IMG/VR virus record: IMGVR_UViG_3300009031_000221
Span: 96,001 to 160,000 of that record
Source of the DNA: a virus
Taxonomy: Duplodnaviria > Caudoviricetes
Length of the DNA: 64,000 bases
Reading direction: 5' to 3' (one strand)
Below are positions 1 through 64,000 of this stretch, one piece after another. Numbering within the stretch: the stretch's first letter is position 1; each line of letters starts with the position of its first letter. Below the pieces are notes generated by a model. That model ran no database searches. It was given only the letters and a program-made list of their open reading frames with translations, and was not told the origin of the DNA. The position numbers and the translations under genes were made by a program.

Positions 1-264
1 AGGTTCCGTAACACCCGGCACCAACTCAGCAACCTGATCGCCAAATCCAATACCACGGATATTGTCAATGGTACGGCTCTGTGTCGGGTTGAAGCTGGAT
101 ACCACACCCATCTGATGCAACGCCTGACTGTTGCCATAGTGAGGCGTCAACAGACGCACCTTTTGGCTAACCGCAGTACGAGTGTTCGGAGACGTACCGT
201 AATCATACAGATACGAGGTTCCGCCCACGCCACCCTGTGGGTTGTTGTCCATATTTGTTGCCAT
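1..264 (-). CDS. Tail tube protein (5' part; runs off the window)
   Basis: Not in the ORF track. My translation: MATNMDNNPQGGVGGTSYLYDYGTSPNTRTAVSQKVRLL...QMGVVSSFNPTQSRTIDNIRGIGFGDQVAELVPGVTEP. It has a GGAGG RBS and lies directly downstream of the sheath gene. Confidence 0.8.
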   Translation of the reverse strand, partial: MATNMDNNPQGGVGGTSYLYDYGTSPNTRTAVSQKVRLLTPHYGNSQALHQMGVVSSFNPTQSRTIDNIRGIGFGDQVAELVPGVTEP

Positions 265-331
265 CTTGGGATCCTCCTAACGTTTCCATGCTGCATAGAG
301 CAAGTCACGACACCTTACCTGAATGGCGGCG

Positions 332-346
332 TATTGGATCACTATT
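332..346 (-). promoter_or_regulatory. Putative late promoter, near-consensus (AATAG-tgat-CCAATA)
   Basis: Variant of the RRTWG-N4-YYTAT motif, between the sheath terminator and the tube gene. Confidence 0.4.
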
Positions 347-357
347 GAGGCAAGAAC

Positions 358-395
358 TCCAAATGGGGGCCAATTCGAATTGGCCCCCATTTGGA
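358..395. terminator. Perfect 38-bp palindrome; probable terminator after the sheath gene
   Basis: tccaaatgggggccaattcgaattggcccccatttgga is its own reverse complement and starts 6 nt after the sheath stop. Confidence 0.7.
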
Positions 396-400
396 TTGCA

Positions 401-3400
401 TTACATGCTGGAGCGAACGTGGAACGTCAGCACGATGTACAGCAATGGGAATACGGGGGAATACCACGCTTCCACTTCTGCAACCGTAGGATCGTCAGCC
501 GACACGCTAGCCTTGACGCCAGCATATGCAGTGATGATTTGTGCTGCGACCATCGCCTTGAGCATCATTGACAAGCGACCTTCAATCTGGCTCATGATGC
601 CAGGAAGGAACTTGATCCCGATGAAGTTCTCCAGGACGATACGGGACTGACGCTGAATCTCATCCGCAATCATAGTGATTGTGGGGAGCTTGGACAAGAG
701 GCTAGTCATGTCCGTGGTCAAACCGTGGCGAACCTTGATGAAGGGCGCCTGATCCTGTAGAACCGTTACACCCTTGACAGCAATCTGGTTCTGCTGAACC
801 GCATCCAGTTGGCGAGCCAACTGCGTGAATCCAACCAGACGGCGACCCGTCCAAGGTGTTGCAACGTCAACGTTGGGGGATACAATCGATCCCGACAACG
901 CCGCCGCCAAGTACGGCCCGTCTACCAGGTATTCCTTGATGTTCCCTTGAGCATCCTGGATATCCAAGGTTGCCATGTCAGGGTATACCAACCGCATGCG
1001 GGTGTGGCTAATGGCCTGAGCCAAGGTCTGGACACTTTCGGGAGTCGTACCCGCAGTTGCACCAAGGATTGCCGTCCGCTCGGCCTTGTAGCGCATGCTC
1101 GACTGAATCTCACATGAACGCCTCAAGTACTGGTACAAATCAGTGCTATCGCCACGCATCAATGTGATGATGTCGGGCTGCACCTGACCTGCCAAGGGGC
1201 CTTCAAGCTCATCAATAGCATTCCGGTAAGTCGTGATGGAGGCCTGATTCTGGTCTACCTCACGAGCAACCTGCTTGATCCCGACGATGACCGCACCATT
1301 GAGGATTGCCAAGTACGCCGCCAATGACACCGGGTTGTCCGGTGTAGAAGCTCCGTAGGCCTTCTCGATGGATGACATCTTCGAGTAGAATGCCGTTGAG
1401 TAATCCTGCTTGGTGTAAACGTAGGAGACATAGTATTCATCCCCAACGCCCGGCTCCTGTCCGCCACGCTCAAATGTCTGAACAAGGCCGGTATCCCCAA
1501 CTGCCGCACCGTAAGTGTTCGCCACAACCAGTTCAACGCCAGGGATGGCATTGTGTGGCAAGTTGGCGTCCGTTACAAACGTCTTGGACACGCTAACGGT
1601 GAATGTAGCATTGGTACCAGTTGGGTAAGCGACCCAAGGCCCGTTTGGATTCGAGTGCCACCCACGCGGAAGAACCGTGAAGGTCAATCCCGTCACAAGG
1701 TCGGTGTAGGTCTGACCCACAATGCCATCCTGTCCGCCAACGCCAAATGCCGATAGCATGGACGTATTGGCAGAACCGGAACCATTTGCCATGTTAGACT
1801 TGACGTAGAATCCAGTGAGTGCTGCATCCCCAACGCCGCCCTCACCATCGAGTGCCCCAAGGCCAGTCGTGTAACGCAAAGCGTTGGCTACATCGCTAGT
1901 CGTGTCATGCACCGTGATGCTGGAAGATGTACCCAATCCCGTCTGAAGGGCAGGCAAATCCTGGATGTAGAGGTATTCAGCCCCCGTGTCATCTACCACC
2001 GTGGTTGCAACGGCATACTTGCCGAAGTGGTTAGCATCGGAAGAAGTCGGATCAAGTGCCCACGAACCAAATGCCGTTTCCACGTCTGACATCAATGCGG
2101 CAGCCAACTGTGCAGCACTTGTTGTTGCACGAAGAGCAGTTTGACCTTCCGCAAACCCAAGAAGGCTTTGTGCCGAACCCGCCATGATGGTTACGCGAGA
2201 AAGCGTATCGGTACGGCTCGACATAAGTCGAATACCAACGCCTTCCTGACGAACCAACTTAGCAGCAATGACTGCGGCAACATTCCCAAACGGGGCCCCA
2301 GGGACTCCCGCCACTGCCGCAACGATGAACCCTAGAATCGAGGTTACATCCGTTACTGGACCCAGGCTATAAGCAGTACCGGCACCGGCATTCGTGTCCA
2401 AGAAGTCCACAGCAACCGCATAACCATCCAACTCAAAGTTGAACTTGTTGTTTGCAGCCCGTGCCCCCGTTCCGTCGTAGAACGTAACGAGGGGTTCCTT
2501 GGTTACTGCATCCTGCCCGCCCATCAATGTGATAGCACCCGCCAAGGTTGCAGCATGTGCCGCCGCAGACGATCCAGAAGGACTCGTCATGCCTACGGTC
2601 AAACCAGCATGTGTATTGCTGGACTTCACCGTTACTCCGCCTTGAGCAACGAACGTATCAGGAGCCATCGAACCGCTATTTCCGCCAGGGAGGATACGGT
2701 TACGGATGAGCAAACGATCGTACAACTGATCCCCGGCGCCCGTGCATACCTTCGTCCAAGCTACCGTGCCTTGGATGAGGGCTGCCTGCCCGCGACCTAC
2801 TCCAGTAGGTCCAGCATCGATACCTGCCAGGATAGCGAAGTCTGCGGTTGCCGCTACAACACCGCTAATGAACTGCAAGTACCCTACGGATGACACACCG
2901 GGCAACTGGAGTTGGAACTGAAGATGCCCGTCCCCATTTGCCGTGCACTCGATGACCAAACCCTTGTAGGTAACTGCCAAGGTCGCAACCTGTGTTGCCA
3001 AAGCCGCGCTAACCGCAGTCGCCAAGGAGGCGGCATCCGCGTAAGTTGCCGGTGCAATGGTTGCGGTCAACACAGCCGTAACGCCCGGGGTATTGCCCTG
3101 GTACATGAATACCAATTGGTCAAACTTACCGGCAGCAATAGTTACAGGGCCGTCAAATACGGCTGTAGCTACCAATGCGGCGCGTGCAGCCGGATTGTAA
3201 ACGTAGTAAGCATCCCCAGCTACAGGCAATGCCAGTGCGTCCCAATCCCCCACCAAACTTGCAGTTTGCGTTGCCGCATCATATGCAGAAATGGTATAGG
3301 CCTTGCCTTCCGTAACCGTAGAAGCCGCATTATGACCCGTCACAAGGATCCAATCCTTGTAGTAATCATCATGGTCATGTGCCCCAGCTACAAGCACTGC

Positions 3401-5713
3401 TTTCGCGGGCACGGCGCCTGCGATGAGGGAGGATCCCGCCTGGAATGTACCTTGGCTACCGCCTGCGGCCTCATTGATTGCGCTAGCGAAGTCCGCAATG
3501 GTGGCACTTGGAACCGTACGGGTCTTGACAGGAACATCAACTCCATCGAGTTCAAGGTTGAACTGCTCCCCGTCAATGTCATAACCCAAACCAGGGTCTA
3601 CAGCAGCACCACCCTCGTAAACGATTTCATCGCTAACAAGGCATCCGAAGAATGATCCAACTTGCAATGCCACACCGGAGGGGGACGACAAATTAATACC
3701 AACACCGCTTGGCAAGGCTACAGCATGTGCCGTGATAGCCAAGTGGTCGGACTTGCCCACGATGAATTCGTAAGGGCCGGCGCCAGGGAATGTAAAGCGT
3801 GCAGGGCTTGCAACACGATTCTCAAACCGAATCGTTGCGATTTCCTCGACCGGGCCAAGGAAATTATCGGTGTTGCTAGGAGCCTCAAATCGCAGATCAG
3901 GAGTCAACTCCGAACCTGAAGGGAACTCCAGGGTCACGCCGGTCAAAGACACACCCTTTGATGCCGTTGCATACTTCGGAACCAGGACATCTTCCTGACC
4001 CGAGTTCTGCATCGTGTAGGTGCCGGTACCAGACACACCTGAATTCTGAACCGTCAACGTGTACGTTTCATCCGTCAAGGTGTTGTAGTACAACGTCGCA
4101 TAGACCTTCGCTCCCACAGGGACAGGCTCTGCCAAGGTAATGACCAAGCCATCAACCTTGAGTACTTCAACCTTGCCACGAGACAACGCATCATTGACAT
4201 CGAAGCCCCAATATGCCCAGATAACATCGGGACGATTGACAGGCAAGTCGATACGGCCATTGGATACCGTTTGGAACAATGACTGTCCAAGGGGGGTATT
4301 GCGCCCATTACCTAGCGTGGGCTGAACAGGCAAAATGAAATCATAGTGCGTCTCGGTTGCAATGCCGCCGGACTGCGATACGAAGGGAGCACAATCAGCC
4401 AGGAACATCTGATTGTCTACCAGAGTCGTGGTGATTTGCGTATCCCCGAACTTGGTCGAACCCAGAGTCGTAACCCCGTTTTCAACGGTTGCCGCGGTAC
4501 CCCACAGAATCTTGTCGTTCTGGAGAATGAAATCCGCGCCCTGAACAAAGCTGTTACCCCCGGGAACTTCGCCACAGCGAGTCACCGAAGTGACGCCAAT
4601 GTGTGCAAGGTAATCGAACGTGTCCTGCCAAGTATTGAAGTAGTACTGAATCGTGACCTTTGCACCAGCCTTAGGGGCCTGTGCCAACGTCACTGCCCGA
4701 GTAGCACCATTCACACTGACCGGGATAACCTGCTTGTTGTTGACCTTCACCGTGACGTGTGCAGGATCGGTGGTTTGAACACCGCCATTGCTTCCGTCTA
4801 CAATCGGGCCGTTGAACGTGTAGAATGTCACCGTGCGGGTATCCGCCTGTCCCGACAACAATCCCAGCAATCCGTTTGCCGTAGCATCCTTGACAGCCAA
4901 GCTATTATCAGAACGCAACATCAATGCCGACATTCCGTATTGGTTGACAAACGTGCTAGCCGTAAGGGTGCCAATATTGAGTGCCGTGATAGCGGCAGCC
5001 AACTGTGCCATCGTGTAATCCGCCTTCGGGCGAATAGCGGTCACATATTCCGTGCCGTCCACAACAAGATACAACCCATTGTTTGCCGGAACCGACACTA
5101 CTCCGCTCAGGAGGATATCGCCATGCAAATCAATGGTTGCCGTCCCGCCTACAGCAAGGTCATTCAAACCGGATACGGCATGAACGGTAGCTTGACGGTT
5201 TGGAACCTGTGCGGATACGTCATCCGTGATTAGATTGTCCGTACGCTTGAAGAAGTAGGTGCAACGAACTACATCCGTTGCCAAAGGTGCCTGAGCCAAC
5301 TGAACAATGCCCGTTGAACCCGTCACAGCACGCACAACAATGGGTTGACCATTAATTGTGATTGCTACGTCCGTGCGATTGGTTGTGACCGTGCCATTGC
5401 CTTGGCCATTTGTGATAGGGAACTGACGAACCCGAATCTTGTCCAGGACACCATCAAAGTTCCCAAGGGTCACAACACCGGTTTGCGATACTGATACAAC
5501 GGCACGACCAGTTTCGTCCTCATCCACAATCCGCTGATCCTCAATCGTGCTGGATCCACGTACCATGTGAAGGTCCGTTTGGACCAAGGACTCGCTGCCT
5601 TCCCCAACAATTACAGGAAGCTTGAATGTATCCAACCCCCCATTAACAGGGGATTCAAATTGCGTTTGGGTATAAACGCTAGGGGGAGCATAGGTGCTGC
5701 CTGGGAATGCCAT
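401..5713 (-). CDS. Contractile tail sheath protein with very large insertion domains (1770 aa)
   Basis: C-terminal sheath-type core (ERTAILG...RMRLVYPD...YLAAALSG...GVTVL...VRHGLTTD...VEAWYSPVFPLLYIVLTF), N-terminal PSVYTQT motif, and adjacent to the tube gene. Confidence 0.9.
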   Translation of the reverse strand: MAFPGSTYAPPSVYTQTQFESPVNGGLDTFKLPVIVGEGSESLVQTDLHMVRGSSTIEDQRIVDEDETGRAVVSVSQTGVVTLGNFDGVLDKIRVRQFPITNGQGNGTVTTNRTDVAITINGQPIVVRAVTGSTGIVQLAQAPLATDVVRCTYFFKRTDNLITDDVSAQVPNRQATVHAVSGLNDLAVGGTATIDLHGDILLSGVVSVPANNGLYLVVDGTEYVTAIRPKADYTMAQLAAAITALNIGTLTASTFVNQYGMSALMLRSDNSLAVKDATANGLLGLLSGQADTRTVTFYTFNGPIVDGSNGGVQTTDPAHVTVKVNNKQVIPVSVNGATRAVTLAQAPKAGAKVTIQYYFNTWQDTFDYLAHIGVTSVTRCGEVPGGNSFVQGADFILQNDKILWGTAATVENGVTTLGSTKFGDTQITTTLVDNQMFLADCAPFVSQSGGIATETHYDFILPVQPTLGNGRNTPLGQSLFQTVSNGRIDLPVNRPDVIWAYWGFDVNDALSRGKVEVLKVDGLVITLAEPVPVGAKVYATLYYNTLTDETYTLTVQNSGVSGTGTYTMQNSGQEDVLVPKYATASKGVSLTGVTLEFPSGSELTPDLRFEAPSNTDNFLGPVEEIATIRFENRVASPARFTFPGAGPYEFIVGKSDHLAITAHAVALPSGVGINLSSPSGVALQVGSFFGCLVSDEIVYEGGAAVDPGLGYDIDGEQFNLELDGVDVPVKTRTVPSATIADFASAINEAAGGSQGTFQAGSSLIAGAVPAKAVLVAGAHDHDDYYKDWILVTGHNAASTVTEGKAYTISAYDAATQTASLVGDWDALALPVAGDAYYVYNPAARAALVATAVFDGPVTIAAGKFDQLVFMYQGNTPGVTAVLTATIAPATYADAASLATAVSAALATQVATLAVTYKGLVIECTANGDGHLQFQLQLPGVSSVGYLQFISGVVAATADFAILAGIDAGPTGVGRGQAALIQGTVAWTKVCTGAGDQLYDRLLIRNRILPGGNSGSMAPDTFVAQGGVTVKSSNTHAGLTVGMTSPSGSSAAAHAATLAGAITLMGGQDAVTKEPLVTFYDGTGARAANNKFNFELDGYAVAVDFLDTNAGAGTAYSLGPVTDVTSILGFIVAAVAGVPGAPFGNVAAVIAAKLVRQEGVGIRLMSSRTDTLSRVTIMAGSAQSLLGFAEGQTALRATTSAAQLAAALMSDVETAFGSWALDPTSSDANHFGKYAVATTVVDDTGAEYLYIQDLPALQTGLGTSSSITVHDTTSDVANALRYTTGLGALDGEGGVGDAALTGFYVKSNMANGSGSANTSMLSAFGVGGQDGIVGQTYTDLVTGLTFTVLPRGWHSNPNGPWVAYPTGTNATFTVSVSKTFVTDANLPHNAIPGVELVVANTYGAAVGDTGLVQTFERGGQEPGVGDEYYVSYVYTKQDYSTAFYSKMSSIEKAYGASTPDNPVSLAAYLAILNGAVIVGIKQVAREVDQNQASITTYRNAIDELEGPLAGQVQPDIITLMRGDSTDLYQYLRRSCEIQSSMRYKAERTAILGATAGTTPESVQTLAQAISHTRMRLVYPDMATLDIQDAQGNIKEYLVDGPYLAAALSGSIVSPNVDVATPWTGRRLVGFTQLARQLDAVQQNQIAVKGVTVLQDQAPFIKVRHGLTTDMTSLLSKLPTITMIADEIQRQSRIVLENFIGIKFLPGIMSQIEGRLSMMLKAMVAAQIITAYAGVKASVSADDPTVAEVEAWYSPVFPLLYIVLTFHVRSSM

Positions 5714-5868
5714 TGGATACCTCTTCTAATCGAACCACGCATAATCGCGGATGTTTAGCCCAAAAGATGATGTATCCGTATATCTATCCAGCCTCCTAAG
5801 AGGTGGGATGGTGCTGTAGCACCACCATTGATGAGACAATATCAAACCTCTACCGAGCCCCCGGCAAT

Positions 5869-6321
5869 TCAGGGTGCCGTATTTTGCTTCTTACGTGCTT
5901 TCTCTTGGGCATCCATTGCCAATGCATTGATGGTAAATGCCCTTGCATGAATCTGCTTCTCCTCAGGCTTCATCACCCTGTAGGAACCGTCAGGATTCAA
6001 TGACAGATCATAGGAGGAAGCCCCGGGATTTGATCGGAGTTCCTTTTCCTTAATTGCATTCCGGTCATCGATAGCCTTCCAACCCTTATGGGCATCGGCT
6101 CCAATGACACGATCAATATTCGCATCAATCTCGGATACGCCCGTATTCTGTGGTCCCATACCATCCGTGGTCAATGCGAACACCCCACTTACACCGGCAG
6201 GAAGGTGCCGAGGAGCATCATGGCCACAATCCGGACACTTCTTGGGCTTGTTGTGATCCGTCATAGACGCGAAAGCCTCGAACCTAACCCCACAATCACA
6301 TTGAAAATCGTAGCTTGGCAT
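5869..6321 (-). CDS. FmdB-family zinc-ribbon protein
   Basis: N-terminus MPSYDFQCDCGVRFE...CPDCG matches the FmdB MPxYxYxCxxC...CPxCG pattern. Confidence 0.75.
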   Translation of the reverse strand: MPSYDFQCDCGVRFEAFASMTDHNKPKKCPDCGHDAPRHLPAGVSGVFALTTDGMGPQNTGVSEIDANIDRVIGADAHKGWKAIDDRNAIKEKELRSNPGASSYDLSLNPDGSYRVMKPEEKQIHARAFTINALAMDAQEKARKKQNTAP

Positions 6322-6332
6322 GCGTATAACCT

Positions 6333-7532
6333 CTACTTGATAGTCTCGAAGGTGTCCGTTCTACCGGAAAAGAATGGATCTACCAGTGTATCCAATCCAA
6401 GGGATTCTAGATTCTGAATGTTGTTCTTTTGCTGCGCTACTTCCTCATCCGTCATTCCCGCCGCTAATTTGGCCTGATCCAAACTCAATGGCGAGGCTTG
6501 CCGCAAGAAAATACCCAGAGGCACATGGACAGACCAAGCTGTAGAAACAGTCAATGAAAAGGATGAATTGAAGAAGTAATCATCTCCGTTCTCATCGTAG
6601 ATTTCCTCGGATTCCCCACCCATCGTAAGGTCGGTCATTTCCAACCCCTCAGTGGAAAGATACGGGCGGAGAACACCCCACAAGTAAACAACCGTCTGAT
6701 CCTGAATTTCCTGTTGTGCGTATACGTCACGGGACAACACATCGAAGTCCATCGAGATGTCCCAGGCCCCGCCATATTCCAGCGCTGCAGGACGCCGAAT
6801 ATCCTGCACTACAACCGACATACGGTCACCCTTAGCATTCCGTTTCCCGAAGGCGACGACGCATCCAGGGATGACCATATGATTCGCCCTGCCAGGATAT
6901 AGAACGTGTGGGCCAGTGGATTCACCCGGATAGCGATAATCCGCCGACAACCAACGCCCATTATCTACAGGTTGGACTAGTTCAATTTCCCCCGTGGGTT
7001 TTCCATCAGGCCCGCGAATGACCGTGTAATTTGTTCCTTCGTACAACTGATATCGTGCCGGCATTTCATATAGCCGCAGCGTGCCATCGTGGAATGCATG
7101 CGTTGTCATCGCTTCCGTAGTGGATGGCATCATTACCTGTTCATGGTACACATCATAGAGTGGGTCAACGTAGAATTCCTCATCCTCCGTTAACTCAATG
7201 AAGTAGATTCCTGGAGGGGAAGGGAACTGTCCGCCATTATTCTGAATGGCTACCTCATCCTCCCGAACCCATTCAACGGCTACGCCCGGGAAATTCTTTA
7301 CCTTGGTCAGGTAAACGTAGGAGTTCACCACACCGATGAAGTTATCCGCCGCAAAGTCTACACGGCTACCACCACTAGTCTTGACGATGATGCCAAATGA
7401 AGGACGTTCCTTGTACGAATATTTCCCCTGAATGTGATCCGAAAGATCAGGATATCGAGGATGGTACTGCCAATACCGTCTCAACTCCTCAATAAATCTA
7501 CGTTTTAGCGCCTCGGTCAATCTGAAGTAAAT
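6333..7532 (-). CDS. Virion structural protein (tail completion/terminator-like); probable ATT start at 7532 (track start TTG 7520)
   Basis: Long ORF in the neck/tail cluster just upstream of the sheath. The GGAAGG RBS lies 6 nt before ATT-TAC-TTC-AGA-TTG. The function is inferred from position. Confidence 0.5.
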   Translation of the reverse strand: MYFRLTEALKRRFIEELRRYWQYHPRYPDLSDHIQGKYSYKERPSFGIIVKTSGGSRVDFAADNFIGVVNSYVYLTKVKNFPGVAVEWVREDEVAIQNNGGQFPSPPGIYFIELTEDEEFYVDPLYDVYHEQVMMPSTTEAMTTHAFHDGTLRLYEMPARYQLYEGTNYTVIRGPDGKPTGEIELVQPVDNGRWLSADYRYPGESTGPHVLYPGRANHMVIPGCVVAFGKRNAKGDRMSVVVQDIRRPAALEYGGAWDISMDFDVLSRDVYAQQEIQDQTVVYLWGVLRPYLSTEGLEMTDLTMGGESEEIYDENGDDYFFNSSFSLTVSTAWSVHVPLGIFLRQASPLSLDQAKLAAGMTDEEVAQQKNNIQNLESLGLDTLVDPFFSGRTDTFETIK

Positions 7533-7544
7533 GGCACACCTTCC

Positions 7545-7703
7545 TTAGTAGCTGAAAACTCGCCATCCCCATCCTTGGGTCTTGGCAAAATCTTCCCCCA
7601 CTTTGACTTTGGCAAGCAGCTTTCCTTGCCATTTGCTGTACTTTGTCAACAACGCCAAAGGTTTGATCTCCTCCAGCACTTTCGAACCATCGCCATAAGT
7701 AAT
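7545..7703 (-). CDS. Small hypothetical protein (52 aa, probable ATT start)
   Basis: Fills the gap between two genes: ITYGDGSKVLEEIKPLALLTKYSKWQGKLLAKVKVGEDFAKTQGWGWRVFSY. GAGGA lies 7 nt upstream of ATT and there is no in-frame ATG. Confidence 0.45.
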   Translation of the reverse strand: MTYGDGSKVLEEIKPLALLTKYSKWQGKLLAKVKVGEDFAKTQGWGWRVFSY

Positions 7704-7706
7704 CAG

Positions 7707-8132
7707 TTAATCCTCGATCGTCCGATTGGCACGTTTGGATTTGGGCTTCGGTTTCGTATCTACTTCGTCGAAGATTTCATCAATCTTCGAATCGATATCC
7801 ATTTCAGGTTCTACCGTCACGGGTGCCGGAACAAATGACCGTGGGGCAACGACAGGGGTCACATGAACCGTGGGAAGTATCTCAGGCGCTACGGGTCGCG
7901 GCACCACAACGATAGGCCCGCGACGGGGTTTCCCTACAGCGGGGTTTCGTACCTCGCGAGCACGCTGAACATACTGGACGGCTACACCATTGACTCGAGC
8001 AACCCGAATCAAATCCTGAGACTTCCGGGCCGTGTCCTCATCAAGGTAGACGATATCGCCCCGGGTCAAATTCAAACCCAGATCCGCAATGATGATATGC
8101 GGGCATGTACATGTGATTCTAGCTTCAACCAT
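7707..8132 (-). CDS. Hypothetical protein
   Basis: ORF packed in the operon, overlapping the upstream gene end; Pro-rich C-terminal half. Confidence 0.65.
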   Translation of the reverse strand: MVEARITCTCPHIIIADLGLNLTRGDIVYLDEDTARKSQDLIRVARVNGVAVQYVQRAREVRNPAVGKPRRGPIVVVPRPVAPEILPTVHVTPVVAPRSFVPAPVTVEPEMDIDSKIDEIFDEVDTKPKPKSKRANRTIED

Positions 8133-8742
8133 TTTGAATCATCCCCTTGACCAAATTGACACACGCCTTTCGTCCATTCCGAATTGCTGTCTCAAAGAAT
8201 GTGAACTTCGCAATACCAGGGTGAATCCAAGCATCCGCCACCTTCAATGGCGCCGTGCGAAACTCTACATTTCCCCCCACCTGAATAGGAACAATAAGTG
8301 GCATCCGCTTCCTACTTGCCCGGTTCATCCCCAACTTCTTCTCTCTTGGCGTCAAAGGAAAGTCCGCAGGTTTCATTGTCTTGCGACTTTGTGTCAACCA
8401 AGTCATACGCCGACTTGGAATATTCCCGTGTGCCAGTTCCTTCATCCCATAAAAGGATGACCGGATTTCAATGTCCTTTCCCATTATTTTGAATGAAAAT
8501 GAATCCCAAATATCAGGCCCACCCATCGGGTCATGCCCGTTCCATCCGCGTTTCGAGAAATACTTCTTGGATTCCCTTGACAACGTATCTACCATACACT
8601 TGCCCAAGGCGTTCATCATCTTTGGGTTCAACTTAGTCCCTGCCATAATGGACCACAACTGCCCTCGAATTACATGAATGCGGACAGGAACTAGTTTGTT
8701 CTTCGGTGCTCCTCCCGGAGGTTTGATTCCGCCTATTGCCAT
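8125..8742 (-). CDS. Basic virion morphogenesis protein (possibly neck/tail-completion)
   Basis: Operon-packed ORF between the neck gene and the tail genes. The function is inferred from synteny only. Confidence 0.55.
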   Translation of the reverse strand: MAIGGIKPPGGAPKNKLVPVRIHVIRGQLWSIMAGTKLNPKMMNALGKCMVDTLSRESKKYFSKRGWNGHDPMGGPDIWDSFSFKIMGKDIEIRSSFYGMKELAHGNIPSRRMTWLTQSRKTMKPADFPLTPREKKLGMNRASRKRMPLIVPIQVGGNVEFRTAPLKVADAWIHPGIAKFTFFETAIRNGRKACVNLVKGMIQNG

Positions 8743-8751
8743 AGATTACGC

Positions 8752-10176
8752 CTACTTGTTGATGTTATCCCATACTGGCGTGCGGCCTCTAGGCTCTTGT
8801 TCCTTGGGCCATCCTGCCTTGTCCGTAATCATTGGAAGCTGATTATCAGGCCCCTCAGGATAAGGATTCGTGATAGGCTGTTCACCACTAATGAACGGGG
8901 GCGCAATCGGAAGGGAACCGTCCTGTGGAACAGGGGGCATGTAAGCATTCCCATATCGAGTCTGGGGCACGGTGTACTGATCCGTACCATCAATCGGAAC
9001 ACGATATCGAATGTCCACCTCATCCAGGTAGGCGATATTGAAATGCTGCTGAAGGACATTGCCTCGATTGGAAGGCCTGCGAACCGCCCCGATGCTGAAT
9101 CGTTCATTGTTCTGTTTGACGATGAAATCCCGCATGGTCACAATCGGGCTAGGAATCGTCCATACCTCATAGGTATGCTCCCGACGCCGACCCGTTGGCG
9201 TTTGCGATATCCTTTGTTCTGCATCATCCGGGGCAATCAAACAGTCATAGGGACCTTCATAACCCCCCACAAACCCTGTCCCGTAGCATGTCGTGCATCG
9301 GTTTGATGGTTGGTTGCTGTACTCCCGTGTCCGATCATCCAACTTGCAGGTGCAAGCAACACCGGATTGCTTACGGACAAATACCTTTACCGCCTCTCCA
9401 CCCTGTTGCAGAATCCAGTGGTTCCTTCGCACCGCTTCCCGCCAGATATAATCCAAGGTCTCGGTAGCGGCGGGCGTGATGGGCTGGCAGTAAACGAGAT
9501 CCGTTTCCCGATAGCCACTAGGAGTGGACGGATCCAATACCACGGTCGCCAATCGATAATGCAGTACCGTGCCTAGTCCAGTACGCACATGATTCCGATT
9601 GGCATAGTAGGAAACCTCTACTACGGTGTTCTCGTCCGGTATAGCGGCGCCCTCGAACTTCTCCGTTGCCTGATTCCACGTCGCCTGATTGATCAGCGTA
9701 ATTTCCCCAGACGGGCCAAATACATCGTGAACAGGTGTTTCCACCCCGTCAATGTACAATGTCACATCCGAAACGGCGTTGGCAGCCGTTGGGGTTTGGT
9801 ACGGTGCGTGTGCGATCTTCTTGACAATAGGGTGCTGTGTACGAAACTTCCAACGCCTATTATTTGGGAGGTGCCCCTTGGAATCCCATGCGGTATTCCA
9901 ATCCACCACTTCCCGTTCAATGAATAAATTCGCCGTGAAGTCCCGATAGAATGTGCCGCCTACAGGGAACTCATTGAGCCGGAAATAGGGGCCTCGATCG
10001 GACGCATCCGATCGATATACATTGACCCCTACTATCGTAAACAATGAGTTCCCTGCCAGCAATGCAGGATTATCCCAACGGATATCCAGGACACCCTGTA
10101 TGAAGGGCGATACCGCTTGCCCGTTTATTGGGGATAGCGGTTGACTTCCCGTCCCTGGATCCCATCCTTGACTCAT
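8752..10176 (-). CDS. Neck / head-closure protein
   Basis: WILQQGGEAVKVFVRK...CTC...CTTCYGTGFVGGY zinc-binding motif typical of large myovirus neck proteins, plus an N-terminal Ig/FN3-like part. Confidence 0.6.
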   Translation of the reverse strand: MSQGWDPGTGSQPLSPINGQAVSPFIQGVLDIRWDNPALLAGNSLFTIVGVNVYRSDASDRGPYFRLNEFPVGGTFYRDFTANLFIEREVVDWNTAWDSKGHLPNNRRWKFRTQHPIVKKIAHAPYQTPTAANAVSDVTLYIDGVETPVHDVFGPSGEITLINQATWNQATEKFEGAAIPDENTVVEVSYYANRNHVRTGLGTVLHYRLATVVLDPSTPSGYRETDLVYCQPITPAATETLDYIWREAVRRNHWILQQGGEAVKVFVRKQSGVACTCKLDDRTREYSNQPSNRCTTCYGTGFVGGYEGPYDCLIAPDDAEQRISQTPTGRRREHTYEVWTIPSPIVTMRDFIVKQNNERFSIGAVRRPSNRGNVLQQHFNIAYLDEVDIRYRVPIDGTDQYTVPQTRYGNAYMPPVPQDGSLPIAPPFISGEQPITNPYPEGPDNQLPMITDKAGWPKEQEPRGRTPVWDNINK

Positions 10177-10182
10177 ACTTCC

Positions 10183-10500
10183 TCACATACCAGGAGGAAT
10201 CCCCTGGCCCGGCACCAACCGAATGGTGCCATCAGGATTGACATGCCAAGGCTGGCCATCGGGAATCCCCAACCGCTTTCCGGCCTCCATCAGAATGGCC
10301 TGAGCCTGTTCTTCCAATGCGGACATACTGCTCAAGAGCCGTGCCTTCCGAATCTCCAGATTTCCAATCTCCATCGTGACTTGCGAACCACGCTGCCGCA
10401 AAGTGTTGATGGCCTGAACTTCTTGAGGAGTCAATGATTCGGCAGCCGAATCAAGTTCTTCATTTACTTCCGGAGGGGTATCCAAATTCGTATCTTCCAT
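10183..10500 (-). CDS. Hypothetical coiled-coil protein
   Basis: Operon-packed ORF with a heptad-like central region. Confidence 0.65.
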   Translation of the reverse strand: MEDTNLDTPPEVNEELDSAAESLTPQEVQAINTLRQRGSQVTMEIGNLEIRKARLLSSMSALEEQAQAILMEAGKRLGIPDGQPWHVNPDGTIRLVPGQGIPPGM

Positions 10501-10508
10501 GTGTAGAC

Positions 10509-10706
10509 CTATTTTGCATAGAGTTTGATCAACGCCATTCCTTGTTGCCTAATTTGCACAAGGAACTGACCTAGCATTGTACCCTTGCGACTTTGCAAAA
10601 CGAGTCTTTTCGGCAATGAAATAGTACTTGGATGCTGAGTAAATGACCAATAGGTCGTGCCCTCATCATCAACATATTCGTAAACTCTAATGATTGGTCT
10701 TGTCAT
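10509..10706 (-). CDS. Hypothetical protein (start corrected to MTRPII)
   Basis: ATGA overlap with the stop of the upstream gene at 10703-10706. Confidence 0.55.
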   Translation of the reverse strand: MTRPIIRVYEYVDDEGTTYWSFTQHPSTISLPKRLVLQSRKGTMLGQFLVQIRQQGMALIKLYAK

Positions 10707-11239
10707 TGTGCCCACTCCGGTTTGGATTCCACGGAAGCTTTCAAAGGCCCGCGTAAAAGGGCATCCCGGTTGTGTACCAGGTATTGCCATTCCCGATGAT
10801 CCTTCTCCTCAGATGTCCCTGCATCCGGAGGGCGCTTCATCCAGTTCCGCTCCTCCGCAACTTGATCCAGGGTCTCTAGACGCCGAAGGATAACGATCTT
10901 CCGTATAGCTGCGACTTCCTTTACGGCATCATTCACCTGGGCCTGTTGCTCCTTTACATGGGCTGCCTGCTTGACAATGATATTTCGATCAGCATTTAAG
11001 GCTTGTTCAACTTCTACACGAGTTGTAGCGGTGACATCCTTGGGAATCAAAGGCACCTCCGGTTCTGTGACCGGAACTACCACCTCTCCGTAAATGGTCT
11101 TGTTTGATCCATCTACAGGCACTAGCCCCAAAGAGATCTCCGTAAATGCTTCCCGCTGTACTCTAGTTTCACTCGCGGGCTTGCCACACGCTAAACTGAT
11201 AAGAAGGATTGCAAGAAGTAATTCACTTCGATGCGCCAT
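10703..11239 (-). CDS. Predicted lipoprotein (start corrected to MAHRSE)
   Basis: Signal peptide with lipobox LLLAILLISLA-C, followed by a coiled coil. Confidence 0.6.
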   Translation of the reverse strand: MAHRSELLLAILLISLACGKPASETRVQREAFTEISLGLVPVDGSNKTIYGEVVVPVTEPEVPLIPKDVTATTRVEVEQALNADRNIIVKQAAHVKEQQAQVNDAVKEVAAIRKIVILRRLETLDQVAEERNWMKRPPDAGTSEEKDHREWQYLVHNRDALLRGPLKASVESKPEWAQ

Positions 11240-11483
11240 TGAGAAGCCTCCTGATTTCGCTGAGGTTGTCATTGGTAGCATTGAGAGTTGCCTCAAGCTT
11301 CGCCGTTGCCAAACCATTTGTATTGATGACATCCTTGAGGGCTAATGCATCCTTCACGTCTGTCTTAAGGCGCGAAATCTCCGTAGCTTGAACGGCTACC
11401 TGGGTTTGCATATTTGCACCCCAAATAACTAGAGGGATCACCATCACCGATAGAATCTTCCAACCCCACTCCAAGTACTTCAT
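11223..11483 (-). CDS. Small membrane protein, holin/XhlA-like topology
   Basis: One N-terminal hydrophobic helix (WKILSVMVIPLVIWG) followed by a coiled coil; first gene after a late-type promoter. Confidence 0.5.
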   Translation of the reverse strand: MKYLEWGWKILSVMVIPLVIWGANMQTQVAVQATEISRLKTDVKDALALKDVINTNGLATAKLEATLNATNDNLSEIRRLLNGASK

Positions 11484-11524
11484 CCTATACCTCGCACAAG
11501 CGATCCGCTCTGTGAGAGAGTGGG

Positions 11525-11539
11525 TATAAGGAACCTACC
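11525..11539 (-). promoter_or_regulatory. Putative late promoter GGTAG-gttc-CTTATA
   Basis: Matches the recurring intergenic motif and points into the 11483 operon. Confidence 0.55.
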
Positions 11540-11577
11540 CGATGAAAATAGGGGTACAGTTTCCCCGGAGGTCACAT

Positions 11578-12570
11578 ATGCTACCAGCCCGCCTGAAGAA
11601 GTTCGCCAACAAACCAATCAAAGTCCTGGATGACGGGCATGTTCAACTCATTTCCGTAATGGATGATGAACAAGGCATTATCGATGCGGCTCGAGTTAGC
11701 TACGGGGCGGGAACCAAACGAGCGATGGAAGACCGGGCACTTCTCCGATATTTACTCCGTCACGGGCATACGTCGCCATTTGAGATGATCGAAATCAAGT
11801 TCCGCGTCCGCGTCCCTATGGATTGTTGGCGACAATGGATTCGGCATCGGACTGCCAATGTGAATGAATATTCCACCCGATATTCAGAAGCGATCGATTC
11901 CACGTCTACCACGGAACCCTATGCTTGGCGCCTTCAGGCCAAGGACAACAAGCAAGGGTCAGCGGGGTTCATGGACACCTGGGTAGACGGGTTTGCCCGC
12001 CCCCCGACTGAAGCCGAAACGGGAGGCATCGATTTCCCCTTCGGTGGTTGGGTTGGCCAGGATTTCTACATCAGCCCTGGTAGCTACCTGAGCGAACGGG
12101 AAGCCGAACTTCACCGGATGGCACGAGAAGTCTACGATGAACGATTGAAGTTCGGCATCGCCCGCGAACAGGCACGCAAAGACCTCCCATTGTCAACCTA
12201 CACAGAGGCATATTGGAAATGCGATTTACATAATCTCCTCCACTTCCTGAAGCTTCGGCTTGACCCACACGCACAGCTAGAAATTCGGGTATACGCGGAA
12301 GCTATGGCTACTATCGTCAAGGCCTGGGTTCCTACTGTATGGGAGGCCTTCGAGGATTACTCCCTCAATGCAATGCAATTCTCCCGAATGGAATTGGAAG
12401 GGTTGGCGTGGATTCTCAGGGACAGCATTGCGGGATTTGACCCCCATTGTGTCCCATCCGATAAAGCGGTAGAATCCATGTTGACTGGCGCTATAAAATC
12501 ATCCGGTATCCCCAAAGGTCGGGAACAAACCGAATTCAAGGACAAGCTAATCAAGATCCTCAGGAAATAA
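11578..12570 (+). CDS. thyX: FAD-dependent thymidylate synthase
   Basis: ThyX signature RHRTANVNEYSTRY, plus AARVSY, HTSPFEM, REQARKDLP and HAQLEIR. GGAGG RBS before ATG 11578. Confidence 0.96.
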   Translation: MLPARLKKFANKPIKVLDDGHVQLISVMDDEQGIIDAARVSYGAGTKRAMEDRALLRYLLRHGHTSPFEMIEIKFRVRVPMDCWRQWIRHRTANVNEYSTRYSEAIDSTSTTEPYAWRLQAKDNKQGSAGFMDTWVDGFARPPTEAETGGIDFPFGGWVGQDFYISPGSYLSEREAELHRMAREVYDERLKFGIAREQARKDLPLSTYTEAYWKCDLHNLLHFLKLRLDPHAQLEIRVYAEAMATIVKAWVPTVWEAFEDYSLNAMQFSRMELEGLAWILRDSIAGFDPHCVPSDKAVESMLTGAIKSSGIPKGREQTEFKDKLIKILRK

Positions 12571-12572
12571 TT

Positions 12573-12908
12573 ATGGAAATCGAACTCTACTACTATCGAA
12601 ACAATTCAGGTATGGTCGCGGTATCCGCCGACGAAGGGGACACTATCATCGTCCCTACAGGGAATGTTTTACCCCCTTCAGCAGCCTGGGAGGAAGTTCA
12701 GGAGGATTTGCGATCGGAATTGAATGCCGTGCAAGAAGCCTCCGTGAAACGATTCATAGAAAACTATGATGATTCCCCAGTGGCGGGTGTCGTTCGGAAA
12801 TTCGCCCGCAATCGTGCTATTCAAGAACGGCTCGATGGGATTGAACATGAACGGGTCTACCGCAAGTTGCCCGCAGATGTTCTTGTTGTCGTCGCAGAAT
12901 TCGACTAG
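12573..12908 (+). CDS. Hypothetical protein
   Basis: Starts 2 nt after the thyX stop; typical composition. Confidence 0.65.
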   Translation: MEIELYYYRNNSGMVAVSADEGDTIIVPTGNVLPPSAAWEEVQEDLRSELNAVQEASVKRFIENYDDSPVAGVVRKFARNRAIQERLDGIEHERVYRKLPADVLVVVAEFD

Positions 12909-12916
12909 GAGTTTCC

Positions 12917-13138
12917 GTGGAAAACGTAAATCTGAAAGATCTGATGGGAGACGTGCCCTATCACACAGTTTCCCGCTTTGAACGGGAAGTGGAAGTGTAC
13001 AAGCAAAACCAGTATCCGAAATCCGAAGTAATACTCCACAACGAACATGTTCTCATTGAACGGATTGACATGGGTCCAAGCCACGTGTGGTCCGTCATGA
13101 ACATGAAGGGCTTGGATAAGCTTCGTTTGGGAAATTGA
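12917..13138 (+). CDS. Hypothetical protein
   Basis: AGGAG RBS with GTG start; operon-packed. Confidence 0.6.
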   Translation: MENVNLKDLMGDVPYHTVSRFEREVEVYKQNQYPKSEVILHNEHVLIERIDMGPSHVWSVMNMKGLDKLRLGN

Positions 13139-13313
13139 CGGGCGGGCTAGCTATCATCGGGGCTTGCCACCAGGGCGTACCCCTCAACCGTCCCCACTCA
13201 CGCTACCGTCATCGCGAGCCCAATCCAGGGCCTGGGAGTGTTGTTTCCAGGTGACTAGCCTGATTCATCGTCGGGGTACCACCCCCAGACTAGGCGGTGT
13301 CACCCGCCGCCTC
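13137..13313 (-). ncRNA. Structured ncRNA candidate, 6S RNA-like (~175 nt)
   Basis: Intergenic, directly downstream of a class-1 promoter. The 5' and 3' ends pair (GGCGG/CCGUC, CGGGU/GCCCG) and GUACCCC/GGGGUAC is a perfect long-range helix. The segments resemble the conserved 6S central-domain flanks as I recall them. Confidence 0.45.
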
Positions 13314-13317
13314 TCTA

Positions 13318-13343
13318 TCTACGCACTTGACAGGAGAAGTAAG
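13318..13343 (-). promoter_or_regulatory. Class-1 promoter motif CTTACTT-N12-GCGTAGA
   Basis: One of five copies with identical 12-nt spacing; points into the ncRNA candidate. Confidence 0.65.
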
Positions 13344-13345
13344 TC

Positions 13346-13921
13346 ATGCCTGTTCGTGTTATTGGCCCCAAGGATGCCACCACCGAAGATGAACTGGTCA
13401 TCAACACCACGTCCAGATCAAAGAACTGGTCGCAAGGTTTGAGCCCCTTCTTCCTCGGGCCTATCCCTCTATATGTTGGTGCCGTCGTACCTACCGCTAC
13501 CAATATGGAGAACGCTTGGCAATATGCCAAGGTCTATCCAGAGCAACTTACATGGGAAGGATTGCCAACAGAATCCTACTTCGCCTGGGCCAAAGCTGGA
13601 TGGTCAGACCCTCGAGCACAACGGTATCCGAAAGGCAAAGGCCGTGTCCCTGCATTCACATGGTGGGCGGGTGAAAAGTTGGATTACGTCACGGCACGGA
13701 AACGAATCTACTTCCCCCTGTACGCCCACGCCGTCGCATCTACGCCTGCATTTGCTCAACTGCGGGCGCTCTACCGACAAACCGGTCAAGTGACCCTGTG
13801 GGACTTCGACGGGTATGATCATACGGCATTAGGGATGACCATGAAGGATGTCCTGAATGAACCCAAACGAAAGATGGGTCATGCCTTTGTAATCGCACAC
13901 CTGTTGGAGTCGTTGAAATGA
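13346..13921 (+). CDS. NADAR-like (DUF6939-like) protein
   Basis: LSPFFLGP...MENAWQYAKVY...RYPKGKG...LDYVTARKRIYFPLY...LWDFD pattern, recalled as a NADAR-related family (needs an HMM check). Translationally coupled to the ADP-ribosylglycohydrolase gene. Confidence 0.5.
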   Translation: MPVRVIGPKDATTEDELVINTTSRSKNWSQGLSPFFLGPIPLYVGAVVPTATNMENAWQYAKVYPEQLTWEGLPTESYFAWAKAGWSDPRAQRYPKGKGRVPAFTWWAGEKLDYVTARKRIYFPLYAHAVASTPAFAQLRALYRQTGQVTLWDFDGYDHTALGMTMKDVLNEPKRKMGHAFVIAHLLESLK

Positions 13922-14880
13922 CTTATACCATTGATCAGAAATCGCGCCGCTGGGGAGCATTGTTTGGACAAGCCATTGGAGATTCTTTAGGAATCCGGGA
14001 TGAATTCCTGCACCCATCTGTCATCGCGAAGGCAGGCCGGGATCGCCTTCAATATGTACCGTCATCTCGAAATGGAGATTCGGAATTCCAAGCCGGAGAA
14101 TGGTCAGATGACACCGAGCAAGCATTGTGCCTATTGCAAAGTTACGTCGATGACCGTGAAATAGTCCCCACCACTGTTGCCAAACACCTATTGGACTGGC
14201 TAGAACGAGATGGTCGTGGATGTGGGTCGCACACCCTGATGATGCTGAATGACCCCGTGTTTTCCCTAAATCCCATTGCTTGTTCCCAGGACGCTTGGGA
14301 GAGATCAGGGCAACACTCCGCAGCTAATGGTGCGGTCATGCGTGTTAGTGTCATCGGCACCCTGCGACCAAATGACTTGGATTGGACTGAAAAAGCCGCT
14401 GCCACATCAGCCCGGATCACGCACTACGATCCTCGTTGTGTTGCATCATCCGTCGCAGTAGCTATTGCTATCGCAATGTTGATTCAAGGGCATACCATTC
14501 AAGATGCGATCAAAGAAGCAGGGATTCGGGCATCTGCCATTCACCCCGAATCTATCAAATACATGAATATGTCATTAGAAGAAATGAATTTGTCTGAAGG
14601 GTTGATCCCTGGTAAATGGAACATGAAGTCCAAGATTGGCTATACCTACAAGACCTTGGGTGCGGGTTTCTGGGCATTGCGTAATCTAACGGAAACCAAG
14701 GATTTCGGCAAAAGCCTTGACCCCATTCTTGCCGCCGGCGGCGATGTGGATACCAATGCGGCGGTTGCTGGCGCACTACTTGGGGCGGCATTAGGGTTGA
14801 CTCAGATGCCTCCATACCTCATCCAGGGTATCCGGGAGCATGATAAACTCATGACATTGGCAAAACAGGCTTGGGCATGA
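13918..14880 (+). CDS. ADP-ribosylglycohydrolase (DraG/ARH family)
   Basis: Motifs GQAIGDSLG, GEWSDDTEQ, SAANGAVMR, THYDP and GGDVDTNAAVAGALLGA. Confidence 0.92.
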   Translation: MTYTIDQKSRRWGALFGQAIGDSLGIRDEFLHPSVIAKAGRDRLQYVPSSRNGDSEFQAGEWSDDTEQALCLLQSYVDDREIVPTTVAKHLLDWLERDGRGCGSHTLMMLNDPVFSLNPIACSQDAWERSGQHSAANGAVMRVSVIGTLRPNDLDWTEKAAATSARITHYDPRCVASSVAVAIAIAMLIQGHTIQDAIKEAGIRASAIHPESIKYMNMSLEEMNLSEGLIPGKWNMKSKIGYTYKTLGAGFWALRNLTETKDFGKSLDPILAAGGDVDTNAAVAGALLGAALGLTQMPPYLIQGIREHDKLMTLAKQAWA

Positions 14881-15281
14881 ATCGGCGATACCGCAAACCT
14901 CGGGATCCTAACAAACCCCCGGATCTTCGAGTTTGGTGGGTGTACGTTATACAGTCCCTTGAAACCCGATTCGGAAAACGTGGGAATCAACTACCAGGAT
15001 TCCACTATGTCGGGTGCACTACAGAACCTTCACGCCGCATTCGAATGCACAACGGGGAGATTGCAGGCGGAGGGCGCTATACCTCCATGCATCAACCCTG
15101 GGTGCCCCGGGCGCTATTCGGACCCTACACCGGGCAATCGGAAGCATTGAAGGCTGAGCGGGCATTGAAGCACGGCAAACGGGGAACTGACCGAGTCCAG
15201 TGGAAGCCGGAAGATTCCCCCTGGTGCCGTGGGGAAGGCCCGAATCATCCGTGGGTTTTAGACCCTACGTGGAAAGCCTAG
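14877..15281 (+). CDS. GIY-YIG nuclease, SLX1/UPF0213-like
   Basis: WVYVIQS...HYVGCTTEPSRRIRMHNGEIAGGGRYT...PW...EALKAE; ATGA overlap with the ARH stop. Confidence 0.85.
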   Translation: MNRRYRKPRDPNKPPDLRVWWVYVIQSLETRFGKRGNQLPGFHYVGCTTEPSRRIRMHNGEIAGGGRYTSMHQPWVPRALFGPYTGQSEALKAERALKHGKRGTDRVQWKPEDSPWCRGEGPNHPWVLDPTWKA

Positions 15282-17077
15282 TCCTTCGGGACTTCCTGAA
15301 ACACCCGTGCGGCTGCTTGCTTCTTGGCTTCCTTCTTATTCGCCACGGGCATAGAAGTCAACCACTGGCGCTTCCCCTGAATTTGAACCGTGCATGTGCA
15401 TGAGAACAATGGCGCATGTTCAGGCCCGCCCTCACGAGAAAACGTGTACTCCGGCAAAGGGATGGACATCTTCTGGGTGTACTCCTGCAACATGACTACC
15501 GGATCCCCCTTAGGGACGGATGGTTGCAACCCTACATCCACGGGCAAATCCTCTTCATACTCCGCGAACCACGGAATTGGGGATGCTACGTTCGCAATAC
15601 GAGACAAAAGGACAACGACAGCCTTCTGCCGAACTTCCTTGATTGCATTTGCCTGAACCCATCCCCCTTTGACTTCCACCCCACCCTTCAACGTGACCTT
15701 CGCCTGGGTAGAAAATACGGGGGCATGATCCGGCCCTGACCGGTGGGTCTTGTAGGTCACTTCAGACCACCCTGCCAAATTCATTGCCACGGATGCAATA
15801 CTGGTTGCCTTGTACAGGTTGTTGGCCACATTATGGACAATTGCCTCCTGAACCCACCGCCATGCCAGGGAATCATGAGGCGTTTCCAACAACAAGTAGT
15901 ACATGTCCAACAATGTTAACCGATCATCACGGATCCGTTCCCGCAATGATTGTCCCAACTTGTCGGACAACTGATTGGATCGAACACTTGTCTTGATGAC
16001 GCGCTCGAATTGAATGGGGCTCAGCTTGTTCAGGTTGCCGGAATCCAAAGCTTGCGTTGCTTCCTTGACTGCACGTTCCTTGAAGAAGTCCGTGGTATCT
16101 TCTTTGTCCGCAGCAATCTTGGCATTGATGTGTTCGGCAATCGCGACAATATCTTCCCGTGTGTGCGGCAATTTATCGCCCTTGAAGAATGCTTTGATTT
16201 GGCGTTGATTCACCAAGTCCGCATATCGACGAATAGGCGAAGTGGCATGCATGTAGGCAGGAAGATTGAGCCCGTAATGCCCTTCCAAAGTTGCCCCATA
16301 CTCTGCCTGCCGCATCGTCATACCCAGGCGCTGACGCAATGCGTCGATTCCGGCGTCAGGGTACTTGAGTGCCATTTCCAGTTGCGACAGCACCTCCATA
16401 CGAGGTGGGGCATGTGCCTTTACCGTATGGTTGCGAAACAGGATAGGGATCTCATAATGAGAGCATAGCCGTGCCAACTCCGCATTGGCGAGAACCATCA
16501 ATTCCTGAACGATGACATATCCAATAGTTTCCTGGATATCCGGCAGATGCCGAAGTTGCCCTTCCTCAGTCGTCACCCAACCATTGGTTAGGTCATAAAG
16601 AGCAAGCGCACCCGCTGACCGCCGGCGTGCCATCAACCCATCAGCCAACCGTGCCATGTTGGATAACCCCACATGGAGGTCATGTCCCGGGCTATTCAGA
16701 ATGCCCGGGACATCGCCAAAGGACAGCCTAGCTGCACTGCTAAATGGTTCAAACGTGACAATGGGAAAAGTGACAGGTTCCAAGTTTCCGTTCAGTACGG
16801 TGCGGATGACCATTCCTTGCCGAGGCTGACCCTCGTGCAAGGATAGCAATTCATCGGACAACTTCCTGGGAAGCATGGGAGCGTTGCCGGATGCAAAGTA
16901 CCTGGTAGCAATCCGATTGGACGCCATATCGTCAAGGAAACTGCCCTTAGGGACGTCGTTCGTGACGTTGGCTATGACTATGGTAACCGCCCATCCAACG
17001 CCATTGCGTTCGACCCAGATAGCGTCATCGAGGTCTTGCGAATGTGCTGCGTCAATGGTGATTGCATGTATAGTCAT
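15278..17077 (-). CDS. RNase II/R (RNB) exoribonuclease with two C-terminal dsRBDs
   Basis: Catalytic TIDAAHSQDLDDA, HYGL and YMHATSPIRRYADL. C-terminal SGPDHAPVFS...KEVRQKA and DPVVMLQEY...GGPEHAPLFS...KKEAKKQAA are dsRBD motifs. Confidence 0.88.
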   Translation of the reverse strand: MTIHAITIDAAHSQDLDDAIWVERNGVGWAVTIVIANVTNDVPKGSFLDDMASNRIATRYFASGNAPMLPRKLSDELLSLHEGQPRQGMVIRTVLNGNLEPVTFPIVTFEPFSSAARLSFGDVPGILNSPGHDLHVGLSNMARLADGLMARRRSAGALALYDLTNGWVTTEEGQLRHLPDIQETIGYVIVQELMVLANAELARLCSHYEIPILFRNHTVKAHAPPRMEVLSQLEMALKYPDAGIDALRQRLGMTMRQAEYGATLEGHYGLNLPAYMHATSPIRRYADLVNQRQIKAFFKGDKLPHTREDIVAIAEHINAKIAADKEDTTDFFKERAVKEATQALDSGNLNKLSPIQFERVIKTSVRSNQLSDKLGQSLRERIRDDRLTLLDMYYLLLETPHDSLAWRWVQEAIVHNVANNLYKATSIASVAMNLAGWSEVTYKTHRSGPDHAPVFSTQAKVTLKGGVEVKGGWVQANAIKEVRQKAVVVLLSRIANVASPIPWFAEYEEDLPVDVGLQPSVPKGDPVVMLQEYTQKMSIPLPEYTFSREGGPEHAPLFSCTCTVQIQGKRQWLTSMPVANKKEAKKQAAARVFQEVPKD

Positions 17078-17089
17078 ATCCCGGCACTC

Positions 17090-17449
17090 CTAGATGAACT
17101 GGTGCCAGATATACCCAATTCCGACGAGTGCCAGCGATGCCAAGATGCTCGCCAGGATTGCGCCGCAGGAATCGCCCATCTGCTCCAGGAAGGTACGAGT
17201 CTCCTTCTCCTCCCCCTTGACGAGCTTCTTGATCTTCTCAAGCCCGAAGAAAATGCCCATGAGGAACGGACCACTGGCCAGGATGAGCCCGATCCCCTGC
17301 ATCGGGGAAATCGCAGGGACGGCGGGGAATGCCGTGATGACGAACCAGCACCACATCTTCGCCAACGCCCAGCCGTTGACCACGGACGACAGCACGCCAA
17401 AGGCCATAGTGAAAACAAACGCCGCCAAACCAACGAAAAACTTGTTCAT
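17090..17449 (-). CDS. Membrane protein
   Basis: Three to four hydrophobic segments; AGGAG RBS. Confidence 0.7.
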   Translation of the reverse strand: MNKFFVGLAAFVFTMAFGVLSSVVNGWALAKMWCWFVITAFPAVPAISPMQGIGLILASGPFLMGIFFGLEKIKKLVKGEEKETRTFLEQMGDSCGAILASILASLALVGIGYIWHQFI

Positions 17450-17724
17450 GTATCGCTCCTTGCTTTGTAAGCAGCGTACGCTGCCGTTGCCTCAGGGCTG
17501 AGGGACTGTTCAATGTAGTCACATAGAGCGTCCCGCAACCCTCTCTCACACGGATGCATCTGGATAACGGTGGTCACCCCACCCGCAACCATCACCCCGT
17601 CATCGCCTTTGCGAATGTCTTGCACAATCTCCGCAATCTCAACCGGGTCTTCAAGCTGCGTCACATCCGAGAAGATGTTGATCAATGACTCCAGGATAGG
17701 TCCTTTGTATGCTTGAAGTCTCAT
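17446..17724 (-). CDS. Hypothetical protein
   Basis: GAGGA RBS; first gene after a class-1 promoter. Confidence 0.7.
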   Translation of the reverse strand: MRLQAYKGPILESLINIFSDVTQLEDPVEIAEIVQDIRKGDDGVMVAGGVTTVIQMHPCERGLRDALCDYIEQSLSPEATAAYAAYKARSDT

Positions 17725-17758
17725 CGTATCCTCGTTTCACCCGTCAGGGTTCGTGCTG

Positions 17759-17784
17759 TCTACGCCTACCTTGCGGAAAGTAAG
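17759..17784 (-). promoter_or_regulatory. Class-1 promoter motif CTTACTT-N12-GCGTAGA
   Basis: Upstream of the 17724-17449-RNB operon. Confidence 0.65.
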
Positions 17785-17797
17785 TCACACAAAAGCA

Positions 17798-17831
17798 CAA
17801 CACCCCCGGTTGGGCCCAACCGGGGGTGTTG
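17798..17831. terminator. Perfect 34-bp palindrome; intrinsic terminator
   Basis: caacacccccggttgggcccaaccgggggtgttg, followed by tgcttttg on the minus strand. Confidence 0.7.
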
Positions 17832-17866
17832 CATTCACCTTTTTTATATACTCATTAGGTATTAAA

Positions 17867-17935
17867 TCAACAACCCCCGTTAGGGGTTAGGGCCGGGGGT
17901 GCCCGGGCAGACCTCTTTCGCCGTCTATTTTTCAT
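17867..17935 (-). CDS. Micro-ORF MKNRRRKRSARAPPALTPNGGC (RAPP-motif peptide, copy 2)
   Basis: AGAGGT RBS 6 nt upstream. All differences from copy 1 across RRKRSARAPP are synonymous. Confidence 0.65.
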   Translation of the reverse strand: MKNRRRKRSARAPPALTPNGGC

Positions 17936-17995
17936 ACTTATACCTCTATGATTTATGCGTGATTTAGGCTTACATCAACAACTCCCGTTAGGGAG

Positions 17996-18046
17996 TCACG
18001 TCGGCGGCGCTCTGGCAGACCTTTTACGTCGTGTGCGGCTTCTCAT
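17996..18046 (-). CDS. Micro-ORF MRSRTRRKRSARAPPT (RAPP-motif peptide, copy 1; alternative start 18058)
   Basis: First ORF after a class-1 promoter; paralog of 17867-17935. Confidence 0.6.
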   Translation of the reverse strand: MRSRTRRKRSARAPPT

Positions 18047-18095
18047 GATGGTGTCCATTCATCGGGGAAGTTAGGGTGCCCCGGTTCACATACCA

Positions 18096-18121
18096 TCTAC
18101 GCCGATGTCTGGGAAAGTAAG
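18096..18121 (-). promoter_or_regulatory. Class-1 promoter motif CTTACTT-N12-GCGTAGA
   Basis: Upstream of the RAPP micro-ORFs. Confidence 0.65.
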
Positions 18122-18122
18122 T

Positions 18123-18467
18123 CTACGAATCAACTTTTAGTGATGCCCTCAAGAACTCTAGGAATTCTTCCCATTCCTCTAGGTCACACGCACCCTTCGC
18201 AGCGTTCGCACCCCAACAAGCTAGCACTACATTCGACCTAACGTACCCACGGCTATTGTCCGTCCGGTCAATGGTAGGGATCATCGGATGCCTAGGGCCT
18301 ACATCATCCTTCCACTGCATAGGAACCTTGAACCAGTAGCATAGGCCCGATTGTTCGTCCCAAATCTCTACTATGTCTTGGGCAGTCAGATCGAACGGCA
18401 TGCCCCGTTCAAGGGCACGTCTACGGGCATTGCCTATGAGGATGTTGACCCAAGCAGGATGACTCAT
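18123..18467 (-). CDS. HNH-type (His-Me finger) endonuclease-like protein
   Basis: CYWFKVPM...PTIDRTDNSRGYVRSNVVLACWGANAAKG resembles the phage SxDRxDNxxGYxxxNV..C...N..K family. Confidence 0.7.
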   Translation of the reverse strand: MSHPAWVNILIGNARRRALERGMPFDLTAQDIVEIWDEQSGLCYWFKVPMQWKDDVGPRHPMIPTIDRTDNSRGYVRSNVVLACWGANAAKGACDLEEWEEFLEFLRASLKVDS

Positions 18468-18486
18468 ATTACTTCTACGCGATTGG

Positions 18487-18512
18487 CTTACTTCTCATGC
18501 TGCCAGCGTAGT
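18487..18512 (+). promoter_or_regulatory. Class-1 promoter motif CTTACTT-N12-GCGTAGT
   Basis: Directly upstream of the 18530 gene. Confidence 0.6.
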
Positions 18513-18529
18513 AGATGTAGGAGGACACC

Positions 18530-18730
18530 ATGGATACCCGCTTCGAGTGCCTGATTGATTTCACCAAGGGATGCACCATCATCGTGGATGACCACAAGTG
18601 GGAGCCCATTGCTCATGGCGTGGTCAATTACACGTACCGGGATCGAGCGCCCGTGGAGATCGACATCATCGAGGCCGCGATTTCGGCGGGCAAGATCAAG
18701 GATAGTCGCAAGGGCTGGTTCGCGATGTAG
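18530..18730 (+). CDS. Small hypothetical protein (66 aa)
   Basis: GGAGGA RBS and its own class-1 promoter. Confidence 0.7.
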   Translation: MDTRFECLIDFTKGCTIIVDDHKWEPIAHGVVNYTYRDRAPVEIDIIEAAISAGKIKDSRKGWFAM

Positions 18731-18743
18731 TAAAGGCGGGGTG

Positions 18744-19304
18744 CTACTCGCCCCACCTTTGCTTCTCGTATTCCTTCCAATTCTTTGTCGTGGGCTTGGA
18801 AGGCTTCTTCTGTCCGCCAGGGCCACCATTCTCAGTGACGTAACAACGGTCAGCGGGGTCACCCGTCTCATAGTAGCATTGACCCTTAGCCTCGGGTTCC
18901 CACTTGCCGGGGTCACGGGAAGGCGAATCGCCATATCCCTTGCCCTTCTCCCCATGCTCACGACCCGCCTCTACACCTTCGGCAGCATTAATACCATAGG
19001 CGGCTTCGGATTCATCAAATTCACGGGCTTCACTGCGAAAGCGGCTCAATAGACGGTCAACCAGGACGGCTTCTTCCGTAGCCTGAATGGTATCCAACAG
19101 AGCTACGCAGAATGCAAATGCCGTTGTTTGGTCCCACTTGATGAACGTCGCAACCTTGCTAAGCAATACCCGGTAGGACATCGGAAGGCGATTAACGTAC
19201 GCCGCCTTCTTTTCCTGGGATGCACGAATAAGCGGCACTAGGTGAGGCCGCAACTCAGGATTGGCTTGTGCAAGCTTGATTATTTCTTTCCGTAGATCCC
19301 TCAT
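18744..19304 (-). CDS. Putative internal head protein with N-terminal LRxx..LAxANPELR motif
   Basis: The N-terminus is shared with 62035-62490; contains KKA; has a late-type promoter upstream. Confidence 0.6.
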   Translation of the reverse strand: MRDLRKEIIKLAQANPELRPHLVPLIRASQEKKAAYVNRLPMSYRVLLSKVATFIKWDQTTAFAFCVALLDTIQATEEAVLVDRLLSRFRSEAREFDESEAAYGINAAEGVEAGREHGEKGKGYGDSPSRDPGKWEPEAKGQCYYETGDPADRCYVTENGGPGGQKKPSKPTTKNWKEYEKQRWGE

Positions 19305-19343
19305 ATGCGTTCCTCCGGCCTAAGTGCCTACCAGGAGAATACG

Positions 19344-19358
19344 TATAGAATGCCTACC
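19344..19358 (-). promoter_or_regulatory. Putative late promoter GGTAG-gcat-TCTATA
   Basis: Matches the recurring motif; upstream of 19304. Confidence 0.5.
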
Positions 19359-19363
19359 GAGAT

Positions 19364-19810
19364 TCATTCATCTGAATGGAGTACCGTAGATTGGAATTTT
19401 GGTGCAAACGTTGTGGCCCCTGGATCCCATATATCCTCGTCCCCATTCATATTCCCCTCGTACACAAGGGTTTCAGTCTGGTCTACCGCGATACTCGGGG
19501 GAGCGTCCCAGGCCTGTCCTTCCGACAACATGTACATTGCACGTCGAACTTCAGGGATTTTGTCCTCCGGAATCAATCCTTTGTCCCACAACCGTTTCAG
19601 ATTCATGAACCCATGCTTCATGTAGGGGTTCGGAGGATGCTCCAAAGGATGTGTTGGATCTCCCGGCATCGTCGCCACATACAAATGCTCATCGGGATGG
19701 TTATCTGGGTGTAGATTCGCCCGTAGATAGTTTTGCATCCCCTCGAGTGCTGCTGCCTGTTCATCTGGATGGATGAGGAGGTCACGAATATTCTTGATAG
19801 GTCGAGTCAT
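19364..19810 (-). CDS. Hypothetical protein
   Basis: ATGA overlap with the upstream endonuclease gene. Confidence 0.6.
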   Translation of the reverse strand: MTRPIKNIRDLLIHPDEQAAALEGMQNYLRANLHPDNHPDEHLYVATMPGDPTHPLEHPPNPYMKHGFMNLKRLWDKGLIPEDKIPEVRRAMYMLSEGQAWDAPPSIAVDQTETLVYEGNMNGDEDIWDPGATTFAPKFQSTVLHSDE

Positions 19811-21132
19811 GGTTCAAGCACCTCAAGGAATGCTTGCAATCGAACATTTACCGCCTCGGGGTCTGACTTGACCTCGGATTCCCACAGAACCAAGCAATCG
19901 ATGCCAATTTCCTTGAAAGCATCTATCAGTTCTTGTTCATGGTCAAAGTTGGCTTTCCCCGTGAATATTCTGGAGTGCCAAAAATCCCCGAATACCTCCA
20001 CCACCTTGGTAACCCCTCGCTTGGGGTGATCAGGATCGGGGCCTGGAATAATGAAATCGGGGTTCTTGTAAACCCCGATATTATTCAAGCGCTTCCAATA
20101 AGCCCCATCACCCGTGAATATCATGTTGGATGCCATAGAAGCCACTTTGGCCTCTAATAGATTTGGACCTATTAGAGGCCTGCCCGGAAACGGAGTCCCG
20201 TATTTCCGAATACATGTTGCAAATCGTTTTTCGTTGAAAAATTCCAATTGAAGCGGATGATCAACCCCATATCGAGATTGAAATGTAGCTTTAGCTTTAT
20301 CCCAGAAACCTTCGATCTGACTTGGGAACTCGACTCCATAGCGTTCCATCAAGACATCACGTACCTCCGCCTTCCCTTGATCTGATGCAAAGTAGTGGGC
20401 TCCGTACTTGGCTTCCATCGCGTCTAGCTGCTTGCGGCGAACTTCCGGATCCATAGCCGTCCAAGGAACTCCGTACCGGGTCATGTTGGTCGCTTGGATG
20501 CGTCCCTTGACCTCGGGGCTGCACGAAGGTTCCACGAACCCATAGCGTTCAATATTCGTTTGATCAATCCGTTCCCGCAATGTAGGAGAACCCCGAAGCT
20601 CCCCGCCATACCTAGAAATGACAGTAGCACGAGTTGCTTCCCGAATATTGGGGACTTGCTGTGGGTTGTCCACGCCATGTTTAGCTTGCCAATGATGGAG
20701 AATTTTCGCTTTCACTTCGGGTTTGTGAAACGCATTGGTATCACCATGGGCACCTCGCTTCCCCATGGATGATTCTTGGACTTTAGAAAACAAAGATGAT
20801 TCCCGTTGAAATGTGTTGCCCGCCCCATACCGAGCACGGTTCGTTGCCTTGGTGCGTTCTTGAACTTCAGGGACAAGTGCAACAGTAGGAACACCATAGC
20901 GTCCAATGTTAGTTTGGGCCGTCCGTTGCCCTTGCACCAACCCACGGTCGCGTCCAAGCCATGTTGTGCATCCTTGCCGATGCCGCTTCATTTGTGTCAA
21001 CGACCTAGCGACGTGACCACAAAGACACGGTGGAACAGGTGGTGATATCGTTGGATTACACTTGGCTAAATGCCGAGAATTCAGTTTAACACCAGGAAAT
21101 TCACGATAGCAAAGGGGGCATTGAATGGGCAT
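19807..21132 (-). CDS. Free-standing endonuclease: Zn fingers + repeated TxxxRYG units + Vsr/DUF559-like PD-(D/E)XK domain
   Basis: C-terminal NPDFII...VVEVFGDFWH...IDCLVLWESE; several TN(I/M)xRYGV repeats; GGAGG RBS before MPIQCPLC. Confidence 0.75.
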   Translation of the reverse strand: MPIQCPLCYREFPGVKLNSRHLAKCNPTISPPVPPCLCGHVARSLTQMKRHRQGCTTWLGRDRGLVQGQRTAQTNIGRYGVPTVALVPEVQERTKATNRARYGAGNTFQRESSLFSKVQESSMGKRGAHGDTNAFHKPEVKAKILHHWQAKHGVDNPQQVPNIREATRATVISRYGGELRGSPTLRERIDQTNIERYGFVEPSCSPEVKGRIQATNMTRYGVPWTAMDPEVRRKQLDAMEAKYGAHYFASDQGKAEVRDVLMERYGVEFPSQIEGFWDKAKATFQSRYGVDHPLQLEFFNEKRFATCIRKYGTPFPGRPLIGPNLLEAKVASMASNMIFTGDGAYWKRLNNIGVYKNPDFIIPGPDPDHPKRGVTKVVEVFGDFWHSRIFTGKANFDHEQELIDAFKEIGIDCLVLWESEVKSDPEAVNVRLQAFLEVLEP

Positions 21133-22075
21133 GCTGGAGTACCTCCACCAGCAATGTACCACAAAATAAAACCCATGGCAAGACCAGAAACGATCTTGGG
21201 CTCAGTACGCCCTTGCCTGTGAATGGACCGAAGGCGGAACGAATACCAATACCGAATCGGGGTTGCTGCAAACCGCGGATGAACTTGACGGTTCGTGCCT
21301 TGGCCTCTGTGGCCTTATCGAACTGCGCCTCAGAGTTGGATTTGAGGGATTCGTATTTGGAGGATTTCTCAAGAGTCAGACTTACGCCCCCAATGGAGTA
21401 ATCGAACTCATCAGCTACCCAGTTGATGGCGAGGGCGAAACATGCGTGTGATATAGCGCCCCACAGAATCGCGGTTCGCCACGCAGGCATGTCCTTCACA
21501 AGACGGTCTAGATTGGGTACATTCTTGCCTGTGAATGGTGGGAACATGTTGAACCAGTCCAACGCCCGTTCACAATATTCCAATAGCTCATCGTCCTGCC
21601 AAATCTGCCCGAACACCCTATCGTACCTTCCAATGTTCCCCTCAAACTCTGGGGGACGGAAGTGGTAAAACTTGTCCGGGTTCTGGTCACGGAGGAGCAT
21701 TCGGAGCTTCGTGATCATTTCCAGTCGGGCCCCGCTATAGGTCAATGGATTGATTGCCCCCTGGGCTTCAACCGTGAATTCTATAACAACTTGCTGTGCG
21801 GGGGAAGACACCAATTGCTTGAATGTCCAACGCACTCGATAGGTGCCAAGTGTTGCTGAAGGCGGAATCATCAATGCCGCGTAGTATTCGCCAACGGAAG
21901 GATTGACAGGGATACGATTAGGATCGCCTATCAAAACTTCAGGGTTGGGAAATACGGGGTCTACCCAGTAGAGGGCGTAGGTAATCTCAGCAGCATTCGT
22001 CGGTTGGTTGTTATTATCAACAAGGAATATGTTGATATCCCCGCGACCTAATGTTTGACCTGGATAATATGCCAT
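21101..22075 (-). CDS. Head-tail adaptor / neck protein
   Basis: Ig-like N-terminal domain, then a helical adaptor-like domain (LRMLLRD...DDELLEY...FDYSIGGVSLTLEKSSKYESLK). The function is inferred from resemblance and context. Confidence 0.55.
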   Translation of the reverse strand: MAYYPGQTLGRGDINIFLVDNNNQPTNAAEITYALYWVDPVFPNPEVLIGDPNRIPVNPSVGEYYAALMIPPSATLGTYRVRWTFKQLVSSPAQQVVIEFTVEAQGAINPLTYSGARLEMITKLRMLLRDQNPDKFYHFRPPEFEGNIGRYDRVFGQIWQDDELLEYCERALDWFNMFPPFTGKNVPNLDRLVKDMPAWRTAILWGAISHACFALAINWVADEFDYSIGGVSLTLEKSSKYESLKSNSEAQFDKATEAKARTVKFIRGLQQPRFGIGIRSAFGPFTGKGVLSPRSFLVLPWVLFCGTLLVEVLQHAHSMPPLLS

Positions 22076-22084
22076 CGCATCACC

Positions 22085-22381
22085 TCAGTTGATCACTTCT
22101 TGCCCGTCGGCATCCAATATGGTAATTGGAAATCCACGGGATCGTTTCTCATTAATGCTCATCATGGTGTCAATGAGCCTATTTTGAATGGAATCCAGGA
22201 AAGGTTCCTGCACACGAATACGGGCTACCACCTTAGCCGTATGTTCGCTCTCAGAGAACGCTAGGAAATCCAGGAACCATTCCGCGCCTTGATCATGAAC
22301 CACTCGAAAAGCGTTGGCATATTCCCCAACCGCAATACCCGGAGGAACCGTCACAAGACATTCAACCCTTCGGTCCTCCAT
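22085..22381 (-). CDS. DUF3467-like small protein
   Basis: GEYANAFRVVH...EWFLDFL motif. Confidence 0.55.
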   Translation of the reverse strand: MEDRRVECLVTVPPGIAVGEYANAFRVVHDQGAEWFLDFLAFSESEHTAKVVARIRVQEPFLDSIQNRLIDTMMSINEKRSRGFPITILDADGQEVIN

Positions 22382-22703
22382 AGGAATTCTCCGTGCCGGA
22401 TCCCATCCGTGCGATAGCAACATCCATGATGTAACAGAAACCTGATGCCGCTATGGCCCATATTGCCCCGCCTACCAATATTGGTAATGGGTGAATAGAA
22501 ACCATTGGGTTTATTTCCAAAGATGCTATCCACGTTACCCACCCCATCCAGAACCCCAAACAATAGGGGCACTCAATGAGTTCCTGCATCCCTCGCCGCC
22601 ATACAGAATCTTTGCGGTATGCGATGACTTGAAGGGACGGCATCTTGTATTGGATGCCAAATACAAGACCATACGATGCAACCATGAAAATCCAAGTAGG
22701 CAT
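22362..22703 (-). CDS. DUF1360-like membrane protein
   Basis: LIECPYCLGFWMGW motif with flanking hydrophobic helices. Confidence 0.6.
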   Translation of the reverse strand: MPTWIFMVASYGLVFGIQYKMPSLQVIAYRKDSVWRRGMQELIECPYCLGFWMGWVTWIASLEINPMVSIHPLPILVGGAIWAIAASGFCYIMDVAIARMGSGTENSYGGPKG

Positions 22704-22706
22704 TTG

Positions 22707-22949
22707 TTACTCGCTCATGTGGGTCATGGCCTTCATGGCCTTGATTTCGTCGGCATACGTAAGAGCCGGTACTTTGGCTACCCGATTGAAGTATTGGTTT
22801 TTCAGATCTCGCATCCCTTCCCCGTCTTCAAACAGGAAGAACACACGCCCACCTTCCCGTTCAGTGCCGATGTATGAAACACCCGCAACCTTTAGGTAGG
22901 CAGCATAGTAGAGATCCGAAGTTCGGTAGCTATTTGAATTCGTTATCAT
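22707..22949 (-). CDS. DUF5659-like small phage protein
   Basis: YRTSDLYYAAYLK...VFFLF motif; GAGAGG RBS. Confidence 0.6.
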   Translation of the reverse strand: MITNSNSYRTSDLYYAAYLKVAGVSYIGTEREGGRVFFLFEDGEGMRDLKNQYFNRVAKVPALTYADEIKAMKAMTHMSE

Positions 22950-22957
22950 ATTGCCTC

Positions 22958-23635
22958 TCAGTAGATCCCATTTTTGTATGTTTCCATCCAGGTAGAATCC
23001 CGTCCACAGGATTTTTGATTGCTTAATGTGTCCGCAACCAAAGAGCACAAGTCATACAACTCAGCATCAGATAGATTTCCTCGAATTCGATTTACACGAG
23101 TATGCACCCATCGATAGTTTTCGATAGAATCCTCGCCCCCTAATGATTTTGGAATAATGTGATCAATACTTGCATTCAACCCCAAACGGAGTTGCACCCC
23201 TGACAAAGCACATCGGTAACTTTGTCGGGTCATTAGAGCCTTCAATTCATCTCCTCTACGTCGAGATTTTAGGAACCTCCATGAAACCTCTTTCAACCAG
23301 CATGTTTCGCAATAAAGGGATGTGACTAACTCGGCGCTGTGGCAATAGAAACATATATTGGGATCCCTATCTACATAACGATATTTAGCTTTGGTCAAAC
23401 ATTCGGGACAGCAAACCCCATCGCCATCATGAGGTTTGCGACATTGCGAGCAAACCCCATTTGACAGATAACGAGCATGCCTCAACCGAGCACTCGCGGC
23501 ATCACAATCACGACAAATACCACGCTTTTGATCCTTTGATTTGGGGTTATTCGAAAATGATTCCAAAGCCTTTGTTTCTCGACATCGAGAACAAGTTTTG
23601 GCATCTTCAATGAGATTGAGATTTCTTGTGCCCAT
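22958..23635 (-). CDS. HNH homing-type endonuclease with Zn fingers
   Basis: CALSG...SIDHIIPKSLGGEDSIENYRWVHTRVN plus several CxxC pairs. Confidence 0.85.
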   Translation of the reverse strand: MGTRNLNLIEDAKTCSRCRETKALESFSNNPKSKDQKRGICRDCDAASARLRHARYLSNGVCSQCRKPHDGDGVCCPECLTKAKYRYVDRDPNICFYCHSAELVTSLYCETCWLKEVSWRFLKSRRRGDELKALMTRQSYRCALSGVQLRLGLNASIDHIIPKSLGGEDSIENYRWVHTRVNRIRGNLSDAELYDLCSLVADTLSNQKSCGRDSTWMETYKNGIY

Positions 23636-23713
23636 GATAACTCCCATCTAGCCACTCGCATAATACCGCGAGGGTCACTTGATGGAGTCTATAGGCAGAG
23701 CAACGAACCTAAA

Positions 23714-24607
23714 TTACCAGGCAATGCCGGTGCTGTCATAGACCCGCAGAACTGGAGCGCTGCCGGATGCAGGAATGTTCACACCTGCAAGGGTGTAGGC
23801 ATTGCCGGCGGCGCCGTAAGTGAACGCAGGGTTCAGGATCACATGAGCCGACTTGAATCCATGGATTTGGCCCGCACCATTTGATGCCGCTACAATTCCA
23901 GTACGTGCCAATACAGGGCGACCCTGGAAACCGTGGTCAAGAGATGTTAGGAAAGCGCCTTCCCCAACAAACACCTTCCCAGTCGTAGACGAAAGCTGTG
24001 CATCTACAAGAGCTGCACGGCTAGCCTGATTCAGAAACGTAGGGCCAACGTCGGTCAGAATCGTGTAACGAGGGCTACGGTAAATCTCACCGGACAGAAT
24101 ACGGAGGATGTCCGTCACTGAACCGAAGGATGTTCCCGTTGCCAATCCTGTACCAGCATCAACTGCCGCCAACAGGACATTGATTGATGCCAACGTCAAT
24201 GACGCGCCTGCATCAGCTGCAGCTTCAATCGCCGAGGCAGCAGCAATAGCATTTGCGGTTGTTAGGAATGATCCCGTAGTAGCCTTCTGAACACGCTCCT
24301 GCAAGTAGGCAGCAAGCCCAAAGCGAGCAACCGTCGTTGCCCAGCTATCCGCTCCACCACCCGTTGTATCGGATGCTGCAGGAGCATTAGCAGCGGTCAA
24401 CAAGGTGTTCAATGAACCCGACACGAAGTCGTTTCCATTGACCTTAGTTGCACCTGGAGCGGCGACACCGGAGCCCACATAATGGGTTTGGCCCGCACCA
24501 TCATAGATGCCGTTCTTCTGTGACGTGTTAGGCCACAGGTCGGTCAACTGAACGCCCATCCCTTCTAGGTCATTACGCCGTGGGATGATAAATATTTGGC
24601 TGGCCAT
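23714..24607 (-). CDS. Virion structural protein, paralog family A
   Basis: Shares N-terminal DLWPNTSQ..GQT.Y and C-terminal VYDxxG with 25387, 26632 and 40054. Confidence 0.7.
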   Translation of the reverse strand: MASQIFIIPRRNDLEGMGVQLTDLWPNTSQKNGIYDGAGQTHYVGSGVAAPGATKVNGNDFVSGSLNTLLTAANAPAASDTTGGGADSWATTVARFGLAAYLQERVQKATTGSFLTTANAIAAASAIEAAADAGASLTLASINVLLAAVDAGTGLATGTSFGSVTDILRILSGEIYRSPRYTILTDVGPTFLNQASRAALVDAQLSSTTGKVFVGEGAFLTSLDHGFQGRPVLARTGIVAASNGAGQIHGFKSAHVILNPAFTYGAAGNAYTLAGVNIPASGSAPVLRVYDSTGIAW

Positions 24608-24625
24608 CGTTGTCCCCCTATCCTG

Positions 24626-25387
24626 TTAGATAACGCCACCGGCATTGTCATAGATCGTTACTGCCCGGTGCGTACCACTCGTTAGATTGACGCCCGCGAT
24701 ATCCTTTGCCGTTCCCGTTGCCGAATAGGTGAACGCAGGATTGACCCAGGTGTAGAACGGGGCCTTGAGTTGTGCCATCGTGCCCGTCAATGCCGAAGCA
24801 TGAAGGGAACCGGTATCCGCAATCTTGCGAATATCCCGATAATCCGTCCCAGGCCCCGCAAACACACCCATGTTGGCGCTGTTCCATGCGTGGTTATCAA
24901 GCGAAATGAAGGCGCCCGCCGGAACCCTGTAGACCTCGCCCGCCAGGATGCTAAGCACTTCTTCAAGCGACCCCGTGGAACCACCCGCATTCAAAGTGCT
25001 GGCTGCACCACCGCCCGTTGCGGCGCCAATGATCGCATTCACATCAGTGATGCTCAAGCTCAACCCTGCAGCTACTCGAGCCAAAATGGCATCCTGAATA
25101 GTCGCAATGCGTGCCGGAGTCAATACGATATTAGCGTTATCGATGTCCTTGACATTGTCTGCCAAATAGGCACCCAATCCATAGAACGTCGATGCTGCCG
25201 TATCCTTGTTGACCGCCACAACCGTATAGGTCACGGTGTCATGCTGAGGCTCCCACGTAATGTATCCCGTTTGGCCTTGAGGGGTCAAAGAGGGAATCCT
25301 CTGTGAAGAGTTGGGATGCAAATCTAGAACCTGAAGGAGGTTGTCCGCCAAGTCGTTACGAGCCAAACAAATGTAAGCGCGTGCCAT
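24626..25387 (-). CDS. Virion structural protein, paralog family A
   Basis: YICLARND...LQVLDLHPNSSQR...GQTGY ... IYDNAG. Confidence 0.7.
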   Translation of the reverse strand: MARAYICLARNDLADNLLQVLDLHPNSSQRIPSLTPQGQTGYITWEPQHDTVTYTVVAVNKDTAASTFYGLGAYLADNVKDIDNANIVLTPARIATIQDAILARVAAGLSLSITDVNAIIGAATGGGAASTLNAGGSTGSLEEVLSILAGEVYRVPAGAFISLDNHAWNSANMGVFAGPGTDYRDIRKIADTGSLHASALTGTMAQLKAPFYTWVNPAFTYSATGTAKDIAGVNLTSGTHRAVTIYDNAGGVI

Positions 25388-25402
25388 ATTTCCTCCGTCA
25401 GA

Positions 25403-26632
25403 TCAGGACAGGACAGTGCCGTCGTCGTCATAGACCGTCACTAGACGGGATGCCGTTGTCGTATCAAAAGACGTGAACCCACTCAGATTGTAGGGGAAGT
25501 GAGGAATTACGTTGCTTGTAGGCCACATGGTCACAGGCCCCGTAAGTACATCCAGTTGCCCACTAACCAAAGAGGCCACAACCGCATCAATGTTGTATGT
25601 GTGACGAATGCCTGCTACTTCACGATTCTCAATCCCACCGCCAATGGCGCTAGGCTTGACCTCGCCGTACTGCATCGTATCACCACCAACCAATACAGGT
25701 TGCGTAAACCCACCAAAGGGCCCAGCCGTGCCTGCCCACTTGAACGTAGGGTAGGTAGAATCCATGTAATAATTCAACGTGCCCGTCAGGGTCGTTTGCG
25801 GAATGCGGTAAGTACGTCCTGCAAGGATTGCAAGAATATCGGCTACCGACCCACGCGATCCAGAAGTGTCCGTTGTGCCCGTGAGGTCTGCCCCTACAAG
25901 GGCTGCCAATTCGCCATTGGCGTCTGACAACGTAAACGTCAAGCCTGTGTCTACACGTGCCAGAAATGCCGCGCATAATGCGGTCTGAAGTGCCTTCGTC
26001 CAGGTCTCATGTGTACGAGTCATCCGGGTACCCGACAACGTGACGTGGGCTGCCAAAGAATTAGCCAAAGCCATATTCCCAGCCCAACCCGTCAACGTAA
26101 GCCCTGCACCATAACGAGCAACCAAAGTCACTGTAGGCGAAGCCCCTGCAGCAAATGCATAGGATCCGGAAATCGTACCCAATTCCATCAATCCGACGGA
26201 TACGGGATCATTAATGGTTGCAATCAATGATGCATGCGTAGCAGCAATGCTACCACCAGGGCTAGTAACCGAAGAGAATGTCTGAGCAGCGGCGACTTCC
26301 GCACCAAAGTTTACTGCAGAGAACACGACACCATTAATGGTTACGGTTTCGCCCGTTGCAAGCCCTGCCAGAATCGTAATCGACCCTGCAGCCTGCTCAA
26401 TGCCGCCAATTTCTACGTTGTCGATCAGGTAGCTCGCAAGCCCGTCGTGATACGTGGCATCTAACGTTCCTACCGAGTTGACCATCACAGGAGTCGTCTT
26501 GGCACGGTTGACATACCGTGTTTCGCCAGGAGGGCTCAATGATGGAATCCTCTGTGAAGAATTGGGGAGAAGATCCAGAATCTGGAGGACGCCGTCGGGA
26601 ACGTCACTACGTGCTAGACAGATGTACGGCAT
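25403..26632 (-). CDS. Virion structural protein, paralog family A (with insertion)
   Basis: MPYICLARSDVPDGVLQILDLLPNSSQR ... VYDDDG. Confidence 0.7.
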   Translation of the reverse strand: MPYICLARSDVPDGVLQILDLLPNSSQRIPSLSPPGETRYVNRAKTTPVMVNSVGTLDATYHDGLASYLIDNVEIGGIEQAAGSITILAGLATGETVTINGVVFSAVNFGAEVAAAQTFSSVTSPGGSIAATHASLIATINDPVSVGLMELGTISGSYAFAAGASPTVTLVARYGAGLTLTGWAGNMALANSLAAHVTLSGTRMTRTHETWTKALQTALCAAFLARVDTGLTFTLSDANGELAALVGADLTGTTDTSGSRGSVADILAILAGRTYRIPQTTLTGTLNYYMDSTYPTFKWAGTAGPFGGFTQPVLVGGDTMQYGEVKPSAIGGGIENREVAGIRHTYNIDAVVASLVSGQLDVLTGPVTMWPTSNVIPHFPYNLSGFTSFDTTTASRLVTVYDDDGTVLS

Positions 26633-26692
26633 TGCCAACCTCGCTATTGCATGGGCGGATGATTCAGCATCCTCTACTCACATTAGGCTACG

Positions 26693-26707
26693 TATAAGGG
26701 AACTATT
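26693..26707 (-). promoter_or_regulatory. Putative late promoter AATAG-ttcc-CTTATA
   Basis: Recurring motif, upstream of the family-A triplet. Confidence 0.55.
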
Positions 26708-26712
26708 CAGCC

Positions 26713-27546
26713 TTAGGCCTCCCGGCCCACAACCCCATCGATGGAGAAGCTGCATCCTACACCAGCACCACTCATTGCCACGATGAACTCATTCACACCC
26801 GGCAAAGAATAACCGCCACCGGTCGGAATAACCTCACCCCCCAAAGCCGCCACAGGAATCATAGGCATCCCCATACCAAAACTAACTAGAAGGGTCTTGT
26901 CGGCGCTTGTGTTGCGGACAGTTACGGATGCCATTGGAAACGGCATTGTAATATGCATTGGCAAGGGCTTCTGCATTGTAGTATCGAATACAGGAGCAAA
27001 CCCTGCCTCGCAATCCGATCCCGCAGGAGCTAATCCTGCTAGAGATATAACACCCGCGGCACGCCCATAAAATGTTGGCGGCGGCACCACCAGAATTGGC
27101 CCCATGTAAGGCATGTCAGCATTGTTCGGCGCCAGAGGCGGCACAGCCAACCAGCCGCTAGGCCCACGTTGTTCCTGAATACGGGCGAATAGGTATTCCT
27201 CATCCGAAGGAACCTCGGGTAGGTTAGGCGGGATGGGAACGATATAGTCATTCACATCAAACATGAAGCTAGTTTGATCCCGACGAACTTCCGCGATACC
27301 CGCCCAACCTTTGCGAATAATAGTAGGAGATGCCACCAATTTCTTGGATTTTGCATCCATGATGTTCAATCCACCACTACCTGTCAACCCGCTACCTGTC
27401 ATTGTCCCATAGGCATCATTGAGTGTACGAGACACCCACAACCGATAAGCCGAAGCCGAAGGGTCATTGCGTACAATGAGATCGATGAGATGTGTCGAAC
27501 GTTGCAATATGCCCGGTCGAATGCTGAATGGTCCGTAAATACTCAT
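26713..27546 (-). CDS. Hypothetical protein, probably structural
   Basis: Long operon-packed ORF with beta-rich composition. Confidence 0.65.
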   Translation of the reverse strand: MSIYGPFSIRPGILQRSTHLIDLIVRNDPSASAYRLWVSRTLNDAYGTMTGSGLTGSGGLNIMDAKSKKLVASPTIIRKGWAGIAEVRRDQTSFMFDVNDYIVPIPPNLPEVPSDEEYLFARIQEQRGPSGWLAVPPLAPNNADMPYMGPILVVPPPTFYGRAAGVISLAGLAPAGSDCEAGFAPVFDTTMQKPLPMHITMPFPMASVTVRNTSADKTLLVSFGMGMPMIPVAALGGEVIPTGGGYSLPGVNEFIVAMSGAGVGCSFSIDGVVGREA

Positions 27547-27914
27547 GATGATCCCTCTTGCCGTATCTGCGATTCGTAGCTTGACGTGTCTTTGCCCTTG
27601 CTAGCCGCCAGTCTCTGTGCTTCCGCCCAACTATCGACTTCTTCCCCACCCACATTAGGCACCATACGTTGCCCTACGGGGATATCACGGGACTTGGCAT
27701 CCAGGCGGCGATTCTTATCCGCCATTTGACCCTGAATCCGAATATTCTTCCCAGGCCAACCATCCCCAGCCAGGACAAAACTTGGGGATGCCATTGTTCG
27801 CTTGGTTCCCCCCTGACACTCAGGGCATACCTGGGGATTTGTATAATCAGTCAAACGGAGCACCCGTTCAAATTCGTGGTGGCAAGAATCGCACTTGAAC
27901 CCATATGTAGGCAT
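27543..27914 (-). CDS. FmdB-family zinc-ribbon protein
   Basis: MPTYGFKCDSCHHEFE...CPECQG...F..GDGW pattern. Confidence 0.8.
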   Translation of the reverse strand: MPTYGFKCDSCHHEFERVLRLTDYTNPQVCPECQGGTKRTMASPSFVLAGDGWPGKNIRIQGQMADKNRRLDAKSRDIPVGQRMVPNVGGEEVDSWAEAQRLAASKGKDTSSYESQIRQEGSS

Positions 27915-27916
27915 AG

Positions 27917-29761
27917 TCAGAACCTCCGGCCTTCAAGATACCGCGATGCCACCCGAACCGACATGCCCAACTCAGGGATTACTTCTCCCCCCGACAATAA
28001 TGTATCAGCCAGAAAATGGAGCGATGCTGTCTTGGGATTACTCCGATCAGGCGTCACAAATGTCCGTACCTTCTGCAGCACCGCAACAACATGTTTGCAT
28101 GCCCAGTGTTTCCCATTCGGATCCTTGCTATCGGGTTTTGATGCCGTGCCCGCAGGGCGCCCATACAGATAACCGTTTTTCTGTGCCCAGTGTTCCGCAC
28201 CCTGCCACTTCCAGAACGGGCATGAACATGAAACCTGCACATCCATCTTGTCTAGATTGCTTACCTTGCCTTGTGCTACTGCCTTGACCCGCACCTTGTA
28301 AGTCCCCTCGGAACCCGGCACGTCAAACATCCACATCATATTTGCGGCATCTACACGGCGCATCTTGATGGATATACTGCGAGCTTTATCGTGAATATCC
28401 TGCGATGTTTTCTCCAGGATTTCCGAAATACGGGCGGCTTCCTTGAAAGTCCTATCATTCTTGTTCTCAAAATCATGCCCTTCAGGAATGACCTTCGCGG
28501 AACCGGGGTTGTCCCATACATAACCTAGATCCTGATCAGGCCCGTGCTCATGCCGGGGAGCCGTAGGAAGCTTCATACCACGGTCATACCGTTGACTAGG
28601 TTCCATCTGTGGGGGCTGCTTGTCATAAAGCATTTCCGCCCAACGATCCGCAACCCGGACGCTGGCCTCCTTTTGTTCCTCCCGCCATTCCTTCTGCCTC
28701 TCACCGGGCTGTCGATAACCCGCAGGCTGTCGTTCAAACCGCTTTGGGCTATCATCCCGACGATCCTTATCCTTGGCATATGCAGGATTATGCTGATATT
28801 TCCTTTGCCACCGCTTGACCTTCTTAAGGATCTGTCCGTGATGCTTTCGATAATACTTCTGATAATAGCGCTTCACAACCCCCGCTTGTTCCTTCTGCTT
28901 GGGATACGGATATGTCGGGCCTTTTACAGCGCCCTTGAGACTTCGAGGCCCCTCATGGTGATATCCAGTGCTATTGTCTATCCAAGGATGTTCATCCCCG
29001 CCAGGAATCCCTAACGTTCGTTGACGATCAATGGATAGGCTTTTACCATCCAATGCGTCCTCCGATCCAGGCGGGGTATTGAATTCATTTTTCCCTGATG
29101 GTTTGCTACGTTCCCACGGAGGAGATGGGAGTACTTGTTGCTTCTCAGAATCCCCCATCTTTTCGTCGGAAGGCATGCTAGGGAATGATGAAGGTGTGGG
29201 GTCTTTGACGAATGTCTGATAACCTGCTAGGTCATCGGTTTGGTAACCCGCTACAACGCAAGTGCCGGGCTTCGCCTTTGGATCAGGCTTCCCCTTGTAA
29301 TACGTTGTGATTAATTTCACTTGCCAAGGCCCGTCACTCCTAAAGATAACCGTCAGCCCTGTCTTACGGTCAAACCATTCGATAGGTTCCCCACGGGCTA
29401 GCATGTTGGCGTGATCTTGGTATTCGAAATCCTTCTGTGACTTCCAGTCATTCAATTGCTTCAAGAAAGCTGCCATCGCCATTCGCAATTTGTCTACCGT
29501 AACAGATCGGAAATCCATTCGATAAGATGCATGCGGCCCGATGATTATTTGTTTGAATGGCCCTACACCCTGTTCTACATCAATATCGTAAACCTTGGAC
29601 GCATCTGGGTTACTCAATTCCTTATTGCGTTCTACCAAATCAACAAGCAAATCCTCTTCACGCTGATTATCAACCTCATCCCGAATACGGCGAATCACAT
29701 GACAAGGCCCGCCCGGTTGCCCAAGAGGAGGATTCAAATCCGATTTCCTTGTCGTATTCAT
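27917..29761 (-). CDS. Multidomain head-associated protein: DUF4258/BECR-like domain + basic region + SWIM zinc finger
   Basis: HASYRMDFRSVT...LTVIF...KLITTY (DUF4258-like) and VSCSCPFW...WACKHVVAVL (SWIM); KEA/KTA and RVAxR motifs. Confidence 0.6.
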   Translation of the reverse strand: MNTTRKSDLNPPLGQPGGPCHVIRRIRDEVDNQREEDLLVDLVERNKELSNPDASKVYDIDVEQGVGPFKQIIIGPHASYRMDFRSVTVDKLRMAMAAFLKQLNDWKSQKDFEYQDHANMLARGEPIEWFDRKTGLTVIFRSDGPWQVKLITTYYKGKPDPKAKPGTCVVAGYQTDDLAGYQTFVKDPTPSSFPSMPSDEKMGDSEKQQVLPSPPWERSKPSGKNEFNTPPGSEDALDGKSLSIDRQRTLGIPGGDEHPWIDNSTGYHHEGPRSLKGAVKGPTYPYPKQKEQAGVVKRYYQKYYRKHHGQILKKVKRWQRKYQHNPAYAKDKDRRDDSPKRFERQPAGYRQPGERQKEWREEQKEASVRVADRWAEMLYDKQPPQMEPSQRYDRGMKLPTAPRHEHGPDQDLGYVWDNPGSAKVIPEGHDFENKNDRTFKEAARISEILEKTSQDIHDKARSISIKMRRVDAANMMWMFDVPGSEGTYKVRVKAVAQGKVSNLDKMDVQVSCSCPFWKWQGAEHWAQKNGYLYGRPAGTASKPDSKDPNGKHWACKHVVAVLQKVRTFVTPDRSNPKTASLHFLADTLLSGGEVIPELGMSVRVASRYLEGRRF

Positions 29762-30163
29762 TCAGATCCCCTTTGGAGGGTTTTTCGCCATGTACCGAGT
29801 AGCTACTCGTTGTGTCATAGACGAATGCTTCACCTGTGAAGTGCCAAATGCAGACTCGACTGCCTCATCAACCAATGTTTTCTCGGATAGAGGAAGGCGT
29901 GCCTCCAGGAACTCGACACCCATCTTGGACAGTGCCAAACCTGTTCGATCTAATGCAATTTCTAAAGCATCCATTCGCCGTGGAAGTGCTTCTACTACAT
30001 CCCCCGCAATCTGATAGATGTGTTCCTTGTGCTCTGAAGCCTCGACCAGCTTCATAACCCGTGCAACCAAATGCTGAATACGGTGTGTTTCAAGCCGGGC
30101 TCGGGTCACCCCTTCAGTTAGGAGTGCCCAAGCCGCTTGACTACTTGCATTCTTGGATTGCAT
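29762..30163 (-). CDS. Helical hypothetical protein with a C-terminal RVATRY motif
   Basis: GAGGAG RBS; operon-packed. Confidence 0.65.
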   Translation of the reverse strand: MQSKNASSQAAWALLTEGVTRARLETHRIQHLVARVMKLVEASEHKEHIYQIAGDVVEALPRRMDALEIALDRTGLALSKMGVEFLEARLPLSEKTLVDEAVESAFGTSQVKHSSMTQRVATRYMAKNPPKGI

Positions 30164-30244
30164 CAACAACTCCTCTAGGGGAAGCCGAAATAGCGACTAT
30201 CCTATTGGAGAACCGTCAATCAAAGAACTATCGGAAAGACGGGA

Positions 30245-31291
30245 TTACTTCTTGGCGAGGGATGCCCGAATGTGACTTACGACACCAGGGTCTTCTACCT
30301 CGATGATCTGACGAAGAGCATTAGGATCATTGCCATACTCGTCCATAGCGCGCTTGGCCCGGACACGCCAATGATCAGATTTATCCCATGCGATCCGTGC
30401 TACGCCATGTGCGTCTTCCTTCACAAGACCTGCACGGGGCTTACTTGGAGATACAGCATCCGGCAGAAGGTCTGCCAAGTCATCCCCGGTGATGGTTTCA
30501 TTCACGTCCCCAGTCGCCCCAGAACGATGATTCTGGTTGATAGGCGTGCCACCCTCGGCATCCTCATTTGCACGCGACAGCGCGGCAACCTTGATGACCT
30601 TGAGCCCGCCACCCTTCTGTGAATCCAGATTCTGGATTTCACGAGCTACGCTATCGACGCTATCCTTGATAATGACCGTCTTCTTGGTCGCAGATGAAAG
30701 GCGTGCTACAGGACGCCCGCCCTGTTCATGGCTGTCATCAGCTACGATAGGCTCTTGCTTACCCTGCTTCTTAGGAGGACCAACCTGCGATCCTTCCTTG
30801 GAACCCCGGAATTCATACTCCGTTGGCATTTCATCATGCACAACTTCATACTTCCGCTTCGCAGGTTCCGCAACCTCTACTCGTGCCTGAGGACGAGGTG
30901 TGGACTGCTGAACTGCAGGGTTCTGTTCCTCGAGCGCTGCGGCACGCTTTGCATTCGATCCCGCCAACGTTCCAACCTCATGCTCATCATCCTGAGCCGC
31001 TTCAATGGTCATTGCCTGACCACGTTCCTGATGTGCAGAAGTGGAAGGTCGGACCTGAACGCCCGCAGGCTTCGGGATGTATTGACTGATATTGTCCGCA
31101 ATCGGGACAAGCCAACCTAGTTTGATGGCCCCCGCAATAGACGGAATGTTGTGCGTCTGTCCGCCTATCTTGACATTCGAACCGTCATACTCGACAACGG
31201 ATCCCTTGACAATGTCTTGATTAATGCTCCCCAAATGAACTTTGGTTGTGGCACGAAACTGCTGAAACTGTCCTGGTACAAATTCTTCCAT
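30245..31291 (-). CDS. Hypothetical protein
   Basis: GGAGGG RBS before MEEFVPG. Confidence 0.7.
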   Translation of the reverse strand: MEEFVPGQFQQFRATTKVHLGSINQDIVKGSVVEYDGSNVKIGGQTHNIPSIAGAIKLGWLVPIADNISQYIPKPAGVQVRPSTSAHQERGQAMTIEAAQDDEHEVGTLAGSNAKRAAALEEQNPAVQQSTPRPQARVEVAEPAKRKYEVVHDEMPTEYEFRGSKEGSQVGPPKKQGKQEPIVADDSHEQGGRPVARLSSATKKTVIIKDSVDSVAREIQNLDSQKGGGLKVIKVAALSRANEDAEGGTPINQNHRSGATGDVNETITGDDLADLLPDAVSPSKPRAGLVKEDAHGVARIAWDKSDHWRVRAKRAMDEYGNDPNALRQIIEVEDPGVVSHIRASLAKK

Positions 31292-31354
31292 AATCCCTCC
31301 GCGCTCAGCGCGTTCTTGTTCGCTATACGTTACCAACTAGATAACGAATTGTTG

Positions 31355-31738
31355 TCACGATGGCTTTGTGGGTTCGCCCCACAGGATTGCACCCCATTTC
31401 GGGGTGTCTCCGGGAACCTCTATGATGCATAGTTCCTTGAATATAACCCCTTCATTTGGGCCAGGATTCCAATGCAAAGTTCCTGGAGTCGCATGACTAG
31501 TCATTACCCCGGCATTCGGAGGGTCTAGCACTTCCGATGCCAAAACCTGCACGGATGGATATCCATCCCGAATTGGAACCTCTACCCGATTCCCATCAAC
31601 TCCACACTTACGGCCACTCAAATAAGTTACCCTACTACCGTGTGGAACCGTCACCCAATTATCGCTACCTGATCGGTAGGATACGGTAACACCTGAGTTA
31701 GACAGCTTTTCGCGTAATTTGTCAACAATTGTTTGCAT
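31355..31738 (-). CDS. Hypothetical protein
   Basis: GGGAGG RBS before MQTIVDK. Confidence 0.55.
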   Translation of the reverse strand: MQTIVDKLREKLSNSGVTVSYRSGSDNWVTVPHGSRVTYLSGRKCGVDGNRVEVPIRDGYPSVQVLASEVLDPPNAGVMTSHATPGTLHWNPGPNEGVIFKELCIIEVPGDTPKWGAILWGEPTKPS

Positions 31739-31772
31739 ACGGGCCTCCCATTTGGGAAATACTATACCCGTA

Positions 31773-32300
31773 TCACAATGATGTCTGAACACCCAGGTAA
31801 TAATTGTTTGATGCCTTGGGAACCTGAGCTACGAATCCTGTAAAGAAATCCGGCGCATATGGTGCAAGTGTGATGGATGCTTCATCTTCATTTGTCCACC
31901 ACCCCCGTAGAGAAAAGTACAAGATCTGATTGGGGTTATAGACGATAGGAACTAACGGTCCCATTTGCCGACTCGCATAGGTGTACCGTTCATAGGTTCG
32001 TGTGGAGAACAGACTTCCACCAAGCAACATGGTTGCATAACGTGCTAACTGTTGCCCGCCTGATAACCCCGTATGCATGTCCGCCACTTCATCGGATCCA
32101 TACATCATCACGCCGCCATAGTTCCCGTTGGAGAACGTGACAGTTCGTTCGTCATTGACACCGGGAGACCACATGACACCCTGACCACCAGGCCAACCTT
32201 GATCAATCATGTCCTGACTAGGCGTAACAGTGTAGCAATCTCCTTTGAAGAAGACGATAAGATCCCGAGTCCGTTCAATTTCTGTCATATTCATTGACAT
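31773..32300 (-). CDS. Paralog family B protein 3 (decoration-like)
   Basis: Shares FKGD.Y, GWPGGQGV.W, GSDE and PIVY..S.RGW.T.EDE with its two neighbours. Confidence 0.75.
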   Translation of the reverse strand: MSMNMTEIERTRDLIVFFKGDCYTVTPSQDMIDQGWPGGQGVMWSPGVNDERTVTFSNGNYGGVMMYGSDEVADMHTGLSGGQQLARYATMLLGGSLFSTRTYERYTYASRQMGPLVPIVYNPNQILYFSLRGWWTNEDEASITLAPYAPDFFTGFVAQVPKASNNYYLGVQTSL

Positions 32301-32301
32301 G

Positions 32302-32829
32302 TCAGATACTCGTTTGCAGGACAAGCCTGAATTCGTTCTCGGGCCTGGGGACTTGTACTACGTAGGCTACATAGAATGTGTTGTTCCCTCGAGGGTCTAG
32401 AATCTTAGGCCACTCATCCTCGTTGGTGAACCATCCGCGATTGCTGAATACCAAGCGCTCCCCTACGGTGTAGACAATAGGAACATTTGGGGGTCCAATG
32501 CCATGGCGACTATCCCATGTATAGCGTTCATAGGTGTCAAATGATGCTAGCCACCCCCCAGCACAGAATATGGCATAGCCGTAGACAAGTTGATTTGCGG
32601 ATGCCCCAATGAGTTTGTCCGATACCTCATCGGATCCCCATAGCAGGAATCCCCCGTAAATGCCGTCTGAGAACGTCACACGGAATTCATCTAGGGGTGA
32701 ATCATCCCACTTGACTCCCTGGCCTCCAGGCCACCCTGCAGCCATCATATCGGGATGAACAGCCACAGGGTACGCATCCCCTTTGAAGTGGACAGTTACA
32801 TCGCGTGTTCTGAAAATCTCAGCCATCAT
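32302..32829 (-). CDS. Paralog family B protein 2 (decoration-like)
   Basis: Same motifs as the neighbouring paralogs. Confidence 0.75.
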   Translation of the reverse strand: MMAEIFRTRDVTVHFKGDAYPVAVHPDMMAAGWPGGQGVKWDDSPLDEFRVTFSDGIYGGFLLWGSDEVSDKLIGASANQLVYGYAIFCAGGWLASFDTYERYTWDSRHGIGPPNVPIVYTVGERLVFSNRGWFTNEDEWPKILDPRGNNTFYVAYVVQVPRPENEFRLVLQTSI

Positions 32830-33350
32830 ATACTCGTTTGAATGGTCATGTAGTAATTGTTATCTACCGAAGGGACTTGAATTACAAATCCGATGAAATA
32901 GCTATTTGGTGCCCGTGGGTCTCCAGATAGGGACCATTCATCCTCAGTAGTCCATAAACCGCGATTGCTAAACACTAAACGATCACTCTCCTGATAGACG
33001 ATGGGGACGTTTGGAGGTCCAATACCGTGGCGACTATTCCAGGTATACTGCTCGAATGAGGTGGTCATGATGAGCCACCCCCCAGCGCATAAAGTCGCGA
33101 ACTTGTAATAGGGCTGATTCTCTGTTACGCCTGTGAACATGTCCCCGGATTCATTTGAACCATTCAGCAGGAAACCCGCGTAGTAACCATCGGATCGGGT
33201 GACGAAGAATCCATCCTTAGGATCATCATACCACTTGACTCCTTGACCACCGGGCCAACCTTCTTCTGCCAATGAATCGGAAATCTCGCAAAAGTATGCG
33301 TCTCCCTTGAACAGGACTACAACGTCACGAAATCGAGGGGTATCAGACAT
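32826..33350 (-). CDS. Paralog family B protein 1 (decoration-like)
   Basis: Same motifs as the neighbouring paralogs. Confidence 0.75.
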   Translation of the reverse strand: MSDTPRFRDVVVLFKGDAYFCEISDSLAEEGWPGGQGVKWYDDPKDGFFVTRSDGYYAGFLLNGSNESGDMFTGVTENQPYYKFATLCAGGWLIMTTSFEQYTWNSRHGIGPPNVPIVYQESDRLVFSNRGLWTTEDEWSLSGDPRAPNSYFIGFVIQVPSVDNNYYMTIQTSI

Positions 33351-33427
33351 GGGTGTCCCTGGATAGATACATCCTGATTAGGGTCAAGCCATAATCGGAA
33401 TACCGAAGGACACCCATGCCCTAGAAC

Positions 33428-34648
33428 CTACTTCTTCTTCCGGATGCCGCGACCGGGCTTCTTTGCCGGGGGGGACTCAAGATGATTGTCTACCGCCTTC
33501 ATATGGCGCTTCAACTTCGCGACAACGGTATCCAGGTCATCCAGGTCAGTATCGTCCGGATGACGCCATATTGCCGAAAGATCATCGTCCAGTTTCTCTC
33601 CCTTCGCATTCGCCTTTCCGAACAACTCTTCCAACAGGGCATCCCCCGTCTTCACGTTATTACCCCAACCTTCAATGGCAGGGTTGTCAACACGGCTGAC
33701 AACGGTCTCCTCCTGAAACACATTCCCTGCCTCCGGAATGACGGACATACGAGGGTATTTGCTATTAGCAGGAGTGGTATTCGGGATCAAGCACAAGCCA
33801 TGCTTGGACTTGTCCGCAATACCGGAAGCCGGGGTCACATATGCCCATACATACTTACCGGAACGAACCAATTCCTGTGCCCCCGCCTTATCCGTTGCCG
33901 GTGCGTAATTCATGGGCCAATTGAAATCCTTGCCTTGCGCCGTGGAAAACTCGGAAGGCTGAGAAAGGTATGCGTCCCCCCTTGACATTCCATTCGGCAT
34001 ACTAGAACCGCCATTGAAAATCTTGGACACATCAGGTGCCGATTCCCACATGCCCGCAAGGGTTTCGAGTTCCAACGTACGATACTTCGCGGGCATGCTA
34101 CGCCGGTCTTTTCCGTCACTGTTGAGATCCCCAAAGGATTCCCACTTATCGTGACGCAGGGATTGCATTACAGCAAAGAACATTGCCCGTTGCGAAAGAT
34201 CCCCGTAAACCAGGATATCGTATCCAGCATCCCACAAATGCAGGTTCACTACATTCCCGTCATTCAACATGTACATGGACAGAACGGATCCCAACTCCTT
34301 GGTCTGATCCGTAATCGATTTGTCCATATCCAATGCGGCACGTAACCGATTCTTAAATGCTTCGACTTCAATTTCAATTTCAATTGGGGTGCAAACCGCT
34401 ACTTCGGATTGGGGTTCATCAACCTCAGGCGGAGAATCTTCCACAACCGGTGCTTGAACCGGGACGATTGCCGCAATCGTTTGCTTGATGACTAGTGCGT
34501 CCTCATGGAACGTATCTCTTGAGAATTGTCCGTTATTCCACCAGGCTACTTCAACTTGGTGACGACTTTGAATCAGGTCTGTTACAGTCACAACAGGAAT
34601 GGGGGTACCCGCAAGGTATACCAAATCACCAATCTTGAACTTGCTCAT
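33428..34648 (-). CDS. Mosaic protein: YodC/DUF2158-like N-terminus plus an internal copy of the scaffold C-terminal motif
   Basis: FKIGDLVYL...VTV...EVAWW N-terminus; internal WESAPDVSKIFNG. Confidence 0.7.
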   Translation of the reverse strand: MSKFKIGDLVYLAGTPIPVVTVTDLIQSRHQVEVAWWNNGQFSRDTFHEDALVIKQTIAAIVPVQAPVVEDSPPEVDEPQSEVAVCTPIEIEIEVEAFKNRLRAALDMDKSITDQTKELGSVLSMYMLNDGNVVNLHLWDAGYDILVYGDLSQRAMFFAVMQSLRHDKWESFGDLNSDGKDRRSMPAKYRTLELETLAGMWESAPDVSKIFNGGSSMPNGMSRGDAYLSQPSEFSTAQGKDFNWPMNYAPATDKAGAQELVRSGKYVWAYVTPASGIADKSKHGLCLIPNTTPANSKYPRMSVIPEAGNVFQEETVVSRVDNPAIEGWGNNVKTGDALLEELFGKANAKGEKLDDDLSAIWRHPDDTDLDDLDTVVAKLKRHMKAVDNHLESPPAKKPGRGIRKKK

Positions 34649-34749
34649 ATTGCCTCGTGTGCGAAATACCCCGCACGTTAGGGCGATACTCTACCAAAGA
34701 ATCCATGTTCGGTAATCATTGAAATGCCAGATGCCTATTGGAGGCACGC

Positions 34750-34983
34750 ATGAAGCGATTTGTATTGATCCTGGTTACCCTAACTGGATGCTGCACAGCC
34801 AAGTTTTATGACCTGGATACGTGTGGGACACCAAACATCAGCCGGTGCGGTGTCACCGGGAACGTAGAACTATGTGGTCCAAACGGGCACTGGATGACCG
34901 TAATGAAATGCGCGGACCTCGGACCCGATTGGGCCTGCCGATATTCAGGAACACAACATGAATGCCATAGGAATGTACAATGA
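34750..34983 (+). CDS. Small Cys-rich lipoprotein
   Basis: MKRFVLILVTLTG-C lipobox; GGAGG RBS. Confidence 0.65.
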   Translation: MKRFVLILVTLTGCCTAKFYDLDTCGTPNISRCGVTGNVELCGPNGHWMTVMKCADLGPDWACRYSGTQHECHRNVQ

Positions 34984-35555
34984 ACATCACACCTAAACTA
35001 GTTCAAGACTTCTGGGCATTCATGCATAATAAGTACGGCACGACCGCGAAGTCCAAAGCCGATGCCGTTGAGATGAAAGTCATATCCCATATTCTAGATG
35101 TCCTCAAAGTCACGGACAAAGATGCCTTCTTGTCTCATTTCGTAACTACCATTGGCAAAACCATCTACATCCCCTTCACCGTGGGCGTGCCTAATGATAC
35201 ATGGAGCTTGGAAGGGCAAATTCATGTTTGCATGCATGAGCATCAACATGTCATCCAATCTCAAGATGTTGGGGAAACCATGTTTGCCCTCCGTTACCTG
35301 CTAGACTCAACGTGGCGAGCTACCTATGAGGGAGAAGGATACCGATGTAATATGACATTGAACTTCTGGGACACAGGGATGCCCCCGGATGTAGAACCCT
35401 ACTTGAAATCCATTACCAATTATGGGCTAGATGCAGCAAGCTTGGCCTTCTTCGAGCAATATATGAGGATGTCCGTTTCATCAATTGCCGAGGGTGCCAT
35501 CCCAGATGAAGCAACACGAGTCACGATAGCGTGGTTGAAAAGCCATCCCGCCTGA
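34980..35555 (+). CDS. Putative zincin metallopeptidase
   Basis: HEHQH (HExxH) motif followed by RATYEGEGY. Confidence 0.55.
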   Translation: MNITPKLVQDFWAFMHNKYGTTAKSKADAVEMKVISHILDVLKVTDKDAFLSHFVTTIGKTIYIPFTVGVPNDTWSLEGQIHVCMHEHQHVIQSQDVGETMFALRYLLDSTWRATYEGEGYRCNMTLNFWDTGMPPDVEPYLKSITNYGLDAASLAFFEQYMRMSVSSIAEGAIPDEATRVTIAWLKSHPA

Positions 35556-35559
35556 TAGA

Positions 35560-35585
35560 CTTACTTCCGACCCTATGAGCGTAGA
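35560..35585 (+). promoter_or_regulatory. Class-1 promoter motif CTTACTT-N12-GCGTAGA
   Basis: Upstream of the 35623 ORF and the nucleotidase gene. Confidence 0.65.
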
Positions 35586-35622
35586 TATGATGTGGGCACA
35601 AACGATGCTCTAGGGACATATC

Positions 35623-35775
35623 ATGCGTATTGGTTCAAAGGCACAAGGGCAAGATCAAGCAGCCAAAGAGGCGAGCCATACACATACCTTCTCCCGGGCT
35701 ACTGCCCGCCGGTGCGAACGGGCAATCGAATCCCGTGTTCGCCAAGCCGGTCAACGACAGTGCCGCGAGGGGTAG
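35623..35775 (+). CDS. Small basic protein (50 aa), missed by the track
   Basis: MRIGSKAQGQDQAAKEASHTHTFSRATARRCERAIESRVRQAGQRQCREG; follows the promoter and ends 11 nt before the next start. Confidence 0.55.
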   Translation: MRIGSKAQGQDQAAKEASHTHTFSRATARRCERAIESRVRQAGQRQCREG

Positions 35776-35786
35776 AAAGGAACATC

Positions 35787-36368
35787 ATGAAACCATCGGA
35801 AAGAATAGCTCTCATCGACATGGACGGCACGATTGCGGATCTCGATGGTCAGATGCAACAAGACCTGGAAAAGATGCGTTCCCCTGGGGAACCCCCTTTC
35901 GTTCCTGGCCCACAAGATGACCCGCCGCATATCGAAGCACGCAAGAATGCCATCAAACGGCAACCCGGTTGGTGGCGGCACTTGCCCACCCTCAGGGACG
36001 GATTTCGCATCGTCCATGCTCTACAGGAAGCAGGGTTCAGCCTGATGATCCTGACCAAAGGCCCTTACAAGACCACATCGGCTTGGACAGAGAAAGTGGA
36101 TTGGTGTCGAGAACACATTCCCGATGCACAAGTCACCATTGGCGAGGACAAAGGCCTTGTCTACGGGGCGGTGCTCGTCGATGATTGGCCTTTGTATATC
36201 CAAGGTTGGCTTGCACATCGTCCACGCGGGTTAGTGATCATGCCGGATCAACCGTGGAATAAAGATTTCCATCATCCTAATGTGTTTCGTTATCGAGGCC
36301 CGGAAGATGATTTGGGCATGGAACAACGAATTCAGGATCGGGTTGATTTAATGCGGATTCATTCGTAG
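35787..36368 (+). CDS. 5'(3')-deoxyribonucleotidase (NT5C-like HAD)
   Basis: IDMDGTIAD (HAD motif I), LTKGP, EKVDWC, K..VYG..LVDD; AAGGA RBS. Confidence 0.88.
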   Translation: MKPSERIALIDMDGTIADLDGQMQQDLEKMRSPGEPPFVPGPQDDPPHIEARKNAIKRQPGWWRHLPTLRDGFRIVHALQEAGFSLMILTKGPYKTTSAWTEKVDWCREHIPDAQVTIGEDKGLVYGAVLVDDWPLYIQGWLAHRPRGLVIMPDQPWNKDFHHPNVFRYRGPEDDLGMEQRIQDRVDLMRIHS

Positions 36369-37092
36369 ATTTTCGCCGTGCCCAAATGTTTTGCATAGAT
36401 ACCCTTCGTTTTTCCCGAGTTTCGGCACTGACGGGTCTACCCCGCACTGCATCCCCCATCTTAGCTCGACTTTCAGCACTGAAAACTTGATGTGATCGTG
36501 CCTCCCGAATTTTGGCACGAGTTTCTTGGGATGCATTAATCCCCAAATGGGATTTTGCTATCTTAGCCTTGGTTTCATCCGTGTGTTTCTTTTCCCGAAA
36601 CTTGGCTTTAGTTTCTTCCGTGTGTGTCCTGCCGGTTTGGCCCTTTGACATATTCACACGGGCTTCAGGGCTAGCTTTCGTCCCAAGTCGGGCTTCCCGA
36701 ATTCTTGCCCTGGTTTCAAGGGTCCGGATTTTGCCTTTGTTAGACGCACTGATTTTGGCACGGGTGGCATCAGAAACAATCCTGCAACCCGCCACAACAG
36801 GATCCAGGTTGTATCCCTTAGCACGTTCATCCGACATCATGTGTCGAATGTGGTGTTCTTCCCACATCGACAATTGTTCCACGGAACACAGTTGGAGGAC
36901 CCTAAATTCAAAAGCACCTTCACCGTATTTGTCCCATGACCGCTGTAGGTAGGAATTGTCATGCACCCCACGACGCAAATTCGATCGATGGTTGTACCAC
37001 CTGCCCCGAAATCCCTTTGTGGATCCTACATAGCACTTACCATTGATTGTGTTGAAAATGCCATAAACACCTGACGCATGTGCATATTCCAT
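36277..37092 (-). CDS. GIY-YIG homing endonuclease with NUMOD3-type repeats
   Basis: SGVYGIFNTINGKCYVGS...RW..H...HDNSYLQRSWDKYG plus repeated (H/S)xETKAKI motifs. Confidence 0.9.
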   Translation of the reverse strand: MEYAHASGVYGIFNTINGKCYVGSTKGFRGRWYNHRSNLRRGVHDNSYLQRSWDKYGEGAFEFRVLQLCSVEQLSMWEEHHIRHMMSDERAKGYNLDPVVAGCRIVSDATRAKISASNKGKIRTLETRARIREARLGTKASPEARVNMSKGQTGRTHTEETKAKFREKKHTDETKAKIAKSHLGINASQETRAKIREARSHQVFSAESRAKMGDAVRGRPVSAETREKRRVSMQNIWARRKSTNESALNQPDPEFVVPCPNHLPGLDNETH

Positions 37093-37116
37093 TGAGCACC
37101 TCCATCAGATTGCCTC

Positions 37117-37131
37117 TATAGGGAATCTATT
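37117..37131 (-). promoter_or_regulatory. Putative late promoter AATAG-attc-CCTATA at the endonuclease cassette boundary
   Basis: Recurring motif, 25 nt upstream of the GIY-YIG start. Confidence 0.5.
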
Positions 37132-37134
37132 TGG

Positions 37135-37311
37135 AAGATCCTCGTAGACGACTGGCCTCCGTATGTTACACGATGGTTGGAATGGCGTCCCCGTGGATTG
37201 GTCATCATGCCTGACCGCCCGTGGAATCAGGGATTCAATCACCCCAACGTATTCCGCTACACAGGCACGGAAGAAAATCACGCCGATATGCTGCTAAGGT
37301 TGCCGAATTAA
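37135..37311 (+). pseudogene. Displaced 3' fragment of the nucleotidase gene
   Basis: No start codon. Translates to KILVDDWPPYVTRWLEWRPRGLVIMPDRPWNQGFNHPNVFRY..., a paralog of the C-terminus of 35787-36368. Confidence 0.8.
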
Positions 37312-38318
37312 CCCGCCAACTGAACTAATGCAATGGTACCGTTGCCCCCATCACCGCCGTTATTCCCGGGCACAATACTAGTACCTGCACCCCCAAGACC
37401 GTGGGCGCCCCCAACAGCTGCCGATGCCCCCAACCATCCAGAAGAGTCATCAGTCACAACAATGACATATCCAGCGCCGCCGCCGCCGCCACCGCCGCCA
37501 CCATCACCGCCGCCAATACCTTCCCCACCGTTGCCGCCTGCGCCACCATAAGAAGTAATTTCCCCATCTCCGGCGATCCTTCGGGCGCATATAATGACAG
37601 GGCCCCCGCTACTACCGGAACCACCACCACCACCACCGGTACCAGCATTGTCAGCGCCCCCACCGCCGCCTGATCCACCAGCACCCCCATATACCAAAGT
37701 ACCGTCTAATTTCCTACCCGTATTCAGAATAGGAAATCCAACCCACAAACCTGGAATCCCTAAGAACCCTTCTGCGGCAGTTAGAGAAGTTACTGAAGAT
37801 GCCCCTATATCAGGAACAAGATTAGATCCGCCGCCAAGCCCTCCGAAATTCCCCAGGCTTGCAGTAGCCGCCGTGCCTATATCCCCTACCCCCACATTAT
37901 GATCCTTCCCATCTTTACCAACAGCGCCCCCTGCCAAAGTTCCTGCCGGAGGTGCGGCGCCTCCAATACCTGCAACACCCGCAACCGCATTTGCCCCTGC
38001 GATTCCGTCATTGTTAATGGAGCCATAATTCGTAAGCGTGCCTGTAGCAAACAACCGGAATCCAGCCATATTCAATATGGCTCCTAATTCAACAACCCCA
38101 TTGATCAAATGGATATCCCTAGTAGCGACCCATTTGACTCCGTCCCAAACAGCACCACAATTTGGTGTGTTTGCCCCCAATGCATCAAACATATTCCAAG
38201 CATCTGTGTGGTTTCCATCCCCTCCAGTCCCATAAAGAGACATCCAGGATCCCATGCCTAGCTTATCATTCGTAATTGCAGCGTTTGCAATCTGGGTAGC
38301 CTTGATTTCACCAGACAT
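37308..38318 (-). CDS. Glycine-rich virion fibre/appendage protein
   Basis: Extensive G-rich runs (GGGGGSG, GGAGGNGG) of the type seen in phage fibre proteins. Confidence 0.7.
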   Translation of the reverse strand: MSGEIKATQIANAAITNDKLGMGSWMSLYGTGGDGNHTDAWNMFDALGANTPNCGAVWDGVKWVATRDIHLINGVVELGAILNMAGFRLFATGTLTNYGSINNDGIAGANAVAGVAGIGGAAPPAGTLAGGAVGKDGKDHNVGVGDIGTAATASLGNFGGLGGGSNLVPDIGASSVTSLTAAEGFLGIPGLWVGFPILNTGRKLDGTLVYGGAGGSGGGGGADNAGTGGGGGGSGSSGGPVIICARRIAGDGEITSYGGAGGNGGEGIGGGDGGGGGGGGGAGYVIVVTDDSSGWLGASAAVGGAHGLGGAGTSIVPGNNGGDGGNGTIALVQLAG

Positions 38319-38320
38319 AT

Positions 38321-39358
38321 TTACGCCTCCATCTGGAACAATATGTAATCACCATTAGCTACTACAGCACCTGGATCGGTAAGCACGAGAGAATAGAACC
38401 CCGTGTCAATTTGCACTGCGGTCACACCCAACGTAGCAACACTCTTGAATACCCCGGATGATAAAAGCTGAACCCCATAGAACGTGGGGTTGACAATTGA
38501 CGGAAAACTCGCCACAACGACTTTCCCTGCCGCCGCTAACATCGTTATGTCATTGACTGTTACCAAGTAAGCTCCGGCAGACCTTTGCTTGACTGCGGGT
38601 AACGCTGACAACTGAGTATTCGCGGCAGATACAATAACATTGCCGCCACCAGTTACAGCGGAAGTTACGGGGTTTCCCCCTACAACAACCTTCAGCACGG
38701 CACCCATGCAGGCACCGCCCAGATCATGAACGTTGAATCCCCCAAGGGCATCCGCATTAATGGTAGCTACAGCGGCTGTAATCGAAGCTGCGGCTGTCCA
38801 GGGGGCTGGAGGTGCGCCTGACATGTCAATGTCAGTAGCAGTAAACGGCCCCACAGCCCTAAACGTATACGTGCGAGTACCCAAAGTTAGGGCATCCCCA
38901 TCTATAATGTCATTGGCCCCAAAGTAAAATGTTACAACACCCGGAATGCCGTTGGTCTTGTAAATCTTGGAAACCAACGCAGTATCTGGAATGGAACCCG
39001 CCGCCACAGAACCGTCATGCCAGAAAATACCGTTGTGAGTAGTGATACCACTCACAACAAAACCCCCTACCCCCACAACATCATCAGGCAATACCGCGAT
39101 CGTCGCCACCGGACCCGCTGAATTGTAGGATAATGCAGGCAAAGTCAAAACCCGAGGATCCGCACTACGGATTAGGATAGTGATTTCCTGGTCGACTTGA
39201 TTGACAGGACGTACCACTGTCAATATGCCATCTCCAGTCATATCCGCCACGAACCGCTGTGCGTGGGATAGATCAATGGTGAAGTCTGTAACACTTCCCA
39301 AATAAATAGTCTTGGACTCCTCAAAGGGAGTTTGAGTTACCAGCGTTGTTTCAGGCAT
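38321..39358 (-). CDS. Virion structural protein (fibre-associated)
   Basis: Beta-rich V/T/G composition; operon with the Gly-rich gene. Confidence 0.6.
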   Translation of the reverse strand: MPETTLVTQTPFEESKTIYLGSVTDFTIDLSHAQRFVADMTGDGILTVVRPVNQVDQEITILIRSADPRVLTLPALSYNSAGPVATIAVLPDDVVGVGGFVVSGITTHNGIFWHDGSVAAGSIPDTALVSKIYKTNGIPGVVTFYFGANDIIDGDALTLGTRTYTFRAVGPFTATDIDMSGAPPAPWTAAASITAAVATINADALGGFNVHDLGGACMGAVLKVVVGGNPVTSAVTGGGNVIVSAANTQLSALPAVKQRSAGAYLVTVNDITMLAAAGKVVVASFPSIVNPTFYGVQLLSSGVFKSVATLGVTAVQIDTGFYSLVLTDPGAVVANGDYILFQMEA

Positions 39359-39391
39359 TGAGGCCCCCTAACCGTTGAATCGTGTTGACAA

Positions 39392-40054
39392 TCACAGTAC
39401 TATTCCCGTATCGCTGTATACGACCAGGGCGGCACCTGTAATATCGAGATACTCGAATGTTGCGCTCTTGAAGACGGACAACTTGCCCTCTTCATTTGAT
39501 GCTTCAAACGCCATGCCGTTATACGTCCTACGTACACGTAGAGGGGTCACAAAGGCGCCCAGAGCGGCGGTCTTAATACCACCCGCCTCCATGTCCGATC
39601 CTACAGGCAATCGATACCGTTCCCCTGTTAGAATGGCCAGGAGGTCTTGTACCACTCCTGTAGAACCGCCAGTTGCGAATCCCGTGCCTGCTACGACCGC
39701 TGATAGATATGTGTCCAAGGCGAACTCAGTCATCGGATCGCCCGCCGTCAAATGTGCAGCAATGGATAGGGCTGCAGCATTTGCATTTGCATCCGACAAT
39801 GCACCTGTCCCTAATGCCAACCCACCACTAACGATGTGATCCAATAGGTATGCAGCAATGCCATAATAGTCCGAAGTGATCGTAACGCGACCGCCATTCG
39901 TGACTACTGTGTCATTGGCAGGGTGAAACGATACGTACTTGGTTTGACCAGGAGGATCAACAGCAGCATTCCGAAGTGACGTGTTTGGCCACAAGTCCAG
40001 AATCTGAAGCACACCCTCAGGAATATCAGTACGACGAAAGCAAATGTATGGCAT
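39392..40054 (-). CDS. Virion structural protein, paralog family A
   Basis: MPYICFRRTDIPEGVLQILDLWPNTS...PGQTKY ... VYSDTG. Confidence 0.7.
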   Translation of the reverse strand: MPYICFRRTDIPEGVLQILDLWPNTSLRNAAVDPPGQTKYVSFHPANDTVVTNGGRVTITSDYYGIAAYLLDHIVSGGLALGTGALSDANANAAALSIAAHLTAGDPMTEFALDTYLSAVVAGTGFATGGSTGVVQDLLAILTGERYRLPVGSDMEAGGIKTAALGAFVTPLRVRRTYNGMAFEASNEEGKLSVFKSATFEYLDITGAALVVYSDTGIVL

Positions 40055-40103
40055 GGGGAGCCCCTTCAAACGAAGCCTCAGCCTCGTGCTATTAGGAGTT
40101 CCG

Positions 40104-40118
40104 TATAAGGAAGCTAAC
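40104..40118 (-). promoter_or_regulatory. Putative late promoter GTTAG-cttc-CTTATA
   Basis: Recurring motif; upstream of 40054. Confidence 0.55.
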
Positions 40119-41061
40119 GAGCCTCTACAATTGACGGGCGCCCCACCTTCCGTTCATGCTTGATATCCAATTTGACCATCCACCGATCTATCGTAGCTTG
40201 TCCGACACCCAATCGTTCAGCCATTGTACGGATAGGCATGTTATCCGCCGCCATTTTCGCCAATACCTCAGGCGTTACTTTCTGCCGAATATCATAATGA
40301 GGCCCTTGGAACCCAAAAGGCCCAAGCTTGTATGCCATGCACTCGGGGACATGCGGCTTGATCAATTCGATGAATCTATCCGCCGTGTCCTCCCGTTCCA
40401 TATGAAACTGTCCAGTGTTCCTGACCTTCAATTGCCAACGAGGTTTCAAACCGAACTTCTCAAATATCGACCACGCTACTTCCCTACTAGCATCATCAGC
40501 CCCAAATGTAATCCCAGGCCACCACCCGGCATAACCGTCATCCAAATACCATATAGCCAATGCGAACTCGTCAACCTTGTCCACAATCTGGGGAACCAAC
40601 CGTTTCCAACCCTTGTGTTGGTCGACATAGAACATTTCTTGCCATTCATTTAGGGAATCATGAGCACAAGTGAACATGCCCACTTGAGTGAATCCGCGTT
40701 GATCTGGGACATCCACCACGGGATTCGCCCAAGGCCCCCACAAGGCAGCCTTCCATTCCAGATAGGGGCGTTGTGCCCCGCAATGTCTTTCTGAGTAATG
40801 AGTGGCATTGACTCGACGTACTAGCCTGCCGTCCCCTAACATAGAACCGACCAATAATGATTGGAGCCGCCCTTCTATCGGAGTGACCTCATTCCTTGCC
40901 CATCGGGGCAATGTTTCAATGCCATAACGCTTCCGCCATGACATCACCCGTTTGGGTGACCCCTCTAATACACGGGATGCGATTTCGGCATCCGTCAATT
41001 TGAGGTCGTGTACCAAGTGCCGAAGTTCAATTGCTGTCATGGGACATGGAATCGTTTTCAT
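40114..41061 (-). CDS. Free-standing LAGLIDADG-type endonuclease with flanking HTH domains
   Basis: LLVGSMLGDGRL and LAIWYLDDG motifs of LAGLIDADG_2-type proteins. Confidence 0.85.
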   Translation of the reverse strand: MKTIPCPMTAIELRHLVHDLKLTDAEIASRVLEGSPKRVMSWRKRYGIETLPRWARNEVTPIEGRLQSLLVGSMLGDGRLVRRVNATHYSERHCGAQRPYLEWKAALWGPWANPVVDVPDQRGFTQVGMFTCAHDSLNEWQEMFYVDQHKGWKRLVPQIVDKVDEFALAIWYLDDGYAGWWPGITFGADDASREVAWSIFEKFGLKPRWQLKVRNTGQFHMEREDTADRFIELIKPHVPECMAYKLGPFGFQGPHYDIRQKVTPEVLAKMAADNMPIRTMAERLGVGQATIDRWMVKLDIKHERKVGRPSIVEAR

Positions 41062-41110
41062 AGGAATCAGTGTATTCGATAATTCCCCGAAATGCAAGCA
41101 TCCAAAACGC

Positions 41111-41144
41111 CAAAGGCCCCGGAAGTTTCCTTCCGGGGCCTTTG
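41111..41144 (-). terminator. Intrinsic terminator after the capsid gene
   Basis: 15-bp stem with a GAAA loop on the minus strand, followed by gcgttttg. Confidence 0.85.
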
Positions 41145-41186
41145 GGATTATTGCTCAGTTTGTTGAAAACTCAGCGATTACTCGGA

Positions 41187-42062
41187 TTAGCGAGTGATCG
41201 TCAGACGTGCCAAACCACGAGGGTTGAACGCGCCAATACCCAAATTTTCGAATACTGAGAAGCCAATGGTACGTGCCTTGGGATCGTCAGCCGAAAGAAC
41301 CGTCAACTCAGTACGTACCGGAATACGTCCAAAGTGCTCAGGCTCGCAGCAAACGTACACCGTGCCAACAGGAACCAAACGGCTCGTGATGACAGATGCG
41401 CCCCACAGGGTGGCCATCAAGCCCGTCTTCAGCAAGGTTGCCTGAGACTCGATATCCAAGATATCGCGTCCAAACTTCCTCAAGTCCGCATAATCGCGGG
41501 CGTTCATGTAAATACGTGCTACACGCAAGTCATGACGCTCGATCAATGCGAATGCATCAGCGAGAACCGCACCCGAGATGGGGGCGACTACCGGGATGTC
41601 CGGGTTCAACTGCGCCGAGAGGGAGTCGAAGCCCGCCGTGGCGATAGAGTCCAGGATTGCGAACACACGCTCGTCTTCAGCTGCCTGAATCTGAGCACGG
41701 GCCAAGTCCTGGGCACGTTCGATCAAGTCGAACCTACGTTCCTTGATTTGCGTCAAAGGAATTTCGGGATTCGATGCGATCTCGAACAACGGAAAAATGA
41801 CACGCCTTGGCTTCGTGATAGCCAAGATGTTCTGACCTTCTTCACCGACCACGTACGCCGTAACGTCCGGGTCTTTATCGTAAATCGGGAGAGCGCCGTC
41901 AGGAAGCTGCTCTACCAAAAAGGTTTTCCGCCCAACAGCGGCATAATCGCGACGGGTACGCAGGGGCTGCGTCATGCTGGCTGCCAGCTTGACACGACCT
42001 GCAGGCGTCTTGATGTATTCGCCGATGATCTTCTGCTTGATTGCGTTGTTTACAGTACTCAT
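41187..42062 (-). CDS. Major capsid protein (HK97-fold)
   Basis: Last gene of the protease-scaffold-decoration-MCP block, with a strong terminator; IPLFEI...AQIQAAEDERVF...RIYMNARDYADLRK...LWGASVITS pattern. Confidence 0.88.
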   Translation of the reverse strand: MSTVNNAIKQKIIGEYIKTPAGRVKLAASMTQPLRTRRDYAAVGRKTFLVEQLPDGALPIYDKDPDVTAYVVGEEGQNILAITKPRRVIFPLFEIASNPEIPLTQIKERRFDLIERAQDLARAQIQAAEDERVFAILDSIATAGFDSLSAQLNPDIPVVAPISGAVLADAFALIERHDLRVARIYMNARDYADLRKFGRDILDIESQATLLKTGLMATLWGASVITSRLVPVGTVYVCCEPEHFGRIPVRTELTVLSADDPKARTIGFSVFENLGIGAFNPRGLARLTITR

Positions 42063-42073
42063 GATGCTCCTCC

Positions 42074-42778
42074 TTAGATCCGCTGGTCGTAGACCAACTC
42101 GGTCTGGACTGCGTCAGGCGACATCTTGAGGACGCCGATGAGGGTTGAAGTTCCGGCGCCACCACCGCCAACGCCATTGCTGACGTAAGCTTCAGCCGAA
42201 ACCGAAATGACATCCTGTGTCACCATATCGGCATCAGCAGTGTTGTGGACCCACATGGGCGTCAAGTAGCCGTTCAGGGATGCGATGAGCCGGGCTCCCG
42301 CATAGTACCGAATGGCAGTTCCCTGTACCGGGTTACCGACCGTGCCGATGATCTGCGTCTCATACAATGCGTTCCCGTAGGTACCCATGGCAGAAACGTA
42401 GGGGCCAACGCCTGAAGCAACACCGGGGGTGTTCTCGAATGCGTTACCAACAGCGCTATTGATGAAACATCCAAGGGCCTTGAAACCAGCCTTCTCTTCA
42501 AATGACATCAGGGCGAGTTCGGTAGCGGTCACGGGACCACCAACGTAGTTCTCGCCATCACGAGCGCGGGAAAATGCAACAGACCCGGACAGAACGCCCG
42601 ACTTGGTCTGATTGACGCGAGTTGAAATTGTACCTACCGTCGTAATGACCGGCGGGTTGCTCTGGGTAAACGAATCGTCCGTGAGCACGCCGATGCTGTT
42701 GCGGATACCCACATTCAGCAAACGCAATGCGCTTGAGCTCTCCGTCCAACCGCCCGATGCCTGTCCAAGCAGTGGCAT
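42074..42778 (-). CDS. Capsid decoration/cement protein
   Basis: Immediately upstream of MCP; Y..G.RL..S.NG.LT beta-tulip-like motif. Confidence 0.65.
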   Translation of the reverse strand: MPLLGQASGGWTESSSALRLLNVGIRNSIGVLTDDSFTQSNPPVITTVGTISTRVNQTKSGVLSGSVAFSRARDGENYVGGPVTATELALMSFEEKAGFKALGCFINSAVGNAFENTPGVASGVGPYVSAMGTYGNALYETQIIGTVGNPVQGTAIRYYAGARLIASLNGYLTPMWVHNTADADMVTQDVISVSAEAYVSNGVGGGGAGTSTLIGVLKMSPDAVQTELVYDQRI

Positions 42779-42905
42779 TTGATGCCTCCTATTGGCTGCT
42801 CCCTGTTTACAGGGGGCGGAGGATGTCCTCCGATTAAGCCCCCGCTGTCACCATGACTTTGGGGTTGTCTGGGGTTTTCACCCCGTTCAGTACTAATAGG
42901 GGTCT

Positions 42906-42920
42906 CATAAGCAAACAACC
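42906..42920 (-). promoter_or_regulatory. Putative late promoter GGTTG-tttg-CTTATG for the decoration-MCP operon
   Basis: Recurring motif, just after the scaffold terminators. Confidence 0.5.
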
Positions 42921-42942
42921 GAAACAAAATGCCCAAAAACGA

Positions 42943-42974
42943 ACGACCCGGATAAGTTTCCTTATCCGGGTCGT
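42943..42974 (-). terminator. Terminator hairpin (14-bp stem, GAAA loop)
   Basis: acgacccggataag-tttc-cttatccgggtcgt, followed by a U-rich tract on the minus strand. Confidence 0.8.
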
Positions 42975-42988
42975 CGTTTAGGTTCACA

Positions 42989-43018
42989 CCTATTTAGGGG
43001 AGTTTACCCCTAAATAGG
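42989..43018. terminator. Second hairpin directly after the scaffold stop
   Basis: cctatttagggg-agttta-cccctaaatagg. Confidence 0.55.
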
Positions 43019-43021
43019 GCC

Positions 43022-44776
43022 TTAGCCGTTGAAAACCTTGGAGACATCAGGTGCCGATTCCCACAAACGGGAGAGTTCGTCAACTTCACCGCCAGCCGAA
43101 GCCGTACGGGTCAATCCACCCACAGTGCGAACGCCGGTCGAAGCCTTGCGGGGCTGCGGACGCTGCGATGCAAGGCGCATGGCCTTCTTTGCAGCAGGGG
43201 AAGCATCCTCGTCTTCGCCTTCATCCTCATCCTCAGACTTCTTGGCCTTCTTGGATGCAACAGGAGCTTCCTCCTCTTCATCCTCATCCTCAGCCTCATC
43301 TTCCTCGGCGCCATCATCCTCATCCTCGTCCTCAGACTTCTTGGCCTTCTTGGATGCAACAGGAGCTTCCTCCTCTTCATCCTCATCCTCAGCCTTAGCG
43401 GACTTGCCGCCGAAGATCGATGCCAACAGCGCTTCGTCATCGTCGCCGAGAACGTCATCGCTACCGTCCGCGAGGCCCATCGGGTCTCCCGTCATGCCGA
43501 ACATACCGGCATCATCACCGCAAGCCTTCTTGCCTGCAGTAGGAGCATCCTCCTCATCTTCTTCATCCTCGGCCTCTGCCTTCTTCGCCTTCTTTCCGCC
43601 CTTCTTAGCTGCAACGGGAGCTTCCTCCTCATCTTCTTCAGCCTCAGCCTTCTTGGACGCAACAGGAGCTTCCTCTTCAGGTTCCGCCTTCTTGGCCTTG
43701 AGTGCCTTGAGCTTGGCAGCCTTCATGAAGGTAGCTTCCATCTCGGAAAGCATTGCAGCCTCAGCGGGATCAAGTCCAGCTACGGTTGTAACAGCCGCTA
43801 CGACAGGCTCAGGGGACAACGCATCAATAACTTCTTCCGAAGCCAGGATACCATCACGGTCAGTATCCAGGGCAGCGAACAGATCCTGCGATCCAACCCA
43901 CTCCGCCTGCATTACAAATCCGTCATTGTCCGTATCCATCGAAGCGAAGAACTTGCGTGCAGCCTTGCGAGCGGCAGCTTCCTTCTTTTCCTCGGGCTTG
44001 TCTTCGGGCTTGACTTCGGGTTCATCCTCGCCTTCGGCCTTCTTGGCTTCCTTGCGGGCTGCATCCTCATCCTTGGCCTTGGGGGCCAACGTCGGACCCT
44101 TGGGGTCATTCTGGTCAGCCTTCTTGAGGCTTTGTACCTTCTCGGTCAAAGCCGAAAGGGCACCCAGAACCTCGTCCATTTCAGACTTCTTTCCAGCATC
44201 AGGGGCTTCCTCAGCCAACATCATGTCCAGATCGTCATCATCCATATCGCCAAAGTCATTGGCAGGACCACCGAAATCATCAAAGTCGGGTTCGCCAAAA
44301 TCAGCCTGAGGAGCCATTTCCTCAGCCAAGAATCCTCCACCGATACGCTCCAATGTTGCATTGATGCGGGAATCCGACCAATCCATCATATCGAGCGCTT
44401 GATTTTCAACTGTATCGGATGAAGCCTTCTTGCCAAGCATGGCGCGAGCAATGCGAATGCACTTCTGTGCCTTGCGCTCCACGGCTGCACGCAAACTACG
44501 TGCTTCCTTGGGGACGCGGGGCTGCTCCTTGTGGGCAGGGTGATCCTGATCTTCCGTATCGTAGCCAGGAATGGCCGGGGGGTTACCCTGGGCATACGGG
44601 GGCTTCCGAACGTCCTCAGCCCATGCTGAAGGATCGCCTTTCTTGTAGGCCTCATAGGCAGGATCTGCCTGATGGGCGGGGTGGTCTTGATCCTCAGTAC
44701 CGTAACCGGGGATCTGGGGGGCGGCAGACGCCGAACGTCCTGCCGCCCACGTCATGCGATTCCTATTGGTGCTCAT
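43022..44776 (-). CDS. Capsid scaffolding protein (acidic, low-complexity, EF-hand pair)
   Basis: Between protease and decoration/MCP; very rich in E/D/K/A; TGATG coupling to the protease stop. Confidence 0.75.
   Translation of the reverse strand: MSTNRNRMTWAAGRSASAAPQIPGYGTEDQDHPAHQADPAYEAYKKGDPSAWAEDVRKPPYAQGNPPAIPGYDTEDQDHPAHKEQPRVPKEARSLRAAVERKAQKCIRIARAMLGKKASSDTVENQALDMMDWSDSRINATLERIGGGFLAEEMAPQADFGEPDFDDFGGPANDFGDMDDDDLDMMLAEEAPDAGKKSEMDEVLGALSALTEKVQSLKKADQNDPKGPTLAPKAKDEDAARKEAKKAEGEDEPEVKPEDKPEEKKEAAARKAARKFFASMDTDNDGFVMQAEWVGSQDLFAALDTDRDGILASEEVIDALSPEPVVAAVTTVAGLDPAEAAMLSEMEATFMKAAKLKALKAKKAEPEEEAPVASKKAEAEEDEEEAPVAAKKGGKKAKKAEAEDEEDEEDAPTAGKKACGDDAGMFGMTGDPMGLADGSDDVLGDDDEALLASIFGGKSAKAEDEDEEEEAPVASKKAKKSEDEDEDDGAEEDEAEDEDEEEEAPVASKKAKKSEDEDEGEDEDASPAAKKAMRLASQRPQPRKASTGVRTVGGLTRTASAGGEVDELSRLWESAPDVSKVFNG
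43231..43394. repeat. Perfect 65-bp direct repeat (43231-43295, 43330-43394) in the scaffold gene
   Basis: Encodes a duplicated AEDEDEEEEAPVASKKAKKSE unit. Confidence 0.85.
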
Positions 44777-46299
44777 CACTTTTCTCCTCGCTGTGGCGAC
44801 TGCCTGGTATTTCCAGCCTTTCCCGAAGTACATCCCCGTGAAAGAAGTTTGCCAAGACGAATTAACGTCTTAGCCTCATCCATGTTGGGTTCGCGTCCCA
44901 TTGCCAGGCGGCAGGCATGAATGAAGGAATTAGCAGAACCATACCTATTGGAACCACCGACCTGCAGTGCAGTGCGATAAATTCCAACGGGGACAGTAAT
45001 GCCGATTTGCTGATTGAACACCGCCACGCGGTTGATCAGGTCAGCGTCAGATGATGCAGTACGGACAATATCGTCCAATCCTGCCTGATATGCTTTGCGT
45101 GCCATTGAGGCTTGCTTATTGAGCGTCTCGTTGGTGCTGCTATTTCCAGGGGCTGGCGGGGCCAAATCCTTCTGGAGACGATCCTGCACTCGAGTAATAA
45201 GATGGTTGTAAACCGCGTCCTCTACATCCTTGAATGGAGTGGGCGGCGCTACAGGTGCTGCCGGGGCTACTGGAGCCGGGGCCTCAGGGGCTCCGTCCTC
45301 ATCTTCCCATCCAGCAAAGAAATCATCGGATGCATCCACATTGATTCTGCCCGTACGTGCCGGGGGTCCAACACGGGATACTATCACCGCATCAACAGGG
45401 GTAGATGCCGCCTTGAGGCGATCATCCTTCGTCCACTGAGGAGGAGGAGTTGACAAAACCTTCTTAGCCTTCTTCGCAGTCTCAGGGCTAAACTCTAGAA
45501 CGTTCCGAAGCACTGCCCCAGTAAATGCAGGCGTGCCAACCCAGGATGCTTCAATAAACTGTACGCCGCCTGTTGGTCCTAATGACTCATGGCCACACAG
45601 TTCCGCAATACGATGCTTGTTGCCATTCTCGTCAAAGAACGTGTTACCCTTGGCATATTTGATGTGAGGGCACATCTCCGTTTCATCAGCAGCCCAATGT
45701 CCACACTTGGTGCAAATAGTCCCGTCAACAGTGCAGCCCATTGATAGGGTGCCCATTTTTCCGGACTCAATAGCCTTGACCAAATCTTCATGCTTGCGAT
45801 CCGTGGCAATCAGGATATCCACATAGATGGAATCCCCAATGTCACGTGCCACGGCATCAATGATTCTGCCCTTGGACAATTCTTCTACTTGGACGTGTTC
45901 AACGAAATTATGCCCGCCAACGAATGTTTGGTAGGAAGACATCAATACAGGGCGATTCCAACAATCCATGTTGTTATTGATGAATTGATCACTCGCAGGC
46001 TTAACACGGAAATCGCTAAACTTCCGATTAACCCGGAACCCATCCTCCATTACGGAGCCCGTTTTGATTCCCTGGGGTGAATAGGTATCTACCGACGCAA
46101 TAATTGTGGCATGCGTTAGGAGATAATTATTCGGATTGAATGTCTCACCGAAAAATTCAGATGCCCGATCTACAAGGGATCCGCTTAGATCCCCTTCAAC
46201 CTTGGCGTCTTTGCTTCCAGCTGTCCGGATGTTACTCCATTCAGTTTGGGAAACGTGTGGGCGAACTACCTGAGCACAGGCGTACTTCATGAATGCCAT
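44776..46299 (-). CDS. Prohead maturation protease
   Basis: NFVEHVQ...KGRIIDAV...LSMGC.V...CTKCGH...FIEASWVGTPAF, typical of large-phage prohead proteases; lies upstream of the scaffold. Confidence 0.82.
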   Translation of the reverse strand: MAFMKYACAQVVRPHVSQTEWSNIRTAGSKDAKVEGDLSGSLVDRASEFFGETFNPNNYLLTHATIIASVDTYSPQGIKTGSVMEDGFRVNRKFSDFRVKPASDQFINNNMDCWNRPVLMSSYQTFVGGHNFVEHVQVEELSKGRIIDAVARDIGDSIYVDILIATDRKHEDLVKAIESGKMGTLSMGCTVDGTICTKCGHWAADETEMCPHIKYAKGNTFFDENGNKHRIAELCGHESLGPTGGVQFIEASWVGTPAFTGAVLRNVLEFSPETAKKAKKVLSTPPPQWTKDDRLKAASTPVDAVIVSRVGPPARTGRINVDASDDFFAGWEDEDGAPEAPAPVAPAAPVAPPTPFKDVEDAVYNHLITRVQDRLQKDLAPPAPGNSSTNETLNKQASMARKAYQAGLDDIVRTASSDADLINRVAVFNQQIGITVPVGIYRTALQVGGSNRYGSANSFIHACRLAMGREPNMDEAKTLIRLGKLLSRGCTSGKAGNTRQSPQRGEK

Positions 46300-46302
46300 G
46301 AT

Positions 46303-46923
46303 TCAGCCCTCCAATCCGATTTCATCGGTCTCAGGTTCCGAGTAATCTGAGTGCCCTATGATGTCACAGGGCTTGATCAAGAACAGGCACTCAGGGCAAG
46401 CTAGAAGCCGAACGTTTGCCCCGCCCTCTCGTTTGTACGAAGCAGGGCGCAGAAAAACAGTCTTGCAACGAGGGCAATTGAAATTGCCGCTATCGACTTC
46501 TTCCTGTGTTGCCTTGTGCTTCCGATCACGGGCTGCCCAGTACATCGCCTGTTTGACGAATGCCTGGGCAACCCGGTCGGAAGAACCTCTTTTAGGAAGC
46601 GGAGCTTGTGGGTAGGGGTCATTAGGCCCGCCATCTACAGGAACCGTTCCCGCACCACCAGGAATATTGTCATGGCCCATATTGGAAGGATTGTAATCGC
46701 CTGCTTGGTTGAAGTACTGCTGTACATCCTCAACAGGAACTCGTTCCGATCCATGGGGCCACTCAACATCAATCATGCCAATTGCGGGATAGACAGCCAT
46801 TACACGGCCGTTCAACCCTTCATTCCCGAGAACAAATGGATATACGATATCGCCAACAGCAAACTCGGAAGCCCGCTGCTGGTAATCGACGTACGCCGCT
46901 ATTTTGTTCCGTGAATTGGTCAT
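46303..46923 (-). CDS. Head-associated protein (SH3-like barrel + C-terminal Zn ribbon)
   Basis: FAVGDIVY...GRVMAV...IDVEW; CPRC...CPEC; RVAQAFVKQA motif. Confidence 0.65.
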   Translation of the reverse strand: MTNSRNKIAAYVDYQQRASEFAVGDIVYPFVLGNEGLNGRVMAVYPAIGMIDVEWPHGSERVPVEDVQQYFNQAGDYNPSNMGHDNIPGGAGTVPVDGGPNDPYPQAPLPKRGSSDRVAQAFVKQAMYWAARDRKHKATQEEVDSGNFNCPRCKTVFLRPASYKREGGANVRLLACPECLFLIKPCDIIGHSDYSEPETDEIGLEG

Positions 46924-46938
46924 GTATAATTGCCTCAA

Positions 46939-47844
46939 TTAAGCCAACAGATCAAATCCGTGGGCCTTCTTGCCGCCTTCCTTGGCATCTTCCTTCTTCT
47001 TATCTACGTTCTTCTGGAACTGCGGAGGAACAACACCCTTCTTCGGGGGTTCTGCCTTGGGCTTGTCCTCGCCCTTATCCTCTTCACCCTTATCCTCGCC
47101 CTTGTCATCTTCCTTGCCCTTGAGGAAATCCGGCTTCTCGTCCTCGGACTTCTTTGCCACGATCTTGTTGGCAAGGGCTACCATCGAAGCAACCTTCGTT
47201 ACATCGTTGACATTGGCAAGGTGTGGCAGAATCGTAGCTACAGCCTTCAAGGTGCGATCAGCCTGATCCAAGCTAACGGTTCCCGTCTGCACGCCCATCT
47301 GCACGTCCATGACGCTATGTGCCAACTTGGCGACGGCCATCGGCAGATTGCCCTTGCCGCCCAAGTGTGCTACTGCGTTCTGAAGACGGCCACATGCCGT
47401 TGCAAGACGGGCATCAACTGCCTTCTTGCCAACTGCTGCATACTCGGCCTGCTTACCAACCTGAGGAGTCTGCTCCTCGAGGTTTGTCGTCATGCCAAGG
47501 TCTCCGTCCTGAACACGCTCGCGAAGCTCGCGATGCTCCTGCTGCGTAAATTCTGCCTTCATGTAGGGCTCGTCACTGTCACCCTCCAAAGGTCCGCCAT
47601 CCTCTTCACCGATGGTCTCTGGATCAAAACCTTGCTCTTGGTTCACATCCAATTCGGTAAGTGCCTTGCGATCCAATCCAGCCTGACGCTCTACAGCATC
47701 ACTGATTAGGTCACAACGATAAGCGAAGTCCATTGCGATTCGTTCCGGAACCCCAAGGGTGGTGAACTCTTCCTGCATAAGACTCGCGATACGGTCGAGG
47801 GCTGCCGTGACGGTCCTTGCGCCCTTTTTGGTCATATTTGCCAT
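46939..47844 (-). CDS. Head-associated protein
   Basis: AGGAG RBS, late-type promoter, KQA motif, acidic/basic tail. Confidence 0.7.
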   Translation of the reverse strand: MANMTKKGARTVTAALDRIASLMQEEFTTLGVPERIAMDFAYRCDLISDAVERQAGLDRKALTELDVNQEQGFDPETIGEEDGGPLEGDSDEPYMKAEFTQQEHRELRERVQDGDLGMTTNLEEQTPQVGKQAEYAAVGKKAVDARLATACGRLQNAVAHLGGKGNLPMAVAKLAHSVMDVQMGVQTGTVSLDQADRTLKAVATILPHLANVNDVTKVASMVALANKIVAKKSEDEKPDFLKGKEDDKGEDKGEEDKGEDKPKAEPPKKGVVPPQFQKNVDKKKEDAKEGGKKAHGFDLLA

Positions 47845-47918
47845 TTGATTGCTCCTGCGATATTGGCTAGGCCGACACGTCTGGGCGCAACAAGGCCCCA
47901 CGCTCTCTATGCCTGCAT

Positions 47919-47933
47919 TATAAGGACACTATC
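47919..47933 (-). promoter_or_regulatory. Putative late promoter GATAG-tgtc-CTTATA
   Basis: Recurring motif; upstream of 47844. Confidence 0.55.
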
Positions 47934-47970
47934 GAGGGAGATTATGGGGGTTAGCCATTATTTCCCTATT

Positions 47971-50900
47971 TCACCTCTGTTGTCTCATCCAGGTCATTCG
48001 TACTCGACCTTGATATTGTGAGGTTTTACCTGGAGAAGACCCTGAGGAATCTGCACCCCCCATTATCGCCCCCATACTCTCCATAAACTCATCTGGAGTC
48101 ATGTCCTTCATGCGCTCCCGAGTTTCTGGCTTTGCGTGCTCAAGAAAGTCCCTCATCAACTCGGCGGGGGATTTATCCTTGATTTTGTCTTTGTTGGCAG
48201 CGTGGAATTCCTCAATAGCGGATTTGTCTGCCGGGTGTACCTTCGGTATGGCAGGAGGCTCATCATCTTCAGGTGCTTCCTCAGGTTCTGCCTTCACGTA
48301 CTTCTTATCCAGTTCCCCAACATCCCCGGTTTCAATAACACGCCGCATCTGTACTACCGATGGGTCATCATCCGGTGGATCCCAACCTTCTGCTTTCATC
48401 GCTTCCATCTGGGCTTTCAGATATGCTACACGGGCTATTGGCCCCTTTGTATCCTTGCACGCCTGCATAGCGGCAACGTCACTTCCTGAATCCCTTAGGC
48501 ACTTCGTCATCTCATCGGCAGCCTTGATATATTCAGGGGAACTAGATGCCTTGTCATGAACACGGGCGTTCAATGCTTCCATCTCTTTGGGGCTAATCTT
48601 CTTGCGAGCCTTGGCACCGGATTCGGGCTTCGCTTCTTCACCCTTGTCCTCACCCTCTCCCCCTTCCGATATATCAAATCCGGCTTGTAGGGACGCATGA
48701 CTGGTAGTCATATTGTCAACAGCCATGTCGTTGAGGAAATTCTTGAGGACTTCCTTTGCTTCCTTGGACACGTCCCCACTATTGAGTGCCCGAAACATCG
48801 GATCTTCCTTGGCGAACCCGTGTACAACAGCGATGTCCTTATCCTTCATTGAATCAAGGGCTTTCCTAATGCGTTCTCGTGAATCTGGGCTATAAAAGTT
48901 GTCAGGACTGCCCAACAATAAATCGGCTGAACCCTTGTCTATCATAGCCTTGGCTAATGCTACGTACTGCCGGGAAGGGCTAGGCTGTAGGGGTTTCCCA
49001 TCAACCATAATGGGTTTATCCCCATTGGCAATTGCCGCTAGATTCAATCCACTTAGGACACTTTTCAATTCCGAATGTAGAGGGGAACCCGGTTTGGCCT
49101 TGGCTATCTCCGCTACAACATGCTGTGTTGCCGCATCCCGTTCCTTTGAATCTATATCACCACTCATGTATTGCTTGTATGCAGTGGTAGCACGGGCATT
49201 CAACTGATCTGGACTCTTCGGTTCATTATTCGCATCCTGTCCCCCAATGTTCACGGGACCAGAACGAACTACGGGAGGCTTCTTATCTTTGGGGGCCTTT
49301 TCCGCCGGCGTTGCTGGAGGCGTAGCCGCAGGAGGCGTTGGCGCCGCTGGCGCTGCCGCAGGAGGCGTTGGCGCTGCCGCAGGAGGCGTTGGCGCCGCTG
49401 GCGCTGCTGCAGGCGGGGCGGGAACCTCAGGGGCGGGAGTTGCCGCCGGTGCTTCTGTAGATCCTGGCGCCTTCGCAAGATCCCGGATGCCGGAAAGGGA
49501 ATCGTTGCGAAGTTTTTCAGCCGCATCCATCATAGTTTGTGATTCAGCCTTCGCCTTGTCACTCTTAGAGTTTTCCATTGCCTTAGATGCGAGCCGCAAA
49601 TCCGTAGTAGATTTGTTGAAATCCTTTACGGCTTTATCCAATGCGGGCTTATGCTTAGCGAGTTCGGGATCGGACTCATACATAGCATCAAGATCCTTCA
49701 TGATGCCCCGTATATTCTTGCTATTCCCTTCCTCTAAAGCCTTTGCCAAATTGTCAATATGCTCCCCATGCTTCTTAGCAGGATCCTCTGTGGGTGCCTT
49801 CGCACCGCCCTCGCCTTTGTCCTCGCCGGTACCCTCAGCAGTCTCACCCTTGGCATAAGCCTCTGCCTGTTCCTTTTCCTCAAATGTCTCCCGGTCACCA
49901 TCGGGGTTCTTAGCAGCCCAACCTTTATCGGTTTGCCACACTTCCCCAGGTTTATGTTCAGGTTCATCAGTCTTGGGCGTATCAGGGCCTTCTGGACCCT
50001 TTGGACCTTCTGGCCCCTTTGGACCTGTGGGTCCAGGAGGTGCTGGGGGCACTGCAGACCCTTTACTCAACACCCACTGATATGCTACACGCTTGTAATT
50101 CAAAGATAGATCAGGATCATCCTCAGCCCCACCATCAGCTACGGATGGTTTATCCGGGTCTACTCGGTGATTCCGAAGATCCTGACGTGGGGGCTTCGAC
50201 TTTGGGGCGGGACGGATATTGGCATTCGCCGCATCATCCTCCCTCTCCGCATGCGTCTTGGTAGCTACACGTGCCATCCCCGTTGCAGGATCCAGTGATT
50301 CTAAGCACTGATCACATACACCCGTCACAGACAATCGATCCGAATGCAACCACTTAGGGCATCGGCACTGAATCACATTCCCACAGTAATGACATTCCAA
50401 TCGGAAATGGCCAATACCCGACGCATGAATAGCCTTCAGCGTATGCCCTTTACGAATGAATTGAGCCAACAAGGCCCTGTTAATATCAAATGCGGCTTTG
50501 GAGAAACCCTTCTTTTCAAAGGACTCCGATACATTTCCATCCTTGAGGTATTCATCCTCAAGCCCCGGCACAAGATATTGGCTTCGCAACGTGGCAGATT
50601 CGTGTCCTACAGCTTCAGCCGTTTCATCCAATGCCGTCTTAAACTCACCCTTGAGTTTCTTTTCACGTTCCTTCTTATCGGTTGGGAGCTTTCCCCCCTT
50701 GGAACGGACGGCCTTGAGGCGTTCCTGCATTTCCGTATTAGCGTGAAACCCTCGAATGTCCTTGGCGGATATATCGAAAGGCTTCAGGTAAACGTTCACA
50801 TCCTCCGCAGTGATACGGCAATCCTCACCCTCACATAGTGGGGAGTCCTCGCCCTTACCCTTCGTGGCATCCTTCAAGGCTTTGACTAATACTGCGTCTT

Positions 50901-53367
50901 TCACTTCCTTAACATGATCCACACCCGACTTGCCAACATACTTAACGGTTGCCTTGCCCCCAGAAAACGTAACATGCTTCTTACGCCAACCGGTAACCCC
51001 GAAATGCCCTTCCTTGGCGGATTCATCATTGCCAACACGCTCGAAGGTTTCATCCATCAACCCGACAGCCAATGCCGTGTACCGAATCTTTTCATCATCA
51101 GACTTCAGGTCTTTGCGATACTGCGCCCGTAGTTTATCGATATGCCCTCGGAGCTTTTCAATTTGCCCCGCCTTGTCCTTGTTACGATCCGCAATCTGAC
51201 GGTCACTATACTCATAGACGATCATATCTTCGCCGTCTTTGGTCTTGACCTTCTTCTTGTCCTGGTATTTGGCAGCTACTCGACGTGCAGCCATCAATCG
51301 AATGTATTCCGGAGTGTGCCCCACCAAACCTTCCTTACCATCAGCTAATAGCTCAATATCCCCCGCAATTGGGGGCTTTGGGGGTGCCTTGTCTTCCCGA
51401 ATCTTGAATAGGTTGACAACTTGTTTCTTTCCGGTAGGAGTTTCGATTAGAACTGTTGGGTCGCCCTTCTCGCTAACCCCGAAGTCCCTGATTAGCCCAT
51501 GCTTATTCTTGTATTTTCCGAACAGAACAGGATCCCCTTCGTTGACATTGAATACTTTTGCGATATGCACAGGCTGTTCCATGTATCGATTCGCAACTCG
51601 AACTTCTATGGACAATGCAGTCTTCCCCCTACGAGCCATCTCCACATGAATTCGGTTTTCCCACCTTGAAGCGGAAGTAGCCAGTACGGGGTCATCAAGC
51701 AATACCGTCCGTGCGGTATCCATTAATGTACGAATCTCCGCACCCTTGAGTTCGTATTTACGAATCTGTCCGGGCATATCGATAACTTTGCCCGGTTGCT
51801 CCAGGACATCTACAAATGCCTCGCCCTCTTCAGCACCCATCTGAACCGTGATTTCCCGAACGCGATCCTTCTGGGCGGGTGTCAAGAACCCCAAGCGCCT
51901 GCCCACGGGCATACCCAAATCCATCAAGTCAAACAGGAATGCCAAATCCCCCTTTCGTTCCGCCCAGTTTGCCAATGCCTCACGGAAGGGTTTATCCGAC
52001 TGTGCAATGGACTTGACAACATCCAGCAATCCTAGTTTGTCCATTTCCAACAATGCACGTTTGCCAACCCCTGTTTCATAGAACAAGGTGATGATCATAT
52101 TAGACAAATGCCCGCCAGGAATATTGCGGAGCTTGTCCTTGTTCTTCTTGATGGATGCTTCAACCTCGGGATCGATCTTGAATCCATATTTCAACAGGAA
52201 CTTGATAGCCCGAATCATCCGGCTGGGGTCATCCGAGAATGTCTGGTCGGGGCTAGAAGGGCAACGCATTACCCCTTCCTGAAGATCCTTCAGGCCACAA
52301 CCCGTCAAGTCCAGGATTTCCGCTTTATCCGGCCCATCCGCCAAGTCATGCATTCTCCACAATAGAGTGTTGAATGTGAATTCACGACGAAATGTGTCAT
52401 CCTTGATATTGGCTGGGGCGACTGCATCAGGCTTATAGCCTCCCGCATAGGATTCAGTACGGGCATTTGCAATCTCAATGACCTCACCCGATAGATTCTG
52501 TCCCCCGACTTCCCAATCACCTTTGATGGTGAGGATTGCCACCCCATAGTTATTGGTTGTCAAGTTCGTGTCAGTTGGGATTGCCCGCTGCAACTGCTTG
52601 GCAAACCATTCCGAATCCTTACCCTTTAGTGCTACCGAATCAATGACGACATCGATGTCCTTGATAGGTTCCTTGATGATGAAATTACGTACAGCCCCAC
52701 CAACAACGTAGACATGCTTGGATACGCCCAGCTTTGTAGCCACGTTGGACAGGAACTTCATTAGTTCTACAGATACCTGATGTTGCATGGCGTCTACAAT
52801 ACGGGAGGCCATTCGGGTAGGATTCCCAAATTCCACTACATGAACCTTGGGCAAACCCCATATCTCGATGCCATCGAACGTCCAATCCCCCTGCGGAAGG
52901 ATCCCATCAAATTCGGTTTCCAGGCCGTCTAGGTATGCCAAGGTGACGTGCGGGGAGTAGACCAGGGGAAAGTAGTCATCTACATCAAATCCGGCGCCCA
53001 TGAGGGCATCCCGGAGTTTCCACCGCAATGCAGCCAAGTCATGGCTGTACCGAACTCGCATAATCGCGACTCGCCGTTCCTTGTCGGGTTGTGCAAAATA
53101 GTCTGGCCCATATACATGGGCTTTCACACCACCCCGAATTTCAGCCAATACACGAGATGAAATATCCAGGAATTCGGATTCCCGTTCCTTGGATACGGTG
53201 CCTACATACAGGAATGTTGTATGTGGGACGGATTGATCCTCGGACCCAAGATCAGGAAACTGATCCCCCAATTCTTTGGATAGAGGGATGAAGAACCCTA
53301 CACCTGTGCCGTCACCGGTTTTCTTACCGTCAGACGCACCCGCGTATTTATTCCAAGCTGTGATCAC
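47971..53367 (-). CDS. Multi-enzyme polyprotein: 2H phosphoesterase + class II tRNA nucleotidyltransferase/poly(A) polymerase + KOW/SH3 + DNA topoisomerase IB + Zn finger + low-complexity tail
   Basis: PHTT/PHVT (two HxT motifs); VVGGAVRN..KDIDVV..RREFTFN..DDPSRMIRAIKF; ERVGN..YVGKSG..KDIR..VGH..SQY (the five TopIB catalytic residues). Confidence 0.9.
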   Translation of the reverse strand: MITAWNKYAGASDGKKTGDGTGVGFFIPLSKELGDQFPDLGSEDQSVPHTTFLYVGTVSKERESEFLDISSRVLAEIRGGVKAHVYGPDYFAQPDKERRVAIMRVRYSHDLAALRWKLRDALMGAGFDVDDYFPLVYSPHVTLAYLDGLETEFDGILPQGDWTFDGIEIWGLPKVHVVEFGNPTRMASRIVDAMQHQVSVELMKFLSNVATKLGVSKHVYVVGGAVRNFIIKEPIKDIDVVIDSVALKGKDSEWFAKQLQRAIPTDTNLTTNNYGVAILTIKGDWEVGGQNLSGEVIEIANARTESYAGGYKPDAVAPANIKDDTFRREFTFNTLLWRMHDLADGPDKAEILDLTGCGLKDLQEGVMRCPSSPDQTFSDDPSRMIRAIKFLLKYGFKIDPEVEASIKKNKDKLRNIPGGHLSNMIITLFYETGVGKRALLEMDKLGLLDVVKSIAQSDKPFREALANWAERKGDLAFLFDLMDLGMPVGRRLGFLTPAQKDRVREITVQMGAEEGEAFVDVLEQPGKVIDMPGQIRKYELKGAEIRTLMDTARTVLLDDPVLATSASRWENRIHVEMARRGKTALSIEVRVANRYMEQPVHIAKVFNVNEGDPVLFGKYKNKHGLIRDFGVSEKGDPTVLIETPTGKKQVVNLFKIREDKAPPKPPIAGDIELLADGKEGLVGHTPEYIRLMAARRVAAKYQDKKKVKTKDGEDMIVYEYSDRQIADRNKDKAGQIEKLRGHIDKLRAQYRKDLKSDDEKIRYTALAVGLMDETFERVGNDESAKEGHFGVTGWRKKHVTFSGGKATVKYVGKSGVDHVKEVKDAVLVKALKDATKGKGEDSPLCEGEDCRITAEDVNVYLKPFDISAKDIRGFHANTEMQERLKAVRSKGGKLPTDKKEREKKLKGEFKTALDETAEAVGHESATLRSQYLVPGLEDEYLKDGNVSESFEKKGFSKAAFDINRALLAQFIRKGHTLKAIHASGIGHFRLECHYCGNVIQCRCPKWLHSDRLSVTGVCDQCLESLDPATGMARVATKTHAEREDDAANANIRPAPKSKPPRQDLRNHRVDPDKPSVADGGAEDDPDLSLNYKRVAYQWVLSKGSAVPPAPPGPTGPKGPEGPKGPEGPDTPKTDEPEHKPGEVWQTDKGWAAKNPDGDRETFEEKEQAEAYAKGETAEGTGEDKGEGGAKAPTEDPAKKHGEHIDNLAKALEEGNSKNIRGIMKDLDAMYESDPELAKHKPALDKAVKDFNKSTTDLRLASKAMENSKSDKAKAESQTMMDAAEKLRNDSLSGIRDLAKAPGSTEAPAATPAPEVPAPPAAAPAAPTPPAAAPTPPAAAPAAPTPPAATPPATPAEKAPKDKKPPVVRSGPVNIGGQDANNEPKSPDQLNARATTAYKQYMSGDIDSKERDAATQHVVAEIAKAKPGSPLHSELKSVLSGLNLAAIANGDKPIMVDGKPLQPSPSRQYVALAKAMIDKGSADLLLGSPDNFYSPDSRERIRKALDSMKDKDIAVVHGFAKEDPMFRALNSGDVSKEAKEVLKNFLNDMAVDNMTTSHASLQAGFDISEGGEGEDKGEEAKPESGAKARKKISPKEMEALNARVHDKASSSPEYIKAADEMTKCLRDSGSDVAAMQACKDTKGPIARVAYLKAQMEAMKAEGWDPPDDDPSVVQMRRVIETGDVGELDKKYVKAEPEEAPEDDEPPAIPKVHPADKSAIEEFHAANKDKIKDKSPAELMRDFLEHAKPETRERMKDMTPDEFMESMGAIMGGADSSGSSPGKTSQYQGRVRMTWMRQQR

Positions 53368-53411
53368 AGGAGACCTCCCTAGGGGAGTCCAATAGACTTA
53401 GAACCGAAGTT

Positions 53412-55106
53412 CTAGAACCGTTCCGTGCCCTCGGCAGGCGGCTTCTTGTACTTCAGGCCCAAGTTCCCCGCGACCTTCTCTGTGATCTCGGTCGATTCAA
53501 CCAGAGCTTCACCAACACGGCTGTATGCCGCACGGACAACTTCATTCATCGAGGAGTCACTCAATGTAAACAAGTCGTTCTTCAACCCTTCGGCTGCCGT
53601 CACAGGATCGATGTTCAGCAGATCCAAAATGACATCGATTGGAATCGAACCCTTCTGGTACAGGCTGAATAGTGCATCATAGGTGTCCGCCGTATCCCGA
53701 AGCGCCAACCGTGTAAACGTCAGCTTCGGAACAATGACCTCAAGGATCCCATCTTCATCTTCTTCAACGAACCCCATGCGAGCGCACATTGGTTTGAAGA
53801 AGTATTCCTCAACTAGATCCTGCAGCATTTCGCGAAGTAGCATAAATCTAGTGTTGATAACCTCGAGGTGAATACGATCGCCGGAGTATGATGATTCACC
53901 GGATAGCAAACTCTCCGTCACACCTAGACCGGCATACAACTGCCTATCCGTCAAGTCATAAACCCATGACCAGTCAGGCAACCGTTGATCCGCACCCATT
54001 TCCTCCCAGTTGACCTGGAAGTTGGTGATGATCGAGTAATCAGGGTCTTGCAATGCAAGGTCAACCTGTTCACGCAAAGCGTCCGTCTGCTCATCAGACA
54101 TGTCCTCAGCATAGATCAATCGATAGGGCGTCATGTGACGCGACGCAATGCTAGTCAAAGACTGGCGAACCTTGTCCCGGAATACCAATGTCCGGAGGCA
54201 TCGCTGAAGGATGGACTTGCCACGCGGCTCATAAGGGCTCCGCTTGCGAGCCATGAAGTGACAGAAACTGCCTGCTTCGGGATCAGTATTCAGTGGGACA
54301 TTCCGCCCTTCAGCTACAGCCTCCACAATTTCAATCGGCATCGAGTTGGCAATACGCTGTGCTTGAGCATCCCCTTGACGGGCGCGCTCAATAATAGCCT
54401 TGGTCTTGGAGTCGGGCACTAGCTCAATGAGCTTCTCGTCCGTGAATGGGAATGACTCAACACGCACTTGCTCAGGGGGCAAGCATCGAATAGCTGTCCA
54501 ACCCTTGTAATTCTGATTGAGCCACTTGATCTCGCGTTCATCTGCATCCTCGAAGGGTTCCCAACGCTCGAGGAATTTCCCGTCAGCTGTGATTTCCCGA
54601 ATGGCTTGTTCCCGTACTTCACGGGGCATATCAGGATTGGTGTCCTCGATGAACAGCGCAACCTCACCAATCAGGTTCCACTCGTGAGTGACTTCCATGA
54701 GGCGACGTAGGAGCCCTACCTTCTTTGCCCACTTGGTGCAGAATCGCATTGACTTCTCAGCCAATTCCCGATTCCGTGCATCAGGCATGCCAACCCGAAC
54801 CTTGGACAACGGAAGCTCTGTGTGCAAGTCAATCGCCTGCCCAACAAAGGGTTCGTAGTCATAGAAGAATCGGTAGTAGTTATGTTGTTCGTCAACAGAC
54901 TGCGGTAGCTCGAGGAAGTCCGTCGATAGTTCAGGTGAGTAGAAATTACCGCCTGAACCAGCCTGGACACCGCCTGCCATCGGGAATGCGACTTTTGCCC
55001 GCATCGCTGTGGTGATGACTTTGCCGGGTTTGCCGACTGAAACACCAGGGCGTTGAGGGACAACCGCTACTTTGACGGTTTCATCAGGATTATTCTTGCG
55101 AGCCAT
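53412..55106 (-). CDS. Portal protein
   Basis: Downstream of TerL; FVGQAIDLHTELP...PPEQV...RGKSILQRCL...GVTESLLSG pattern of large-phage portals. Confidence 0.85.
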   Translation of the reverse strand: MARKNNPDETVKVAVVPQRPGVSVGKPGKVITTAMRAKVAFPMAGGVQAGSGGNFYSPELSTDFLELPQSVDEQHNYYRFFYDYEPFVGQAIDLHTELPLSKVRVGMPDARNRELAEKSMRFCTKWAKKVGLLRRLMEVTHEWNLIGEVALFIEDTNPDMPREVREQAIREITADGKFLERWEPFEDADEREIKWLNQNYKGWTAIRCLPPEQVRVESFPFTDEKLIELVPDSKTKAIIERARQGDAQAQRIANSMPIEIVEAVAEGRNVPLNTDPEAGSFCHFMARKRSPYEPRGKSILQRCLRTLVFRDKVRQSLTSIASRHMTPYRLIYAEDMSDEQTDALREQVDLALQDPDYSIITNFQVNWEEMGADQRLPDWSWVYDLTDRQLYAGLGVTESLLSGESSYSGDRIHLEVINTRFMLLREMLQDLVEEYFFKPMCARMGFVEEDEDGILEVIVPKLTFTRLALRDTADTYDALFSLYQKGSIPIDVILDLLNIDPVTAAEGLKNDLFTLSDSSMNEVVRAAYSRVGEALVESTEITEKVAGNLGLKYKKPPAEGTERF

Positions 55107-55524
55107 AAATGCCTCTTGCTGCAATCAGCTTCTTCTTAGCTTCATCGGCAGTTCGTTTTGCTTCCCGCGATGCACGGAATGCTTTCAATCGATCGGAGTC
55201 CGAATATTCGGAACCCACACGTTCATTCAAAGGAACCACAGGTCTAATAGATGCAATCCTACCTAGGCATTGATCAATGATCCCCTGCGTATCCTTAGCA
55301 CGGCGCAATCCCGATGATTCCGATCCATTACGGCGCCCTTCCGAAGCCATTTTCGAACATATATCCGCAGCGTGGCGAAGGGACTTTTCGGCATCCCGCA
55401 AATGCTTTCGCATTTCGATTTCTGCCAACCGAATCTGGTTCTCGTGTTGTTCCTGCTGCCTAGTCTGTTGATCAGCTTTCGCTTTATCTTGTGCTTCTTG
55501 ACGTGATGTCACTTTGCACCCCAT
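55090..55524 (-). CDS. Hypothetical coiled-coil protein
   Basis: Operon-packed between TerL and portal. Confidence 0.6.
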   Translation of the reverse strand: MGCKVTSRQEAQDKAKADQQTRQQEQHENQIRLAEIEMRKHLRDAEKSLRHAADICSKMASEGRRNGSESSGLRRAKDTQGIIDQCLGRIASIRPVVPLNERVGSEYSDSDRLKAFRASREAKRTADEAKKKLIAARGIYGSQE

Positions 55525-55769
55525 TCATAATGTTTGGTGAGCTTCCCAATATTGTTTGCTCTACGGACGATACGTTTGATCAAACCAATGTCATCAGGGG
55601 ATCCATTGAACAGCCTCTGCCAGGATCCGCCCGCCTTGGAAAACACACGGCTTATGAGGTTAAATTCCTCAGGCACGTCCTCTACCTTACCACCCAAAAG
55701 AGATGACATGACCCGTTTGATGAATCGATGATCTGCACGGACAGGGGATTGTGGATCGGGTGTTGCCAT
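55509..55769 (-). CDS. Hypothetical protein
   Basis: GAGGT RBS; starts just after the TerL stop. Confidence 0.6.
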   Translation of the reverse strand: MATPDPQSPVRADHRFIKRVMSSLLGGKVEDVPEEFNLISRVFSKAGGSWQRLFNGSPDDIGLIKRIVRRANNIGKLTKHYEWGAK

Positions 55770-55770
55770 G

Positions 55771-57732
55771 TTACCTACCTCGGGTATGCCCTCTTAGGCT
55801 TCGTGATTGTTGCCGGTCAGGGCTACTACCTGACCTTCGTGCTTGCATGGCCAATCTAACATTGTCACGAGATGAACCTTGAACACCACCCGCAGAACCT
55901 CGATGAGTTCCTGTCCGAACACCGGAAATCAATTTCGGTTTGGTCATATGATCCGAAGCCAACCAAATCATACGAACTAATGCGTCAGGGCGGTCGTCAT
56001 GTTTACCTTCAATATTGGGGGCTTCTACCTTGATGACATACTTGGATTTCTTTTCTTCTTGAAGCTCCATCATTTCCTCAATGTAAGCACAATGTTCCTT
56101 CCCATCCTCAATAGGCCAATCGTAAAGGACAAGGCGCTTGTCCCACATCATATCCTTGAAATTCTTGTAGACTTCCGAGTTGATGACATCCGTAAAATGC
56201 GTCCGCTGGATCTGATGCAATCCTCGCTTTGCCAATGCCTGCTCGAATGGAATTCCGGCGTGCTGGTCAATTACTCCATGGGCAATAAAGTACTTCTTGG
56301 ACAACCGTTGAATCCAATCCGCTACTTCCTCAAAATTGAGGGTGTCCACATTTTCATATTTGCCCTCGCCCGCCTTCATCTGGTCAATGAGGTCCAAAAC
56401 GATAACAGGCCCCCGTTCCGAGGATTCCAAATGTCCAATAGCAACAGCCGTCGCGTCCCCCTTTAGGGCCAAGTCGATTGCGATGAAGTGCGGACGGCGA
56501 GCGGGGATTGCTTGTCCAGGCCTGTGTGTCGGATCAATACAATCAAACAGGTCTTGTGGACGATCCAGATAGCCTCGAGTACGGTCGGTGAACCTACCTC
56601 CAAACTCCGTGAAGAATGACGTGGCATCCTTCATATATTCACTTTCAAAAGCCGAAGCCGGAAGGGTTGGGTTCACTTCCCAGGTTGGCGCCTCGATACA
56701 CAACATATTTCCAGACCCACGGCCACCCTTCATGCCCTGCTGAAAGAGCTTGTAGAACATCCCCTGCTTGCCCAAGGGGGATGAAATGGCAATGATACGG
56801 GCTTCTACGTCCCCAATAGGTCGTTTGTAGTTCTTGGGATCCTTATGCGAGAAGGTCGCCATAGACGGCGTAACCGCCTTGTAAACAGATTCAGCGGAAC
56901 TAGATCCCGATTCCTCTGTAAAGTGCGCCATCTCGTCAAGGATAACCACGATGTTACCAGCACCACGAAGGCCTTGGGCAATACATGACATGAAGGTAAC
57001 CTTGAGGGTCGCCTTTGCCGTCGCATCGTCAACATATCTGCCATACCGTTCCACATCTTTAGGCGTCTGGAATCGGGCGTATGTCTGTGTATTATTCGCG
57101 GTATAGGGGGAGAAGAATCCGCAATTACGGAAGTGGCTCGATACCTCCTGGTAAAGAAGTCCTGCCTGATCCTTTCCCGTTGCGACAGAAATGATCTGGA
57201 TGTTGTTACCAGGGGGCAACCCGTAGTACTCCTGAGGGTTCCCCTTCAGAATCAACTTGTACGTTTCATAGCCCGCGATAATAGCCGCGATGTAGGTTTT
57301 GCCGGAACGACGTCCAATGGACAGAACCAATTCTCGTCGCTCGTGGTCTACCTCAGCGATGTTCGCCCGACCTTCTGAATACAGAAACCGTAGATATCCG
57401 GCCTCCGTCATATACCTAGGATTGGATCGATCCCAATCCGTTATGGGCACGCGATTCTTGTAATGAAGGTAATCTAGACTGTTTTCGTCTAGATCCGTAA
57501 TAATATCATAATCAGGATGATCTAGTGGAATAGGATCATCCAATGAAACCCCATAAGAGTTGTCATCTAGCTTAAGACCGTAATGGGCCTTGAGGATGAT
57601 TTTCTGTACGGGGAAAAGGGATAGCCCTAGCCCCCAATCAGGAGACTCCGCAAACTCAATTACGTTGGCAGGTTCCCGCTTGACATTGTTAGTCGCTTGG
57701 CTGACGCCAAGAATAAGCTCGGAGAAACTCAA
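55771..57732 (-). CDS. terL: Terminase large subunit
   Basis: Walker A GRRSGKT, Walker B VILDEMAH, coupling motif ISS, nuclease IAIDLA...HDDRPDAL. Confidence 0.93.
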   Translation of the reverse strand: MSFSELILGVSQATNNVKREPANVIEFAESPDWGLGLSLFPVQKIILKAHYGLKLDDNSYGVSLDDPIPLDHPDYDIITDLDENSLDYLHYKNRVPITDWDRSNPRYMTEAGYLRFLYSEGRANIAEVDHERRELVLSIGRRSGKTYIAAIIAGYETYKLILKGNPQEYYGLPPGNNIQIISVATGKDQAGLLYQEVSSHFRNCGFFSPYTANNTQTYARFQTPKDVERYGRYVDDATAKATLKVTFMSCIAQGLRGAGNIVVILDEMAHFTEESGSSSAESVYKAVTPSMATFSHKDPKNYKRPIGDVEARIIAISSPLGKQGMFYKLFQQGMKGGRGSGNMLCIEAPTWEVNPTLPASAFESEYMKDATSFFTEFGGRFTDRTRGYLDRPQDLFDCIDPTHRPGQAIPARRPHFIAIDLALKGDATAVAIGHLESSERGPVIVLDLIDQMKAGEGKYENVDTLNFEEVADWIQRLSKKYFIAHGVIDQHAGIPFEQALAKRGLHQIQRTHFTDVINSEVYKNFKDMMWDKRLVLYDWPIEDGKEHCAYIEEMMELQEEKKSKYVIKVEAPNIEGKHDDRPDALVRMIWLASDHMTKPKLISGVRTGTHRGSAGGVQGSSRDNVRLAMQARRSGSSPDRQQSRSLRGHTRGR

Positions 57733-57740
57733 ACACCCTC

Positions 57741-58421
57741 CTAGACCACATGCTTCATGCGGTTACGGGCTTCCGCTTCCCATTCATCTCCCATCATCTT
57801 AGCGAGCTTCGCGAAAACGGTTTCCACCATTTCAGGGCGTGCCCCCGAGCTAGACATGGATTCTTGAAATGTTTCCATGATGAATTTGAGAAGCACCCGA
57901 AACGCGGGAGAATTCATATCAATGCCGCGTGATGAAATCTGGTCCTTTCGCTTAAGCCACGTATCGGCAATCGCCTTCAACGCCCCAATACGACGTACAG
58001 ACAATTCACTAGTTTTTTCCCCATTTTGTTCAGCTCTTGTCCGCTCAAACCCAATACTGGCGGCTTCCTCGCCTAGAGCCATGATAATCTGATGAAGAAC
58101 ATCAGGATCCTCAGGCTTCTCGCGGGCAATCTTCAATACAGGATCGTTCAGCATAGCGTCACTTTTGAGTTGAATGACGGCGGCTGCAACACGATTAACG
58201 GGTTCCATGACTACAGTCTTAGGACGCCCAGGGTTCCCCTTCATAGATACCGGGACACCTTCCTTGTTGACCTGAATCTCATCCTTATCGGTAACTTCGT
58301 CGAGGGGCTTGTACTTACACTTGCCCATTTCATTCTTGACCTGAATGTACTTTGTGCCCTTGGGCACTTTAGCCATAAGATCATCGAATCGGTCAGTTGC
58401 CTTTGTCCTCTTGGTTGGCAT
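57741..58421 (-). CDS. Probable terminase small subunit
   Basis: Helical protein immediately upstream of TerL; assigned by position only. Confidence 0.45.
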   Translation of the reverse strand: MPTKRTKATDRFDDLMAKVPKGTKYIQVKNEMGKCKYKPLDEVTDKDEIQVNKEGVPVSMKGNPGRPKTVVMEPVNRVAAAVIQLKSDAMLNDPVLKIAREKPEDPDVLHQIIMALGEEAASIGFERTRAEQNGEKTSELSVRRIGALKAIADTWLKRKDQISSRGIDMNSPAFRVLLKFIMETFQESMSSSGARPEMVETVFAKLAKMMGDEWEAEARNRMKHVV

Positions 58422-58429
58422 GGTTTCAC

Positions 58430-58966
58430 CTAGTGCGTGAACACCGGAGGCCCTGCTACAGGGACACCCTTTGTTAGGTAGCCATTCCCCGTAAACAGGG
58501 TGAATGACAATACGGTGCTATGTTGAATTGCCCTGAATTCTGTGTCATCAGCGGCATGGATATAATTTACGGTTACTACGTCAACAAGAGCTGTCGCAGA
58601 AAACCCCGGAACTCGAGATATTGCGGCCGCAATATTTGTAGCGGTATCCGCCGCCGCCGCCCCGATTAGATAATCGAAGTTGTTGATGAGGCGGTAATCC
58701 CCCATAATCAATTCCGCAGTTCCAGGAAATGTATTGTCGGCAACCTTGAATGACCCAGTGGCCTGGACAGGCCCCGTATTCGGGGTGATCATCATGCCAT
58801 TACCAAGGGCTCCAGCATCACTCAAAATCGGGCCTTGTGTAACCGTCTTCCTATTTGGACGAGGGCGCCCCAGGACGCCCGGTACTGCGGGATCCGTTCC
58901 GTAGGGATACGTATTGAGGAGCATCTTAAACCCCCCAGCTGATTTGACGCCCTTGTTATTCATCAC
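58430..58966 (-). CDS. Hypothetical structural protein
   Basis: Operon-packed; beta-rich composition. Confidence 0.6.
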   Translation of the reverse strand: MMNNKGVKSAGGFKMLLNTYPYGTDPAVPGVLGRPRPNRKTVTQGPILSDAGALGNGMMITPNTGPVQATGSFKVADNTFPGTAELIMGDYRLINNFDYLIGAAAADTATNIAAAISRVPGFSATALVDVVTVNYIHAADDTEFRAIQHSTVLSFTLFTGNGYLTKGVPVAGPPVFTH

Positions 58967-61329
58967 TCCACCTCCATCCCACCAAACGTCAAGTCCCCAA
59001 GAATCTCGATGTGGTGTTCATCCGCAACCCGAACGTCTTCGATACCCTCATTACGAAGGTCGAATTCCTTAGGGTTGAACAAGGAAGCAGTGACTTCCGA
59101 TTCATCCGCATTAGCCAGTTCAATGGCACGTGCCTGATACTTCTTGATGTTCTTTACAGGAAGCTCCTCCCTAGTAGCGAGCTTCTTGTTGTACTGCGAA
59201 CACACACCATCCGCATTGGCGAATGTGCATCCCGCACAACGGGACATTGCCAGGACATGCTTGATACCATTGGCACGATGCTTCAATGCGCCTTCTTCGC
59301 ATCCCGTGGTCCCATTCTTGGAAGCGTATGCCGCAGCATCTACATACAAATGCCCCGACAACCCCTCATGCGTTGCCCGAAGATCCTTAATGTCCTCTCG
59401 TGCGGCCTTACGGATTGGTAGAGGGAACTTGACCTTGAGCATTTCGCTCAATTCCTGCCCCATAGAACCTTCAGCCATCTTCTGCCGCGCCCAACGGCGT
59501 AATGCACGGAATTCATGCTCCGTAATATTGGGAGTAACCTTGGACACCTGTTGGATTGCCGTATACTGAGTATCAGCATACTTCTTAGCCGGAACGGCCT
59601 CAGGCATCTTCTTCCGATTGTCAGGCAACTTATCCAGGCTATTTGCGGCCTTCTTTGCTGCCACCCGCTGCTCAATGGCATCATCACTATTGGCAGCTTC
59701 TTGCGCCGCCGCCCGTTGCTTGATAGATGCAATACTAGCCTTGGAGAACTCGGCCTGAGCCACAGGGCGATATGCAGTATAGGCATGACCCATGTACGAC
59801 TTGATATCCGGGACTTCAACCGAAGCCTGACGATGTTGTCGTGCCATCTGGACAGCCGCAGCAATCAAGCGCTCCAATTCTGCCACAGGACGATTCATAG
59901 ACTCAATCCGCCCACGTTCCTCGGCAGTCAAAAGCCCTGACTTCACAACCCGTCCCAGGTAAGCGCTGAACTTCCGCTTGATGTTCGCCTCAACCCCCGC
60001 CTGTAGCTCATCCAACGAACGCAATGCCGCCTTGCGGGCGTGCATCGCTGTATCGGGCAATGTCGTACCGTCTCCATCGTAAACGCGATATTCGCCCGTT
60101 GCCGTAACCAGGGCGGCACCTACTTCTAACAGTTCTTCTGCAGAAGCTCCGGAAGCATTCAGCTGAATAGCATCGGACTGTGTGATTTTCCCCGCCTGAA
60201 CCCACCGTGCAATCCGAACCAATGCAGCCTTTCGCTTGGTTTCCAAAGATTGCTCTTCCGCTGTCTTCGGCAAAGGCGCCTTGATTACGGGAGCCTTGAG
60301 CGCAGCTTGTGCCTCGGCGTGGGATGCAATGACAGGCTTAACGACTGGCTGGAATTGTTCTGGGACAGAAGCCTTGGTCGGGCCGACCCGGAATGCTCGA
60401 CGCAGAATGTCCTTAGCATTACCTACGGATGCAACCTTATATCCCGATGCGGTCAATCGTGGTGCGTAATATTCTAGAGCTTCCTTCCACGGAATCTCGG
60501 ATACCATCACCATTCCGAGTTTATCGGCTACAGCTTGATCCTCCGTAATAACGTAATGTGCATCATGTGCAGACTTATGGATCTTGTCCAACCACTTGCC
60601 ATTCTTGATACCCGGAAATGCATTGGCACGAATGAATACCTTGCCAATCAACCCATGCTCTTCCTTGATGATCCGCATAGCCGAAGCCGCACGGTAGGAT
60701 TCATGCCCTAATGTTTCCACCAATTCAGCATGGATGCTATTAATGCTTTCCCCGTAATGTGCTCGACGCAAGGCCCGAAGAACCGCGTGTTTTACTTCCT
60801 CCGCAGTCTTCCCACTTTTCGCAGGAGCCTTCAAGGAGGCTTCGTAATCCGCCCTTTCCTTGTCAGTATTAGGAACAATGGTCAAACCATTGGTAGGGCG
60901 ATTCCGACCCCAGGCTTTCTCCAATTGTGGGATAGAATTGAGCTTCTTCTTGTTGTTGGGGAGACGCTCGTGATCGGGCTCCTGAGTTGGATCCATCCAT
61001 TGAAGATCGATAATCGAGGAATCCCTATCCAAGCCGCCTTCTTCCGCTGATAGCATGGCGGTCATGTTAATGCCCAAGCCACTTTCGCTATCATCTGTCA
61101 AGTCCTGAAAACTGAGGTCTTGGCCCGCATCTACAACTAGACCATCCGGCAATCCGGACAACCCTCGAGTAGTAGGTAGACGACCTCCATCCTCAGGCCC
61201 TTGATTATCGGGTTCATCAAACTGAAACCCATCCAATCCAAAATTGTTGCCTGTCGTGAATGTAAACTCATCAGCAGGGAGTGCCGATTCGCCCAGAAAT
61301 TCAGTCCAGTCATTAGTTTTCTTCATCAT
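58963..61329 (-). CDS. Large head-associated protein with an internal duplication and a Cys cluster
   Basis: EHGLIGKVFIRANAF and HEGLSGHLYVDAAAY look like related modules; C-terminal RCAGC..GVC. Confidence 0.7.
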   Translation of the reverse strand: MMKKTNDWTEFLGESALPADEFTFTTGNNFGLDGFQFDEPDNQGPEDGGRLPTTRGLSGLPDGLVVDAGQDLSFQDLTDDSESGLGINMTAMLSAEEGGLDRDSSIIDLQWMDPTQEPDHERLPNNKKKLNSIPQLEKAWGRNRPTNGLTIVPNTDKERADYEASLKAPAKSGKTAEEVKHAVLRALRRAHYGESINSIHAELVETLGHESYRAASAMRIIKEEHGLIGKVFIRANAFPGIKNGKWLDKIHKSAHDAHYVITEDQAVADKLGMVMVSEIPWKEALEYYAPRLTASGYKVASVGNAKDILRRAFRVGPTKASVPEQFQPVVKPVIASHAEAQAALKAPVIKAPLPKTAEEQSLETKRKAALVRIARWVQAGKITQSDAIQLNASGASAEELLEVGAALVTATGEYRVYDGDGTTLPDTAMHARKAALRSLDELQAGVEANIKRKFSAYLGRVVKSGLLTAEERGRIESMNRPVAELERLIAAAVQMARQHRQASVEVPDIKSYMGHAYTAYRPVAQAEFSKASIASIKQRAAAQEAANSDDAIEQRVAAKKAANSLDKLPDNRKKMPEAVPAKKYADTQYTAIQQVSKVTPNITEHEFRALRRWARQKMAEGSMGQELSEMLKVKFPLPIRKAAREDIKDLRATHEGLSGHLYVDAAAYASKNGTTGCEEGALKHRANGIKHVLAMSRCAGCTFANADGVCSQYNKKLATREELPVKNIKKYQARAIELANADESEVTASLFNPKEFDLRNEGIEDVRVADEHHIEILGDLTFGGMEVE

Positions 61330-61985
61330 TATTGATCCCTCTCCTGGAGAAGATACCGACTGGCGACACGCAAAGCACCAAGATCGGAGGATCTCTTATG
61401 GCGAGCCTGCTTCCGACCTGCTCCGGACGGGCCTTGGGGTTCCTCATCGTCGGCATCCATTTCGGATTCTTCCTTCTCCGCATATCCTTCAGGGTCAGCC
61501 CGAATTTCATCCACATCCATCATGATATTCTTCACATCAAGACGTTCACGAGGGCTCTGTTCAGTTATCGAGGGATTCCAGTGGGGCGCTTTGATTTCAT
61601 CGTGAATAGTATCTGTAAATGCAGACAAAGCTTCTACAACATTCATCAACTGCCGACGCATTTCAGCGATCTTCTGAATATAGCCTTTCCCGCCCAGGCT
61701 TCCATCAGGGCTAACTTGCGAGGACTTGATACGGGCAAAATCATCATGTGCAGATAGAGCGTGCCCCATTGCCAATAATGCAGCACGAAGAATCTTGGCT
61801 AACGGCTTGAGATTCTTCGAATCATACTTGAAATCCTCGGAAATAAGCCGTTCTGAAGGGCCAGGAGATCCCCAACCCCACTCATTTTTATCGCCGCCAC
61901 GATCCTTAACGAATCGGACTTCGCCGGCGGTCTTCATCCGTCGCATGTGGCGTGCTGCAACTTGTTCTACTATCCGGTCACTCAT
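61329..61985 (-). CDS. Head-associated protein with QVAARH/KTA/RVASRY motifs
   Basis: GGAGGAG RBS; a late-type promoter variant (GGTTA-tctt-CCTATG) at 62018-62032. Confidence 0.7.
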   Translation of the reverse strand: MSDRIVEQVAARHMRRMKTAGEVRFVKDRGGDKNEWGWGSPGPSERLISEDFKYDSKNLKPLAKILRAALLAMGHALSAHDDFARIKSSQVSPDGSLGGKGYIQKIAEMRRQLMNVVEALSAFTDTIHDEIKAPHWNPSITEQSPRERLDVKNIMMDVDEIRADPEGYAEKEESEMDADDEEPQGPSGAGRKQARHKRSSDLGALRVASRYLLQERDQ

Positions 61986-62034
61986 AGCACTCCTCCACAC
62001 CTCTCAAGATGGGTAGGCATAGGAAGATAACCAA

Positions 62035-62490
62035 TCAGATAATCCCTAGCACCAACATCCAACTTGGACTGCCATCTGGACCATAGCCATCCGGCTCCAC
62101 TCGTTTCCCGGTCGGCGTCAATGCAATGGCATCGTTGGACCATTTCTCCATAGTCTTTACACTAGGCGCCTTGAATCCAGAAACCTGATCTGGCAATCGG
62201 GAAATCGAAGTCTTCATTGCATCCCGAAAATAATCTCGTCCCGAGGGGCCATTGAAGTTCATTACCAATTGGCACAAACGGGCGCCATCAGGATGATGTT
62301 CCCCTAGAAACACAACCGTTACCTTCGTCCCTCGTGGAATCACGTCACCACTCTTCAACCGGAGATCCTTCTTGATGGTGCGATCCGCTGCCGCATCCTT
62401 CAGCAATGGGACAATATGTGCCCGTAGCTCAGGATTGGCATGCGCCAGCCGCATTAGGTCTTCCCGCAATTTGTCATTCGAATTACTCAT
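62035..62490 (-). CDS. Putative internal head protein with N-terminal LRxx..LAxANPELR motif
   Basis: The N-terminus is shared with 18744-19304. Confidence 0.7.
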   Translation of the reverse strand: MSNSNDKLREDLMRLAHANPELRAHIVPLLKDAAADRTIKKDLRLKSGDVIPRGTKVTVVFLGEHHPDGARLCQLVMNFNGPSGRDYFRDAMKTSISRLPDQVSGFKAPSVKTMEKWSNDAIALTPTGKRVEPDGYGPDGSPSWMLVLGII

Positions 62491-62504
62491 ATTGCCCTCG
62501 CAGG

Positions 62505-63206
62505 TTAGACCTTCAATGGTTTGCCCGTATCATCGAATAACCGGTTAATGATGTAATTATCGCCCTTCTGGCTAACAGACCAAAGATCCTTCGTGGCCTT
62601 GTGTACTAATTCCTCGCCACGTCCTGCTACGACAGAGAACAAGGAAGAAATATCGCCGAGGCTCGAGACCACCATTCGCACATTGTTAGCGTGCCTATGA
62701 CTCGGCCCTGCCAAACGAAGATGCTCCGCCATGATTGGAATAAATTGCCCGTCATCCCATGACACGAACACTCGACCGTCCAAGTCTGTTCGGGGGCCAT
62801 CAGCCGTCTTAACCGTGACGATGGTTCCCCCAAAGTTAGGATCGGGGACGCTGGCGTAGGTCAAAACCGAACCCAGGTTAGCAATGAACCGAACTCGGGT
62901 TCCGGCATTCTGTGGGAGCATGAGGGCGGAAGCTGCCCGACCCTGATCCGTCAAGGATTGCATCGAAGTAAATGCAGATCCACCCAAGGCCTTCGCCATC
63001 TTGGGTTCCCCATTCAGAACCAAGTCTAGAACCGTGCCTTCCTTGAGGAACATCTCGTTCGTCCAAGCGAAGTCATCCCCATCATCGGGACCGTAGCCCC
63101 CATTCTTGATGTTATCATAGACTTCATCAATCAAGCTAGGATCATCGACAAGGTTATTCAATGCAGCCTTCAACGATTCGCGTATTTTCTTTGTACGATC
63201 CGACAT
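62505..63206 (-). CDS. Hypothetical protein (SH3-like central domain)
   Basis: AAGGAG RBS; GTRVRF...GTIVTV...VFVSWDDG. Confidence 0.7.
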   Translation of the reverse strand: MSDRTKKIRESLKAALNNLVDDPSLIDEVYDNIKNGGYGPDDGDDFAWTNEMFLKEGTVLDLVLNGEPKMAKALGGSAFTSMQSLTDQGRAASALMLPQNAGTRVRFIANLGSVLTYASVPDPNFGGTIVTVKTADGPRTDLDGRVFVSWDDGQFIPIMAEHLRLAGPSHRHANNVRMVVSSLGDISSLFSVVAGRGEELVHKATKDLWSVSQKGDNYIINRLFDDTGKPLKV

Positions 63207-63215
63207 GGTACTCCT

Positions 63216-63998
63216 TTAGAACCTCGTAACCACCCAACCAGCATCCAAGGACACTGGAGCGGCTAGATTAATCGTGAATCCGGCAACGGTCTTATTTGTG
63301 ACCCACCATGCGCCACCGGGATCCCCATTGAATTCCACGGATATTGCGTAATTGGTATCAGGGTGTGCCGAAACAAATGTCACTGCCTTGGTAGCTTCAG
63401 CAACAAACGTCACCGTACCTGTTTGCCGATTCTCTGATAATACGGTGCCTATAGCGGCTGTTATCACGCTGTGGCGGACATTGACTAGCTCCACTTGCAC
63501 TGTATTTTCAAGGGCTAGGTCGGCGATATTTGCCCCAATGAAATAAACCGTTTGATCCCCTGCCACTACGACATTGCCCTTAGTTCCGCCACCTGTGAAC
63601 ACGAAGTCTCCTACTATGCCCGTCAGTGTTGCACGCAACACTGGATTCAGGGATGAACCCGTACCTACAAGGCATGACACCAAGCTTGTATCCGTCAAGG
63701 CCTGAACGGGCATAACCCCCGTGGAATCCAATATGACTTGAAGTGCCGGAATGGTGCAATTGGTCATCAACACCTGGGCACAGTTTGTAAGGTCAAACAA
63801 GGACAATCCTGTATCGCCTGTCTGATTACAATCGGTCAATGTGAGTACATTGATAGACGTTGCCCAAACGCCTCTATTTCCCCCAGGGGATACAGGAGCC
63901 AATTGGCAGTTGACTATTTCAATGCCCGCCGCACCAACAAGAGATCCGGCGCCGCCAATGATACGAACGCATGCATAGGCGTCATGTGCATTAGATAT
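63216..63998 (-). CDS. Fibre/appendage-type protein (5' end outside the window)
   Basis: The frame stays open to the window edge; beta-helix-like repeats, and a C-terminal Y..SVE.NG...WWVTNKTVAGFTI H-type-lectin/gp53-like tip. Confidence 0.6.
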   Translation of the reverse strand: MSNAHDAYACVRIIGGAGSLVGAAGIEIVNCQLAPVSPGGNRGVWATSINVLTLTDCNQTGDTGLSLFDLTNCAQVLMTNCTIPALQVILDSTGVMPVQALTDTSLVSCLVGTGSSLNPVLRATLTGIVGDFVFTGGGTKGNVVVAGDQTVYFIGANIADLALENTVQVELVNVRHSVITAAIGTVLSENRQTGTVTFVAEATKAVTFVSAHPDTNYAISVEFNGDPGGAWWVTNKTVAGFTINLAAPVSLDAGWVVTRF

Positions 63999-64000
63999 GT

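What the first reader, a model, noticed from the sequence alone, without database searches (positions are those of the whole stretch)
17860..18121. Tandem micro-ORFs encoding Arg-rich RAPP peptides, each followed by a conserved hairpin: candidate phage ribosome-arrest system
Seen: a class-1 promoter drives MRSRTRRKRSARAPPT* (17996-18046) and MKNRRRKRSARAPPALTPNGGC* (17867-17935), closed by a terminator. Across the 10 codons RRKRSARAPP the copies differ at 7 nt, all synonymous (including AGA/CGG). After RAPP the amino acids diverge, but an RNA hairpin CCC-UAAC-GGG (with a U-A/C-G compensatory pair) and GUUGUUGAU are kept. Established: RAPP/RAGP-type motifs drive nascent-chain arrest in ApdA/ApdP/SecM-type peptides, and Arg/Pro-rich peptides can block the exit tunnel. 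Inference: a stand-alone transcript that stalls or titrates host ribosomes, or senses translation state, next to an RNase R-like operon. I know of no phage example, but did not search.
Basis: partly seen in the sequence, partly recalled or inferred. Interest (0 to 1): 0.82.

Follow-up and report, generated by a model that had tools for sequence, protein, structure and literature searches.

The report
Tandem RAPP arrest micro-ORFs in megaphage
A 536-kb groundwater phage carries a small self-contained transcript with two tiny arginine-rich reading frames that both end in the ribosome-stalling motif Arg-Ala-Pro-Pro and are each followed by the same RNA hairpin; it looks like a new, very short phage version of a bacterial ribosome-arrest switch, but it is known from this one phage only and has not been tested.

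Summary
On the minus strand, 18123-17786, a phage promoter drives two micro-ORFs, MRSRTRRKRSARAPPT and MKNRRRKRSARAPPALTPNGGC, and a 16-bp terminator closes the unit. This promoter type occurs 131 times in the genome. Across RRKRSARAPP the copies differ at 7 of 30 nt, all synonymous (simulated P 6e-5). Amino-acid conservation stops right after Pro-Pro. Nine bases later a 20-nt hairpin-plus-tail element is kept at nucleotide level (19/20, with one compensatory pair).

New findings:
- The stem starts 11-12 nt after the would-be P-site codon in both copies.
- The 3' arm of hairpin 2 can pair with the terminator's 5' arm (-20 kcal/mol), a trp-attenuator-like geometry.
- The RNA holds six CCUAA motifs (0.13 expected).
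- A sister contig has the same endonuclease gene, promoter and downstream genes but no cassette, so the unit is a lineage-specific, moron-like insertion.
- No homologue and no RNA data were found.

Best reading (about 0.45): cis-acting RAPP-type arrest modules that switch RNA structure, perhaps gating read-through into the RNase II/R-like operon. Nothing supports titration of host ribosomes. I class it as a new variant of a known kind, of moderate interest. Another first-stage note in this scan describes this same stretch; the scan found no look-alike on other DNA.

The parts
18095..18123 (-). Promoter P1 (GACTTACTTTCC-N8-GGCGTAGAT). It overlaps the stop codon of the upstream endonuclease gene.
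   Evidence: member of a 131-copy promoter class with fixed 12-nt spacing. It is orthologous to the promoter in sister contig L017.
18063..18083 (-). 5'-UTR hairpin CGGGG / CCCCG with CCCUAAC in its loop
   Evidence: It occupies the same position as the 5'-UTR hairpins of other transcripts from this promoter class.
17996..18046 (-). sORF1, 16 codons plus UGA. The RAPP codons lie at 18013-18002. A weak GGA Shine-Dalgarno sits 7 nt upstream of the AUG.
17974..17996 (-). Module 1 RNA element: hairpin ACUCCC-UAAC-GGGAGU (it can extend to 11 bp with CGAC/GUUG) plus tail UGUUGAU. The tail contains a UGAUG stop/start overlap followed by UAA.
   Evidence: The stem starts at +12 from the first Pro codon.
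17943..17946 (-). GAGG Shine-Dalgarno of sORF2, 7 nt before the AUG
17867..17935 (-). sORF2, 22 codons plus UGA. The RAPP codons lie at 17905-17894.
17861..17889 (-). Module 2 RNA element: an 8-bp hairpin inside the last codons of sORF2, plus a U-rich tail. It is terminator-like, and its 3' arm GGGGGUUGUUG is the candidate antiterminator strand.
   Evidence: terminator-like site at 17889-17871; duplex with the terminator's 5' arm of -20 kcal/mol, matched by 2 of 2000 shuffles.
17786..17833 (-). Strong intrinsic terminator (16-17 bp stem, -32 kcal/mol) with a U-tract
   Evidence: Only 4 of 131 promoters of this class have any terminator-like hairpin within 90 nt upstream, and this is the strongest of them.
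17758..17786 (-). Promoter P2, a second copy of P1 (same GACTTACTTTCC and GGCGTAGA), in front of the 92-aa gene
   Evidence: It is absent from sister contig L017.
15278..17724 (-). Downstream operon: 92-aa protein, 119-aa membrane protein, RNB plus dsRBD exoribonuclease. This is the possible target of read-through.
   Evidence: RNB 1.9e-55, dsrm 5e-16; the 92-aa and 119-aa proteins are near-orphans.
18123..18467 (-). Upstream 114-aa endonuclease VII/HNH-type gene (context: a free-standing nuclease next to the insertion)
   Evidence: phrog_3322, 2.4e-26. 69% identical to the L017 homologue.

Best explanation
The cassette is a self-contained unit of about 330 nt: phage promoter, two tandem micro-ORFs, strong terminator. 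In this lineage it was inserted between a promoter and the gene that promoter drives in a sister phage.

Each micro-ORF is a cis-acting RAPP-type ribosome-arrest module. [quoted passage not shown] A ribosome parked there covers the 5' arm of the hairpin, which begins 11-12 nt downstream, and so holds that hairpin open.

In module 2 the freed G-rich 3' arm can pair with the 5' arm of the terminator as it emerges, forming an antiterminator. A ribosome that runs on to the UGA covers that arm, and an untranslated RNA folds the small hairpin. Either way the terminator forms. Arrest would therefore mean read-through into the operon of the 92-aa, 119-aa and RNase II/R-like genes. No arrest or no translation would release an RNA of about 290 nt.

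Shown: the anatomy, the peptide-level and RNA-level conservation, the complementarity, and the insertion. Inferred: translation, arrest, the kinetic competition between structures, and what signal modulates the arrest.
For: - Peptide under purifying selection: 7 of 7 differences are synonymous (P 5.75e-5).
- Amino-acid conservation ends exactly after Pro-Pro and is replaced 9 nt later by nucleotide-level conservation (19/20, with one compensatory pair).
- The P-site-to-stem distance is the same in both copies.
- RAPP is a documented arrest core. It is the most or nearly the most avoided 4-mer in bacterial proteomes, is enriched near the C-termini of small ORFs, is refractory to EF-P, and needs little upstream context (PMC12992588). 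The stall state and the two-module model come from PMC10951233.
- sORF1's AUG sits where genes behind this promoter normally start. sORF2 has a good SD.
- The 3' arm of hairpin 2 pairs with the terminator's 5' arm at -20 kcal/mol. Both 10-11-mers are unique in 536 kb.
- On a partial transcript that ends at the terminator's 5' arm, the antiterminator is the minimum-energy fold.
- sORF2's stop codon lies inside the antiterminator strand, as in trp-type attenuators.
- The terminator is exceptional for this genome.
Against: - The cassette is known from one phage only. No homologue turned up in the phage, viral, metagenome or genome collections, so there is no comparative test beyond the two internal copies.
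- Promoter P2 directly behind the terminator makes read-through dispensable for the operon. The sister contig shows that P-to-gene is the ancestral state.
- At equilibrium the terminator always wins, so the switch would have to be kinetic.
- Module 1 has no comparable downstream partner (-11 kcal/mol with the terminator arm). A function common to both modules is therefore not explained by attenuation alone.
- sORF1's SD is weak.
- Known RAPP arrest peptides are long and carry signal or membrane segments that release the stall. These 13-14-residue nascent chains cannot be pulled, so what modulates the arrest is unknown.
- The six CCUAA motifs are not explained.
Confidence: 0.45

Rival explanations
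1. The unit makes trans-acting arginine-rich peptides. The two small basic peptides (net charge about +8) are the product and bind RNA, for example the CCCUAAC hairpins on their own transcript. That would work like the arginine-rich motif of lambda N on boxB. Alternatively they bind other nucleic acid.
For: The peptide is under selection. Its composition resembles arginine-rich RNA-binding motifs (my own knowledge). Hairpins with a shared CCCUAAC element lie next to each ORF and in the 5' UTR. The unit is autonomous, like a phage moron.
Against: A generic basic peptide should tolerate R/K swaps, yet 10 of 10 residues are fixed, including S, A and the PP. Conservation stops exactly after PP and the C-terminal tails differ (T* versus ALTPNGGC*). 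RAPP is the kind of motif that proteomes avoid because it hampers synthesis (PMC12992588). A 16-22-residue peptide has no domain with which to contact RNA polymerase or Nus factors.
Confidence: 0.15
2. The functional product is a regulatory RNA of about 290 nt (or shorter forms ending at hairpin 1 or 2). Its repeated CCUAA motifs and GGGRGUUGUUG arms bind a protein or target RNAs. Translation of the micro-ORFs only modulates its fold or stability (a dual-function sRNA).
For: There are six CCUAA in 217 nt where 0.13 are expected, the only such cluster in the genome. The 20-nt element is conserved at nucleotide level with no third-position drift. The unit has its own promoter and strong terminator and no gene. 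It is one of only three promoters of this class not followed by a gene; the others drive a tRNA cluster and an ncRNA candidate. The fold z-score is -3.3.
Against: Period-3, all-synonymous drift across 30 nt is not expected for a purely RNA-level constraint. No Rfam family matches. No complementary target class was found. No homologues are available to test covariation.
Confidence: 0.15
3. One reading: the transcript is a trap that sequesters host ribosomes, tRNA-Pro or rescue factors. It would act like the lambda bar minigenes, which cause peptidyl-tRNA drop-off and tRNA starvation, and so manipulate or probe host translation.
For: The unit is stand-alone with two arrest-type ORFs. The phage invests heavily in translation: 67 tRNAs, a tmRNA and a suppressor tRNA. 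An RNase II/R-like gene lies next door.
Against: Stoichiometry argues against it. Each RNA holds only a few ribosomes, so titration would need very high expression, for which there is no evidence. The model does not explain the conserved hairpins, their fixed spacing or the complementarity to the terminator. One promoter among 131 of the same class gives no sign of exceptional strength.
Confidence: 0.1
4. The cassette is a decaying remnant. An arrest leader with an SD-masking hairpin and a UGAUG coupling junction once preceded a gene that has been lost. The leader was duplicated, and the cassette now has little or no function.
For: The 3' half of each module looks like a translation start site (SD-like GGGAG/GGGGG, 6 nt, AUG/AUU) that is followed at once by UAA. 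Module 1 has a UGAUG overlap. A real gene in this genome starts with the same GGAGUUGUUGAUG. The locus is rearranged relative to sister phages and sits beside a homing-type endonuclease gene.
Against: Both copies kept the peptide through saturating synonymous change and kept 19 of 20 nt of the RNA element. That indicates continued selection on both after the duplication.
Confidence: 0.1

Closest known systems
RAPP/RGPP-type ribosome arrest peptides (ApdA, ApdP, CruR, Streptomyces RAPP/RGPP uORFs; SecM with RAGP)
   Same: R-A-P-P sits at or near the C-terminus of a small ORF. Conservation is confined to the residues just before the arrest point. An mRNA hairpin directly downstream would be opened by the stalled ribosome. 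The hairpin's 3' arm is SD-like, as in SecM-secA-type switches.
   Different: The ORFs are phage-encoded and only 16 and 22 codons long. They are polybasic, with no signal or membrane segment, so force-dependent release is impossible. They occur in tandem. No gene follows the unmasked SD-like site (AUG-UAA). The unit is closed by a terminator instead of leading into a regulated ORF. Arrest has not been shown.
Ribosome-mediated transcription attenuators (trp leader; arrest-dependent ermK and mef/msrD leaders)
   Same: A leader ORF is present, with four segments able to form 1:2, 2:3 and 3:4 pairings. The stop codon lies in segment 2, the stall site covers segment 1, and a strong intrinsic terminator forms from 3:4.
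   Different: The stall would come from a nascent-peptide motif, not from starvation codons or an antibiotic. A full promoter lies right behind the terminator. There are two leader modules, and only the second is complementary to the terminator.
Attenuator-derived dual-function RNA rnTrpL with leader peptide peTrpL (Sinorhizobium; PMC6614838, PMC7298713; abstracts only, seen)
   Same: A short terminated leader transcript could itself be a trans-acting RNA, and its leader peptide could have its own role.
   Different: There is no sequence relationship. The trans functions here are only conjecture.
Lambda bar minigenes (my own knowledge, not checked here)
   Same: They are phage-borne micro-ORFs whose translation perturbs the translation apparatus rather than making a protein.
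   Different: The bar minigenes are two-codon ORFs that act through peptidyl-tRNA drop-off. They have no arrest motif and no conserved hairpin.
Phage morons
   Same: The unit is an autonomous promoter-to-terminator insert between two genes that are adjacent in a relative (L017).
   Different: Its cargo is two micro-ORFs plus RNA elements, not a protein-coding gene.

Membership tests
RAPP-type ribosome arrest peptides | R-A-P-P (or RGPP/RAGP) core, with Arg three residues before the A-site Pro | tested here: met
   Both sORFs contain RAPP. They are the only Arg-rich short ORFs with RAPP in the genome.
RAPP-type ribosome arrest peptides | The motif lies near the C-terminus of a small ORF, and sequence conservation is concentrated just upstream of it | tested here: met
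   RAPP is 1 codon (sORF1) and 8 codons (sORF2) before the stop. Ten of 10 residues ending in PP are identical with only synonymous differences, and divergence is immediate after PP.
RAPP-type ribosome arrest peptides | Translation elongation arrests with peptidyl-RAP-tRNA in the P site | not testable with these tools
   This needs toeprinting, a peptidyl-tRNA gel or Ribo-seq. No RNA run was listed.
RAPP-type ribosome arrest peptides | The stall remodels an mRNA structure that controls a downstream gene | tested here: inconclusive
   A hairpin starts 11-12 nt after the P-site codon in both copies, and its 3' arm is SD-like. The following 'ORF' is AUG-UAA or AUU-UAA. Module 2 can instead form an antiterminator.
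RAPP-type ribosome arrest peptides | An N-terminal signal or membrane segment allows force-dependent release (monitoring substrates) | tested here: not met
   The peptides are 16 and 22 residues long, polybasic, and have no hydrophobic stretch.
Ribosome-mediated transcription attenuator | Mutually exclusive 1:2, 2:3 and 3:4 helices, with 3:4 an intrinsic terminator | tested here: met
   Energies are: 1:2, -10.5; 2:3 duplex, -20; 3:4, -32 kcal/mol with a U-tract. There are no homologues to test covariation.
Ribosome-mediated transcription attenuator | The leader stop codon and stall site are placed so that a stalled ribosome frees segment 2 and a terminating ribosome covers it | tested here: met
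   The UGA lies inside GGGGGUUGUUGA. A ribosome at RAPP reaches to about +15, into segment 1.
Ribosome-mediated transcription attenuator | The regulated genes depend on read-through (no promoter between the terminator and the genes) | tested here: not met
   A full promoter copy, P2, lies 10 nt after the terminator stem.
Known RNA families (Rfam 15) | Covariance-model match at the gathering score | tested here: not met
   No match at the gathering threshold. There were only sub-threshold hits to the terminator hairpin.

The most novel reading that the evidence does not exclude
The cassette is an autonomous, phage-borne ribosome-arrest sensor. Two ultra-short polybasic RAPP peptides are detached from any regulated ORF, and their stall state (set by some property of the infected cell's translation apparatus such as Pro-Pro bond formation, rescue capacity or a ligand) decides whether a strong terminator is read through into an RNase II/R-like operon. 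This would be the first arrest-peptide switch described in a phage, and the first RAPP switch acting on an intrinsic terminator.
Probability: 0.2. Interest if true: 0.8.

Novelty: new variant of a known kind. Interest (0 to 1): 0.55.

Why it matters
RAPP-type arrest peptides are known as bacterial sensors of protein export or metal status, placed in front of the genes they regulate. My literature search found no phage example; it was not exhaustive.

A 16-22-codon polybasic version would show three things. The RAPP core can work with a nascent chain that never leaves the ribosome tunnel. Arrest modules can move as self-contained inserts. Huge phages, which already carry tRNAs, a tmRNA and a suppressor tRNA, may also read or exploit the state of host ribosomes.

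The cassette is small enough to test directly in PURE systems. The evidence is limited to one genome with two internal copies, so the functional claims remain hypotheses.

Tried and rejected
Searches for homologues all came back empty or with chance hits only:
- blastn of the cassette and of 12 kb around it against phage records.
- tblastn of the peptide against phage records.
- The exact hairpin-tail pattern in viral contigs, metagenome contigs and genome contigs. The hits were chance matches inside unrelated genes or sequence.
- A back-translated RRKRSARAPP pattern in viral contigs. It gave five high-GC, off-frame chance matches.
- A peptide alignment searched against metagenome contigs. 600 pattern matches, none confirmed.
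- No look-alike in earlier scan notes.

Searches through the neighbouring genes:
- RNB homologues at 51-59% identity (L010, L011, L012) and at 38% (L004) lack any Arg-rich RAPP sORF in the fetched 14-22 kb.
- The whole L004 record has no match to a degenerate pattern.
- The 92-aa and 119-aa proteins are orphans by word-index search.
- Other assemblies of the same phage are identical.

Expression: no RNA holder was listed.

Ideas rejected:
- Recoding. UGA is the commonest stop of long ORFs, and the only suppressor tRNA reads UAA, so UGA read-through, selenocysteine or an alternative code is not indicated.
- Stop-gated arrest leader, as noted elsewhere in the scan. It does not apply, because there is no in-frame stop before RAPP.
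- -1 frameshift site. There is no conserved slippery heptamer.
- T4 gene-60-like bypass. This was considered for sORF1 only and is not shared by sORF2.
- Antisense ORFs. Their frames are not consistent between the copies.
- Hairpin 1 opening controlling sORF2's ribosome-binding site. Accessibility of sORF2's SD and AUG barely changes in constrained folds.

Full report
**Where it lies.** The window is bases 96001-160000 of a 536,053-bp virus record. Near-identical DNA is held by groundwater metagenome runs. The genome carries 67 tRNA genes, a tmRNA and one suppressor tRNA with anticodon UUA. UGA is the commonest stop of its long ORFs (103 of 267), so the standard code applies.

**The observation.** Read on the minus strand, the 398-nt gap between a 114-aa gene (stop at 18123) and a 92-aa gene (start at 17724) contains, in order:
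- promoter P1, 18123-18095;
- a 5'-UTR hairpin with CCCUAAC in its loop;
- sORF1 (18046-17996), MRSRTRRKRSARAPPT;
- hairpin ACUCCC-UAAC-GGGAGU followed by UGUUGAU;
- a GAGG Shine-Dalgarno;
- sORF2 (17935-17867), MKNRRRKRSARAPPALTPNGGC, whose last codons form the second hairpin and carry the same GUUGUUGAU tail;
- a 16-17-bp terminator with a U-tract (17833-17796, -32 kcal/mol);
- a second promoter copy P2 (17786-17758), an SD, and the 92-aa gene.

**Is it more than chance?** In the ten codons for RRKRSARAPP the copies differ at 7 of 30 nt. Six differences are at third positions and one is the first position of AGA/CGG, and all are synonymous. Seven random substitutions were all-synonymous in 5.75e-5 of 400,000 trials. 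In the other five frames the same differences change 2-7 residues. About a quarter of the bases, and most synonymous sites, have changed while the peptide stayed fixed, so both copies have been under selection as coding sequence.

The pattern then switches. The nine bases after Pro-Pro differ at six positions (T-stop-L versus A-L-T). The next 20 nt are identical but for one base, and that change is matched by a change on the other side of the stem (U-A versus C-G). So there are two kinds of constraint side by side: a peptide constraint that ends exactly at R-A-P-P, and an RNA constraint that begins nine bases later.

**The promoter.** CTTACTT-N12-GCGTAGA occurs 131 times in the genome with an almost invariant spacing, against 17 in a reversed-sequence control. 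It is normally followed within 30-50 nt by a small hairpin, an SD and a start codon. sORF1's AUG lies 49 nt behind it, preceded by GGA at the usual 7-nt distance.

Only three of these promoters are not followed by a gene: one before a tRNA cluster, one before an ncRNA candidate at window 13343, and this one. The promoter is therefore a genome-wide class, not the four-copy regulon proposed in another first-stage note. Only 4 of the 131 have any terminator-like hairpin in the 90 nt upstream. The one before P2 is by far the strongest, so the cassette is unusually well insulated.

**Relatives.**
- No homologue of the cassette was found in phage records, viral contigs, metagenome contigs or prokaryote genomes, whether by DNA, by back-translated peptide or by the hairpin pattern.
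- Other assemblies of the same phage are identical.
- Phages whose RNB nuclease is 51-59% identical keep the wider synteny but lack the cassette and the 92-aa and 119-aa genes.
- The most informative relative is a 2.2-kb contig, L017, found through a sensitive search with the 92-aa protein. It has the same endonuclease gene (69% identity). It has the same promoter overlapping that gene's stop codon. Directly after the promoter comes a 190-aa gene whose C-terminal half is the 92-aa protein (45% identity). A homologue of the 119-aa membrane protein follows (40% identity).
- L017 has no micro-ORFs, no terminator and no second promoter.

In the window's phage, the stretch consisting of cassette, terminator and P2 therefore sits where the sister has the 5' half of a gene. 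It is a lineage-specific, self-contained insert, built like a phage moron. P2 looks like a copy of P1: both share GACTTACTTTCC and the uncommon GGCGTAGA.

[quoted passage not shown] Counted from the first base of the first Pro codon, the six-pair stem of hairpin 1 starts at +12 and the eight-pair stem of hairpin 2 at +11. Hairpin 1 can also extend to 11 pairs, starting at +5. A ribosome arrested at RAPP would thus hold the 5' arm of either hairpin inside or at the mouth of its mRNA channel and keep the hairpin open.

The 3' arm plus tail reads GGGAG or GGGGG, then UUGUUG, then AUG or AUU, then UAA. That is an SD-like element at ideal spacing from a start codon, which is followed at once by a stop. 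In module 1 there is a UGAUG stop/start overlap. A real gene of this phage (start at window 30163) begins with the same GGAGUUGUUGAUG. That is the layout of an arrest-controlled, SD-masking hairpin with a translational-coupling junction, except that no gene follows.

**A possible output.** The 3' arm of hairpin 2 (GGGGGUUGUUG) is complementary to the 5' arm of the terminator. The duplex is -20 kcal/mol, matched by 2 of 2000 shuffles, and both sequences are unique in the genome. On a transcript that ends at the terminator's 5' arm, this pairing is the minimum-energy fold.

sORF2's UGA lies inside that arm. This gives three states:
- a ribosome stalled at RAPP frees the arm, and the antiterminator can form;
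- a ribosome at the stop codon covers the arm, and the terminator forms;
- an untranslated RNA forms both the small hairpin and the terminator.

This is the geometry of a trp-type attenuator, with a nascent-peptide stall in place of starvation codons.

Caveats:
- At equilibrium the terminator always wins, so the competition would have to be kinetic.
- The 3' arm of the terminator itself resembles the module arm, so the complementarity may partly reflect common descent.
- Module 1 has no comparable partner.
- P2 makes read-through unnecessary for expression of the operon.

**What the literature supports.** RAPP and RGPP are versatile arrest cores that work with different upstream sequences. They are refractory to EF-P and do not need the tunnel constriction. 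They are among the most avoided four-residue strings in bacterial proteomes and are enriched near the C-termini of small ORFs upstream of diverse genes (PMC12992588). The minimal RxPP motif can suffice, and about seven upstream residues modulate the stall; this is the two-module model (PMC10951233). This fits a conserved ten-residue block ending in RAPP.

It differs from known cases in that those peptides are long and carry export or membrane signals that release the stall. Here the nascent chain would be 13-14 residues long and wholly inside the tunnel. I found no paper describing such a cassette in a phage; the search was not exhaustive.

**Unexplained.**
- The transcript holds six CCUAA motifs in 217 nt where 0.13 are expected. 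It is the only such cluster in 536 kb. In each module one copy lies in the hairpin and another 24-25 nt further on.
- The two sORFs are in the same frame, separated only by UGA codons. I see no evidence for read-through.

The arrest-peptide reading is the most economical explanation for why conservation is peptide-level up to Pro-Pro and RNA-level from a fixed distance beyond it. I give about 0.45 to cis-acting arrest modules that switch RNA structure. Within that, terminator read-through is the best-supported but unproven output.

The rivals are trans-acting arginine-rich peptides, a dual-function small RNA, a ribosome or tRNA trap, and a remnant of a lost leader-gene junction. None can be excluded without experiments.

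The cassette is a new variant of a known kind, seen in one phage.

Noticed in passing
whole genome G000 (e.g. window 17758-17786, 18095-18123, 13343): A phage-specific promoter consensus CTTACTT-N12-GCGTAGA occurs 131 times with fixed spacing, against 17 in a reversed control. It is usually followed by a 5'-UTR hairpin, an AAGGAAC-type SD and a start codon 30-50 nt downstream. It does not match the sigma-70 consensus (0 sigma-70-like sites in 17000-19500).
   Followed up: partly
L011:8700-8832 and L010:8498-8632: Sister phages carry an element of about 130 nt in the gap near the RNB gene. It has a closing stem GACCCCGG/CCGGGGTC and inner stems kept by 7 both-side changes. It has no Rfam match and no copy in this genome, so it is a candidate ncRNA.
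   Followed up: partly
L017:1-1420 versus window 17090-18467: The sister contig has endonuclease, promoter, a 190-aa protein and a 112-aa membrane protein. The window's 92-aa protein corresponds only to the C-terminal half of the 190-aa protein, so the family has a variable N-terminal part (homologues of 111, 149 and 190 aa).
   Followed up: partly
window 18123-18467 (-) and 18530-18730 (+): The 114-aa ORF is an endonuclease VII/HNH-type nuclease (phrog_3322, 2.4e-26). The 66-aa gene on the plus strand is 63% identical to a gene that in L011 lies on the same strand as RNB and directly upstream of it. This segment is therefore inverted or rearranged relative to that relative.
   Followed up: partly
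G000:C1:225791-226190, 483473-483562, 213498-213586 (outside the window): ARAGORN finds a phage tmRNA (tag ANDNVEFTSFAAAA), a suppressor tRNA with anticodon UUA, and an 89-nt tRNA-like gene reported with a four-base anticodon (tgaa).
   Followed up: no
window 15278-17077 (-): The RNase II/R-like protein starts at the RNB domain (residues 4-298) and ends in a dsRBD (529-595). There is no Pfam hit for cold-shock or S1 domains. Hundreds of homologues with the same architecture exist, some on contigs of 360-620 kb and some in Methanosarcina genomes.
   Followed up: no
window 17859-18079 (-): Six CCUAA motifs lie in 217 nt of the cassette RNA (0.13 expected), with conserved 24-25-nt spacing inside each module. 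No partner sequence or binding factor was identified.
   Followed up: partly

What the first reader, a model, noticed from the sequence alone, without database searches (positions are those of the whole stretch)
34011..34050. Scaffold C-terminal motif copied into an unrelated gene
Seen: 34011-34050 matches 43026-43065 at 37 of 40 nt. It encodes WESAPDVSKIFNG inside the 406-aa protein, versus WESAPDVSKVFNG-stop at the scaffold's extreme C-terminus; two of the three changes are synonymous. Established: the extreme C-terminus of many scaffolds binds coat protein. Inference: a recent capture of the capsid-binding peptide, giving either a cargo-loading handle or a decoy that modulates head assembly or excludes rival phages.
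Basis: partly seen in the sequence, partly recalled or inferred. Interest (0 to 1): 0.66.

Follow-up and report, generated by a model that had tools for sequence, protein, structure and literature searches.

The report
Scaffold tail copied into orphan proteins
A huge uncultured phage has copied the most conserved ~20 residues of its capsid-scaffolding protein into the middle of an unrelated gene, and related phages keep the same peptide inside two other unrelated proteins, which suggests (untested) that it is a reusable handle for attaching proteins to the assembling phage head.

Summary
The match is real: 37/40 nt, same strand, in frame, the only second copy in a 536-kb phage genome, and identical in three other assemblies. 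The donor is the C-terminal tail of a scaffold-like protein, the most conserved part of that protein in well over 100 relatives. Codon identity (9/11, p about 0.002) shows DNA copying within this lineage. The motif is longer than reported (34010-34072), and its upstream half resembles a sister phage's scaffold, so the history is not one simple self-capture. New here: two other unrelated orphan protein families in related huge phages carry the same motif internally and keep it under constraint. It is sporadic: one copy per genome, in 2 of 8 large genomes. Best reading: a scaffold-derived handle that docks the carrier on the inside of the prohead (0.45); decoy 0.2; neutral accident 0.2; other partner 0.15. 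Capsid binding, and the scaffold identity itself, are inferred, not shown. Closest precedents: SaPI CpmB, T4 CTS, engineered P22 scaffold fusions. The scan noted scaffold-derived tags before in T4-like phages, but not this motif on other DNA.

The parts
34011..34050 (-). 40-nt near-exact copy of the scaffold 3' end (end of Met200 to Gly213 of the 406-aa protein)
   Evidence: 37/40 nt, in frame; 9/11 degenerate codons identical
34010..34072 (-). Full internal motif, Glu193-Gly213: E-x3-L-x2-M-W-x3-P-D-V-x3-F
   Evidence: All invariant scaffold-tail columns present; upstream 8 residues fit the tail profile at p about 0.005; 34010-34060 matches sister scaffold L001 at 80% nt
33428..34648 (-). 406-aa orphan carrier gene (P0001)
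   Evidence: GAGG ribosome-binding site 6 nt before ATG; codon adaptation like head genes, 0.82 vs 0.84; called on 11 contigs; only 2 weak relatives among 1.84 billion representatives
34472..34648 (-). N-terminal DUF2158/YodC-like small domain (residues 1-59)
   Evidence: phrog_3261 E 6e-7; Pfam DUF2158 E 0.04, below cut-off; Atlas structural hit TM 0.77 by target
33677..33937 (-). Region (residues 238-324) homologous to P0002, a 282-aa protein encoded directly after MCP in a sister phage; P0002 lacks the P-D-V half of the motif
   Evidence: phmmer E 2.8e-4 in the whole library, pairwise BLAST E 4e-14
43025..43087 (-). Donor: conserved C-terminal tail of the scaffold-like protein
   Evidence: L, W, P, D, V, F invariant in 31 aligned tails; terminal in 119 of the 120 best database hits
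43022..44833 (-). Scaffold-like protein, 603 aa (584 from the second ATG), acidic and low-complexity, with an EF-hand pair
   Evidence: Lies between protease-like gene and decoration/MCP genes, as in phage G and Tunturi_5; scaffold role inferred
41187..42062 (-). Major capsid protein, presumed partner
   Evidence: phrog_2522 E 1e-48; 39% identical to phage G gp27; profile hits PDB 6wkk E 2e-69
42074..42778 (-). 234-aa gene in the position of phage G decoration protein gp26
   Evidence: Position only; no family hit
44776..46299 (-). Head maturation protease-like gene
   Evidence: phrog_18299 E 1e-13

Best explanation
The peptide is a portable copy of the scaffold's head-docking tail. Shown: it was copied at DNA level from a scaffold gene of this lineage, in frame, with every invariant residue, and the same motif sits inside two other unrelated proteins of the clade, where it is conserved. 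Inferred: (1) the acidic protein before decoration/MCP is the scaffold; (2) its tail forms an amphipathic helix plus hook that binds the inner face of MCP in the prohead, as the last 16 residues of the 80alpha scaffold do; (3) the 406-aa protein, encoded on the same strand downstream of the head genes, takes a few of those sites during assembly and is thereby built into the prohead; (4) when the shell expands and the site is lost, the protein is left in the head as low-copy cargo or a minor internal protein. What the cargo does is unknown.
For: Tail is the most conserved block of the donor. Complete motif in the carrier, upstream half included. Family B: P0128 in a 618-kb genome and P0066 are syntenic orthologues only about 30% identical in their best region, yet share 11 of 15 motif residues. 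Family C: two proteins 69% identical share 17 identical residues over the motif, with 9 silent codon differences; their contig matches three clade genomes at DNA level. On columns not fixed by the search pattern, P0001, P0066 and family C score +6 to +20, among true scaffolds (-1 to +30), while chance hits score -12.7 or less. Homologue P0002 is encoded directly after MCP. Precedent: SaPI CpmB binds capsid protein with a tail homologous to the helper scaffold's (PMC5644958); P22 scaffold-tail fusions are enough to load foreign proteins (PMC9962691).
Against: No experimental data on this scaffold, and no solved structure holds the motif. Selection on this particular copy is not significant. Only one carrier per genome, in 2 of 8 large records, unlike true tag systems. 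The motif is internal, whereas the donor's is terminal (although scaffold tails tolerate 0-9 extra residues). The carrier lacks the RVA-x-x-aromatic motif found on many head-region proteins of this phage. Families B and C lie far from the head genes. P0002 works, or at least persists, without the P-D-V half. Families B and C were found by searching for the motif, so their conservation is partly selected for.
Confidence: 0.45

Rival explanations
1. Decoy or modulator: the carrier binds MCP through the copied tail but is not packaged; it competes with scaffold to tune timing or size of head assembly, tethers proheads, or (least likely) blocks a co-infecting relative.
For: CpmB precedent of competition for the scaffold site (PMC5644958). 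Families B and C are in accessory regions away from the head operon. Family C has a long hydrophobic stretch near its C-terminus (peak hydropathy 1.58), which could anchor it. MCP is 83-96% identical across the clade, so one peptide could act on relatives.
Against: A near-exact copy of the own tail cannot tell self from rival. The 406-aa gene is in the structural region on the head-gene strand. No dimerising, size-determining domain like CpmB's was detected.
Confidence: 0.2
2. Neutral accident in this gene: short-homology recombination or gene conversion pasted a scaffold 3' end into a fast-evolving orphan, possibly seeded by a pre-existing L-x-x-x-W similarity; it is in frame because other outcomes were purged, and it does nothing.
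For: 1 replacement against 2 silent changes is compatible with neutrality on the carrier branch (p about 0.2). The carrier is a singleton. The motif sits near the junction between a non-homologous N-terminal part and the P0002-like part. The genome has other short scattered repeats. P0002 has no intact motif.
Against: The same ~60 nt out of a 1.8-kb gene in a 0.5-Mb genome appear in three unrelated families, bounded at the conserved motif. The motif is retained across deep divergence in family B and under silent change in family C. Chance expectation for the pattern in the phage DNA searched is about 3e-4.
Confidence: 0.2
3. The motif is a docking signal for another partner: portal, maturation protease, decoration protein, the scaffold itself, or a host chaperone or protease. 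The carriers use it to reach that partner.
For: The scaffold role and the partner are inferred only from gene order. The motif is acidic/aromatic, unlike the basic tails of P22 and 80alpha. Phage G gp21 and Tunturi_5 gp332 end in different sequences although their MCPs are homologous.
Against: Extreme conservation of the tail parallels the very high conservation of MCP in the clade; C-terminal coat binding is the rule in the characterised systems cited; divergent tails in phage G and Tunturi_5 go with divergent MCPs (39% and 50%).
Confidence: 0.15

Closest known systems
SaPI1 CpmB and phage 80alpha scaffold (PMC5644958)
   Same: A second protein carries a copy of the scaffold's C-terminal ~16 residues (helix and hook) and, in that system, binds capsid protein at the same site.
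   Different: CpmB is encoded by a parasite, is 72 aa, has the motif at its C-terminus and redirects capsid size. Here the carrier is the phage's own 406-aa gene, the motif is internal and unrelated in sequence to RIIK, and binding is untested.
Phage T4 capsid targeting sequence (CTS) of internal proteins (PMC3012670)
   Same: A short shared peptide on otherwise unrelated, fast-evolving proteins that directs them into the prohead.
   Different: CTS is N-terminal, on several proteins of one genome, targets the scaffolding core and (own knowledge) is cut off by the prohead protease. This motif is internal, on one carrier per genome, and is a DNA-level copy of the scaffold end.
Engineered P22 scaffold-tail fusions (PMC9962691)
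   Same: The coat-binding C-terminal part of a scaffold is enough to load foreign proteins into an HK97-fold shell; one listed construct places GFP at the scaffold C-terminus.
   Different: Artificial, uses 65-160 residues of scaffold, basic motif; here it would be a natural ~20-residue version.
Encapsulin cargo-loading peptides (own knowledge; relation of encapsulins to procapsids in PMC13669383)
   Same: A short peptide docks cargo on the inner face of an HK97-fold shell.
   Different: Terminal peptides, cellular compartments, no scaffold protein as donor; no sequence similarity tested.
Bacillus phage G head module (gp19 protease, gp21, gp26, gp27; PDB 6wkk)
   Same: Homologous MCP (39%) and the same gene order; nearest cultured model with a structure.
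   Different: gp21 ends in a different sequence, and no deposited cultured phage holds this tail.

Membership tests
CpmB-like scaffold mimic | Shares the scaffold's C-terminal motif | tested here: met
   all invariant residues present
CpmB-like scaffold mimic | Motif at the C-terminus of a small protein | tested here: not met
   Residues 193-213 of 406; also internal in families B and C
CpmB-like scaffold mimic | Encoded by a satellite or island, not by the helper phage | tested here: not met
   Gene lies in the phage's own structural region, 6.5 kb from MCP
CpmB-like scaffold mimic | Binds capsid protein and changes capsid size | not testable with these tools
   Needs assembly experiments
T4-type capsid targeting sequence | N-terminal ~10-residue leader | tested here: not met
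   Motif is internal
T4-type capsid targeting sequence | Shared by several unrelated proteins in one genome | tested here: not met
   One carrier per genome; three unrelated carriers only across genomes
T4-type capsid targeting sequence | Flanked by a prohead protease site | tested here: inconclusive
   No R/K-x-A type site of the kind seen before scaffold tails in P0001; the true cut site is unknown
T4-type capsid targeting sequence | Sufficient to encapsidate a reporter | not testable with these tools
   Needs experiment
Phage capsid scaffolding protein (donor gene) | Encoded between maturation protease and major capsid genes | tested here: met
   same order in phage G and Tunturi_5
Phage capsid scaffolding protein (donor gene) | Charged, low-complexity body with a conserved amphipathic C-terminal helix | tested here: met
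   25% Asp+Glu, hydrophobic moment 1.47 for the tail helix
Phage capsid scaffolding protein (donor gene) | Homology to a characterised scaffold | tested here: not met
   No Pfam, PHROG or PDB hit other than EF-hands
Phage capsid scaffolding protein (donor gene) | Present in proheads, absent from virions | not testable with these tools
   Phage is uncultured

The most novel reading that the evidence does not exclude
Huge phages of this clade repeatedly evolve new head-associated proteins by grafting the scaffold's ~20-residue capsid-docking tail into the middle of unrelated orphan genes. This window shows such a graft while the DNA trace is still visible. The tail would then be a minimal, position-independent loading peptide for a very large HK97-fold capsid.
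Probability: 0.4. Interest if true: 0.75.

Novelty: new variant of a known kind. Interest (0 to 1): 0.57.

Why it matters
How large phages choose and load internal head proteins, and how such loading signals arise, is largely open outside T4. If true, this gives a visible origin for a loading signal (copying of the scaffold tail), three independent natural examples, and a defined 20-residue peptide with six invariant residues that can be tested by co-expression with a 291-aa MCP in a laboratory strain. It also pins down the likely coat-binding motif of an uncharacterised scaffold family shared by hundreds of uncultured huge phages. If false, it is still a clean case of intragenomic micro-recombination building a chimeric orphan gene.

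Tried and rejected
Complex prediction of three MCP copies with residues 182-223 of the carrier (alignments A4, A5) gave no verdict (score 0.01); it is no evidence either way. Assembly chimera: rejected. Match due only to amino-acid conservation: rejected. A second scaffold block (D-P-M-G...L-F) seemingly echoed at carrier residues 312-344: not supported, 1.7 bits. A lineage-specific link between the G001 internal copy and its own scaffold (shared T-P-T-R): weak, only 19/33 nt in the core, and the copy is closer to another scaffold type, L101. P0002 as a decayed copy of the motif: inconclusive (p 0.04-0.08). Late-promoter test upstream of the gene: inconclusive. Further homologues of P0001, P0002, P0066 or family C in IMG/VR and the 5.8-billion-protein set: none. 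Strict-pattern scans of IMG/VR returned only scaffolds or nothing; these patterns pass only a minority of possible internal copies. Only 120 of 463 motif hits in the protein set could be seen. Literature searches found no report of this motif.

Full report
Setting. The window is positions 96001-160000 of a single 536,053-nt virus record. It holds a head module on the minus strand: terminase, portal, a protease-like gene (44776-46299), a 603-aa acidic protein (43022-44833), a 234-aa gene and the major capsid protein (41187-42062). MCP is 39% identical to phage G gp27, 88% to an uncultured 485-kb phage, and its profile hits PDB 6wkk. IMG/VR holds at least 583 related MCP stretches; aligned members are 83-96% identical. 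Groundwater is named as the source of one contig.

The observation. The two stretches match at 37/40 nt, in frame, with two silent changes and one Ile/Val change. There is no third copy in the genome. The 406-aa gene is on 11 contigs; three contigs from different runs are 100% identical to the window and one spans both copies. It has a ribosome-binding site and codon usage like the head genes. Reads could not be checked.

The donor. The last ~21 residues of the 603-aa protein are its most conserved part: L, W, P, D, V and F are invariant in 31 aligned tails, and the motif is terminal in about 70 of 80 MCP loci and in 119 of the 120 best database hits. The protein has no characterised homologue. 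Its position matches phage G gp21 and Tunturi_5 gp332, which end in different sequences. Calling it the scaffold is a well-founded inference, not a tested fact.

Copying and age. Nine of 11 degenerate codons are identical between the two copies, against 4.2 expected (p = 0.002); relatives' tails share 40%. The nearest sampled relatives share only 46-48% of such codons in MCP, so the copy is younger than the split from them. Several of the shared codons are common to the sister group, and only three are specific to the own scaffold, so the donor is placed in this lineage more firmly than in this exact genome. The motif also extends upstream of the nucleotide match: residues 193-200 fit the tail profile (p about 0.005), and the four codons before Trp match sister scaffold L001 at 10/12 nt but the own scaffold at 6/12; BLASTN aligns L001 over 34010-34060 at 80%. 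Either the donor was an unsampled sister phage, or an older tag was later partly converted by the resident scaffold. One replacement against two silent changes does not show selection on this copy (p about 0.2).

The carrier. It is an orphan: a DUF2158-like N-terminal domain, an unassigned middle part, the motif, then a region homologous to P0002, a 282-aa protein encoded right after MCP in a sister phage. P0002 has Glu, Leu, Trp and Ser at matching positions but no P-D-V; whether that is a decayed copy is unresolved.

Recurrence. Searching 30 clade records (about 5.2 Mb) found one more internal copy, in a 356-aa orphan about 177 kb from the scaffold of a 618-kb genome. A protein search found P0066 (462 aa) with an internal copy; it is the syntenic orthologue of the 356-aa protein, about 30% identical in the best region but identical at 11 of 15 motif residues. 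A metagenome pattern scan found a third family (492 and 466 aa, 69% identical) with 17 identical residues across the motif and 9 silent differences; other parts of that protein are as conserved, so this shows constraint but not exceptional constraint. Its contig matches three clade genomes at DNA level and shares a structural-region gene; no MCP is on the part seen. The three families align with each other only over the motif. As a control, the same pattern gave 34 hits in 596 Gb of prokaryote genomes, four of them scaffolds on phage contigs. On columns not fixed by the pattern, P0001, P0066 and family C score with true scaffolds and chance hits fall well below; the 356-aa copy is intermediate at -8.4. 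Internal copies are sporadic: 2 of 8 records of 290 kb or more, counting this genome, one copy each.

Mechanism. In 80alpha the last 16 scaffold residues form a helix and hook on the capsid protein, and SaPI CpmB uses a homologous tail at the same site (PMC5644958). In P22 the C-terminal coat-binding region loads fused proteins (PMC9962691). T4 loads diverse internal proteins by a conserved tag (PMC3012670). The motif here has the same layout, an amphipathic helix up to Trp followed by Pro and a short hydrophobic end (inference). I therefore think the carriers most likely dock on the prohead interior and ride along as low-copy internal proteins (0.45). A decoy or tether role (0.2) fits the two families that lie away from the head genes; exclusion of rivals is the weakest form, because the peptide cannot tell own from related MCP. 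A neutral graft in this particular gene (0.2) and a different partner (0.15) remain open. The carrier lacks the RVA-x-x-aromatic motif seen on many head-region proteins of this phage, so it is not part of that set.

Comparison and verdict. It works like a CpmB tail or a natural P22-style scaffold fusion, but fails the membership tests for both CpmB-like mimics and T4 CTS (position, copy number, origin). No paper found describes this motif. Other notes of this scan describe scaffold-derived tags on many proteins in T4-like phages; these are unchecked leads and concern other motifs. Verdict: real, a new variant of a known kind, function inferred; interest 0.57.

Noticed in passing
window:33554-33592 (-): A weak second half-site in the 406-aa protein (residues 353-365, acidic-L-S-x-I-W then P-D one residue early); upstream half fits the tail profile at p about 0.003 before correction for several Trp, full motif does not fit.
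   Followed up: partly
window:33998-34012 (-): GGCGGT lies 6 nt before Met217 of the 406-aa gene, right after the copied motif; it could be an internal start or the trace of an old gene fusion.
   Followed up: no
window:43832-43936 (-): EF-hand pair inside the scaffold-like protein (Pfam above cut-off); also in several relatives.
   Followed up: partly
whole genome; e.g. window 27955, 28657, 29809, 46575, 50091, 51282, 51600, 61370: An R/K-V-A-x-x-aromatic motif recurs in many structural-region proteins, often near their ends; the 406-aa protein lacks it, P0002 has three R/K-Q-A stretches.
   Followed up: partly
window:36174-36307 and 37141-37274: 69% repeat: nucleotidase (NT5C) 3' part occurs twice around an antisense GIY-YIG endonuclease gene.
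   Followed up: no
window:31773-33350 (-): Three tandem ~175-aa paralogues directly downstream of the 406-aa gene, conserved in sister phages.
   Followed up: no
window:34648-41097: The stretch between MCP and the paralogue trio is a variable-gene hotspot: different genes fill it in each sister phage, including an Acb2/Tad1-like gene in one.
   Followed up: partly
L118:872-2350 (+): Family C carrier has a long hydrophobic stretch near its C-terminus (around residues 436-470), perhaps a membrane anchor.
   Followed up: partly
L120, L134, L143, L150: Head modules of this phage clade sit inside four bacterial MAGs in the GTDB set, probably mis-binned phage contigs.
   Followed up: no
genome C1, e.g. 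388224-388297, 427817-427886, 442586-442656, 445239-445313: A family of scattered 60-75-nt repeats in both orientations in the second half of the genome.
   Followed up: no
window:358-395 and 17798-17831: Perfect palindromes of 38 and 34 nt.
   Followed up: no

What the first reader, a model, noticed from the sequence alone, without database searches (positions are those of the whole stretch)
47971..53367. Head-operon polyprotein joining a 2H phosphoesterase, a CCA-adding-type enzyme and topoisomerase IB: candidate virion-delivered counter-defence/RNA-repair kit
Seen: one 1798-aa ORF between portal and the protease block, with its own late-type promoter. It carries intact-looking catalytic motifs for a 2H phosphoesterase (aa ~20-180), a class II nucleotidyltransferase (aa ~195-580; RREFTFN and DDPSR are variants of RRDFTIN and EDxxR) and TopIB (aa ~700-950). 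The domains are separated by KTA/RVANRY/RRVAAKY-type linkers. Established: T4 Acb1 is a 2H enzyme that destroys CBASS cyclic nucleotides, and LigT-type 2H enzymes open 2',3'-cyclic phosphates. CCA enzymes rebuild tRNA 3' ends. MuF-type polyvalent proteins sit at this genomic position and are thought to be injected. Inference: the protein is packaged, cut by the prohead protease and ejected, so signal degradation or tRNA end repair and DNA relaxation act before any phage gene is expressed. No MuF domain was recognised.
Basis: partly seen in the sequence, partly recalled or inferred. Interest (0 to 1): 0.88.

Follow-up and report, generated by a model that had tools for sequence, protein, structure and literature searches.

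The report
Huge-phage head protein carrying three enzymes
A 1,798-residue protein encoded right after the portal gene of a 536-kb groundwater phage joins a cyclic-phosphate esterase, the phage's only CCA-type tRNA nucleotidyltransferase and a poxvirus-like topoisomerase IB; the parts are separated by a short address-like motif that also marks about fifteen other proteins of this phage, which suggests but does not prove that these enzymes are loaded into the capsid and delivered with the DNA.

Summary
Window 47971-53367 (-) is one open 1798-aa frame (GTG start, GGAGG 6 nt upstream) between portal and prohead protease. It carries a LigT-type 2H phosphoesterase, a class II (CCA/poly(A)-type) nucleotidyltransferase and a poxvirus/bacterial-type TopIB. 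Every catalytic residue checked is invariant across relatives. It is not an assembly artefact.

It belongs to a large, uncultivated huge-phage family (>120 proteins of 1,000-3,100 aa; 172 IMG/VR loci). TopIB is the common core. Accessory modules vary: 2H, CCA-type NTase, RNA ligase, HAD_SAK, cREC, ART-PolyVal, InPase, NUDIX, inteins. A family-specific helical C-terminal domain has no fold match. The position after the portal (the MuF slot) is conserved, but no MuF domain was detected by sequence.

It also lies near the termini of about 15 unrelated proteins of this phage.

Best reading: a polyvalent, probably capsid-loaded enzyme kit. TopIB would relax DNA, and 2H plus NTase would heal or rebuild tRNA 3' ends. 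Packaging, cleavage and ejection remain inference. An Acb1-like anti-CBASS role found no support. Other first-stage notes of this scan saw the same motif and TopIB fusions on other DNA.

The parts
47971..53367 (-). Whole ORF, 1798 aa (P0001), GTG start
   Evidence: 100% match as a single open frame in the 536-kb genome record
53392..53408 (-). Promoter-like motif TTCGGT-N7-CTAT in the 44-nt portal/ORF spacer
   Evidence: sequence; 8 minus-strand copies in the genome vs about 0.65 expected; other copies precede the p234/MCP genes and tagged genes. Function untested.
53374..53378 (-). Shine-Dalgarno GGAGG, 6 nt before the GTG
52828..53310 (-). 2H phosphoesterase, LigT type (aa ~20-180; HxT at 49-51 and 140-142)
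   Evidence: Pfam PF13563; profile hits LigT structures 1vdx, 5h7e, 1iuh; H/T invariant 33/33
52795..52815 (-). Degenerate tag RMASRIV (aa 185-191) after the 2H domain
   Evidence: weak in P0001 (3.5 bits); relatives carry a canonical RVAxR[YF] at the same place
51613..52755 (-). Class II nucleotidyltransferase (CCA-adding / poly(A) polymerase type), head, neck and body, aa ~205-585
   Evidence: best PDB matches are tRNA nucleotidyltransferases and PAP; motif residues invariant 47/47; only PF01743 match in the genome
51580..51600 (-). Tag RVANRYM (aa 590-596)
   Evidence: about 18-20 bits
51382..51570 (-). Small conserved beta-rich domain (aa ~600-662), SH3/KOW-like by sequence pattern only
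   Evidence: present in 57 of 120 relatives, usually just upstream of TopIB and often preceded by a tag; no significant PDB sequence match; fold not modelled
51262..51282 (-). Tag RVAAKYQ (aa 696-702), always about 30 aa before the TopIB Pfam envelope
   Evidence: 27-28 bits, best in the genome; helix of moderate confidence in the AF2 model
50518..51261 (-). Topoisomerase IB catalytic domain (aa ~703-950; R777 K813 R872 H922 Y931), preceded only by a beta-hairpin instead of a full N-terminal domain
   Evidence: AF2 model pLDDT >90 over the core; Foldseek best hit variola TopIB, E 2.6e-13
50305..50394 (-). Cys-rich zinc-ribbon-like segment (aa 992-1021)
   Evidence: CxxC...CxC...CxxC pattern; the close relative P0002 carries PF13240; low model confidence
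50071..50271 (-). Conserved post-TopIB segment (aa 1033-1099), from RVATKTH to LSLNYK-RVAYQWV (tag at aa 1093-1099)
   Evidence: conserved in 78 of 120 relatives; tag 15 bits; short helix in the model
49984..50034 (-). Collagen-like G-P-x repeats (aa 1112-1128); explains weak PHROG tail-fibre hits
49291..49470 (-). Pro/Ala-rich repeat spacer (aa 1300-1359); contigs of public runs break here
48268..49269 (-). Family-specific all-helical C-terminal domain (aa ~1367-1700), possible anchor
   Evidence: AF2 pLDDT 86.9, pTM 0.81; no significant fold match; 183 cluster representatives among 1.84 billion proteins
53412..55124 (-). Context: portal protein
   Evidence: phrog_16240 E 1e-28; weak Portal_Mu
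44776..46299 (-). Context: prohead protease-like protein
   Evidence: phrog_18299 E 1e-13
46303..46938 (-). Context: conserved 211-aa head-module protein with an internal tag-like RVAQAFVKQAMYWA and a zinc ribbon
   Evidence: the motif variant is conserved in three other phages
41187..42062 (-). Context: major head protein (291 aa)
   Evidence: phrog_2522 E 1e-48

Best explanation
P0001 is a huge-phage version of a polyvalent head-module protein. It is a string of independent enzyme modules made with the head proteins and most likely loaded into the procapsid, so that the enzymes are present when the DNA enters the next cell.

Shown:
(1) It has three catalytically intact-looking modules: a LigT-type 2H phosphoesterase, a class II CCA-type nucleotidyltransferase and a poxvirus/bacterial-type TopIB. 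It also has a family-specific helical C-terminal domain.
(2) The gene keeps the MuF-like slot directly after the portal in most relatives.
(3) Relatives keep TopIB and exchange the accessory modules, mostly RNA end-healing and sealing enzymes plus polyvalent-protein hallmarks.
(4) Modules are separated by a short helical motif, RVAxR(Y/W). The same motif sits at the N- or C-terminus of about 15 unrelated proteins of this phage.

Inferred:
(a) The motif, perhaps together with the C-terminal domain, is an address or docking peptide that brings the modules into the assembling head.
(b) TopIB relaxes the 536-kb genome during or after delivery, as poxvirus virion TopIB is held to do for early transcription.
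(c) The 2H domain opens 2',3'-cyclic phosphate ends and the NTase rebuilds or adds CCA. This would serve tRNAs clipped by host nucleases and the phage's own 46 CCA-less tRNA genes. The pairing is functionally analogous to the HD-plus-NTase arrangement of E. coli Cca.
(d) Whether the chain is cut into pieces is open.
For: - Domains and residues.
- Family: 123 homologues of 1,010-3,129 aa with TopIB plus variable PolyA_pol, 2H, RNA_ligase, HAD_SAK_1, cREC_REC, ART-PolyVal, InPase, NUDIX, PAP2, GNAT and inteins. 172 related IMG/VR stretches lie on contigs up to 619 kb.
- Synteny: TerL, portal, [TopIB protein], p320, p211, protease, p603, p234, MCP in 57 of 80 loci. In 6 more, TopIB lies between TerL and portal.
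- Motif in the family: 206 copies of R[VI]A..[YWF] vs about 11 expected. It lies outside the Pfam envelopes.
- Motif in this genome: 17 hits at 14 bits or more vs 0 in shuffled ORFs, mostly near termini of unrelated proteins (ART-PolyVal, DnaJ, ferritin-like DUF5856, SWIM). A weaker copy lies near the C-terminus of the UvrD helicase.
- Motif in related loci: 160 vs 2 in 67 unique loci.
- Gene fission and fusion: in L020 the 2H module is a separate 212-aa gene that ends with the tag and overlaps the TopIB gene start.
- Shared promoter-like motif with the MCP operon and several tagged genes.
- P0001 holds the only PF01743, PF01028 and PF13563 matches in the genome. ARAGORN finds 68 tRNA genes, 46 without CCA.
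- The polyvalent-protein concept and the injection prediction come from PMC5512222.
Against: - There is no direct evidence of virion association. No cultured relative exists and no proteome is available.
- No MuF, portal-fusion or zincin domain, which anchor classical polyvalent proteins.
- The one complex prediction (major head protein plus tag peptide) gave no answer.
- 17 of 80 related loci show TopIB with no recognisable head genes within 10 kb.
- Tagged genes are scattered over the genome, not confined to the head module.
- A sole CCA-type enzyme needed for 46 tRNAs might be expected to act in the cytoplasm throughout infection, which does not need packaging.
Confidence: 0.6

Rival explanations
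1. Polyprotein reading: the RVAxRY linkers are prohead-protease cleavage sites. The chain is packaged, cut into free 2H, NTase and TopIB enzymes, and ejected.
For: The motif sits at every module junction of P0001, in degenerate form after the 2H domain. The gene lies two genes upstream of the protease. N-terminal tags 5-25 residues from the start resemble T4 capsid-targeting sequences, which end in a protease site (established knowledge; T4 and SPN3US literature listed).
Against: In stand-alone proteins the motif is often only 2-14 residues from the stop codon, where cutting would achieve little. No matching motif was found in the major head protein, portal or protease, the usual substrates. 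No conserved residue pattern typical of a scissile bond flanks the motif. The motif is predicted helical, whereas protease sites are usually extended.
Confidence: 0.2
2. Assembly or packaging helper, not cargo. TopIB works at the portal/terminase during packaging of the 536-kb genome to release torsional stress. The tags recruit enzymes to the assembly site or to another phage hub, and nothing is injected.
For: TopIB is the invariant core and always sits next to portal and terminase genes. In 6 loci it lies directly between TerL and portal. Tagged proteins include cytoplasm-type enzymes (DnaJ, and more weakly the UvrD helicase).
Against: This does not explain why RNA-repair, ART-PolyVal and InPase modules, typical of injected polyvalent proteins, are fused to it (PMC5512222). 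No precedent of a TopIB packaging factor was found in the literature searches.
Confidence: 0.15
3. Anti-signalling reading: the 2H domain is an Acb1-like nuclease that destroys CBASS or other cyclic-oligonucleotide signals, rather than an RNA end-healing enzyme.
For: 2H enzymes include T4 Acb1 (established knowledge). Iyer et al. proposed anti-signalling or RNase roles for 2H domains of polyvalent proteins.
Against: The family profile matches only LigT-type 2',3'-cyclic phosphodiesterase / 2'-5' ligase structures (E 2e-4 to 1e-3) and no Acb1 entry. tblastn against 50,697 phage records finds one relative, also inside a polyvalent protein, and no Acb1 gene. In the family the 2H module co-occurs with NTase, RNA ligase, HAD_SAK_1 and cREC modules.
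Confidence: 0.1
4. Artefact: the fusion results from mis-assembly, a sequencing frameshift or read-through of separate genes.
For: Contigs of public runs break inside the Pro/Ala-rich repeat at 49327-49407. In some relatives the modules are separate genes.
Against: The 2H-NTase-TopIB part lies on a single contig in each of four runs with zero differences, at depth up to about 240. The same order recurs in 17 homologues from other samples. Relatives join TopIB and the C-terminal domain in one protein.
Confidence: 0.02

Closest known systems
Polyvalent proteins of phages and conjugative elements (Iyer, Burroughs, Anand, de Souza, Aravind 2017, PMC5512222)
   Same: Many unrelated enzymatic domains sit in one very long polypeptide, encoded beside the portal in the head module and predicted to travel with the DNA. 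Relatives of P0001 carry the hallmark ART-PolyVal and InPase domains.
   Different: No MuF, portal-fusion or zincin peptidase domain. In that paper 'topoisomerase' occurs once, in the reference list, and 'CCA' not at all; it states that polyvalent 2H domains were never seen with RNA ligases. In this family 2H, RNA ligase, HAD_SAK_1 and cREC all occur with TopIB. The RVAxRY junction motif is absent from a polyvalent protein of another lineage (Rctr197k_173).
Poxvirus virion topoisomerase IB (vaccinia/variola; PDB 2h7g, 2h7f, 3igc)
   Same: Best structural match of the TopIB module (Foldseek E 2.6e-13, TM by target 0.65). Same R-K-R-H-Y pentad. The poxvirus enzyme is packaged in the virion core and aids early transcription (established knowledge, not tested here).
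   Different: About 20% identity. Here the N-terminal DNA-binding domain is reduced to a beta-hairpin in the model. The enzyme is embedded in a 1798-aa chain, and its presence in a virion is not shown.
T4 internal proteins and Alt with capsid-targeting sequences; phiKZ/SPN3US ejection proteins
   Same: Enzymes and internal proteins are loaded into the prohead through short terminal signals and delivered with the DNA. ART-type enzymes are among the cargo. The literature is listed.
   Different: The T4 signal is N-terminal only and ends in an L/I-x-E cleavage site. Here the motif is RVAxR(Y/W), occurs at either terminus or internally, and has no evident cleavage signature.
Encapsulin cargo-loading peptides
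   Same: Short terminal peptides on unrelated enzymes, including ferritin-like proteins, would address them to the inside of an HK97-fold shell (established knowledge). Here the tag sits on a ferritin-like DUF5856 protein among others.
   Different: The sequence is unrelated. Binding to the 291-aa major head protein is not shown (one search gave no answer). The analogy is functional only.
E. coli Cca (class II CCA-adding enzyme with an HD phosphohydrolase domain)
   Same: It couples a class II NTase to an activity that removes 2',3'-cyclic or terminal phosphates, so that damaged tRNA 3' ends can be rebuilt (established knowledge). The NTase motifs are conserved.
   Different: The healing domain here is a 2H LigT-type fold, not HD. 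Motif variants are RRE for RRD and DDPSR for EDxxR. Specificity (CCA, A or poly(A)) is unknown.
Virus Rctr197k protein Rctr197k_173 (GenBank KX853510.1, annotated hypothetical)
   Same: Nearest deposited relative of the 2H module (34% identity over 97% of the domain). It is also a 2039-aa multi-domain protein: InPase, DUF5661, DUF7178, 2H.
   Different: No TopIB, no class II NTase, no RVAxRY motif.

Membership tests
Type IB topoisomerase (poxvirus/bacterial type) | Catalytic pentad Arg-Lys-Arg-His/Asn-Tyr in order | tested here: met
   R777, K813, R872, H922, Y931 align to Deinococcus TopIB and are invariant in 110-111 of 111 family members
Type IB topoisomerase (poxvirus/bacterial type) | Pfam Topoisom_I above the curated cut-off, and the TopIB catalytic fold | tested here: met
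   90.6 bits vs cut-off 23.7; Foldseek variola TopIB E 2.6e-13, Deinococcus TopIB E 6e-12
Type IB topoisomerase (poxvirus/bacterial type) | N-terminal beta-sheet DNA-binding domain | tested here: inconclusive
   The model shows only a two-strand hairpin (aa ~703-719) before the catalytic domain. The separate small beta domain at aa 600-662 was not modelled.
Class II nucleotidyltransferase (CCA-adding enzyme / poly(A) polymerase) | Head-domain motifs GGxVRD, DxD, RRD, EDxxR; Pfam PolyA_pol above cut-off | tested here: met
   57.4 bits vs cut-off 23. GGAVRN, D237-x-D239, RRE, DDPSR are present, with the key residues invariant 47/47. Best PDB matches are tRNA nucleotidyltransferases.
Class II nucleotidyltransferase (CCA-adding enzyme / poly(A) polymerase) | CCA-adding rather than A-adding or poly(A) specificity | not testable with these tools
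   PDB matches mix CCA enzymes and poly(A) polymerases at similar E-values. Indirect pointer only: it is the sole such enzyme in a genome with 46 CCA-less tRNA genes.
2H phosphoesterase, LigT clade | Two H-x-T/S motifs in a LigT-like domain | tested here: met
   H49-T-T51 and H140-V-T142 are invariant 33/33. PF13563 scores 29.8 bits, over the cut-off, in the domain-level search. The profile hits LigT structures 2fyh, 1vdx, 5h7e, 1iuh.
Acb1-type anti-CBASS 2H nuclease | Detectable sequence relationship to Acb1 | tested here: not met
   No Acb1 entry among the PDB profile hits at E up to 10. No Acb1-bearing phage among tblastn hits at E up to 0.01. Structure was not compared.
Polyvalent proteins (Iyer et al. 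2017) | Two or more domains of disparate biochemistry in one polypeptide of a phage or plasmid | tested here: met
   2H + NTase + TopIB + further modules. Relatives have up to 6-7 Pfam families per protein.
Polyvalent proteins (Iyer et al. 2017) | Head-morphogenesis context next to the portal | tested here: met
Polyvalent proteins (Iyer et al. 2017) | Anchor or processing domains typical of the class (MuF, portal fusion, zincin peptidase) | tested here: not met
   None in P0001. No PF04233 in the whole genome. The C-terminal domain matches no known fold.
Polyvalent proteins (Iyer et al. 2017) | Delivery into the host cell with the DNA | not testable with these tools
   No cultured relative and no virion proteome
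MuF / SPP1 gp7 head morphogenesis protein | Phage_Mu_F domain | tested here: not met
   Only the gene position after a weakly Mu-like portal is shared.
Capsid-targeting / cargo-loading peptide systems (T4 CTS, encapsulin CLP) | Short terminal peptide shared by unrelated cargo proteins | tested here: met
   Of 14 hits at 14 bits or more outside P0001, 6 are C-terminal, 4 N-terminal and 4 internal, on non-homologous proteins
Capsid-targeting / cargo-loading peptide systems (T4 CTS, encapsulin CLP) | Peptide binds a shell or scaffold protein and causes encapsidation | tested here: inconclusive
   The predicted complex of the major head protein with aa 668-712 gave no answer. Other candidate receptors were not tested.

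The most novel reading that the evidence does not exclude
RVAxR(Y/W) is a capsid cargo-address peptide used by a whole clade of uncultivated huge phages. Any protein that carries it at a terminus, or any module flanked by it in a giant fusion, would be loaded into the prohead. P0001 would then be a concatenated, multiply addressed cargo. The virion-delivered proteome of these phages (TopIB, tRNA 3'-end repair enzymes, ADP-ribosyltransferase, ferritin-like protein, helicase and others) could be read from sequence alone. This would be a phage counterpart of encapsulin cargo-loading peptides and of the T4 capsid-targeting sequence, with a topoisomerase IB delivered as in poxviruses.
Probability: 0.4. 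Interest if true: 0.85.

Novelty: new variant of a known kind. Interest (0 to 1): 0.7.

Why it matters
If the reading holds, four things follow.

1. Tailed phages with half-megabase genomes would deliver a type IB topoisomerase with their DNA. That would converge on poxviruses and suggest how very large genomes become transcription-ready on entry.

2. The polyvalent-protein idea would extend to true RNA-repair kits (cyclic-phosphate opening, CCA rebuilding, ligation). The original survey had argued against this for 2H domains.

3. The RVAxRY motif would give a sequence-only way to list the injected or encapsidated proteins of phages that cannot be cultured. It would also give a handle for loading foreign proteins into large capsids.

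4. The phage's only CCA-type enzyme sits in a head-module protein, although 46 of its 68 tRNA genes lack an encoded CCA. This links virion cargo to the translation takeover typical of huge phages.

All three enzyme activities and the tag-dependent loading can be tested with recombinant proteins, without the phage.

Tried and rejected
- Megablast of the gene against 50,697 phage records: no match.
- tblastn of the whole protein: only domain-level hits, mostly stand-alone tRNA nucleotidyltransferases of other huge phages.
- Sigma-70 promoter and terminator scan: not above shuffles.
- A 20-nt probe from the spacer: unique in the window.
- 8- to 10-mers of the spacer: only mildly enriched. TCTATTGG is not a shared element.
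- A relaxed promoter scan was noisy and is not used.
- MuF: no PF04233 match in the genome.
- C-terminal domain: no PDB sequence match. No significant Foldseek match in PDB or BFVD. VIA-align best Z 7.8, on generic helical bundles. ESM Atlas TM at most 0.36.
- Complex prediction of the major head protein with the tag peptide (aa 668-712): verdict 'no answer', score 0.00. This is neither for nor against binding.
- PHROGs on ten tagged proteins: nothing.
- Small beta domain against PDB sequences: nothing significant.
- Acb1 relationship: not found.
- My quick regex for TopIB under-counted it in new C-domain proteins. An HMM corrected this: 24 of 26 proteins of 1600 aa or more carry TopIB.
- Literature searches for TopIB or polyvalent proteins in huge or jumbo phages found no description of this family. 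The library misses most subscription journals.


Full report
**1. What is there**

The window is bases 96001-160000 of a 536,053-bp IMG/VR virus record judged complete. Four public groundwater metagenome runs of one study hold it. On the minus strand, 47971-53367 is a single ORF of 1798 codons with a GTG start. GGAGG lies 6 nt upstream, and a 44-nt spacer separates it from the portal stop codon.

PHROGs and Pfam identify the neighbours:
- large terminase, 55771-57732
- portal, 53412-55124, weakly Mu-like
- two unannotated proteins of 320 and 211 aa
- a prohead protease-like protein, 44776-46299
- a very acidic 603-aa protein with EF-hands
- a 234-aa protein
- a 291-aa major head protein, 41187-42062

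**2. Domains and catalytic residues**

Pfam finds Topoisom_I (aa 727-926, E 1.2e-25), PolyA_pol head (aa 219-368, E 2.4e-15), a weak PolyA_pol RNA-binding match, and 2_5_RNA_ligase2 (aa 46-151). The last is just under the cut-off in the whole-protein scan but over it (29.8 bits) in the domain-level genome search. PHROGs calls the middle part a tRNA nucleotidyltransferase.

*TopIB.* Against solved structures it aligns to Deinococcus, variola and human enzymes. An AlphaFold model built on 52 relatives is confident over the catalytic core. Its best Foldseek match is variola TopIB (E 2.6e-13). Only a beta-hairpin precedes the catalytic domain in the model, so the usual N-terminal domain seems reduced.

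*NTase.* It aligns to CCA-adding enzymes and poly(A) polymerases alike.

*2H.* A 33-sequence profile of the 2H module hits LigT-type 2',3'-cyclic phosphodiesterase / 2'-5' ligase structures and nothing Acb1-like.

In alignments of the family every residue I checked is invariant:
- 2H: H49, T51, H140, T142 (33/33)
- NTase: G223, G224, R227, D237, D239, R327, R328, N333, D380, R383 (47/47)
- TopIB: R777, K813, R872, Y931 (111/111) and H922 (110/111)

That is the signature of enzymes kept active by selection.

**3. The rest of the chain**

After the NTase comes a small beta-rich domain (aa ~600-662), found in 57 of 120 relatives and usually just before TopIB. After TopIB come:
- a Cys-rich zinc-ribbon-like segment
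- a conserved stretch ending in LSLNYK-RVAYQW
- collagen-like GPx repeats, which explain the weak tail-fibre PHROG hits
- a Pro/Ala-rich spacer
- a conserved C-terminal domain (aa ~1367-1700)

The C-terminal domain folds confidently as an all-helical structure (pLDDT 86.9, pTM 0.81). It has no significant match in PDB, BFVD, the ESM Atlas or a Foldseek-independent search. A profile search of 1.84 billion cluster representatives finds only 183 proteins with it. It lies nearly always at the C-terminal end of long proteins, and 24 of 26 of those of 1600 aa or more also carry TopIB. No MuF domain exists in the protein or anywhere in the genome.

**4. Is the fusion real?**

In each of four runs one contig covers 49378-53900, from the portal end through TopIB, with no differences and at depth up to about 240. 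Contigs break only inside the Pro/Ala repeat (49327-49407), where short overlapping pieces bridge. These runs may be the source of the record, so they are not fully independent. However, the same module order (2H, NTase, small domain, TopIB, post-TopIB segment, mostly followed by the C-terminal domain) occurs in 17 homologues from other samples, and permuted orders occur in others. An assembly artefact is very unlikely.

**5. The family and its context**

A search of 5.8 billion proteins returns 123 relatives of 1,010-3,129 aa. All come from metagenomes and many from contigs of 200-620 kb. TopIB is the shared core (110 of 120). The accessory modules vary: PolyA_pol (54), 2H (32), RNA_ligase, HAD_SAK_1, cREC_REC, tRNA_lig_CPD, InPase, ART-PolyVal, DUF5661, NUDIX, PAP2, GNAT, GGACT/ChaC, a carboxypeptidase-like domain, and inteins.

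IMG/VR holds 172 related stretches. In 57 of the 80 fetched loci the order is TerL, portal, [TopIB protein], p320, p211, protease, p603, p234, MCP, as in this window. In 6 loci a short TopIB lies between TerL and portal. In 17 loci no head gene was recognisable within 10 kb.

The slot can hold a minimal 508-aa TopIB, as in LR745208.1. That is the only GenBank phage record with this TopIB. The 2H module can also be split off as its own gene that overlaps the TopIB start (L020).

This is the behaviour Iyer et al. (2017, PMC5512222) described for polyvalent proteins. In that paper, however, 'topoisomerase' occurs only once, in the reference list, and 'CCA' not at all. It also states that polyvalent 2H domains were never seen with RNA ligases. 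I found no paper that describes the present family.

**6. The linkers are a real motif**

RVA-type strings recur in P0001. In the 121 family proteins R[VI]A..[YWF] occurs 206 times against about 11 expected, in 103 of the 121 proteins and up to five times per protein. The consensus is (A-rich)-R-V-A-(A/S)-R-(Y/W/F)-(L/K/Q).

The copies lie outside Pfam envelopes, between modules or at the ends. One always lies about 30 residues before TopIB, and one follows LSLNYK.

P0001 has canonical copies at aa 590, 696 and 1093. A degenerate RMASRI lies at aa 185, where relatives have a canonical copy. So every module junction is marked. In the model the copies at 696 and 1093 form short helices within low- to moderate-confidence linkers.

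A position matrix built from the relatives finds 17 sites of 14 bits or more in this genome's ORFs, against none in shuffled ORFs. Besides P0001 they lie in non-homologous proteins:
- an ART-PolyVal protein (N-terminal)
- a DnaJ-domain protein (N-terminal, 12 bits)
- a ferritin-like DUF5856 protein (last eight residues; found by pattern only)
- a SWIM-finger protein
- an intein-bearing UvrD helicase (C-terminal, 12 bits)
- a run of small ORFs at 506-508 kb

Of the 14 sites of 14 bits or more outside P0001, six are within 25 residues of the stop codon, four within 25 of the frame start, and four are internal.

In 67 unique related loci there are 160 sites against 2 in shuffles. They include the C-terminus of the split-off 2H gene and of the minimal TopIB. 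A polyvalent protein of an unrelated phage (Rctr197k_173) has none.

I found the motif independently. Afterwards I saw that other first-stage notes of this scan had remarked an 'RVAARY' motif or 'cargo tag' next to TopIB on other genomes. Those notes are unchecked and do not count as support.

**7. Regulation**

There is no sigma-70-like promoter. Following a lead from another first-stage note, I tested TTCGGT-N7-YTAT. It has eight copies on the minus strand against about 0.65 expected. One lies 41 nt before the P0001 start. Others lie before the p234/MCP genes and before three tagged genes. This fits co-expression of P0001, head proteins and tagged proteins. The motif's function and timing are unproven.

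**8. What the RNA modules may be for**

ARAGORN finds 68 tRNA genes in the genome, and by my end check 46 lack an encoded CCA. P0001 carries the genome's only class II NTase, its only TopIB and its only PF13563-type 2H domain. Two stand-alone RNA ligases lie elsewhere and are untagged.

A LigT-type 2H enzyme opens 2',3'-cyclic phosphates left by metal-independent tRNA nucleases. A class II NTase restores the CCA end. E. coli Cca pairs the same NTase with an HD phosphohydrolase for this purpose (established knowledge). The most economical reading is therefore healing and (re)building of tRNA 3' ends, for damaged host or phage tRNAs and for the phage's own CCA-less tRNAs. An additional phosphatase step may be needed and was not identified. 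CCA versus A or poly(A) specificity cannot be read from sequence.

**9. Mechanism, with odds**

Shown: the architecture, intact catalytic sites, conserved portal-adjacent position, modular exchange, and a clade-wide junction and terminal motif.

Inferred:

| Claim | Odds |
|---|---|
| The protein is loaded into the procapsid and enters the cell with the DNA | about 0.55-0.6 |
| The motif is an address or docking helix rather than a cleavage site | about 0.5 vs 0.2 |
| TopIB relaxes the incoming or packaged genome | about 0.5 |
| 2H plus NTase act on tRNA 3' ends | about 0.6 |

The main arguments for a docking role are the motif's position a few residues from either terminus of stand-alone proteins, and its helical propensity. 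Three findings argue against cleavage: no conserved scissile-bond pattern flanks the motif; no strong copy (the 14-bit threshold used throughout) occurs in the portal, the protease or the head protein; and the single RVA string inside the head protein (RVARIY, 6.2 bits) lies within the folded domain and looks like chance. A conserved tag-like string inside the 211-aa head-module protein (RVAxA(F/Y)xKxAxYWA) and the frequent pairing of tags with the small beta domain hint at where a receptor or self-association might lie. I could not test this.

**10. Comparison, novelty, verdict**

The protein works like a polyvalent protein and shares that class's context. It lacks the class's usual anchors, so I file it as a new variant rather than a plain member. 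Its TopIB is a bona fide type IB enzyme, closest in fold to the poxvirus virion enzyme. Its 2H is LigT-like, not Acb1-like.

The counter-defence/RNA-repair kit idea gains support from the family's module repertoire. Packaging, protease processing and ejection remain untested, and the anti-CBASS suggestion has no support. Interest is high but limited by the absence of any cultured relative: 0.7.

Noticed in passing
G000 genome-wide; in the window at 27920-29761(-), 29765-30196(-), 61332-62003(-), 15281-17089(-): The RVAxR(Y/W) motif sits near the termini of about 15 unrelated proteins. These include SWIM-finger, ART-PolyVal, DnaJ, ferritin-like DUF5856 and UvrD-with-intein proteins, and a run of small ORFs at G000 506.2-508.4 kb. 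17 sites of 14 bits or more vs 0 in shuffles.
   Followed up: partly
window 53392-53408(-), 42907-42923(-), 33391-33407(-); G000 161777, 193826, 207908, 466907, 532681: Strand-specific motif TTCGGT-N7-YTAT, usually followed by a CCCC..TAG-like element. 8 copies vs about 0.65 expected. It precedes head genes and several tagged genes, so it is a candidate phage promoter class.
   Followed up: partly
window 43022-44833(-): A 603-aa head-module protein after the protease is extremely acidic (pI 4.4), repetitive (EEEAPVASKKAKK units) and carries two EF-hand calcium-binding motifs. This is unusual for a scaffold or internal head protein. Homologues keep this position in relatives.
   Followed up: no
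window 46303-46938(-): A conserved 211-aa protein before the protease combines an SH3-like N-terminal part, an internal tag-like helix (RVAQAFVKQAMYWA, conserved in three other phages) and a C-terminal CxxC...CxxC zinc ribbon.
   Followed up: partly
G000 208343-259393 and 483473-483562: ARAGORN predicts 68 tRNA genes in three arrays, 46 of them without an encoded CCA. It also predicts a putative suppressor tRNA with anticodon TTA (483473-483562) and an odd tRNA with a four-base anticodon call (213498-213586).
   Followed up: partly
window 40114-41097(-): A LAGLIDADG/HNH homing-endonuclease-like ORF lies directly downstream of the major head protein gene. Inteins interrupt portal, protease and the TopIB protein in relatives (L019, L020; P0010, P0012).
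   Followed up: no
window 15281-17089(-): Phage-encoded RNB (RNase II/R-type) exoribonuclease fused to a dsRNA-binding motif (RNB E 1.5e-55, dsrm E 5e-16), with a moderate tag-like site near its N-terminus.
   Followed up: no
L106 3787-9906 (GenBank KX853510.1, Rctr197k_173): A protein annotated 'hypothetical' in a 197-kb phage is a 2039-aa polyvalent protein (InPase, DUF5661, three DUF7178 stretches, 2H). It lies after a 549-aa protein that may be the portal.
   Followed up: partly
L041, L055, L056, L061, L075, L077; L086, L090: Other clades carry minimal TopIB proteins (about 300-400 aa). They lie either directly between TerL and portal or in clusters of small tagged genes with no recognisable head genes nearby.
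   Followed up: partly
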